Source: a virus (Duplodnaviria; Caudoviricetes). From it: DNA of 36,849 nt. Positions 1 through 36,849 of the stretch are shown one piece after another. The position numbers and the translations under genes were made by a program. The stretch's first letter is position 1. The number at the start of each line of letters is the position of its first letter. The notes under the pieces are model-generated. The model saw only the letters and a program-made list of their open reading frames with translations. It was not told the DNA's origin and did no database searches. Location of the stretch: positions 1 to 36,849 of IMG/VR virus record IMGVR_UViG_3300032218_000693; one strand, 5' to 3'.

Positions 1-702
1 GCCGGCGCTATCTCAGACGTAGCCGGTGGAATCTCAGATCTAATTGGTGTAGATAATCCAATCGGTCAAGGTTTCAATGATGCTGCAAATGCGTTAGCTG
101 ACGTAGCCGACGTTGCAGCTGTCGCTGGAAACTTATCACGTGGAGTAAATGCACTTATGGGTAGAGGTCTCGGTGGTTTAGCTTCAACTGCAACCAACAC
201 TCTTGGTGTCGCGGTTGGTGCAGCTGCTTTAGCAGGTGCGTTGAATGGAAGCATGAACAACATCATCAGCGGTGGATTGAATAAGATATTAGGATGTGGA
301 TTAGATGGATTACTTGGAAACGCCGCTTCACTTATTCCTGGAGCTGGTTCAATCATAACGGGTACACTAATGGGCAAATTACCTAGTGTTCCATCTTTAA
401 ATGCAGGTGCTATCACAGCCGGTGCAATTCAAGCTACTAAAGCATTAGCTTTAACTGCTGCAGCGGCTTCAGCTGCTAAGAACATCTTTGGTAAGTCACA
501 AGCCGAAGCAATCGCTGGAATGGTGGGAGCTGCCGCGGGTATCGCTGCACAAGTAGGTTCATATAAGATGATTACACCTTTCGGTGATACTATTCACGCA
601 GTTGCTACGGGTATCGCTATCGCCGACCAAGTGGGTTCATCTATCGGCACTATCGTTCAGGGCAACGCGGCGTTCCCTAACGGTTATGGAAACTTTGGAT
701 AA
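1..702 (+). CDS. 3' part of an Ala/Gly-rich protein upstream of the spike gene (possible gp5-associated hub protein), 5'-truncated by the window
   Basis: Frame 1 is open from base 1 (GCC GGC GCT...) to TAA at 700-702. Product is hydrophobic and Ala/Gly/Leu-rich. It lies directly upstream of the gp5C-like and PAAR genes. Confidence 0.6.
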   Translation, partial: AGAISDVAGGISDLIGVDNPIGQGFNDAANALADVADVAAVAGNLSRGVNALMGRGLGGLASTATNTLGVAVGAAALAGALNGSMNNIISGGLNKILGCGLDGLLGNAASLIPGAGSIITGTLMGKLPSVPSLNAGAITAGAIQATKALALTAAAASAAKNIFGKSQAEAIAGMVGAAAGIAAQVGSYKMITPFGDTIHAVATGIAIADQVGSSIGTIVQGNAAFPNGYGNFG

Positions 703-707
703 TAAAA

Positions 708-1424
708 ATGGCTAAGAAAGTTTCAAATGATAGACTAGCAGATCATCCGGACGCTCCAGATGCTTATCTAAAACATGTTCGTACGTCTGTCGATGGTAGC
801 TACCATATGGTCTCTATTGATCCTGATAATCGTCAAAAGATTGAAGGGTTCTTAACTAGTGACGGCGGCTTCCACGTTAGTTTAACTAAAGGCGACGGTG
901 AAGTAAATCAATCGTCGACTAACGGTGTAAAAACATTTTTTGATAGCGTTACTTCTACTGCGACCGGACACAGTGATAGTAACGTTGGCGGCGGTGAATC
1001 GAGCAGAAACGGACAGGGTGGACACCAAGAAGATGGTGGCGACTCAACTAAAGCTTCTCAAGGAACACAACAAAACGCAACGTCCGACTCAAAGAATGAT
1101 ATAAGCAAAGGCGGCAACGGCAAGCACCAGATGAATGGTGATCAAACGTTCGTCGTAGAAGACGGTGGTATATTTTACAACGTAAATGATTTTAATGTTA
1201 ACGCTTCTAAAACTGTATCGATGGCCGGCCAGGAAGATGTCTTCTTAACTTCTTCGGCTGCATTAGCGGCATACTCGGCAAAAGGTACTGACATCACTTC
1301 TGCTAAAGACATAAATATATCTTCTAGCACTAAGATCACGATTAGTGTTGGAGGTTCGTCTATAGTCATAGAGCCAGATAAGATCACTATCAAGTCTGCA
1401 GCTATTAACTTTGAGAAACCATGA
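708..1424 (+). CDS. gp5 C-terminal/VgrG-like beta-helical spike protein
   Basis: C-terminus ITISVGGSSIVIEPDKITIKSAAINF is typical of the gp5/VgrG spike tip. Gly/Ser/Asp-rich beta-repeats are present. Its stop overlaps the PAAR gene start (ATGA). Confidence 0.7.
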   Translation: MAKKVSNDRLADHPDAPDAYLKHVRTSVDGSYHMVSIDPDNRQKIEGFLTSDGGFHVSLTKGDGEVNQSSTNGVKTFFDSVTSTATGHSDSNVGGGESSRNGQGGHQEDGGDSTKASQGTQQNATSDSKNDISKGGNGKHQMNGDQTFVVEDGGIFYNVNDFNVNASKTVSMAGQEDVFLTSSAALAAYSAKGTDITSAKDINISSSTKITISVGGSSIVIEPDKITIKSAAINFEKP

Positions 1425-1711
1425 TGGCATACTCTCACGTACACGGTAACTCGAGAGCGTGTGGCGCGACTACGATAGTAACTGGACAAGATTTTGTAAA
1501 GATAGAAGGTAAGTTGTGGTCGGTTGATGGTGATAATAATACGGACGGTGGTGGACCTCTATCAACGTCACACGGTTGGTTAAAGATTAACGGCAAGGGT
1601 GTTATAGTACAAGGTGATTCCGCGGCCGGTGATGCATTATGTCCTATTCCCGGCGGAGCTCATTGTGCACCAAATGCTACTGGTTACGATGACTTAGTTC
1701 AAGTATCATAA
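1421..1711 (+). CDS. gp5.4: PAAR-like spike tip protein (T4 gp5.4-like)
   Basis: 96 aa with HGNSRACGATT, V(K)I(E/N)GK repeats and CPIPGGAHC metal ligands. Located between the spike gene and gp25. Confidence 0.8.
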   Translation: MMAYSHVHGNSRACGATTIVTGQDFVKIEGKLWSVDGDNNTDGGGPLSTSHGWLKINGKGVIVQGDSAAGDALCPIPGGAHCAPNATGYDDLVQVS

Positions 1712-1720
1712 GAGAAACAG

Positions 1721-2143
1721 ATGGTTACTAGAGCAGAAAGCATAACTCAGACACAAAAGAAAGCTGAAACTTATTCAGACTTTCCAAGCAGCTTTACAAA
1801 GCATCCTATAACCAAAGAATTAGTTCTTTTAAAGAACGAAGACTCAGTTAAACAAGCTATTAAGAATGCTGTGTTGACTGAAGTCGGCGAAAGATTTTTT
1901 AACCCATATTATGGATGCGGTGTTAGAAAAGTATTGTTCGAAAACTTCGGTCCATTTATGGAAGAAGAACTTATCAGACACATCAATTTGACTGTTAACC
2001 AATTTGAGCCTCGTGTCAATCTTCTTAATATCACTCCCTATGAAGATCCAGAGAATAACTCATTATCAATCAACATCGTTTTTTCGGTAATAAATAATCC
2101 ACAACCGATTTCGTTTACAATTTTCCTTAGAAGAGTCAGGTAA
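1721..2143 (+). CDS. gp25: Baseplate wedge/sheath initiator gp25
   Basis: Motifs YSDF, KNEDSVKQAIKN, GERFFNPYYG and FEPRV. Confidence 0.93.
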   Translation: MVTRAESITQTQKKAETYSDFPSSFTKHPITKELVLLKNEDSVKQAIKNAVLTEVGERFFNPYYGCGVRKVLFENFGPFMEEELIRHINLTVNQFEPRVNLLNITPYEDPENNSLSINIVFSVINNPQPISFTIFLRRVR

Positions 2144-3972
2144 TGGCCAATAATTCGATCACGCTGTCTAGCTTAGACTTTAACACTCTGAAGCAAGAGT
2201 TTAAGAGCTACCTGTCTTCTCAGTCGGCATTCAAAGACTATAATTTCGATAGCTCAAATATGAACGTCCTCATAGACGTTATGACTTATAACAGCTATCT
2301 AAACTCGTTCTATCTCAACATGGTCGCTTCTGAAATGTTTCTTGACTCAGCTCAGAAACTTGACTCAGTCGTGTCACATGCTAAAGAGATGAATTACGTT
2401 CCACAGTCTGCTAAGTCGTCGACATCTATCATCTCATTTGATGTAACTACTTCAGGCATCAATGGTGTATTAGCTATCCCTAAGGGAACAACATTTAGCG
2501 GTACAAATGCGAATGGTGTCTATACATTTGTTACTGATAAGTTACATAATTATACTTCTACCGGCTCAACTTATGCAGTAACAGATCTTACGATTTATGA
2601 AGGTACGTATAACACTGACATCTTTATTATGGACTACTCTGTTGAGAGTCAGAAGTTTGTTTTAACTAATCAACTTATTGATACGAGTAGCATCACTGTT
2701 ACAGTGAACGAGAGTGGTTCAAATACGGTTTATACAGCTGCTGAAACACTCTTTGGTTTAGATCAAAATTCTCAAGTTTACTTCTTACAGGCTGCTCAGA
2801 ACGGTTTGTATGAGATCATATTCGGCGATGGTCTATTCGGTAAGCAACCTGATAATTTAGCTGTGATATACGTTGAGTATCGTGTTTGTCACGGTACGAA
2901 AGCAGATGGTATCACTAATTTTATTTGTACGCGAGACATTGGCGTAGATAATAATGGCTCAGCGGTTTTAAGCACAATCACATTAAATCAAAATTCAACA
3001 GGATCTGCTGAACCTCAATCAATCGAGTCAATTAGATTCTCTGCCCCTCGTTACTTTGCTACACAACAGAGAGCTGTAACGACCGATGACTTCTCAGCGC
3101 TAGTTCTTAATAATTTCGGCGGTCAATTTGATGACGTAACTGTCTATGGCGGTGAGACTTTAGAGCCTAAACAATATGGTCGTGTAGTTGTAGCTCTTAA
3201 GCCAGCAGGTGGAACTGTCGCTCCACAATACTTGAAGGATGATGTTTCTTCTTTCTTAAAGAATTACACTTCTCTTCCGACTCGTGTTATTGTTTCGGAT
3301 CCGGAATATTACTATGTTGGTATCAATACACGAGTACAATATAATAAACAAGCTACGACAAAGATTTCTTCTGAGATCAAGAGTATCATTAGAGATACTA
3401 TCTCAATGTTTAATACTACTAACTTAGCTAAGTTTGGTAACGATTTTCGCTACTCAAAGTTTGTAGCTTCAATTGATAATGCTGATGCGAGTGTTACTAG
3501 CAATGACACTGACGTTTTTATCGTTAAAAGAATCTCACCAACATTAAATTATGCAACTTCTTATACGATTCCATTCAATAATCAAGCTGAAGTTGAAGTT
3601 GAGTCGCCAGGTTATACAAAAATTAATGCTTTAAGTGATGAACCTATGCTTTCGTCGACTGGCTTTACGTATGTCGACACTAATAATGTTGAGTGGGCCA
3701 ATTGTTATTTTAGAGATGATAACCTTGGTGTTATCCTTATCTACACAGTAATAAAAGGTAAGTTTACTATCTTAAATAGAAACGCTGGTACTATTAATTA
3801 CGCTACTGGTCTAGTAAAGCTTAAAGCGTTTAAGACTTCATATTATGATCAGTACATCGCTATCAAGTTTGTACCAGCTGCTAAAGATATTATTGTTAAT
3901 GATAACAGTATCTTATTGATTGATATCAATAGCCCAGACGTAACAGTTGAAGTAATCGAGACTATCAAGTAA
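2143..3972 (+). CDS. gp6: Baseplate wedge subunit gp6
   Basis: Motifs LDFNTLK, FKDYNFDSS, EMFLDSAQ, FGDGLFG and QQRAVT..D. 609 aa; follows gp25. Confidence 0.95.
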   Translation: MANNSITLSSLDFNTLKQEFKSYLSSQSAFKDYNFDSSNMNVLIDVMTYNSYLNSFYLNMVASEMFLDSAQKLDSVVSHAKEMNYVPQSAKSSTSIISFDVTTSGINGVLAIPKGTTFSGTNANGVYTFVTDKLHNYTSTGSTYAVTDLTIYEGTYNTDIFIMDYSVESQKFVLTNQLIDTSSITVTVNESGSNTVYTAAETLFGLDQNSQVYFLQAAQNGLYEIIFGDGLFGKQPDNLAVIYVEYRVCHGTKADGITNFICTRDIGVDNNGSAVLSTITLNQNSTGSAEPQSIESIRFSAPRYFATQQRAVTTDDFSALVLNNFGGQFDDVTVYGGETLEPKQYGRVVVALKPAGGTVAPQYLKDDVSSFLKNYTSLPTRVIVSDPEYYYVGINTRVQYNKQATTKISSEIKSIIRDTISMFNTTNLAKFGNDFRYSKFVASIDNADASVTSNDTDVFIVKRISPTLNYATSYTIPFNNQAEVEVESPGYTKINALSDEPMLSSTGFTYVDTNNVEWANCYFRDDNLGVILIYTVIKGKFTILNRNAGTINYATGLVKLKAFKTSYYDQYIAIKFVPAAKDIIVNDNSILLIDINSPDVTVEVIETIK

Positions 3973-6188
3973 TGCAATTCTCAGTAGAAAAGAAGATATC
4001 GAATTTTATTGAGTCTCAGTTTCCTCAGTTCTATTTGGACGAGGGAGATAACTTTGTAACGTTCGTAAAAGCTTACTACGAGTGGATGGAGTCTGCAGGT
4101 AATCCAGTTGCAGAAAGTAGAAATCTTTTTGACTACAGAGATATTGATAATACGCTCGATCAGTTCTTAGAACACTTTCAACGTAAGTATCTTTACGGTA
4201 TCCCATTCAACGTTATCATCAACAAACAATTTCTATTAAAGCATATCCTCGATGTGTATCGTTCAAAAGGTACGCTTCAATGTTATAAGCTTCTATTCAG
4301 ACTAATCTACAACGAAGATGTTGACATCTATCTTCCGGGTGAAGATGTTTTACGTTTGTCAGATGGTACTTGGAAACAACCACTCTACCTTGAAGTTTCT
4401 GATAGTAATATAACACCATCATATGTTGGTAAGCGTATCATAGGTCTCGGTTCAAAGACTACGGCTACCGTTGAGAATTACTCTAAAGAACCGATCAACG
4501 AAAACATTATTTGTACACTTCAGTTAAGTTCTATCTTACCACGTGGAGGTACATTCATCAGAGGTGAGAAGATTCTTATTGAACAAGATGTTAGTAATGG
4601 CGCTTCACTTCTAGCTGCACCTATCATCATTGGTTCTCTAGCTTCACTCGAAATTGATAATGGCGGCCAAGACTTCTTGTTAGGTGATCAGATTAAGATC
4701 GCTCATCGTGATCCATCAACAGGTGATCTAATCTCATACGGTGTTGATGGCATTCTTAAAGTTGTTCAAACAACTGGTGCGAATGGGCTCTTAAACTTTA
4801 AGATCGCACAAGGAGGTTTTGGTGTAACCCCTAATGCACAGATCTTTATCTATAAATCAAATGCTAATGGTTCGGGCGCATCGTTTGATCTCGGTGCTTT
4901 ATCATACTCTCAGAACATTCAGTATAACACAGACTTTTTAACTGACTATCTCGATAAGCCTATCAATTCTGCAACGTATGGATTTCCTGCTAATACGTCA
5001 GCTAACTCAGCTTCAACTATAAGCGACGTATTAAGTTACGCCAATCAATATTTCGGTACTCTAGCTACTTTATCAAATGTTAAGACTGGTCACGATTATA
5101 ACGCTAATCCGGATATCTTTATTAGAAGCACTAAAGATACATTAAATAACTTAACCGGTAACGTATCATATAGCACGAGTTCTAATACTGTAACTGGTGC
5201 AAACACAGATTTTACACGTTACTTCAATACTACTTCACAGAACGTAATCTTATTACAAGCTAATAGCTCGAATAACAGTACTAAAGAGTATCAAGTTATT
5301 AAGCAAGTTGTTAATTCAACATCACTGGTACTTTACGGTCCTCCACATTATAACTCAACAACATCTGCAACGCATAAGCTTTCTCCGGTTATCTTACCAT
5401 CTAACTTTGCAACATATGAATCTTATATGATACGTATTGATGGAACTGTAAACGGAAGAAATACGTTAGTTACAGCTAATCCTATTACCGGTAATGGTGT
5501 AGTAAGCAAAGTTATTGCTGTGAACTCTGGTAGAGGTTACATTCAAGATGAAAATGTAACTGCGTATCTTTACGCAGGATTGAATCCACTGACGATTCTC
5601 AACGGTGGCACTGGTTACTCTAACGGCGATGTTATCATCTTTTCAAACGGTGGTAACAACGAGAAAACTGCTAGAGGATATGTGACAACTAATGGTAGCG
5701 GTGTTATCACCAGCACTACGTTAGATTATGCTGGTTCTGGTTATACTAAAGTTCCTTACATCTCAGTGAGAACTAAAACTGGCACCGGCGCTATATTGAC
5801 CACATCTATCAACGAGTTTAATCTAACTGCAGCGGTTACCGGTAAAGTTAAGAAAGCCGGTTTAGGTAAGAAGTTAGGTTACTGGGATTCAGATAGAGGC
5901 TTCTTAGATTCTAATAAATATATTCAAGATAGTTATTTCTACCAAGATTTCTCATATCAGATTAGAACTGCTGCTACTCTTGACAGATATAAGAACATCT
6001 TGTACAAAACATTTCATACTGCGGGTAATGAGCTTTTTGGTGAGTATCTTAAAGTTAGTACCGAAGCAACGAACTTTGGAATCGGTGAAGAGTCAACTGC
6101 GCCGCTTTTCGTTCTTCCGGCTTATATAACGATCGATGATACTACATTACGCGTTGACAGTTCATATTTCACAGTTGATCAACTCTAA
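3972..6188 (+). CDS. gp7: Baseplate wedge initiator gp7-like
   Basis: N-terminus SQFPQFY..FVKAYYEWME and YRSKGT..LFRLIYNE. C-terminus IQDSYFYQDFSY..H.AG..FG. Position after gp6. Confidence 0.85.
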   Translation: MQFSVEKKISNFIESQFPQFYLDEGDNFVTFVKAYYEWMESAGNPVAESRNLFDYRDIDNTLDQFLEHFQRKYLYGIPFNVIINKQFLLKHILDVYRSKGTLQCYKLLFRLIYNEDVDIYLPGEDVLRLSDGTWKQPLYLEVSDSNITPSYVGKRIIGLGSKTTATVENYSKEPINENIICTLQLSSILPRGGTFIRGEKILIEQDVSNGASLLAAPIIIGSLASLEIDNGGQDFLLGDQIKIAHRDPSTGDLISYGVDGILKVVQTTGANGLLNFKIAQGGFGVTPNAQIFIYKSNANGSGASFDLGALSYSQNIQYNTDFLTDYLDKPINSATYGFPANTSANSASTISDVLSYANQYFGTLATLSNVKTGHDYNANPDIFIRSTKDTLNNLTGNVSYSTSSNTVTGANTDFTRYFNTTSQNVILLQANSSNNSTKEYQVIKQVVNSTSLVLYGPPHYNSTTSATHKLSPVILPSNFATYESYMIRIDGTVNGRNTLVTANPITGNGVVSKVIAVNSGRGYIQDENVTAYLYAGLNPLTILNGGTGYSNGDVIIFSNGGNNEKTARGYVTTNGSGVITSTTLDYAGSGYTKVPYISVRTKTGTGAILTTSINEFNLTAAVTGKVKKAGLGKKLGYWDSDRGFLDSNKYIQDSYFYQDFSYQIRTAATLDRYKNILYKTFHTAGNELFGEYLKVSTEATNFGIGEESTAPLFVLPAYITIDDTTLRVDSSYFTVDQL

Positions 6189-6199
6189 GGGACCGTAAA

Positions 6200-7435
6200 G
6201 TGGCAAAACAAACTATCAACATCGGTACAGCGCCAAATGATGGAACTGGTGATACGCTCCGTGGAGCATTCGTTAAAGTAAATGGTAACTTCGACGAGCT
6301 CTATAGTAACGTTGTTTTTGATACTAATCTTGCAGCTAACCTAGCTCTTTATCAGACACTAGCAGGTTTAGCTGCAAATGTTGCTTTGATCACCGCAAAT
6401 GCTGCAGGATTCATCGGTACATTACCAGCCGCTAACGTAGTCTCAAACGCTCAGCTATCTGCTAACTTAAGTAACTATCAGACACTGGCCGGTCTATCTG
6501 CAAACGTTGCTTTAATAACCGCAAACGCAGCTGGATTCATTGGTACTCTCCCCGCTGCTAACGTAGTCTCAAACGCTCAGCTATCTGCTAACTTGGCAAA
6601 CTATACGAACACGGCTGGATTATCTTCAGTCATCGCAGTAAACACTGCTAATAACACATCATTCGTAGGTTCAGTTTCTGCGGCTAACGTAGTCTCAAAC
6701 GCACAGCTATCTGCTAATCTTTCAAACTATCAAACACTCGCCGATCTTGCTGCAAACGTAGCTTTAATTACGTCTAATAACGCTACTTACTTCAATGGTC
6801 AGAACGCAGCGTATTACACTAACGCCGCGTTACTTACGACTGGCACTCTTCCATACGCTCGTCTACCATCTGGTATCGTTAATACGTCAGCGGCTTTCAC
6901 ACTCGCTAATGTTATAACATTTTCCGCAAACGTTGTTCTTGGTCAGAGTCTCTCTGCGAATGGTGGATTCGGAACAACTGGTCAAGTACTAACTGTTAAT
7001 TCAACCGGCGGCGTATACTGGGCATCTGCATCGGCTGGCGTCAACACGGCTGCACAATATACATTCTCCAATACAATTACGATTAGTACGGCGGTGTTTA
7101 ATGGTACCGTAAGTACAGCACAAGCAAATATGCAAAGTCAAACATTAACTGACGGTACAAATATCGTATGGGATACATCTAATGGTCAGATCGCTACTGT
7201 AACACTCGATGGTAATAGAGCACTTTCTAACCCAACAAACTTAAAAGTAGGTACGTATATTCTTTATGTTTATCAAGATAGTACTGGCAGTAGAACATTA
7301 AGTTGGGGAACTAAGTTTAAGTGGACTGCGGGTGTAGCTCCAGCGCTAACAACAAACGCAAACGCACTTGATGTATTCACATTTGCTTCAGATGGCACGA
7401 ATCTTTATGGTTCATTCTTGCCGAATGTAAGGTAG
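6200..7435 (+). CDS. gp9/gp10-N-domain short fibre with 42-aa repeats and a shared C-terminal domain
   Basis: GTG start. MAKQTINIGTAPNDGTGDTLRGAFVKVNGNFDELY is the T4 gp9/gp10 N-terminal signature. The C-terminal 98 aa are homologous to those of 24701..25804 and 25838..26284. Confidence 0.8.
   Translation: MAKQTINIGTAPNDGTGDTLRGAFVKVNGNFDELYSNVVFDTNLAANLALYQTLAGLAANVALITANAAGFIGTLPAANVVSNAQLSANLSNYQTLAGLSANVALITANAAGFIGTLPAANVVSNAQLSANLANYTNTAGLSSVIAVNTANNTSFVGSVSAANVVSNAQLSANLSNYQTLADLAANVALITSNNATYFNGQNAAYYTNAALLTTGTLPYARLPSGIVNTSAAFTLANVITFSANVVLGQSLSANGGFGTTGQVLTVNSTGGVYWASASAGVNTAAQYTFSNTITISTAVFNGTVSTAQANMQSQTLTDGTNIVWDTSNGQIATVTLDGNRALSNPTNLKVGTYILYVYQDSTGSRTLSWGTKFKWTAGVAPALTTNANALDVFTFASDGTNLYGSFLPNVR
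6431..6720 (+). repeat. 126-nt (42-aa) tandem coding repeats, ANVVSNAQLSANL.NY...
   Basis: GCTAACGTAGTCTCAAACGC(T/A)CAGCTATCTGCTAA starts at 6431, 6557 and 6683, a period of 126 nt. Confidence 0.9.
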
Positions 7436-7446
7436 GATAAAGTTTT

Positions 7447-8994
7447 ATGGGTAAGCTTTTACCAGGATTTAGAAAATCATTAGTTGACGAGATTCAGATC
7501 GGTATCACGTCAAACACTTCTCACTATTATGCTTTTGCATCTAATCCAGTGGCACATACGGGTAACACGCCTGTAGTAACTGCTGATGATTACTCTAATC
7601 TTTTTAAGAGTAACTGGACGATGCTTTTTGCTAAGAAGCTTCTCGCTAATAACATGTATGCGATGATTGATAGAAACGACTGGACATCAAACACAGTCTA
7701 CACGCGTTATGATGATAGAGTCGATTTAAGTAACTCTGAATACTACGTAATTACTGAACCTACGACTGCTTCGGGCTACTACAACATTTATAAATGTATC
7801 GATAACAATGGTAATAGTGCTTCAACGGTTAGACCTACACTAGTTCAACCTGACAGCTTCACAACTTCAGATGGTTATATCTGGCGTTATATCACATCTA
7901 TCGATTACGTAACATATGCTCGTTACACGACTACAAAATACTCACCTGTAACTTCTAACTCGACTATCATTTCTACTGCGTTTAATTACTCAGGAGTTGA
8001 AGCTCTAGTGGTTGCTAATGGTGGTTCTGGATATCAAGCTTATCATGACGGTACGATCAACGGACTCATCGATCCATTCACTATTCAAGTAGCTAATGAC
8101 GCGGTAGGTGTATCTAACTACTATGTAAACAACAGTATCTATCTTTATGATACTAATGCTGGCACAGCTCAGCTTAGAAACATTACCGCTTATACTTCTC
8201 AGATTGGTATCGGTAACTTTGTCACACTCGACAAAGCCGTAAACACACAGCTATTCACAGCTTTAAGCAGTGCTTATAAGATTAGTCCTCAAGTATACTT
8301 TGAGACCGATGCTTCATCTAAACCTAAAGCGTATAGTGTTATCAATACTACTTCTAACTCAATCGCGAGTATCGTCGTGGTTGATCCAGGAACTGCACTT
8401 TCTTGGGCAAATGTTGCGATCATTAGTAATAGTTCTTATGGTTCAGGCGCTAACGTTAGAGCTATCATTCCTCCTCCCGGCGGACACGGCTACTCACCGG
8501 CTTCTGAGTTGAATGCTAAGGGAATAGGTTTCTCATTCACATTTGCTAACACTGAGTTAGGATCTATCTCGACTGACTTAACATACGATAGAATCGGAAT
8601 CGTGAGAAATGTTTATGGGTTGGAACAAGATGGTTCTGGCGCTAACACATCTACCTTAGTTAATACTAACACTATCAATCAAGTCTTGATGGCTAATATC
8701 ACACCTACGGGCGTTTCTTTCACAGTAGGTGACATGGTAACCGGACAAGACTCCGGTGCACATGGCTTAGTTGTTTACTCTAATAGTACAGTCCTTCACT
8801 TATGTGGAGATAAATACTTCTCGAACAACGAAACAGTAGTTTCAAGCGACGGTACATCATCTGCAGCGATTGAAATAAATACATATGGTGATGCTTACGT
8901 AACAGACGTTTATCCACTATATGTACAAAATATTGATAATGTTGTCCGCGCGAACAACCAGTCCGAAACATTCAAGCTGATCATAGAGCTTTAA
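7447..8994 (+). CDS. gp8: Baseplate wedge subunit gp8
   Basis: Motifs R.DWTSNTVY..YDD, IYKCIDNN, SDGYIWRY, IIPPPGGHG and a C-terminal Q.ETFKLIIEL. Confidence 0.88.
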   Translation: MGKLLPGFRKSLVDEIQIGITSNTSHYYAFASNPVAHTGNTPVVTADDYSNLFKSNWTMLFAKKLLANNMYAMIDRNDWTSNTVYTRYDDRVDLSNSEYYVITEPTTASGYYNIYKCIDNNGNSASTVRPTLVQPDSFTTSDGYIWRYITSIDYVTYARYTTTKYSPVTSNSTIISTAFNYSGVEALVVANGGSGYQAYHDGTINGLIDPFTIQVANDAVGVSNYYVNNSIYLYDTNAGTAQLRNITAYTSQIGIGNFVTLDKAVNTQLFTALSSAYKISPQVYFETDASSKPKAYSVINTTSNSIASIVVVDPGTALSWANVAIISNSSYGSGANVRAIIPPPGGHGYSPASELNAKGIGFSFTFANTELGSISTDLTYDRIGIVRNVYGLEQDGSGANTSTLVNTNTINQVLMANITPTGVSFTVGDMVTGQDSGAHGLVVYSNSTVLHLCGDKYFSNNETVVSSDGTSSAAIEINTYGDAYVTDVYPLYVQNIDNVVRANNQSETFKLIIEL

Positions 8995-9004
8995 GGGATA
9001 AGAT

Positions 9005-12000
9005 ATGCCGATTAACACAGACTTAAATATTGCGCCAATCTTTGATGATTATGACGCTAATAATCAGTATTATCGTATCTTATATCGTGCCGGTACAGCT
9101 CTTCAAGCTCGTGAACTTACTCAGATGCAAACGATGCAGCAGACTCAGATCGAGCGCATCGGCAATGTTTTCTATCGTAATGGCGACTTAGTTTCAAACA
9201 CCGGTTTCACACCCAATGACGATCCTATCAGACCTTACGCTCGCTTACAAGATAATGCGGCTAATGGTACTGGTTATGTTCTAAGCGATCTTCTTAATAC
9301 TTACGCATATGATTCTGTAGCTAATCTATCTGCTAAAGTTGTATTTGTTAAAACGGGTCTTGAATCACAATATCCAAATACGGCAACGATTTATCTAGAA
9401 TACAAGTTTGGTTCAGGTAGTAACTCAACAACATCTAGTATTCAATCGTTTTCTAATAATAGAACTCTTGAGTTTAGACAAGTCACTCAAGCTGGAAATA
9501 CAGTAGTTGCAACTATTAATACATATGCAAATACACTTGCTAATACATATGCAACGGGCAACGGTCACTTCATATCTGTTTCAGAAGGTATCATTTTTAT
9601 CAATGGTACATTCGTTAGAGTACCAAATCCTACATACGGTATCGTTAATGCATATGGTACATATGCTGGTAATACAGTAGTTGGTTTTACACTCAAAGAA
9701 GAGATCATCACTGAAGTAGATGATCCTTCACTTCTAGATAACGCTCTTGGTTATCCAAACGAAAACGCTCCCGGCGCTTGGAGATTAAAGCTTACTCCTG
9801 AACTTACTGCACTTGATCCAGCCGTTGCAGCTAACACTCCTGGATTCAACGTTATCGCTCAATATAACTATGGTAGCTTAATTTCAAAATCTACAGCCGG
9901 TAAAGACGCTTATCAAATTGCAGGTGACGTTATTGATACGAGAATGTATGAAAGTGCCGGTAACTATGTTGTAAATCCATTCACGGCAGATACTATTTCA
10001 ACTAGCCCTGATGGTGACTTTAACTCTAATTATTTCTATGGAAGAATTGGCGCCGGTATCGGTTATGTGCAAGGAACACGTGTATCTATCGATAGAACAG
10101 CTCATGTTCAGATGCGTCGTGGAATAGATACGCTTACTAAAACGTCTCAACAAATTACGTTTAACTATGGCGGCTATTACTCAGTAAATGAAGTTGCTGG
10201 TATCTTTGAATTCAATAAAGCACAAAAAGTTTACTTATATGATACCGCTCAAAAAGCTGTAACAAATAGAACGTTCGCTGAAGCATCAGTTACTGGTACT
10301 CTTATCGGTAACGCGATGGCTCGCTGCTTCACTCTTAATAATGGTGTTCCTGGAACAAACGCTGCGATCTATAACGTTCATCTATTCAACATTCAAATCG
10401 CAAATGGTTATAGCCCGGGTCAAGTAAAAGCGCTCTATGCAAACTCAACACACAAAGGTTTCGCTGATCTTTATAAGACTGGTCTTCAAGGAACATCTGC
10501 TAAGCCACAGCTTTATACGTTCGGTTTCTCGGGTATTAAGAATCTAAGAGACGCTTCAAATAACAACAACACTGAGTATCTGTATCGCACAGCAAACACT
10601 TCTGCTACGATGGCGACAGACGGTTCTGTAAGCATTATCATCAGTAGTTCTCAGCCCGGTGGTACTGACATCTTACCTTTCGGCATCGGCACTCTGAATG
10701 ATAGTGACGCACAAAGCTTCAATCTTATCTTATCTGCAAATGTAAGTACAGTTGCTCTCGCCGGTACAGTCAACGTTTACACGACTAATACGTCGGTATT
10801 AGGTACTTCTACAGCGTTCACTACAAGATTCGCGTCTGGAGATCAGATTAAAGTTGGTAGCGAGATTCGTACAGTTGCTTCGGTTTCTAATAACACCGTG
10901 CTTAATGTTGATGCACCATTCTCTGTAGCTAACACCGGACAAACTTATTATAAGACTTACCTCAAAGGTAAGATTCTACCAATCAGTTCAGTACCAGCTA
11001 CAGGTCCAGTAAGTAACATCGCTATCTCTAACTCTACAGCGTTTACAATCTATAGCGGTCAAGCTAATCTTTCTACTTCTGTAGCAGTAGACGTTGTTTA
11101 TGATGTGCTTAGAACATCAACGTCGCCTGCTAAGAAAGCTATTAAGAAAGATCGATTTGTAAAGATTAATACATCAGCTAATCCTTATGGTCCTTGGTGC
11201 TTAGGTTACTCTGACGTTCATAAAGTAAGCAAAGTTTACGCTTCAGCGGATGGCTCTTATGCATTGACTGGATTGGACGTAACGGGTAACTTTACATTTG
11301 ACACTGGGCAGAGAGACTCATACTATGATCTTGCTTATCTTTATGCTAAGCCAGGATATAGCACGAGTTCATTCCCATATCTTCTAGTACAGCTCGATTA
11401 TTTCCAAGCTAATACATCGACGGGTGTTGGTTTCTTTACGGTTGAATCATATCCAATCGATGATGCTAACACATCTAATACAACTGCGATTCAAACAAAA
11501 GACATTCCTCTTTATGTGTCAGATTCAGGTGATAAGATTTGGCTGAGAGATTACATCGACTTCCGTGCTCCGGCAACACTAACTGCTAATGACACTGGTG
11601 CTGTTGACTTAGCAAATAGTGTTTCTGTTAATAACGCTATCTCTTACGCGGTTGTGAATCCTTCTTCAGCGTTAACACTTCAAGTTCCAACTAATGGCTT
11701 GAACGTTCCTTCATATGGTGGAAACTTCCAAGCTGACTACACGATGTATCTTCCAAGAAAAGACTTGGTGTTTATCACTAAAGATAAACAAATTAAGATT
11801 AAAGAAGGTCTTCCCTCGGTAACTCCTCAGACTCCATTGTATCCTGAGAACGCGATGCCGATCGCTGTATATGATATTCCATCATTCCCATCGTTAACAA
11901 CTGATCAGATGGATTCTGAATATCTTATCAATAAAGTATCTAAAACTTTAACAAGAGATACTTCTACTAATATATCAACTTCGTTGCTTCTGAATCGTCG

Positions 12001-12730
12001 TTATAGCATGAAAGATATCGCAAAGCTTGACGATCGTATCACTAATTTAGAGTATTACACTCAGCTTTCTCTTCTTGAAAAGAAAGCTAAAGATATGACC
12101 GTAACTGATGCTAACGGTTTAGATAGATTTAAAAACGGTATCTTTGCAGATGCATTTAATTCTGATCTTTTAACCGATACTTCAAATCCTGAGAATAGTA
12201 TTTGTATCGATGCAGACTCTTCATTAGCTCGTCCATATAATATCAGGGAAGATATTCCTATTGTTTTTAATAGTGGTTCGTCTACTAGAGCTACAAAAAC
12301 GGGTCGTGCTATCACACTTCCTTATACAGAAGTTTCATTCCTTCCACAACCATATGCGACTAAATATCGTAACTCAGCACACGTGGCTTATGCTTGGCAC
12401 GGAAAACTTCAACTGTTCCCATGTTATGATAACTCAAAAGATACGGCAAACGGTGGATCACTAAGTATTACCGTTGATAACACTAAAGCATGGAAAGATT
12501 ACGCTAAGAGTCCATATGGCACAATCTGGGGTGACTGGAGAACATCAACTTCAACATCATCAAACACAGTGTTTACATCAGGTTCTGAACAGAAAACTGT
12601 AAGTGTTGACATAGGATATGTAGGTGGCAACATCAGTGAAGATGAAGCTTATAGAAGAGCAGTTCAGAAGTTAGGTGGAAATAGTGATGATTACGTAAAG
12701 GGAACTGTAACTGGAACGTTCACTGGTTAA
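9005..12730 (+). CDS. Large virion structural protein, VrlC/DUF4815-like, N-terminal part
   Basis: Motifs FDDYD..QYYRILYR.G.ALQARELTQMQ, NENAPGAWRLK, RRYSMKDIAKLDDRITNLEYYTQLSLLE and DRFKNGIFAD. These match the large post-gp8 protein of cyanophage-type T4-like phages. Confidence 0.8.
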   Translation: MPINTDLNIAPIFDDYDANNQYYRILYRAGTALQARELTQMQTMQQTQIERIGNVFYRNGDLVSNTGFTPNDDPIRPYARLQDNAANGTGYVLSDLLNTYAYDSVANLSAKVVFVKTGLESQYPNTATIYLEYKFGSGSNSTTSSIQSFSNNRTLEFRQVTQAGNTVVATINTYANTLANTYATGNGHFISVSEGIIFINGTFVRVPNPTYGIVNAYGTYAGNTVVGFTLKEEIITEVDDPSLLDNALGYPNENAPGAWRLKLTPELTALDPAVAANTPGFNVIAQYNYGSLISKSTAGKDAYQIAGDVIDTRMYESAGNYVVNPFTADTISTSPDGDFNSNYFYGRIGAGIGYVQGTRVSIDRTAHVQMRRGIDTLTKTSQQITFNYGGYYSVNEVAGIFEFNKAQKVYLYDTAQKAVTNRTFAEASVTGTLIGNAMARCFTLNNGVPGTNAAIYNVHLFNIQIANGYSPGQVKALYANSTHKGFADLYKTGLQGTSAKPQLYTFGFSGIKNLRDASNNNNTEYLYRTANTSATMATDGSVSIIISSSQPGGTDILPFGIGTLNDSDAQSFNLILSANVSTVALAGTVNVYTTNTSVLGTSTAFTTRFASGDQIKVGSEIRTVASVSNNTVLNVDAPFSVANTGQTYYKTYLKGKILPISSVPATGPVSNIAISNSTAFTIYSGQANLSTSVAVDVVYDVLRTSTSPAKKAIKKDRFVKINTSANPYGPWCLGYSDVHKVSKVYASADGSYALTGLDVTGNFTFDTGQRDSYYDLAYLYAKPGYSTSSFPYLLVQLDYFQANTSTGVGFFTVESYPIDDANTSNTTAIQTKDIPLYVSDSGDKIWLRDYIDFRAPATLTANDTGAVDLANSVSVNNAISYAVVNPSSALTLQVPTNGLNVPSYGGNFQADYTMYLPRKDLVFITKDKQIKIKEGLPSVTPQTPLYPENAMPIAVYDIPSFPSLTTDQMDSEYLINKVSKTLTRDTSTNISTSLLLNRRYSMKDIAKLDDRITNLEYYTQLSLLEKKAKDMTVTDANGLDRFKNGIFADAFNSDLLTDTSNPENSICIDADSSLARPYNIREDIPIVFNSGSSTRATKTGRAITLPYTEVSFLPQPYATKYRNSAHVAYAWHGKLQLFPCYDNSKDTANGGSLSITVDNTKAWKDYAKSPYGTIWGDWRTSTSTSSNTVFTSGSEQKTVSVDIGYVGGNISEDEAYRRAVQKLGGNSDDYVKGTVTGTFTG

Positions 12731-12767
12731 TATTTTTGCTATGAGAAAATCGATTTAGGAGATTAAA

Positions 12768-15434
12768 TTGGCAGGTACAAGTACAACAACAACTACTACT
12801 ACGACTACATCTAATCGTACTGGTACTACGATGGAGGTTGGATCGTCTAATTCAACGTACTCAGTTGGTGATGTTGTCACTGACGTTACGATGAATCCTT
12901 ATATTGCTAATAGAATCGTATCATTCTTAGCATATAACATGCGTCCTAACCAAAGACTTCATGCTTTCTTTGATGGTGTTAATGTTGATGAACATTGTGC
13001 ACCAGGTATTGTTCCTACAACAGTTGCAGATACTGCAGACTATAAATCAATCTTAAAAAATGGTAACTTTGGTGATCCTCTCGTTTCAGATATCAATGGT
13101 ATTGTAGCTGGTCAGTTTAACATCCCCGCTGGTAAGTTTAAGACCGGTGATAGATTGTTTGAACTCGCGGACGTTGATAGTATCACAGCCGGTTCTGATG
13201 CTTATACAACTATTGCTCACTCAAACTTTACTGCTTCTAATTTAACTACGACAAAAAAGTCGGTTACTTTAACGACTGTAAATCCTGAGATTAAGTATGT
13301 TCCAACCGCGCAAACTACTACATCATCATCAAATACAATCATTATCAATAAAGTTCGAGATATTGTAAATGTAACTTATTCTTGGGAACCTCTCGCTCAA
13401 GGTCTTACTATCAATACACCTGATAATCAACCGGGCATTTTTGCAACTTCTATTGATCTTTACTTTAAACAAAAAGCACAAAATGTTAACAACGGTATTC
13501 AAGTTTATCTAACAGAGATTAATAATGGTTATCCAGATGGAAAAGCCATTTTGCCTTTCTCAACAGTTTCGAAAAAACGTGATGACGTTGTAGTAAGTGA
13601 TAATGCAGCTTTAGAAACAACTTTTACATTTGAAGCTCCAGTCTATCTACAAAATGGTAAAGAGTATGCTGTTGTTATTAAACCTGATGCAAACGATGAA
13701 GACTATTTTGTTTGGACTGCTAAACTTGGTGACAATGATGTTGCTACAGGTCTTCAGATGTTTAGTCAACCTATTCTTGGTACGGTTTTCTATGGTGCAA
13801 CTACCACGGAGTGGACAGCTGTACAAGATGAGTACATTAAGTTTAACTTAAAGAGAGCTAGCTTCTCAAACGCTACCGGCACTGCTGTTTTCAATAACTC
13901 AAACACAGACTTCTTGAATGTAGAGAATATCTCATACGCTAACACGTCGGCTGGTATTAAAGCTGGCGATTACGCGTTTAAAGCTACTAACTCAACGGTA
14001 ACGACAACTAACACTTCGATACAAGGTATCGTTGAATATTATGATTCATCTAAGAACATTGTGTATATCACAAATGATAGCGGTAACGCATTTGCTAATA
14101 ATAGTTACATTCAGATTCATAGATTCGCAAACTCTACGTTAGCATCATCTCCTAACACGAGTACATTTATCGCTGGCGCTAACGTTATATCTACTAAGAA
14201 TCCCGTTGTTGACGCTATTGCAGCTAACTTTGCAACAGTTCTTCCACCAGGTACAAGCATCAATTATAACTACATTGGAACAAGCAATACATTTTCAGTA
14301 GATAGCACCACATTAAAAATTAAATCTGGACATGAAACAGAATTCTTCGACAAAGAAAGAATTGTTGCTTCTAAGTCGACTGAGCTTGGTTCGATGAGTG
14401 GTAATAAGTCTATGACCATTTCTGCAGATATGTTTACTGACACAGAGTATCTTTCACCACTTATCGATACAGTAAGATATAAGCAAGTAGTGATTCAAAA
14501 TGACATTGATCCTGTTGGAATAAGTTACGATGAGTATTTCAATTCAGGTGCTGCTAAGTCAAAGTATATCTCTAAAGTTATTACTTTGGCGGAAGGTCAA
14601 GATGCTGAAGATCTTCAAGTGATCATCTCAGCTTATCGTCCACCAAGTTCAGATATTCAAGTATATGTAAAATTCTTAAACGGTGAAGACGGTGAACCAA
14701 TCTCACTTAAGACTTGGGCACCTTTGGTAAGTAAAGCGCCTGATCTTTACAGCAACCCAAGTAACCCAACTGATATGCGCGAGTTTGTTTATATCGTACC
14801 TAAGTATTATGGTCTTAAGCCAACAACCGGTGTCATAACTTGTACTAATTCTTCAGCTACTGTTACAGGTGTAGGTACTGCTTTCACAACAGATTTGAAA
14901 GTTGGTTACTTTATTAACATGAGAGCTAACACTACTTTTGGCGAAACTACACGTAAAGTTGTTGCGATTGCTAACAACACCCAATTAACTCTTGACGCGC
15001 CATTCTTTGGTAACTATACAACAAACGCTTACTTCTTAGTTCCGCCTCCAACGACGCCTTGGTTGTCAGAAAGTACTAAGACTCAGCTATCGGGTAACGT
15101 TGCAGCTTACACTACGACAAATATTATTACAGGTGCAAACACAAACTTTGATACTGAGTTGAGACCGGGTACTATCATCTCAATCAATGATGATGAGCAA
15201 GTTGTAGTAAGCATTACTAACAGTACATCTCTCGCAGTTGGTACACCTTGGTCTGCAAACGTTTCAGGAATAAATGCTTATTCAGTAACACCTGCGGGCG
15301 TCACTTACTTGAACTCTTCAAACAATCAATACACAACATTTAAACGATTCCAGATCAAAGCAATCTTGCAGTCAGATAGTTCTGCAACGGTTCCAAGAAT
15401 GGATGACGTTAGAGCTCTAGCGTTGCAGCTATAA
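12768..15434 (+). CDS. Large virion structural protein, VrlC/DUF4815-like, C-terminal part
   Basis: TTG start with SD AGGAGA at 12757-12762. Motifs FFDGVNV, EPLAQ, SIDLYF, TFTFEAPVYL, SKYISK.ITL and C-terminal F.IK.IL.S..VPR..D.RALAL. Confidence 0.8.
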   Translation: MAGTSTTTTTTTTTSNRTGTTMEVGSSNSTYSVGDVVTDVTMNPYIANRIVSFLAYNMRPNQRLHAFFDGVNVDEHCAPGIVPTTVADTADYKSILKNGNFGDPLVSDINGIVAGQFNIPAGKFKTGDRLFELADVDSITAGSDAYTTIAHSNFTASNLTTTKKSVTLTTVNPEIKYVPTAQTTTSSSNTIIINKVRDIVNVTYSWEPLAQGLTINTPDNQPGIFATSIDLYFKQKAQNVNNGIQVYLTEINNGYPDGKAILPFSTVSKKRDDVVVSDNAALETTFTFEAPVYLQNGKEYAVVIKPDANDEDYFVWTAKLGDNDVATGLQMFSQPILGTVFYGATTTEWTAVQDEYIKFNLKRASFSNATGTAVFNNSNTDFLNVENISYANTSAGIKAGDYAFKATNSTVTTTNTSIQGIVEYYDSSKNIVYITNDSGNAFANNSYIQIHRFANSTLASSPNTSTFIAGANVISTKNPVVDAIAANFATVLPPGTSINYNYIGTSNTFSVDSTTLKIKSGHETEFFDKERIVASKSTELGSMSGNKSMTISADMFTDTEYLSPLIDTVRYKQVVIQNDIDPVGISYDEYFNSGAAKSKYISKVITLAEGQDAEDLQVIISAYRPPSSDIQVYVKFLNGEDGEPISLKTWAPLVSKAPDLYSNPSNPTDMREFVYIVPKYYGLKPTTGVITCTNSSATVTGVGTAFTTDLKVGYFINMRANTTFGETTRKVVAIANNTQLTLDAPFFGNYTTNAYFLVPPPTTPWLSESTKTQLSGNVAAYTTTNIITGANTNFDTELRPGTIISINDDEQVVVSITNSTSLAVGTPWSANVSGINAYSVTPAGVTYLNSSNNQYTTFKRFQIKAILQSDSSATVPRMDDVRALALQL

Positions 15435-15435
15435 T

Positions 15436-15648
15436 ATGTCAGATAAATATCTAATGACTGACTTTGAAGGTTTAGTGAAAGATCCAAATTCAGGTGCAGT
15501 ATTAAGTGTTGATAATGAACGCTTAAAAGCTTATAAGAAGCAAAAAGCGGCGTTTGAAACAACACGTGATTCTAGTAAGCGACTCGATAAGCTAGAGAAT
15601 GACATGTCAGATATTAAACAGATGTTACAACAATTGTTAACGAGATAG
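15436..15648 (+). CDS. Small coiled-coil protein downstream of the VrlC-like gene
   Basis: LVKDPNSGAVL followed by the heptad-like LENDMSDIKQMLQQLL. Tightly packed with its neighbours. Confidence 0.7.
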   Translation: MSDKYLMTDFEGLVKDPNSGAVLSVDNERLKAYKKQKAAFETTRDSSKRLDKLENDMSDIKQMLQQLLTR

Positions 15649-15653
15649 GTTAA

Positions 15654-16232
15654 ATGACAGCAACAATTCAAAATACCGTAGTATCGAGCACGTTTGATTT
15701 CTGGAGAAACCGAACAAACGAACTCGCATACGCGATGTCTACTATCGCTGTCACGACTAACTCAAACACTGCAGTTGGTAACGCTGCCATCACAGGTCAA
15801 TTTACTGCTAACGCTATTTTGATCTCAAATGGTTCTACTAGTATAGCTCTTAATACACCTAACTCAGCAGTCATAGCTTCGGGACTTTACGGCCTCAGTG
15901 CGAACGGCGGTTGGGTATATCGTCCAGTCTCCAACGGTGTTGTAGTAACAACTGGAACGAGTACACAGAACGTAGATAGCTGGCTTATTTCAACATATTC
16001 TACCGCTGAGTATGCAGTCAACGTTAAAGACAACGCAGCCAATGGTTTCTCCGCTACAAAGATTCTAGTAGTACATGACACTGGTAATAGTTACATCACT
16101 GAGTATGGCACTATCAACTCGAATGGATCTTTGGGTACATTTAGTTCAACTACTAACGCTACCCACGTCGTAGTTAGATTTACACCAACGTCTGTTAATA
16201 CCACTGTTAAGTATGCAAGGACTCTCATCTAA
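15654..16232 (+). CDS. Short fibre/adaptor protein
   Basis: N-terminus STFDFWRNRTN. C-terminal beta domain DSW...YSTAEY...ILVVHD...YITEYG, recognised from phage fibre proteins. Confidence 0.65.
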   Translation: MTATIQNTVVSSTFDFWRNRTNELAYAMSTIAVTTNSNTAVGNAAITGQFTANAILISNGSTSIALNTPNSAVIASGLYGLSANGGWVYRPVSNGVVVTTGTSTQNVDSWLISTYSTAEYAVNVKDNAANGFSATKILVVHDTGNSYITEYGTINSNGSLGTFSSTTNATHVVVRFTPTSVNTTVKYARTLI

Positions 16233-16567
16233 TGGCTACTAAAGCTAACTTAGTTATTGATCAGGGAACGTCTTACTCTACCACTTTGACTCTTACAGAT
16301 GATAACGGTGACCCGCTAACTTTGAATGGTTTCACCGCTAACTCACAGATGAGAAAGTGGTACACTTCTGTTAATCCCGCTGCAGTCTTTGCGACATCGA
16401 TTAATACTACCTCAGCAGTTGTAACTCTATCACTAACGGCTAATCAGACCAGTTCTCTTACAGCAGGTAGATATGTTTATGACGTTGAGTTGACAGACAC
16501 ATATGCAAATACGATATCGAGAATAGTTGAGGGTATCGTTACGGTTACCCCACAAGTAACGAGATAG
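16232..16567 (+). CDS. Virion beta-sandwich adaptor protein (BppU-N-like)
   Basis: Motifs ANLVIDQGTSY, SQMRK, LSLTANQT..L.AGRYVYDVEL and RIVEG.VTVTP. Confidence 0.75.
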   Translation: MATKANLVIDQGTSYSTTLTLTDDNGDPLTLNGFTANSQMRKWYTSVNPAAVFATSINTTSAVVTLSLTANQTSSLTAGRYVYDVELTDTYANTISRIVEGIVTVTPQVTR

Positions 16568-16569
16568 AT

Positions 16570-16833
16570 ATGGCTAACATAGTCGTAGCTAGACAAAGAA
16601 ATATACAGGTTTCCACCAATGCTACTGGTGGGATCATACAGACTACTGTACCGGTAACCCTACAGAGTGTTCCGACCCTATCTTCCGCGAATACAAGACT
16701 TAAACTTGAAGATTTAATAGACGTAGACGTAGGTACCGAAGTTGAGGGAGCTACACTTGTCTATCATGCAAATACTGAAACTTTTGTTATTGAGCCTGCC
16801 ACTATCGACAAGATAGACGGTGGGACTTTCTAA
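16570..16833 (+). CDS. Small fibre connector ending in DGGTF
   Basis: L.DL.DVD....GATLVY motif and C-terminal IDGGTF. Confidence 0.65.
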   Translation: MANIVVARQRNIQVSTNATGGIIQTTVPVTLQSVPTLSSANTRLKLEDLIDVDVGTEVEGATLVYHANTETFVIEPATIDKIDGGTF

Positions 16834-16836
16834 AAG

Positions 16837-16843
16837 ATAAATA
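16837..16843 (+). promoter_or_regulatory. T4-like late promoter box ATAAATA
   Basis: Intergenic, about 30 nt before the 16875 ATG, with SD GAGGA between them. Matches the T4 gp55 TATAAATA core. Confidence 0.7.
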
Positions 16844-16874
16844 GAAAAAAATCCCATAACAAGAGGACCAAACA

Positions 16875-18656
16875 ATGGTTGCCAGCGCAAACAAGATTCA
16901 AATTAAAAGAAGTACCGCTAATGGCGTAGTCACGGGGCTGGCAAACGGTGAATTAGCTTTTACCCAAGCGAGTAATACCCTCTGGATCGGTCTACCCGAT
17001 GGCTCGGGAGTAGTCTCAATCGCCGGTGAGAGAAATCCCGGCACATTAACTGCCAATCAAGCTTTAGTAGCTAACTCAACTTCTGGTATCGATAAGGTTA
17101 TCGTTGCTAACCTTAATGTACAAAAAGTATACGCCAATGGTGCGGTAGGAAACGCTGGTTTTGTTCTAGCTTCTGGCGCCGGAGCTAATGCTTACTGGGT
17201 AGATCCAGGTACTTTCTCAACCAGCGCGGCCGGTTCTAACACATACGTACAGTTCAATAACTCTGGAGCGTTTGGTGCTACTGCCAATCTTACGTTTGAC
17301 AGTGGTACTTCTACTCTATACACGCCTAATATCAACGTTGGCACTATATATTTCTCTGGATCCGGCGAGAGTATCAACTCTACTACTTACACTGGAACGA
17401 CTAACAACGCTACATATGCGTTTGGTAAGTCAGAAGGCGATCTCAATGTAAACAACGCCACTACTTCTGACACAGCTAATAACGCTACGTATGCTTTCGG
17501 CAAGTCAGAAGGCGACCTTAATGTCAATAACGCTATTACTTCAGATACTGCCAACAATGCTACATATGCATTTGGCAAGTCCGAAGGAGACTTGAATGTT
17601 AATAGCGCATCTACTGCGGTAGATGCCAACAATGCGACATATCTTGGTAGTAACACAGTTGCTGACATTGTTACTCTTGCAGTAGCAAATACCCAGTCAA
17701 ATAATAATACATTTACTGGCAATAATATATTCCAGGGTAATACTGACTTCCAAGGTCAGATTGCTAACAACTTTATTCCAACGGCTAATAATACATATAG
17801 CCTTGGTAATTCTTCAATGCGTTGGGCCAATCTATATCTTTCTGGTTCAACTATTGTTCTTGGCAATTCAAATATTTCTGACACTGCAAATGGCGTAACA
17901 ATTGATAATTTTGAATCTACATCAAACGCATTCTTTGCTAATGTACAGATTTCTTCATATATTGTTTCAAATGCTACGCCTGGTACAAATACCACTTACT
18001 ATCTTGGTACTTCATCTAACTGGTGGGCTAATGCTTTCATTGGCGGTATTACTGCTAATACCGGTAGCTTTACAGGTGATGTAACCGTTGGTCGTAACCT
18101 TATCGTTAGTGGCAACGTTACTACACAAAACGTTCAGTCGATTATCGTTTCTGATCCATTAATATTCCTTGCCGGCAATAACACATCATCTGATATGCTC
18201 GACATCGGTTTCGCCGGTCAGTACTACGATGGCGGAAATGAAAGATGGACGGGTCTTTATAGAGACCATGCAGATAGCGGTATCTATAAACTATTCACTA
18301 ATACTTTACAAAACTTACTATCAAATAATGATATCGATCCTACTTACAGTGGATATCAAACAGCTACTTTACAAACATACCTATTATCAGGTGGCTTAGT
18401 AGCTAATGCTTCTAATGTTCAGATCACAGCAAATGGTACGTATGGCGTCAGCATCGTAGCTAACACTCTAACGTTAACTTCTGCTTTAAATTCTAACTCT
18501 GGTGGTACCGGTCAGTCGTCATATACCGCCGGTGACTTACTTTACGCGAATGGAACATATTCGGTAGCAAAGTTAGGTGTTGGCGCTAATGGTGAAGTTT
18601 TACAGATCGTAAATAACTTACCGGCTTACGGTAGTCTCGATGGTGGTACATTCTAA
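16875..18656 (+). CDS. Tail fibre segment (IQIKRS...GELA N-domain, DGGTF C-terminus)
   Basis: N-terminus KIQIKRS..LANGELAF, three 20-aa repeats, a V.DPLI.LA..N..DIGF.G.Y module and C-terminal LDGGTF. Confidence 0.8.
   Translation: MVASANKIQIKRSTANGVVTGLANGELAFTQASNTLWIGLPDGSGVVSIAGERNPGTLTANQALVANSTSGIDKVIVANLNVQKVYANGAVGNAGFVLASGAGANAYWVDPGTFSTSAAGSNTYVQFNNSGAFGATANLTFDSGTSTLYTPNINVGTIYFSGSGESINSTTYTGTTNNATYAFGKSEGDLNVNNATTSDTANNATYAFGKSEGDLNVNNAITSDTANNATYAFGKSEGDLNVNSASTAVDANNATYLGSNTVADIVTLAVANTQSNNNTFTGNNIFQGNTDFQGQIANNFIPTANNTYSLGNSSMRWANLYLSGSTIVLGNSNISDTANGVTIDNFESTSNAFFANVQISSYIVSNATPGTNTTYYLGTSSNWWANAFIGGITANTGSFTGDVTVGRNLIVSGNVTTQNVQSIIVSDPLIFLAGNNTSSDMLDIGFAGQYYDGGNERWTGLYRDHADSGIYKLFTNTLQNLLSNNDIDPTYSGYQTATLQTYLLSGGLVANASNVQITANGTYGVSIVANTLTLTSALNSNSGGTGQSSYTAGDLLYANGTYSVAKLGVGANGEVLQIVNNLPAYGSLDGGTF
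17403..17645 (+). repeat. Tandem coding repeats NNATYAFGKSEGDLNVN(N/S)A (three full copies, 75-nt period)
   Basis: Visible in the translation and in DNA as GG(T/C)AAGTC(A/C)GAAGG(C/A)GA at about 17424, 17499 and 17574. Confidence 0.85.
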
Positions 18657-18667
18657 TAAGGTGATAG

Positions 18668-18883
18668 ATGGATACTGAATTTATTAATGCTTACATTGAA
18701 CGTTTGATGCAAGAGATAGCTGAGTTGACGAAGACGAGAATGTTATCAGAAACTCAGCTGAAGATAACTCTTGCTAAATACAATGAGTTGCAAGTACAAT
18801 ATAAGAGTCTTGCGGAACAGAATGAAAAATTAGAAGCTAGCTTAAATAAGAAAGCTTCTAAGCAAAAAGAAGACGTTTTTTAA
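18668..18883 (+). CDS. Small coiled-coil protein, possible fibre chaperone
   Basis: 71 aa with a heptad pattern throughout and SD AAGGTG. Sits between fibre genes. Confidence 0.65.
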   Translation: MDTEFINAYIERLMQEIAELTKTRMLSETQLKITLAKYNELQVQYKSLAEQNEKLEASLNKKASKQKEDVF

Positions 18884-18885
18884 TA

Positions 18886-18910
18886 CCTCGGTATATACCG
18901 CTCGTGAGGA
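18886..18910 (+). promoter_or_regulatory. Leader hairpin that could sequester the SD of 18917
   Basis: Perfect palindrome CGGTATATACCG at 18889-18900. CCTC at 18886-18889 is complementary to the SD GAGG at 18906-18909. Confidence 0.55.
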
Positions 18911-18916
18911 TGCCAG

Positions 18917-19474
18917 ATGGCAAATAACTTGATTCAGTTCAAGCGCACGTCCGTATCGGGACGAGCCGCTAATACAACTACCCTCACAAACGCGGGCGAG
19001 CTAGCGCTCAACATGGCCGATGGAATCATGTATTCCACGAACGGCTCAGTAGTATTTGAGATCGGCGCTAACAACACGAATGCTAGAGTCAGTAACACTC
19101 TAACTGTAAAAGCTATCTCAGCTAACGGATCTACGGGTTCAGCCGAACAAGTACTAACGTCAAATGGTAACGGAACTTACTGGTCTTCAGTTTCAACCGG
19201 TGGTTTCGCTAACGGTCAATCTATATCAGTAAATAATTTTGTAGTAACTGGAAGCTTCACCGCAAACAACTCGACGGGACAGAGCGGTCAAGTACTAGCT
19301 TCTAACGGATCATCAGTTTACTGGGCAGACGCCGGAGCTAACACTAGCAGTTTTCCGGTAGGTGATTACGGCGACTTATCTGCTAATTCAGTTGATGCGT
19401 TTGGTGTATCATTAATAAGTGGTTACGACTGTAATGGAATTGGTAGTATAATTCCAGTTGACTTAAACGCTTGA
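18917..19474 (+). CDS. Short fibre segment (IQFKRT...GELALN N-domain)
   Basis: N-terminus IQFKRTSVSGR..AGELALNMADG, two GQ/EQVL.SNG...YW modules and a C-terminal GDYGDL..DAFG..DL. Confidence 0.75.
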   Translation: MANNLIQFKRTSVSGRAANTTTLTNAGELALNMADGIMYSTNGSVVFEIGANNTNARVSNTLTVKAISANGSTGSAEQVLTSNGNGTYWSSVSTGGFANGQSISVNNFVVTGSFTANNSTGQSGQVLASNGSSVYWADAGANTSSFPVGDYGDLSANSVDAFGVSLISGYDCNGIGSIIPVDLNA

Positions 19475-19475
19475 A

Positions 19476-19482
19476 ATAAATA
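19476..19482 (+). promoter_or_regulatory. T4-like late promoter box ATAAATA
   Basis: Intergenic, about 25 nt upstream of the 19508 ATG. Confidence 0.7.
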
Positions 19483-19507
19483 GAAAAGATTCAAACAGGG
19501 AATTACT

Positions 19508-22500
19508 ATGCCAACACAAGTTCAGTTTAGAAGAGGTACCGCAACTCAGAATGATGCTTTCACCGGAGCTAATGGTGAGATCACCGTCGACCTAACGAAT
19601 AAAACGTTAAGAGTACATGACGGTGTGACTGCCGGTGGTACTAAGTTATCTAACACAGTTTCTGCAGAATTCACTAACGCACATTTTTATGGGGCATCCG
19701 TATTTTCTGGCAATAGTAATTTTTATGCTCCTATCTACGCGAATAGTAACATTACGATTGAAGGTCATCTAGATGTTAATAATTCTGTAGAATTCTACTC
19801 GCTGGTTACTGCGCATGGAAACTTGCAAGTTAATGGTCACATCGATGTAGGTAACACAGCCGACTTCTATGATGTTGTAACTTTTCATAATTCAGTCACT
19901 TTTGACGCTAATGCTCAAGTCAACGGATCATTCGGTGTAGCTAATTCTATTAGCACCAATGGTAACATTCGTATCAATACAAGTGATGGAACCAAACATC
20001 TTTCCGTAGGTAACTCAACTGTTAACACGCAAGTTTATCCTGGAAACATTTACTTAAATGGATCTTCTCTAGTAATAGGTAAGACTAACAACAACACTAC
20101 GATCACTGATGGTACGATTACCATAGGTACGACGACGATCAACTCAACAGTTATCGCGATAAGTGGAACACCAATCAATGCTACTTCGTTCTCAGGTACA
20201 GCTAACAACTCATTGAATCTTGGTGGAGTACCTGCAGCTAACTACGCTAAGCTGACGGGTGCAACATTCACCGGTGACGTTAACATCAGCGGTAACTTAG
20301 TAGTCAATGGATCTACTATTACACTCAATACAGCTACTCTAGACGTATCAGATCTTAATATCACTATTGCTAAGGGATCACCGAGCCCAGCTGCATCAGA
20401 CGGCGCGGGTATAACAGTAGACGGTGCAAACGCTACGATCACTTACATTTCAGGTACAAACACATTTAACTTCTCAAATTATATTCGCGTCGGTAACTCT
20501 TCAGTTAACTCAACTATCAACTCAACTGCTTTTACCGGTGACTCGGCTACTGTCGGCGGAAACACTGCTTCTGACTTAAGAACGTATTCAGATAATAAAG
20601 CAGCTAACGCTTACAGCAACGCTACGTCATATGCTGATTTAAAAGCAGCGAATGCTTACTCAAATGCAACTAGCTACGCCGATAATAAAGCTGCTAATGC
20701 TTACAGCAACGCTACTTCGTATGTCGACACAAAGATCGGAACTGCTAATGCAGCTATCACCGGTAATGCTGCAACTGCTTACTCTAACGCGGTATCATAT
20801 GTTGATACTAAGATAGGTACAGCCAATGCTGCAATAACTGGAAATGCTGCAACTGCTTACTCAAATGCTACTAGCTACGCCGATAATAAAGCTGCTAATG
20901 CTTACAGTAACGCTACGTCATATACTGATACCGCAATAGGAACTGCTAATTCAGCAATTACGGGTAATGCCGCTACAGCATATACAAATGCTACATCATA
21001 TACTGATACTAAGATAGGTACGGCTAACGCCGCGATAACTGGAAATGCTGCAACTGCTTATAGTAACGCTACTTCTTATGCAGATACGAAAGCTGCAACT
21101 GCTTATAGTAACGCTACTAGTTATGCTGATACTAAATCTTCAGCTGCATATACTAACGCTACCTCGTACACTGATACTAAGATTGGTACAGCCAATGCTG
21201 CTATAACTGGTAATGCGGCAACCGCTTATACAAATGCTGTTTCATATACTGACACAAAGATCGGTACGGCTAACACAGCTATCACGGGTAACGCCGCAAC
21301 GGCTTACTCAAATGCAACTTCTTATACCGACACTAAGATTGGTACAGCAAATGCTGCAATTACAGGAAATGCTGCAACTGCTTACTCAAACGCTACTAGT
21401 TACGCTGATACTAAAGCAGCTACAGCTTATTCTAATGCAACTTCATATGTTGACAATGCGATTGGAACTGCTAATGTTGCGATAACTGGTAACGCTGCTA
21501 CCGCATATACAAATGCTACATCATATGTTGATACTAAAATCGGTACGGCTAACTCCGCGATTACTGGTAACGCGGCGACTGCTTATACAAACGCTGTATC
21601 ATATACAGACACTAAGATTGGTACCGCAAATGCCGCAATTACGGGCAATGCGGCTACTGCTTATAGTAACGCTACTTCTTATGCTGATACTAAAGCAGCT
21701 ACGGCTTACTCGAATGCAACTTCATATGCGGATACAAAAGCTGCAACTGCTTACAGCAATGCAACAACATATTCTTCTAATGCTTCAAACATTTCTACTG
21801 GTACGGTAAATGAAGCTCGTTTACCTTATCGAATGAATCAAAATCTTACCACAACAAATAATGTAACATTTGCAAATATTTCATTAACTGGTGGTACTAT
21901 ATCAACTGCACCTCAATATGGTAATGACATTGTCAATAAAACATATGCTGATGCTATTGCTACAGGCGTCAATTTCCATCCAGCCGTTAGATTAACAACA
22001 ACTCAAACATTTGATAGTTCAACTGCAACTTATAATAATGGTGCTAATGGTGTCGGCGCTACAATTACTGATATTACACCGTTTATTGCACTTTCATTAG
22101 ATGGTGTAACGGCTGCATATAATGATCGTATTCTTATGAAAAACTCTTCCAACACTGTTTGGAATGGTGTTTATGTTGTATCTAACACAGGTTCCGGTTC
22201 ATATCCTTGGATTCTTACTAGAGCGACAGATTACGACCAAGTTGGAACTGGTACAAACGAAGTAGATCAAGGTGACTTGGTTTATGTTCTTGCTGGTTCT
22301 ACATTAGCTGGTACTTCTTGGGTTCAACAGAATAATATAACTACCATCGGTACTGATGCGATTTCATTTGTTCAATTTTCTTCTAAAGCACTCTATACAT
22401 TATCTGATGGAACAGGTCTCTATTACAGTGTTGGTAGTGCATATGATGGTTCTGCGGCGTCAACATTAGCAGTTAATGCATCTTACATTGCAACTTTATC

Positions 22501-23638
22501 CGCAAATAATGCATCATATCTTGGTGGCACAGTTGCTTCTGGCTATCAGACAACAGCAGGTTTATCAGGCAACGTTTCTACATTAACTGCCAATAACACA
22601 ACATTTGTCGGCACCGTTGCAGCTGCAAATGTTGTGTCAAATGCCCAGCTTTCTGGTAATCTAGCTAACTATGTTACTGCTACTAACTTAACAAACAACT
22701 TAGCTAATTATCAGACAACCGCTGGTTTATCGGGTAACGTTGCAACGTTAACGGCTAATAACACTTCGTTTGTTGGCACAGTTGCTGCTGCAAACGTAGT
22801 GTCTAATGCTCAACTCTCTGCAAACTTAGGTAACTACCAAACGACTGCTGGTCTATCATCAAATGTAGCCACATTAACAGCCAATAATACATCATTCGTT
22901 GGTACTGTAGCAGCAGCGAACGTTGTATCAAACGCTCAGCTCTCTAGTAACCTTGCTAACTATGTTACTGCTACTAACTTAACAAACAATTTAGCTAACT
23001 ATCAGACGACAGCTGGTTTATCGGCCAACGTGGCTACATTAGCGGCTAATAATGCATCATATCTTGGTGGTGTAGCAGCTGCTAACTATGTAAATACATC
23101 TGGAAGTTATACAATTACTGGTATTCATACTCATAACGCCAACGTTGTTTTAACCACACCACTTATTTCTAATGGTGGTTCGGGTACATCCGGTCAAGTA
23201 TTAACATCAAATGGTGCAACCGGAGCTCCATATTGGACCGCGGCGGCGGCAGGTGTAAATACTGCATCACAATATACGTGGTCTAATACTCAATCGTTTA
23301 CCAATACAATTACGTTTTCTGGTAACGTAGTAATATCTGCTACCATTACAGCTAATGCTAGTGTTGGTACTGCAGGTCAAGTATTAACTTCTGGTGCTTC
23401 TGGTAATGTATACTGGGCAACTGCATCGGCTGGTGTTAATCTTTCATCTTCATATGCATTTACTAACACTACAGCTTCTGTAAATTCTACTTCTGGTGCT
23501 ATTACAACAGCTGGTGGTATTGGCGTAGCAAATAACGTATATGTAGGTGGTCGTGTTGGTTTTGCTAATACAACATCATCGGTAGCATATATGCAGTATA
23601 ATGCAACAACTAATTCTCTTGACGTGGTATTTGGTTAA
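19508..23638 (+). CDS. Long tail fibre with Mtd-N-like domain and a repetitive coiled-coil shaft
   Basis: MPTQVQFRRGT...FTGANGEITVD..RVHDGVTAGG matches the major tropism determinant N-terminal domain. It also has 15/26-aa repeats, a DRIL.KN..NGVYVV..W.LTRATD module and 42-aa repeats. Confidence 0.88.
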   Translation: MPTQVQFRRGTATQNDAFTGANGEITVDLTNKTLRVHDGVTAGGTKLSNTVSAEFTNAHFYGASVFSGNSNFYAPIYANSNITIEGHLDVNNSVEFYSLVTAHGNLQVNGHIDVGNTADFYDVVTFHNSVTFDANAQVNGSFGVANSISTNGNIRINTSDGTKHLSVGNSTVNTQVYPGNIYLNGSSLVIGKTNNNTTITDGTITIGTTTINSTVIAISGTPINATSFSGTANNSLNLGGVPAANYAKLTGATFTGDVNISGNLVVNGSTITLNTATLDVSDLNITIAKGSPSPAASDGAGITVDGANATITYISGTNTFNFSNYIRVGNSSVNSTINSTAFTGDSATVGGNTASDLRTYSDNKAANAYSNATSYADLKAANAYSNATSYADNKAANAYSNATSYVDTKIGTANAAITGNAATAYSNAVSYVDTKIGTANAAITGNAATAYSNATSYADNKAANAYSNATSYTDTAIGTANSAITGNAATAYTNATSYTDTKIGTANAAITGNAATAYSNATSYADTKAATAYSNATSYADTKSSAAYTNATSYTDTKIGTANAAITGNAATAYTNAVSYTDTKIGTANTAITGNAATAYSNATSYTDTKIGTANAAITGNAATAYSNATSYADTKAATAYSNATSYVDNAIGTANVAITGNAATAYTNATSYVDTKIGTANSAITGNAATAYTNAVSYTDTKIGTANAAITGNAATAYSNATSYADTKAATAYSNATSYADTKAATAYSNATTYSSNASNISTGTVNEARLPYRMNQNLTTTNNVTFANISLTGGTISTAPQYGNDIVNKTYADAIATGVNFHPAVRLTTTQTFDSSTATYNNGANGVGATITDITPFIALSLDGVTAAYNDRILMKNSSNTVWNGVYVVSNTGSGSYPWILTRATDYDQVGTGTNEVDQGDLVYVLAGSTLAGTSWVQQNNITTIGTDAISFVQFSSKALYTLSDGTGLYYSVGSAYDGSAASTLAVNASYIATLSANNASYLGGTVASGYQTTAGLSGNVSTLTANNTTFVGTVAAANVVSNAQLSGNLANYVTATNLTNNLANYQTTAGLSGNVATLTANNTSFVGTVAAANVVSNAQLSANLGNYQTTAGLSSNVATLTANNTSFVGTVAAANVVSNAQLSSNLANYVTATNLTNNLANYQTTAGLSANVATLAANNASYLGGVAAANYVNTSGSYTITGIHTHNANVVLTTPLISNGGSGTSGQVLTSNGATGAPYWTAAAAGVNTASQYTWSNTQSFTNTITFSGNVVISATITANASVGTAGQVLTSGASGNVYWATASAGVNLSSSYAFTNTTASVNSTSGAITTAGGIGVANNVYVGGRVGFANTTSSVAYMQYNATTNSLDVVFG
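20609..21748 (+). repeat. Array of 8 x 15-aa and 10 x 26-aa coding repeats (AY(S/T)NATSYxD...)
   Basis: Counted from the translation, order SSLLSLLSSLLLSLLLSS, 380 aa total. Confidence 0.9.
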
Positions 23639-24678
23639 TGGTTAAAATTAGTAACTCTGGTATTTTTACTACAGGCGGAACGGCTGAGATAGATGAAATT
23701 TCTCAGTATATGAAGTTTTACGATGAAGCAAACACAACAATATATCTTGATGCAACGGGTAGATTTCCTTATTCAACAGCTACTGCTAATACGTGGTTTA
23801 ATCTTGCACCGACTGCAAAATTAATTGTAGCTAACACATCAGCATTAGCTTCAGCAGTGGCCAATACTTACGGTCCAAATGCTATGATTTTTAATAATAG
23901 TGCTACTACGGCCGGAAGAATTGATAGAACTGCTACATCAAATACGATTATTGGACCGGGTATAACTTCTGGCACCGGTAAAATGACGGCTGCAGTTTGG
24001 GCGTATAATACAAACTGGTATACAACATCAGGTCAAAGATTTGTATCTTCAACACAATCTGGTGGCTGGAGTATTGCTATTAATGATGCTGGTTTTACTG
24101 GCACAACAACCGTTGGTATAGTTTTTTATAATCTTACTGCGGGCGGCTACCGTTTTATGCAAGCCAACACTAGAGCTGCATTTACTTCTTCAACAGGATG
24201 GAATCATCTTGCTTGGACATTTGATGGTAAAAATGCATTTTTTTATATTAATGGTCAAGTTGCAGATACTTACACTGCAGTAGCAGCTACTAATTACATA
24301 GACGTAGGTGGATGTTTGGCGATAGGAGCAGAAGCAACTAGTAACACAGCTACAACATCACCATATCTTTCTGGTGCTATGGCTTCAATATTTGTTTCAA
24401 ACAGATCTTTTTCTAACACTGAAATTTATAATTTGTTTGTTGATACGGATCCTAATGTCAATTTAACTGGTTCTCGTACTTATGTTGTCAATAGCACTTA
24501 CAGCACAGCAACAACGATCGCTCCTAATATCGGAGCAAAATACTATTCGAATGGTTCGTTAAGGGCTACCGGTCTTATTGGATTTGATGAAGTAACAATA
24601 AATGCTGGTACTACTGCGCAAAAAATATACTCAGATGGTACATTTGCTGTTTCTGGTTACTTTGACGAAACACAATAA
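23638..24678 (+). CDS. LamG/concanavalin-A-like lectin domain virion protein
   Basis: Motifs T.AVW, GWNHLAWTFDG...FYINGQ, LAIGA, YLSG.M....V.NR.FS..EI. Confidence 0.85.
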   Translation: MVKISNSGIFTTGGTAEIDEISQYMKFYDEANTTIYLDATGRFPYSTATANTWFNLAPTAKLIVANTSALASAVANTYGPNAMIFNNSATTAGRIDRTATSNTIIGPGITSGTGKMTAAVWAYNTNWYTTSGQRFVSSTQSGGWSIAINDAGFTGTTTVGIVFYNLTAGGYRFMQANTRAAFTSSTGWNHLAWTFDGKNAFFYINGQVADTYTAVAATNYIDVGGCLAIGAEATSNTATTSPYLSGAMASIFVSNRSFSNTEIYNLFVDTDPNVNLTGSRTYVVNSTYSTATTIAPNIGAKYYSNGSLRATGLIGFDEVTINAGTTAQKIYSDGTFAVSGYFDETQ

Positions 24679-24681
24679 ATA
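24675..24681 (+). promoter_or_regulatory. T4-like late promoter box ATAAATA
   Basis: Overlaps the LamG stop codon, about 20 nt before the 24701 ATG. Confidence 0.6.
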
Positions 24682-24700
24682 ATATAAACGGGATTTACAA

Positions 24701-25804
24701 ATGGCAAAACTTCTTAGCGGCACGAGAATATATGGTACGGCAAACGTCGATACCTCTGTTTCTGTTGGTACCAGTAATACAACTACTGGTACTGGTGGTG
24801 TTCTAGCAAACACCACTGCACTGTTTATTGGTAACAACACTATTAACACATCTTTAACTACTATTGGTTTAAGTATCAATGCTGTTACAGTTGCAAATAC
24901 GACTGGTGTTTATACTGGTGTAGTTAATGGTTCATCACATACGGTTGGTACTTCTTTTATCGCAAATACAACTGGTGTTTATCATACCGGTATTGTCAAT
25001 GCCGCTTCTCATACAACCGGTGGTGGTTATGGTTCAGCAACTGGCGGCGCGATTGTTAACACTACGATTGTTGCAGTTGGTAATTCTACAGTAAACGTAT
25101 CTATCAACGCGACAACTTTCTCAGGTACATCAAATAACTCAACAAATCTTGGTGGTACGGCTGCTTCCGGTTATCAAACAACTGCCGGTCTATCAAGTAA
25201 CGTAGCAACTCTGTCTGCAAATAATACAACTTATGTGAACGGTAAGACAGAAGGTAACTTGAATGTTAATAGCGCATTAACTTCTAATAACTCAAGTAAC
25301 TTTAATGGTCAAGCAGCCGCTTACTATACTAACGCTACTAACATCACGTCTGGTACGTTACCTTGGGCTCAGGCTCCAACGAATACAGTCAATACATCAG
25401 CCGCATTTACGTTCACCGGTGTTCATACACACAGCGCTAACGTAAGTATCACTGGCACTACTAAGATGACTGGTGTGGTAGATGCTGCTTCTGCTAATAC
25501 ACTAAATCAGACTCTAACAGATGGTGTTACTGTATCATGGGACGTTTCACTCGGTCAAGTTGCTTCTCTCACGCTTGCCGGTAACAGAACAATCTCTAAC
25601 CCAACAAACATGAAGATTGCAACCTATATCTTGTATCTCGTGCAAGACGCTACTGGTAGCAGAACAGTTACATGGGGTACTGCTTACAAGTGGCCGGGCG
25701 GTGTGGCTCCAGTCCTATCGACAGGCGCTAACAAGAGAGACATCATCTCATTCATCTCTGACGGCACGAACATGTATGGTACGTATATCGTAGACGTTAG
25801 ATAA
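24701..25804 (+). CDS. Distal fibre segment with shared C-terminal domain
   Basis: N-terminus MAKLLSGTRIYG, ANTTG repeats, an HTH motif and C-terminal LTDG..SWD..GNRT.SNPT..WPGG.AP..SDGTNMYG. Confidence 0.78.
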   Translation: MAKLLSGTRIYGTANVDTSVSVGTSNTTTGTGGVLANTTALFIGNNTINTSLTTIGLSINAVTVANTTGVYTGVVNGSSHTVGTSFIANTTGVYHTGIVNAASHTTGGGYGSATGGAIVNTTIVAVGNSTVNVSINATTFSGTSNNSTNLGGTAASGYQTTAGLSSNVATLSANNTTYVNGKTEGNLNVNSALTSNNSSNFNGQAAAYYTNATNITSGTLPWAQAPTNTVNTSAAFTFTGVHTHSANVSITGTTKMTGVVDAASANTLNQTLTDGVTVSWDVSLGQVASLTLAGNRTISNPTNMKIATYILYLVQDATGSRTVTWGTAYKWPGGVAPVLSTGANKRDIISFISDGTNMYGTYIVDVR

Positions 25805-25807
25805 ATA
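25801..25807 (+). promoter_or_regulatory. T4-like late promoter box ATAAATA
   Basis: Overlaps the upstream stop codon, 30 nt before the 25838 ATG. Confidence 0.65.
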
Positions 25808-25837
25808 GATTAAAATAGCCTAGGGGAAAGTGAACCA

Positions 25838-26284
25838 ATGGCCGACGTAAGTTTCGTAGTAAAGAATTCATTATCAGTCAACGGTGCTTTTGTAGCTAAC
25901 TCTACACAAGTATCGCTTGGAAACACAGTGTTTACACCTTCCGGATTTACTGGAACGGTAAGTACTGCGCAAGCTGATATATTATCTCAAACGTTGACCG
26001 ATGGAGCAACCGTTAGCTGGAACACCGCTGACGGTCAGATCGCTTACCTAACCCTAGGTGGTAATCGTACGGTTTCAAATCCGACTAACCTTAAAGTTGG
26101 AACATATATTCTTCACTTGATCCAAGATGGTACAGGAAATAGGACAGTTACATGGGGGTCTTCTTTTAAGTGGGTCGCCGGTGTAGCTCCCGTGTTAAGC
26201 ACCGGTAGCGGTAAGAGAGATCTCTTCAGCTTCGTAAGTGATGGCACCAATCTCTATGGCTCATATCTACCAGACGTAAGGTAA
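25838..26284 (+). CDS. Minimal fibre adaptor (FVVKN N-motif plus shared C-terminal domain)
   Basis: 148 aa. The last 98 aa are colinear with the C-termini of 6200..7435 and 24701..25804. Confidence 0.78.
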
Positions 26285-26288
26285 AAGA

Positions 26289-27860
26289 ATGTTCGTAGCA
26301 TTTATTCCAAGACCAACACAAGTAGTTACGATTAGTTCAGCGGCGAACAACATTAACTTGTTCACTCAAGCTAGCAGTCCAACCTATCCCTTGAATCTTC
26401 TTTGCTTCATCAATGCTTCGGTAGGTTCATCTTCAAACACGACTGCTGCGTTTAGAACGGGTACAGGTTGGTCGCCGGGTTCATGGTTATACATTCAGAA
26501 CGCTAACACGATCAGTGGTGGCGTCGGTCCAGCTGGTTCACCTGGAAGTACCGGCTCAACGGGTAACACTGGTTCTACAGGTACGACTGGCGCAGCGGGA
26601 ACTCCCGGATCGACTGGTTCTACTGGCTCAACTGGTTCACCGGGCACAGCCGGCGGAACGGGTTCAACTGGTAGTACCGGTCCACATGGTGCAGGCGGCG
26701 CGGGTGGTACAGGTGGCGCTAACTACGTTGCGGGTAACGCGGGTTCATCTGGCTCACCGGGTGGTCCGGGTGGTACAGGCGGGACGGGTGGTACGGGTGG
26801 TCCCGGTGGTGCTGGTGGAACTGGTGGCACGGGCGGAAATGGTACTGCTGGATCACCTGGTGGAACGGGTGGCGCGGGCGCACCTGGTGGAACCGGTGGT
26901 AACGGTAGCGCAGGCGCCGGCGGTGGTATCTCATTCTTAGCAGACACCGTAACTGGCTTAACGACTGTGTTGAATAACACGGGTACACTAACTGGTGGAA
27001 GCGGAGGAAGTGGCGGTGCTGCAGGTCCCGGTGGTCCCGGTGGTCCGGGAGGAACCGGCGGTCCAGGAGGAGCCGGTGGTGGTGCGGGTCCCGGCGGTCC
27101 AGGTGGTCCCGGTGGTCCCGGTGGCGCAGCTGGCCCAGGAGGACCCGGCGGCGCAGGTGGAAACGGCGGCGGTGGTGGCGGTGGCGGCGGTGGTTCGGGC
27201 TTCTATGGTCCGGGTGTAAGATTCACTGGCATTGCACAAGAAGCGATTAAGTATATCACCGGCGGTGCTGGTGGCGGCGGTGGAGCGAGTTATTCTGCAC
27301 CTGCCGGTGGCGGTCAAGGTGGTTACACTTACGTAGCTGCGTTCTATTATCCGGGTCCGAAAGCAGATCCTCCAAGCTACTATCCAGCATATAACGTATA
27401 TGCTTATGATGGTGGCGCAGCGTCTGGCGGTTCTGCTGGTGGTGGCGGTGGTGGCTGGTATGGCGGCGGTGCGGGTGGTACCGGTGGCGGTATTCAAACT
27501 TCCGGTGCTGGTGGTAACCAAGGTACAGCACAGCTGCTTTACACACCCGGTCCAAAAGCTGATCCACCGATACCATACTACGGTAACTATTGGGCCGGCG
27601 GTGCGGGCGGTGCGGGCGGTGGTCAGGGACCAACCGGTTCAACTGGTCCAGCTGGTAGTCCAGGACCGACTGGTTCAACTGGTCCGACTGGATCTGCGGG
27701 TAGCGCTGGATCACCGGGTTCAACTGGACCGACTGGTTCAACTGGTCCGACCGGACCTGCGGGTAGCGCCGGTTCACCGGGTTCACAGGGACCTGCTATC
27801 TCTGGTAACTCAAACATTATCTACGTTGCAACGGGAACACGCAACGGACCAATAAGCTAA
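26289..27860 (+). CDS. gp38-like glycine-rich tail adhesin with elongated polyglycine-II strands
   Basis: Beta rungs [12 protein letters not shown] and [12 protein letters not shown] plus the terminal [23 protein letters not shown] resemble T2/T6/S16 gp38 architecture. Gly runs are interrupted by Tyr-rich loops. It follows the distal fibre genes. Confidence 0.75.
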
Positions 27861-27870
27861 GAGGAAGATT

Positions 27871-28326
27871 ATGGATATTCATTATAAAATCATAGAAGTA
27901 AATCCTGATGAGCACTCAATCGTTGTTAGATACTTCACTGATCTTATAACAGAAGAAATGTTAGCAACGATCCCAGATGCTGTTGAAAAAAGATTAGATG
28001 GTTCGCCTATAAGATGCAGGACTGATTACAATATTAATGTTCCAATTCCTGCACCAGAAGGTGAAGATCTTCATAACTTTATTCTTTCAAGAGCACCGGT
28101 TCATTGGCTAGATACTCAAGAAAAGATTGCTAACACTGAAGTAGATACTTCTCTGTCATCTCTTAAAGATCTCATGAACGTAAAGAAAACGGTAACGGTA
28201 TCTCTAGAGCCACCCCTACCTGCTATTACTACAGAAGGATCTGGTGAGAAGCCAGACGGTAACATGACAGATGATGATATTCTTGAACTCCTTGAGAAAG
28301 CTAAGCAAGGAAAGCTTGCGCAATAA
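27871..28326 (+). CDS. Hypothetical protein (possible adhesin chaperone)
   Basis: SD GAGGA, 151 aa, acidic. Immediately downstream of the adhesin. Confidence 0.6.
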   Translation: MDIHYKIIEVNPDEHSIVVRYFTDLITEEMLATIPDAVEKRLDGSPIRCRTDYNINVPIPAPEGEDLHNFILSRAPVHWLDTQEKIANTEVDTSLSSLKDLMNVKKTVTVSLEPPLPAITTEGSGEKPDGNMTDDDILELLEKAKQGKLAQ

Positions 28327-28329
28327 ATT

Positions 28330-29406
28330 ATGAAGCTTAATGAAAATGTGTTCTATTACGATGGTGATAAAAAGATCTATCGTAATAGAAACGATCTTTT
28401 GAAACAATCTAAGCATTGGATCAGAAGATTCTATTATTATGACAAAGAGTTTGGACAAGTACAGTGGACTAAAGATCCCGTTGAAGATCTTTGGACACTG
28501 TATAGTCGTAGAGCGCAGCAGATTCGTGATGAGTTTGAATACGTTATATTATGCTACTCAGGCGGCGTAGACTCAACGAATGTTTTAGAAGCTTTTTACT
28601 ACGATAACATTCATATAGATGAGATTCTTATTGTCGGGGCTTTCTCACAAGACAGTGAGTATGGAGTAGATGAGAATCATAACGGTGACATATATCATAA
28701 CGTTTACCCAACGTTAAAAGCTTTAGATCTTCCGAACACTAAGATAACAGTAGAAGATTACACGAAGCACTTTAATAATCCAGAAAACTTTCCATTGATC
28801 AAAGAATTTGGTGATGACTTTGCTTTGCAGCTAGGTCCATACACTAGTGTTCATACGTTATTCTGGCATGACTTAAAGTATTTCATCGGTCAGAATAACA
28901 ACAAGAAAACATGTTACATCATGTGTTCAGACAAGCCAAAGCTATCTATAGATGGTGGTAACAATCTATTCTTTACAGATTTTAATGATCACGCAGTAAT
29001 CGACTATGGGTCAAACTTAGTAGATGAAAACTTTCAAAGAGTTAACTTCTACACAGATCCTAAAGCTGAAGCTATCATACGTAAGCAGTTACATATGATC
29101 ATGGAGTTCTATATTAAAAATGTTGTAGTTGAAAAGAGTATGAGTCACGACTTCTTCAATGTTAATTACATTAAGATCATCGATAATCTCGTGTACGATC
29201 TTAAGAATCCTCTTCGTTTTAAGTCTAAGAAGTCAGCTATCTCATGCTTGAGTGTTAGAGACATGTTTATGTTGAATAAGCAAGATTCTGATATGTTTAA
29301 GATATATAAGAATGCTACTCTAAAGTTAGACAAGTATCTCTCTCACACGAAGAGAGGATATCAGACAAGACAATACTTTATCTCGGAGAAACCAGTAAAG
29401 TTATGA
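28330..29406 (+). CDS. PP-loop (adenine nucleotide alpha-hydrolase/asparagine synthetase-like) ATPase
   Basis: VILCYSGGVDS PP-loop motif. No recognisable glutaminase domain. Confidence 0.75.
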   Translation: MKLNENVFYYDGDKKIYRNRNDLLKQSKHWIRRFYYYDKEFGQVQWTKDPVEDLWTLYSRRAQQIRDEFEYVILCYSGGVDSTNVLEAFYYDNIHIDEILIVGAFSQDSEYGVDENHNGDIYHNVYPTLKALDLPNTKITVEDYTKHFNNPENFPLIKEFGDDFALQLGPYTSVHTLFWHDLKYFIGQNNNKKTCYIMCSDKPKLSIDGGNNLFFTDFNDHAVIDYGSNLVDENFQRVNFYTDPKAEAIIRKQLHMIMEFYIKNVVVEKSMSHDFFNVNYIKIIDNLVYDLKNPLRFKSKKSAISCLSVRDMFMLNKQDSDMFKIYKNATLKLDKYLSHTKRGYQTRQYFISEKPVKL

Positions 29407-29879
29407 CTTATGTATTCTACTTCTTATGCTGGACATTCATGATCTATTGGATGCACCGTATCGTACACATCGTACCTTACGTGAATAAGATTCATGGCGA
29501 TCATCATAAGCAAGTTAGTAACGCAACTATCAGGGGACTTCATTGGACTAATGTGTTCTTATACTTCGATAGCTGGAAGTCGACGGCCGATCAATGGATA
29601 ACTGAAGTTATACCTACGATCATATTTTCTGCGGTAACCGGTCAGTGGTGGTTGTTTGTTTTCTACTACGTCTGGGCAGCTTTCATACAAGAATCAGTTG
29701 AACATAATCCAAAAGTTAATTTGTATCCATTCATCACCAGCGGTAAGTGGCATCTGATACATCATAAATATCCTCATAAGAATTATGGCGTTTTCTTTCC
29801 TATATGGGATATGATCTTTGGTACGTGGAAAGGTTTAGATGGCGACTCATCAAAGTTGGCTAACGACAAACGTATCTGA
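29403..29879 (+). CDS. Sterol desaturase/fatty-acid hydroxylase family di-iron membrane enzyme
   Basis: His boxes YWMHRIVH, HGDHH and HLIHH, followed by NYG...WD.IFGT. Hydrophobic segments present. Confidence 0.88.
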   Translation: MTYVFYFLCWTFMIYWMHRIVHIVPYVNKIHGDHHKQVSNATIRGLHWTNVFLYFDSWKSTADQWITEVIPTIIFSAVTGQWWLFVFYYVWAAFIQESVEHNPKVNLYPFITSGKWHLIHHKYPHKNYGVFFPIWDMIFGTWKGLDGDSSKLANDKRI

Positions 29880-30657
29880 TAGAGATGATGTTAAAGCGGC
29901 CGATCTTAAAGTCTATCTTAAAAAGATAGATGATTGGAACTTAAACTTATCTTTTGATGAAGCTTCTAGCTATACTATTCAAAAGATCAAAGATCTTAAG
30001 AAAGATATCTACGTAGGTCTTAGCGGTGGAATGGATTCTGAGTATGTCGTTAAGATGTTTCTTCAAGAAAACGTTCAGTTCAAAGCTATCATTATTGAGA
30101 CACCCGGAAATAATCTTGAGCTAGCGTACGCTTATCACTTCTGTCGTTTATATAAAATTGATCCTATCGTTATTAAAAAATCTGAAGCAGATATGCTCAA
30201 GTGTTACTACAATGATATTCTTATGAAGATCAGTGGCTATGGTTTTAATGCTGTAGCGACTTACATGGCAGCCCAATACGCGGAAGAAAGAAGCGGCGTA
30301 TTCGTTATGGCTGAACATTTGATCGATGATCAAGATGATGGATCAATATTGATTGGTGCGAATGAGTGGGACTTTTATAACGATGTGCTTATAGGTGAAC
30401 ATAACACACATTACTTCTTTAATTACACTCCTGAGATTACTTACGCTATGATCAAAGAAGTAAGAAAAGATGAAGATGCACAAGAATATAAACACAGGAT
30501 ATATGGTATTCCATTCAGACCAAAAATCATATATCAATATAGCAGACAGTATGAAGATGCTTTGACACAATTAAGAAGAACAAAGTGGGTGAAACATAAT
30601 CCTAACTTTAGTTTTGGAACAAGAGAAGAGTTCTTATCTCTTATGGAGAAGATGTAA
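29839..30657 (+). CDS. Second PP-loop ATPase
   Basis: IYVGLSGGMDSE motif. Confidence 0.75.
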   Translation: MATHQSWLTTNVSDRDDVKAADLKVYLKKIDDWNLNLSFDEASSYTIQKIKDLKKDIYVGLSGGMDSEYVVKMFLQENVQFKAIIIETPGNNLELAYAYHFCRLYKIDPIVIKKSEADMLKCYYNDILMKISGYGFNAVATYMAAQYAEERSGVFVMAEHLIDDQDDGSILIGANEWDFYNDVLIGEHNTHYFFNYTPEITYAMIKEVRKDEDAQEYKHRIYGIPFRPKIIYQYSRQYEDALTQLRRTKWVKHNPNFSFGTREEFLSLMEKM

Positions 30658-31583
30658 TGACAGAACAACAAAAGTTTGAAAGTGATGTTAAACTTGCAGA
30701 AGCTGAAAACGGAAAGCTTCTAAATGAGACTAAAGAAGTATTAACACAGAATCGTAATTATGCAGCGACTCGCTGGTGGGGAAATGATCTTTATACAGAT
30801 CTAGAGAGAGCTTATGGAAAGTATCTTTTCATTCCATTTGCTATACCTAAGATCGTACCAAATGATATGAACAAGTTCGTTGAGTTCTTCTTCACTAAAT
30901 CTCAGAATGCCGTAAAGATAAGAACAGATCACTTGAGTCAAGCGGGTTCTGGCGCAGTCGGTAGATCACCATACAAGCAAATCACTAGCAGCGAAGAAGG
31001 TGTAGGTGATCATTCAGATGTTTGGAGTGATAATCAAGTTCCCGAGATATACAATCAGTTTCCTGAACTTTTCGAACAGATACACGAATACATGCCATTC
31101 ATTGAACGTCAAAACTTTAAATGGTTCATGTGGTCGAGTAACTGGGATGTTCCTCCTCATCGAGACTTTGGTCCTCAGATAGATATGCCCGCCAGCATGA
31201 GAATCAAGATCTTTGATAATAATCCATATGAAACGTTAGAGATGGAAGTAGATCCATTAGACTGGAACACTGGAAACTATCATAGAAGATATAGACTTCC
31301 TATTCCAGAAGATACTAACTCTTTCGCTTGGAATAATCTTCGACAGAAACATAGAAGTGAATACATCAAGGGACACAGAAAGATTCTTATGATTATATCT
31401 CCTAAAGAACTTAGAAGATGTTTGACGGGTTCTAATCTTAATAAGTACGTAGATTTACTCGATAGAAGTGTTGATAAATATAGAGACAACGTGGTCGTTG
31501 ATACTGATACTACATTTTCAGACTATCTAACTTTCAAAGAAAGTGACCCGATAAATAAGATTTTGAATAGGGAGAATCCATAA
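30657..31583 (+). CDS. Putative Fe(II)/2OG cupin oxygenase (Asp/Asn beta-hydroxylase-like)
   Basis: VPPHRD (HxD), SMRI and a distal FAWNN.RQKH giving the third ligand. Confidence 0.55.
   Translation: MTEQQKFESDVKLAEAENGKLLNETKEVLTQNRNYAATRWWGNDLYTDLERAYGKYLFIPFAIPKIVPNDMNKFVEFFFTKSQNAVKIRTDHLSQAGSGAVGRSPYKQITSSEEGVGDHSDVWSDNQVPEIYNQFPELFEQIHEYMPFIERQNFKWFMWSSNWDVPPHRDFGPQIDMPASMRIKIFDNNPYETLEMEVDPLDWNTGNYHRRYRLPIPEDTNSFAWNNLRQKHRSEYIKGHRKILMIISPKELRRCLTGSNLNKYVDLLDRSVDKYRDNVVVDTDTTFSDYLTFKESDPINKILNRENP
31551..31557 (+). promoter_or_regulatory. T4-like late promoter box ATAAATA
   Basis: About 25 nt upstream of the 31583 ATG, followed by SD GGAG. Confidence 0.55.
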
Positions 31584-31957
31584 TGCCTGTTAAGCTAGTT
31601 CGTTATACGTACAAGACGAGTGATCAAGAGTGGAATAGAAAAGCCACTCTTACTACCTATCAGCAACTAGTCAAAGATAACTTTAACGAGAACGTTGTTA
31701 AACAACAACAAACTTTGTTGAGGGAAGATCCAGTTTCTTATGAAGATAATGTTTCTAAGAAAGTATGGTATTTTGAAACAGCCGAAGAAGCATTATCTTT
31801 CTGGAATGCTATTAATGACACGAGCAACGAGTTTGTAAAAGCTTATAAAAACTCTACGTCAAACTCAGTCTCTGGTTTTGTTCAACATAAGATTGAAACA
31901 AAGATTGAACAAATTGATGGTACAGTCATCACAGAGATTCAACCCAGACAAAATTAA
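31583..31957 (+). CDS. Hypothetical protein
   Basis: 124 aa with SD GGGAGA. Stop and start overlap as TAATG. Confidence 0.6.
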   Translation: MPVKLVRYTYKTSDQEWNRKATLTTYQQLVKDNFNENVVKQQQTLLREDPVSYEDNVSKKVWYFETAEEALSFWNAINDTSNEFVKAYKNSTSNSVSGFVQHKIETKIEQIDGTVITEIQPRQN

Positions 31958-32949
31958 TTAATAAGATCTATAACTGATTTGTCGGTGTTGATGATCATCT
32001 TCATTATCTGATTCATCTCTTCGTATTCTACGAATGAGTTGGATCCACCGATCTTTATCATCTCTTCAACATATTCTGAATCGTTAGCTATCTTTTTTCC
32101 AGCTTCGGCGAATTGTTTGACGCGTTCAGGTGTCATTCCTGGTCCGCCGAAGTATGGACGTGTAAGTTGATTCAATTCTCTAAAAAGTTCTAATACTTTC
32201 TTATGTTCATTATCGGTAACGAACTCGGCAAACAGCGGGACTTCTGGTATGACTGGGCTTCTCTTTAGAGCTCCAACTTGAGCGATCGCTTGAATCTCAT
32301 GCCCTTTCTTCAACCATTCGGGATAAAGCATTACAGTATTCTGTAGAGTACCAAATCGAGCATCGATCTCATTAGAGAGAATAGCTTGATGTATATTCTT
32401 ATATCCGTAAACCATCTTAGACTCAATCTTTAAGATCTTAGTGAGCATGTAGTTCACTAGATTATTTTCACTCGTGTCTTGATTGCCAAAGATAAAAGGA
32501 TTACTTTTCTCTCTCATCTGTTGGATGTTTGTAAGTCCTTTTCTGTTATGTGCCCAGATAACGAACACACCATTATCACCGTCATTAGTTGCAAATAGAT
32601 ACTTAAAGTTATTGAGATCATATTTTACTTGTGGATTCTTTCCTGATAAAGCAGTAACGAATGAGTTTCCATTTACAGAAACTGTTGCAATTGTATTCTG
32701 TTGATCTGCTTTATTGTAAAGCCAGTTATTAAGAACGAGACCGCCCGCACCTTGCATAGATGAGACGATAACTTTAGGATTACCTTCCATATGTTTACTA
32801 AGATACTTAGCTATGATCGTAGCATTAGTGTATGGACCTCCGCCTACCGTGCTTGACGTAACTATAGTTATCGGTTCGGCGGCGTAGCCGATTGAACTAT
32901 AAATACATATAGCAAAGACGAGGGATATCTTTTTTATGAAATCGAACAT
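31954..32949 (-). CDS. tctC: TctC/Bug-family periplasmic substrate-binding protein (copy 1)
   Basis: Start moved to MFDFIKK (ATG 32949, SD GGAG). Signal peptide ending YAA. Motifs MQGAGG, GYK...A...EIDA, IPEVP and RPY.G.PG...ERV. Confidence 0.82.
   Translation of the reverse strand: MFDFIKKISLVFAICIYSSIGYAAEPITIVTSSTVGGGPYTNATIIAKYLSKHMEGNPKVIVSSMQGAGGLVLNNWLYNKADQQNTIATVSVNGNSFVTALSGKNPQVKYDLNNFKYLFATNDGDNGVFVIWAHNRKGLTNIQQMREKSNPFIFGNQDTSENNLVNYMLTKILKIESKMVYGYKNIHQAILSNEIDARFGTLQNTVMLYPEWLKKGHEIQAIAQVGALKRSPVIPEVPLFAEFVTDNEHKKVLELFRELNQLTRPYFGGPGMTPERVKQFAEAGKKIANDSEYVEEMIKIGGSNSFVEYEEMNQIMKMIINTDKSVIDLIN
32898..32905 (+). promoter_or_regulatory. Perfect T4 late promoter TATAAATA for the QueC-like gene
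   Basis: Exact consensus, 30 nt upstream of ATG 32936. Lies within the antisense tctC coding sequence. Confidence 0.65.
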
Positions 32950-33904
32950 AATGACTCCGTGTAAGAATTTAGTACTTTTTTCAGGTGGATTAGATTCCAC
33001 ATACGTTATGTATAAACTTTTATCTGAAACTGAAGATGAGATAACAGCAGTTTTATTAGAAAAGGCTGACGGATCTATTAATAAGATATCTTCACCTAAA
33101 GATCAGAATCGACACGTCTTAGACATCGTTAATGAATTAAAAAAAATCCGTGACTTTGATTACGTTGTAAAACAGGTGCGTGATGATGATTATGATGAAG
33201 AAGTAATGATTCATTACTATACTTATTTCGTAGCGTATGCAGCACCTTTCATTAACTCAAAAACGTTTGATAGATTAGTTACAGGAAGAACTTGGGAACA
33301 GTTTAATAAGAAGTTAGTTGAAACTGAAGATAAAAGAATAGGAAATCCTTCTTATTTCGCAACTATTAGATTAATGACAAAATTAACAAATCGCGGTTAT
33401 CTTTGGAATCCATTGATAACACATGATTTTCACAATCATTTTAATAGGTGGCACGCCTTCAAATATCTTCCTGATAACTTGAAATCAAAAACATTTTCAT
33501 GTAATTCACCTATAAAAACTGAAGAAAATAATAAACCATGTAAAGAATGTTATAAGTGTTTGTGGGATGAACTAGTTAATATCTTTATAGAAAAAGGATT
33601 AACATCATCGCAGGTAGAACACTTCAGAAGAAAAAAATGTCGTGAATATGGTATCTCTAAGAAAGATGCACCGATGCGTTTTTGGTTACCACTATTTATG
33701 GGAAGAGGAAGAATATTCAACGATTTAGATTCTAAAGAAAAAATACAAGCACTTATAGGTAATCCTAGTATGCCTCATTACTCGGTGCCTAAGAAGTTTG
33801 CTGAAGACCCTAAATCTATCTGGTACATGAATGATCTCTCTGATATTAATGACATAGAAGACAGATTAAGTAAACTTCGGTCCGACTACCCAAACAACCA
33901 GTGA
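32936..33904 (+). CDS. QueC-like PP-loop ATPase with a Cys cluster
   Basis: LVLFSGGLDST and SC-x12-CxxCxxC (QueC-type Zn site). Start may be 32936 or 32951. Confidence 0.75.
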   Translation: MKSNIMTPCKNLVLFSGGLDSTYVMYKLLSETEDEITAVLLEKADGSINKISSPKDQNRHVLDIVNELKKIRDFDYVVKQVRDDDYDEEVMIHYYTYFVAYAAPFINSKTFDRLVTGRTWEQFNKKLVETEDKRIGNPSYFATIRLMTKLTNRGYLWNPLITHDFHNHFNRWHAFKYLPDNLKSKTFSCNSPIKTEENNKPCKECYKCLWDELVNIFIEKGLTSSQVEHFRRKKCREYGISKKDAPMRFWLPLFMGRGRIFNDLDSKEKIQALIGNPSMPHYSVPKKFAEDPKSIWYMNDLSDINDIEDRLSKLRSDYPNNQ

Positions 33905-34480
33905 ACGACGAATACCTCGAGTTATCGGCTTCACACGGTGAATCATAAATGATGGGAACAGGAGTGCTCTTCCCTTAGGTGTCGGAAGAACAGGTGCTGT
34001 AGCTTCTTGTCCATCATTGATTTGAAACTCACCACCATCAAAGTCATCATTCAACAATAGAGACAATGAGAGCTTTCTAGTCTCATTCATGTTTGCCGGC
34101 ATGTGACCGAGGCCGATATCCATGTGCCAGTCGTACTTACCTTCTTGTTCTGCCGTGTAAGTCGTGTATTGGAAATCGCTGTAACCATTCAACTCATAAC
34201 CGTAGAACATCTCGTTGCTCGATTGAATGATGAAGTTCAAGCGATCGAATATCCAAGCTGTGTCTGGATTACGTGGGTGAAACTTTACGTTTGAGCGCCG
34301 AACTTTCTCAGTCTCTTCTTGGCTACCGGAGAATGTTGTTCCAGGTTCTGTTCCCTGAGCTTCACAATAATCAATGATCATCTGCAACTCTTCGCTGGTA
34401 AAAGCATCGTCCCAGTGCGTCCAGCCATGCGTGATTCGTGATCTCGCAGTTGGATCATTATAGATTGTCGTGTACTTCAT
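33866..34480 (-). CDS. 2OG-Fe(II) oxygenase, prolyl-4-hydroxylase/PKHD type
   Basis: Motifs YDWHMD, RKLS.SLLL, FDGGEF and LFPSFMIHRVKPITRGIRRSLVVW. Start moved to MKYTT (ATG 34480, SD GGAGA). Confidence 0.9.
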   Translation of the reverse strand: MKYTTIYNDPTARSRITHGWTHWDDAFTSEELQMIIDYCEAQGTEPGTTFSGSQEETEKVRRSNVKFHPRNPDTAWIFDRLNFIIQSSNEMFYGYELNGYSDFQYTTYTAEQEGKYDWHMDIGLGHMPANMNETRKLSLSLLLNDDFDGGEFQINDGQEATAPVLPTPKGRALLFPSFMIHRVKPITRGIRRSLVVWVVGPKFT

Positions 34481-35162
34481 TAAAGATTCTCCAGTTAGTA
34501 GTAGGTTGGATTCCGGTTGGTTTTGGCATGTTCTTTTTATAGGTGAATAGAACGTCACCCGCTAAGCAGACGCGACGATCCATAAGGTCTTCTACGCTCT
34601 TACAGCCGGGATCTTTCTCATCGACACCGTATCCTACTGTGTAATGGTTGAGCTTAGCTGGGAAGACAAATGTGTCACCAAACTTGGGAGAGAAAGAAGC
34701 CTCGTAAGCGTTGTACTCGTTCTTCTCCTTAGAGTTGAAAGCGATCATACCGTAGTATGGATCATTCATGTGTGGAGGAGTCGACGCAAACACCAGAGGT
34801 TTCTCCAGTCTCTCCGGAACGTGAACGTAGTAAGTGAATGAGAGATGAGCGTCTTCGTGACTATGAAACGGTGTGTGTCTCTCCTTGGTGATATTCATCC
34901 AAGTCTTAATGATGTTAATGTCAAAGACGTTAGGATCGATTGCGAGAGTCTCGAGATACTGTCCGATCATCTTAGTGACATGTCCGAAGAGCAGCGCAAA
35001 AGTTTCCTCGTGATGTATGTTAACGTGATTGGTATACTCATTCGAGTATCCCTCAACGGTCATGTACTTAAAGATCTTCTTCATGAAAATCTTCTGAAAC
35101 TCTTCTTTGTCAGCATACTGTTCCTGAATAACTAGAGTTGGGAACAGGGAGTGCTTAATCAT
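34458..35162 (-). CDS. Putative 2OG-Fe(II) oxygenase (TIGR02466-like)
   Basis: Motifs LFPT, WMN...HSH...SFTYYV, FPAKLNH and R.CLA.D. Confidence 0.8.
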   Translation of the reverse strand: MIKHSLFPTLVIQEQYADKEEFQKIFMKKIFKYMTVEGYSNEYTNHVNIHHEETFALLFGHVTKMIGQYLETLAIDPNVFDINIIKTWMNITKERHTPFHSHEDAHLSFTYYVHVPERLEKPLVFASTPPHMNDPYYGMIAFNSKEKNEYNAYEASFSPKFGDTFVFPAKLNHYTVGYGVDEKDPGCKSVEDLMDRRVCLAGDVLFTYKKNMPKPTGIQPTTNWRIFNEVHDNL

Positions 35163-36124
35163 TTCTTCACCTCGTTGAACGACTTTAGTCTCTCGATAGT
35201 CTTCTCATCTATATTAGAGATCTTATCGATAAGAGTATTAAACTCTTGCCACTCGATAGGATTAACTTCAAAGTTCATCTTCTTAGCTTCGTCGAGATAC
35301 TCAGGATCTCTAACAGCTTTATTAAAAGCTTCTCTCAACTCAGCTACTCTTTTCTCCGGAACGTTGGGAGGAGCTACGAAGGGTCTCAGAGTAGCTAATG
35401 AAGCTTCAACTATCTCTAGTATTTTTTGATCTTGATCAGATTGTACCATCTCGTGTAGAGTTTGTACACCTCTAAAATCAGGATGTCTGTTCGGTCCGTT
35501 ACCAAACTGAAGGACAGGATATATCCCAGAATCTTCTTTCAACCAGTTAGGCTTCTGAGTCTTGATTCCTAAAAGGTTATAGATGACAGCGTCGACTTCT
35601 TTCTGCTCGAGAGCTAAACGAGCTAGTCCAGGATTAGCGTATCCAGTGATGATCTTATAATCTTGTTTTCCGATATCTCGAACGAAGAAAGCTAGACTGA
35701 TTCCGGGATAGTTCTCAGAACCTACGAGCAAGCTTTTGTTTCTCGTGTTAGCCCACACGATAACAGCGTCTTTTCTACCGTCGGCGTTTGATCCGATCCA
35801 GTTAAACTTCTTAACATCAAACCTAATGTTCTCACCACCGAGAACTCCAACCATAGGAATATCTTTATAGATGGCACCGATCGTGTTTCCATCTTTTGGA
35901 GCTACGTTATATAAGTGATTTGTTGCTATGAGACTTGCGGCGCCGGGCATCGTCTGTATGACTACAGAGGGTTGTTCGGGTAAATACTTTGAGATGAATC
36001 TTGATAACACTCTAGCGTTAATGCTATATGTGTCGTTTTCTGAAGGTACGATAACTTTAAGTTGGGTCTCAGCTTGAGCTACACAGGTAAATAAAGTCAA
36101 AGCAATCAATAACGATCTAAACAT
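35159..36124 (-). CDS. tctC: TctC/Bug-family periplasmic substrate-binding protein (copy 2)
   Basis: Signal peptide ending AQA and SD GAGGAG. Motifs MPGAASL.ATNHLYNVAPKDG, FNWIGS, GY.....LALEQKEVDA and RPFVAPPNVP..RVAELREAF. Confidence 0.88.
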   Translation of the reverse strand: MFRSLLIALTLFTCVAQAETQLKVIVPSENDTYSINARVLSRFISKYLPEQPSVVIQTMPGAASLIATNHLYNVAPKDGNTIGAIYKDIPMVGVLGGENIRFDVKKFNWIGSNADGRKDAVIVWANTRNKSLLVGSENYPGISLAFFVRDIGKQDYKIITGYANPGLARLALEQKEVDAVIYNLLGIKTQKPNWLKEDSGIYPVLQFGNGPNRHPDFRGVQTLHEMVQSDQDQKILEIVEASLATLRPFVAPPNVPEKRVAELREAFNKAVRDPEYLDEAKKMNFEVNPIEWQEFNTLIDKISNIDEKTIERLKSFNEVKK

Positions 36125-36140
36125 ACCAACTCCTCATTAG

Positions 36141-36147
36141 ATAAATA
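36141..36147 (+). promoter_or_regulatory. Late promoter box ATAAATA for gp13
   Basis: Intergenic, about 32 nt upstream of ATG 36180. Confidence 0.7.
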
Positions 36148-36162
36148 ATCAAGATCATACCT

Positions 36163-36170
36163 TATTTATA
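36163..36170 (-). promoter_or_regulatory. Perfect T4 late promoter TATAAATA driving the tctC/oxygenase operon
   Basis: Plus strand reads TATTTATA. It is about 38 nt upstream of the minus-strand ATG at 36124. Confidence 0.7.
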
Positions 36171-36179
36171 GGACAGAAA

Positions 36180-36849
36180 ATGGCCGTACCAACGTCAAAA
36201 ACAGAGTTCAAGAACTATTGCCTGAGAAAACTGGGCGCTCCGGTCATTGAAATCAACGTCGACGACGATCAAGTCGATGATCGCGTAGATGAAGCTATCA
36301 GGTACTACTGGGACTATCATTTTGATGGCGCCGAGAAGATCTACTATAAGCATCGCGTGACAAACACTGACATCACTAACAAGTACATCACAATGCCAGA
36401 TAACGTTCTAGGCGTAGTCAACTTGTTTCCTATCGGTCAAGCTCTCAACACTAACAATCTGTTTAACATTCGTTACCAGATCGCTCTCAATGATCTTTAT
36501 ACATTAACGTCAGTAAGCATGGTTCCATATTACATGGCTCTTCAACACGTTCAATTCTTGGAGCAGTTCTTGGTCGGTCAACAACCTCTTCGCTTCAATC
36601 GTATCATGGGCAAGTGCTACATCGATATGGATTGGAATATCGTTAACGAGGGTGATTATCTTCTCATCGAGGCGTATCAAGTTGTTGATCCGGAAGAATT
36701 CCCTAAAGGTTACGGTGAGCGTTGGCTTCAGAACTACGCCACTGTTCTCATAAAAGAACAGTGGGGCACAAACCTTAAAAAGTTTGAAGGCATGAAGATG
36801 CCGGGCGGCTTAACATTTAACGGACAAAAGATTTACGACGAAGCTAGAC
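36180..36849 (+). CDS. gp13: Neck protein gp13, 3'-truncated by the window (absent from the ORF track)
   Basis: Translated by hand: MAVPTSKTEFKNYCLRKLGAPVIEINVDDDQVDDRVDEAIRYYWDYHFDG...KEQWGTNLKKFEGMKMPGGLTFNGQKIYDEA. SD AGGA. Confidence 0.95.
   Translation, partial: MAVPTSKTEFKNYCLRKLGAPVIEINVDDDQVDDRVDEAIRYYWDYHFDGAEKIYYKHRVTNTDITNKYITMPDNVLGVVNLFPIGQALNTNNLFNIRYQIALNDLYTLTSVSMVPYYMALQHVQFLEQFLVGQQPLRFNRIMGKCYIDMDWNIVNEGDYLLIEAYQVVDPEEFPKGYGERWLQNYATVLIKEQWGTNLKKFEGMKMPGGLTFNGQKIYDEAR

Follow-up and report, generated by a model that had tools for sequence, protein, structure and literature searches.

The locus studied here raises the question of why a phage adhesin should carry the same octapeptide, PGPKADPP, twice in its loops, with a block of enzyme genes behind it. 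The window, which is the whole stretch of DNA analysed (36,849 nucleotides), covers 36.8 kb of the genome of a T4-like phage that has not been cultured, with a gene order running from the baseplate through fibre genes to a neck gene. The Gly-rich, gp38-like tail-tip adhesin is encoded at 26289..27860 on the plus strand (523 aa, 36% Gly), and the motif occupies residues 355–362 (27351..27374, plus strand) and 420–427 (27546..27569, plus strand). The protein has three lysines in all, and two of them lie in the motif copies: K358 (codon 27360–27362) and K423 (codon 27555–27557). The answer put forward here, tentatively and a little short of even confidence, is that an amide ligase of the phage acylates the lysine at the apex of each loop.

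The positions and codons originally given for the two copies are correct, as is the observation that five of the eight codons differ, all synonymously: the 24-nt copies differ at five positions in five codons, and every change is silent. Synonymous changes make up about 28% of single changes in the motif, and the naive probability of five out of five is 0.0017, a post hoc value because the motif was chosen for its protein identity. A degenerate DNA pattern for the motif occurs twice in the window versus 0 times in 100 shuffles. The flanks, which had been described as diverged, have done so in part; Tyr at −2 and a YY pair shortly downstream are common to both copies. The exact octapeptide is not widespread. 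The DNA pattern is present in seven IMG/VR stretches; among these seven, it is encoded in an adhesin only in a 96% identical relative (L005), it is encoded in an unrelated protein in L004, and in the other five it falls in no ORF found by the ORF caller. In the 96% identical relative, both motifs are intact and the residue right after each motif is changed. Among the changes listed for two variant contigs, those inside the motifs are exclusively synonymous, whereas those beside them alter amino acids. Selection on the adhesin loop tips is supported.

Homologues were collected by scans with the adhesin N-terminal domain, giving 58 viral and 42 metagenome loci. They keep the lone loop lysine and not the whole octapeptide, Asp and Pro being variable. 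Purifying selection, as originally proposed, is supported for the loop tips and not for the octapeptide as a unit. Among unique first loops of 9–24 residues containing Lys, a sample that includes nine adhesins from the enzyme search, 32 of 38 have the lysine no more than 1.5 residues off the middle of the loop, against a null mean of 9.4; none of 20,000 simulations was as extreme, the related sequences not being independent. In 65 unique lysine contexts, some of them outside loops, the next residue is Gly or Ala in 45 and position +2 is Asp in 12. The site also shifts from one loop to another: the first loop of L020, L042, and L043 contains KADP, and the window, L010, and L011 have no apex lysine in the first loop and KADP in two later loops, with one residue difference between the two copies in each of L010 and L011. 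Lineages tend to duplicate a variant of their own: L009 has YAPAPKGCSP twice, with 8/8 residues identical between its own copies and 4/8 common with the window motif, L110 has two copies of SKGVP, and an unrelated protein of L206 has two of GKSY. The conserved unit, judged from the sequences compared, is the lysine, not the octapeptide.

In one clade of this adhesin family the heads are rich in His (16–27 His), and both the lysine loop and the ligase block are missing; such tips may bind metal (L038:10001–11197, L050:1856–3019, L082:2358–3518, L083:10001–11176, and L090:10001–11209). In L061, a shortened adhesin is followed by a 160-aa ORF (10594–11076) with a Cys-rich stretch and a Gly-rich tail, which may be a split head or a separate peptide.

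The identification of the adhesin as gp38-like, which was part of the original prediction, is borne out by structure modelling. An AF2 model built with a 42-row alignment has a mean pLDDT of 73.4 and a pTM of 0.50; a single-sequence AF2 model was dropped as unusable (pLDDT 32). The best fold matches in the PDB are two gp38 proteins, that of PP01 (9V85; Foldseek E 5.4e-5, with Z 14.1 and rmsd 2.5 over 132 aligned positions) and that of S16 (6F45; Z 13.7 and rmsd 2.1 over 145). The predicted layout consists of a split beta-helix (strands at approximately 10–76, 216–235, and 504–519), a long polyglycine-II-like stalk, and a head with loops; the VIA alignment to gp38 spans residues 7–523. As summarized in PMC12032242, gp38 has a beta-helix formed from both termini and an N-terminal attachment domain that binds gp37. 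Like the Straboviridae gp38 proteins of S16 and PP01, the window adhesin has, in the model, a beta-helix formed from its N- and C-terminal parts. Its glycine-rich motifs alternate with variable loops as in a polyglycine II sandwich, as seen in the sequence, the 42-row alignment, and the fold matches to 6F45 and 9V85. Its gene likewise stands behind distal fibre genes, the ORFs at 24701 and 25838 directly upstream matching tail-fibre PHROG 9017. Unlike them, it has an extended Gly-X-X stalk and double the length, has loops with a conserved apex lysine and an enzyme block behind, and lacks the N-terminal gp37-attachment domain: the beta-helix begins at about residue 10, and the 6F45 alignment starts at residue 46 of that structure. 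Because this domain is missing, the adhesin is classed as gp38-like and not as a canonical gp38. Searches with the head region found no protein at E ≤ 0.001, and a PDB sequence search with the adhesin returned collagen-type compositional matches only.

In this model, the adhesin would be a gp38-like host-binding protein at the fibre tip. Motif 1 is predicted to close a hairpin between DSSP strands 352–354 and 363–365 (pLDDT 59–71). The segment of motif 2 has a model confidence below 50 pLDDT, and its tip position is suggested by the out-and-back alternation of the glycine runs, from which both motif loops would face the distal end. A hairpin-tip position is supported for copy 1.

Behind the adhesin lies a 151-aa gene (27871..28326, plus strand) that almost all adhesins of the family have behind them, whether or not enzyme genes are present; its product, which has zero matches in Pfam, PHROG, and NCBIfam, is a probable assembly helper. 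Next come the PP-loop enzyme PP1 (28330..29406, plus strand), a candidate adenylating amide ligase by its SGGVDS motif and family tree, with no significant PDB sequence match; a fatty-acid hydroxylase/sterol desaturase family protein (29403..29879, plus strand; PF04116, E 1.4e-16); a second PP-loop enzyme, PP2, which has an SGGMDS motif and belongs to a separate cluster (29839..30657, plus strand); a 308-aa protein that by eye resembles an oxygenase (HxD...H), is patchily distributed among the relatives, and has zero library matches (30657..31583, plus strand); and a 124-aa gene of the block (31583..31957, plus strand). They are followed by a TctC/Bug-like exported binding protein (31954..33000, minus strand), with an N-terminus that resembles a signal peptide by eye and homology to the TctC at 35159, and by a QueC-like PP-loop enzyme (32936..33904, plus strand), also a candidate ligase. 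The block further includes a prolyl-hydroxylase-like 2OG-Fe(II) oxygenase (33866..34558, minus strand; PF13640), another 2OG-Fe(II) oxygenase (34458..35162, minus strand; PF13759), and a TctC/Bug-like exported carboxylate-binding protein (35159..36124, minus strand; PF03401, E 3.8e-8).

The adhesin, helper, PP1, hydroxylase, PP2, and 308-aa genes abut or overlap. Late-promoter-like TATAAATA sites lie upstream of the QueC-like gene (32898..32905, plus strand) and of the TctC–oxygenase run (36163..36170, minus strand). With the T4 late-promoter consensus, the late-promoter-like ATAAATA is found at 25800, 31550, 32898, and 36170, a count in the window that is not above chance, only the position being suggestive. 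Together, the abutting genes and these sites are consistent with expression during assembly. Scans of the window for sigma-70 promoters and terminators were at chance level.

From 53 complete adhesins with a next gene, 51 were scored by hand for the lysine and a downstream PP-loop gene; eight distant adhesins, L081 (whose contig ends), truncated ORFs, exact duplicates, and L044 and L057 (too little downstream DNA) were set aside, and the stalk lysine of L048 was not counted. A PP-loop gene lies downstream of 33/34 Lys-bearing versus 6/17 Lys-less adhesins (33 with both, one with Lys alone, six with the PP-loop gene alone, and 11 with neither). The single Lys-bearing exception, L099, has no PP-loop gene in 3.8 kb. 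In two near-complete Lys-less genomes, the PP1/PP3 family is absent throughout, with four matches in the control. All rows with neither feature form one clade (SH-aLRT 98), and PP presence changes only twice on the tree. The raw Fisher p-value (2.7e-6, or 2e-4 after dereplication) was rejected as proof of a link because of shared ancestry, and an independent-pairs test of Lys versus PP was not significant (p = 1); the association therefore rests on about one shared loss. The link between the adhesin motif and the downstream enzymes thus stands as a pattern within the family, whereas it is not phylogenetically proven because the Lys-less, enzyme-less set is one clade.

The six Lys-less adhesins with a PP-loop gene comprise L035, which lacks a head, L061, which is short, L077, and L036, L040, and L048, of which the last three have Gln, Gln, and Glu at the tip, respectively. 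Each of these three carries an Amidoligase_2 gene (PF12224) above the Pfam cut-off beside the adhesin (L036:10032–10898, L040:13860–14663, and L048:11595–12401). Amidoligase_2 is absent from the window, from every other locus of the set, and from all five Lys-bearing genomes (0/5), and a search for further amidoligase loci found only two, both already in the set. The trio lies within one clade and represents at most two events. An exchange of Lys for Gln/Glu together with an amidoligase would be chemically coherent, and an amidoligase acting at a Gln/Glu tip would reverse the polarity of the amide. Five contigs with a PP-loop gene and a Lys-less adhesin, each <20% complete, showed no second adhesin of this kind.

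The enzymes themselves were also used as search anchors. With the window QueC-like family, 32 loci were obtained, 31 of them new; a Gly-rich neighbour is present in 14 of the 31 and absent in 17. L210, L214, and L246, which belong to other phage types, have the QueC-like gene immediately behind an apex-lysine adhesin. With the PP1/PP3 family, 75 loci were obtained, 42 of which have no Gly-rich neighbour within the DNA covered. PP-loop and QueC-like enzymes therefore have other or additional substrates.

An enzyme-blind sample was drawn with a C-terminal adhesin motif, yielding 40 loci and 39 ORFs (three truncated) that reduce to 26 unique heads. A lysine lies near the centre of the first loop in 22 of these heads and in a later loop in one; it is absent from three. 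Behind the 23 Lys-bearing heads are a 275-aa gene (20), a QueC-like gene (2), or PP1 (1), and no gene of these three kinds was found in approximately 3.9 kb behind the three Lys-less heads. The 20 loci with the 275-aa gene are probably one phage group, and in its near-complete genomes G014 and G016 both PP families are absent. Six cultured gp38-like proteins have no apex lysine and no annotated cassette within 2.5 kb; they come from five Rhizobium phages and one Vibrio phage and are not independent. An apex lysine is thus accompanied by an adjacent cassette of one kind or another, which need not contain a PP-loop gene. Had the motif been equally common in phages lacking the enzymes, its link to them would be undermined: apex lysines are indeed common in small phages without the PP-loop families, but those phages carry another cassette behind the adhesin.

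The unannotated, conserved 275-aa family stands directly after apex-lysine adhesins in small low-GC phages (L238:1545–2372, L234:3119–3946, and 18 other unique loci among L233–L272), and is often accompanied by a cysteine-dioxygenase-like gene and 2OG oxygenases. It has zero Pfam, PHROG, PDB, or Atlas assignments and 70 unnamed homologues, and contains neither a PP-loop nor similarity to the QueC-like profile. GenBank phages gave zero matches for PP1, the adhesin N-terminus, the QueC-like enzyme, and the 275-aa protein; a search of prokaryote genomes gave a single 13-residue match, which was disregarded; and nothing significant was found by PDB sequence searches with the PP1/PP3, QueC-like, and 275-aa profiles.

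The QueC-like enzyme is the best candidate for the ligase because it forms two-gene pairs with apex-lysine adhesins. Its product has SGGLDS at residue 16, in agreement with the SGGxDS P-loop, and its Atlas neighbours are QueC-domain viral clusters, with PF06508 matching below the cut-off. Its zinc motif is a variant, C-x12-CxxCxxC versus the canonical C(x)8CxxCxxC, and is partly lost in relatives; a motif search found none of the canonical QueC motifs YxQxHxxE, VPxRN, and YPDC. QueC-family enzymes that form amides on proteins are Cap9 and QatC, as summarized in PMC13329287 and bioRxiv 10.1101/2025.04.06.647259. These two act in bacterial defence (Cap9 in type IV CBASS), with an N-terminal glycine as the acceptor and 7-carboxy-7-deazaguanine as the acid (PMC13329287). 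They are QueC-like PP-loop enzymes that activate a carboxylate by adenylation and then join it to an amine of a protein, as the window enzyme, a QueC-like PP-loop protein with SGGxDS, may do; unlike them, the window enzyme is phage-encoded and without the canonical substrate motifs. Acylation of a protruding lysine has parallels in lipoyl and biotinyl domains and in EF-P, where an adenylating enzyme recognises the protruding turn and acylates the single lysine at the hairpin tip; folds and ligase families differ from those of the window loops, and this is an analogy only.

In the proposed mechanism, each PGPKADPP copy is an adhesin loop with a lone lysine, the side-chain amine of which would be acylated by one of several neighbouring ATP-using amide ligases of the phage. 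The QueC-like enzyme, or PP1 or PP2, would adenylate a small carboxylic acid and couple it to the lysine; the TctC-like proteins would bind that acid and the oxygenases would tailor it, so that the virion displays a small chemical tag to the host receptor. Recognition of the two copies by a single partner would explain why the lineage-specific flanking residues agree between them. A membrane hydroxylase and exported TctC proteins would be equally at home in a pathway to a cell-envelope component or a small molecule as in one that serves the virion. A survey of jumbo phages describes related cyanophage oxygenase clusters as making metabolites or decorating the capsule, with no role on adhesins (PMC7824862).

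The main rival is that the apex lysine is an unmodified receptor contact whose duplication serves avidity, its partner being an LPS phosphate or sugar acid or the acidic loops of a porin. The enzyme block would then have another task late in infection, for example altering the host surface or making a small molecule, and would travel with the adhesin by linkage. This rival is considered somewhat unlikely. It would accord with PP01 gp38, in which Lys168, an unmodified loop lysine, and Tyr169 contribute to LPS recognition (PMC12892980), with the apex lysines in genomes without PP-loop families, with the frequent PP blocks that have no Gly-rich neighbour, and with the outcome of the phylogenetic test. 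Charge alone would permit arginine, yet Arg does not replace the tip lysine in the loops listed, and phage types that differ widely in GC content and in the residues flanking the loop all retain the lysine. The occurrence of amidoligase with Gln/Glu tips also argues against a mere contact, as do the cultured gp38-like proteins, in which no annotated cassette and no apex lysine are found. Even without modification, the lysine would stand out as a receptor contact of unusual conservation, given that these loops are considered hypervariable. That the lysine is modified by another chemistry or enzyme appears improbable; a 2OG oxygenase might hydroxylate it, or the modifier might be an enzyme of the host or a transferase not yet recognised as such (the 275-aa gene may be one). 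2OG oxygenases accompany both T4-like blocks and small-phage cassettes, the 275-aa family resembles neither candidate ligase type, and the Gly/Ala that commonly follows the lysine resembles the X-K-G sites of collagen. However, in the minimal pairs (L210, L214, L246, and L058), a QueC-like gene adjoins the adhesin with no oxygenase, and six loci with neither the lysine nor a PP-loop gene retain the prolyl-hydroxylase-like gene (L026, L032, L038, L080, L083, and L090).

A structural lysine, with neither a modification nor a binding role, is more doubtful still. Asn/Asp-Gly-Lys is favoured in tight beta-hairpin turns, approximately 14 of the 65 lysine contexts are D/N-G-K by hand count, and motif 1 closes a predicted hairpin; most contexts (e.g., PTKG) are not of this type, however, and whole clades build the same loops without lysine. 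Very little weight is given to the original prediction's version, in which the octapeptide is a RiPP-like core that undergoes Lys-to-Asp cross-linking or hydroxylation of Asp or Pro. Although KADP recurs in the window, L010, L011, L020, L042, and L043, and oxygenases are adjacent, a Lys–Asp isopeptide is not supported, Asp at +2 being rare, which leaves no conserved paired acid, and in L009, a sister lineage, the same core block accompanies KGCSP. Beta-hydroxylation of Asp fares no better: Asp and the 308-aa gene do not co-occur, since this gene adjoins Asp-less motifs (L009 and L110) and is missing beside KADP motifs in L020, L024, L042, and L043. As for Pro hydroxylation, Pro varies, and the prolyl-hydroxylase-like gene is not tied to the motif because it is kept in the six Lys-less, PP-less loci named above.

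Acylation of the apex lysine might extend beyond this family. A broader proposal, held slightly more tentatively than the acylation itself, is that many unrelated aquatic phages chemically arm their receptor-binding protein, the apex lysine being a conjugation handle for exchangeable cassettes (PP-loop, QueC-like, amidoligase at Gln/Glu tips, and the 275-aa family) that attach different small molecules. If so, host range would depend on both the sequence of the loops and a tag added after translation. Host recognition by gp38 is currently read as a matter of loop sequence, and conjugation at the tip would be a chemistry not directly visible in genomes. If the lysine is conjugated, widespread phage genes beside tail genes (PP-loop, TctC, and oxygenases) would gain a substrate. 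No paper describing such a modification or gene block was found in the literature searched.

Several features of the blocks were observed in passing. L005 has two TctC plus QueC-like pairs (6312–10107) where the window has one, and in many loci 400-aa PP paralogues are paired one-to-one with TctC-like genes. A 914-aa Gly-rich protein in L206, unrelated to the adhesin family and with three lysines, two of them in GKSY loops, is followed by five QueC-like paralogues, TctC, and an oxygenase (3040–12187). PP blocks away from adhesins hold genes that by eye are TctA/TctB-like or acyl-carrier-like (L130:4430–6191, L134:12207–13466, and L170:3047–3271), pointing to uptake and small-molecule assembly. 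A Twitch-domain radical SAM gene (L009:9150–10430) is in the block of the phage with the Cys-containing motif KGCSP; radical SAM genes are found beside Cys-less tips as well (L025 and L048). Elsewhere in the window, two consecutive ORFs of 1241 and 888 aa (9005–15434) match PHROG 358 (approximately 2056 positions), in place of which relatives have one ORF of approximately 2150 aa, so that the gene may be split or involve self-splicing or a frameshift, and a 1376-aa fibre protein (19508–23638) has an Mtd_N domain and many internal repeats of the ATAYSNATSY type.
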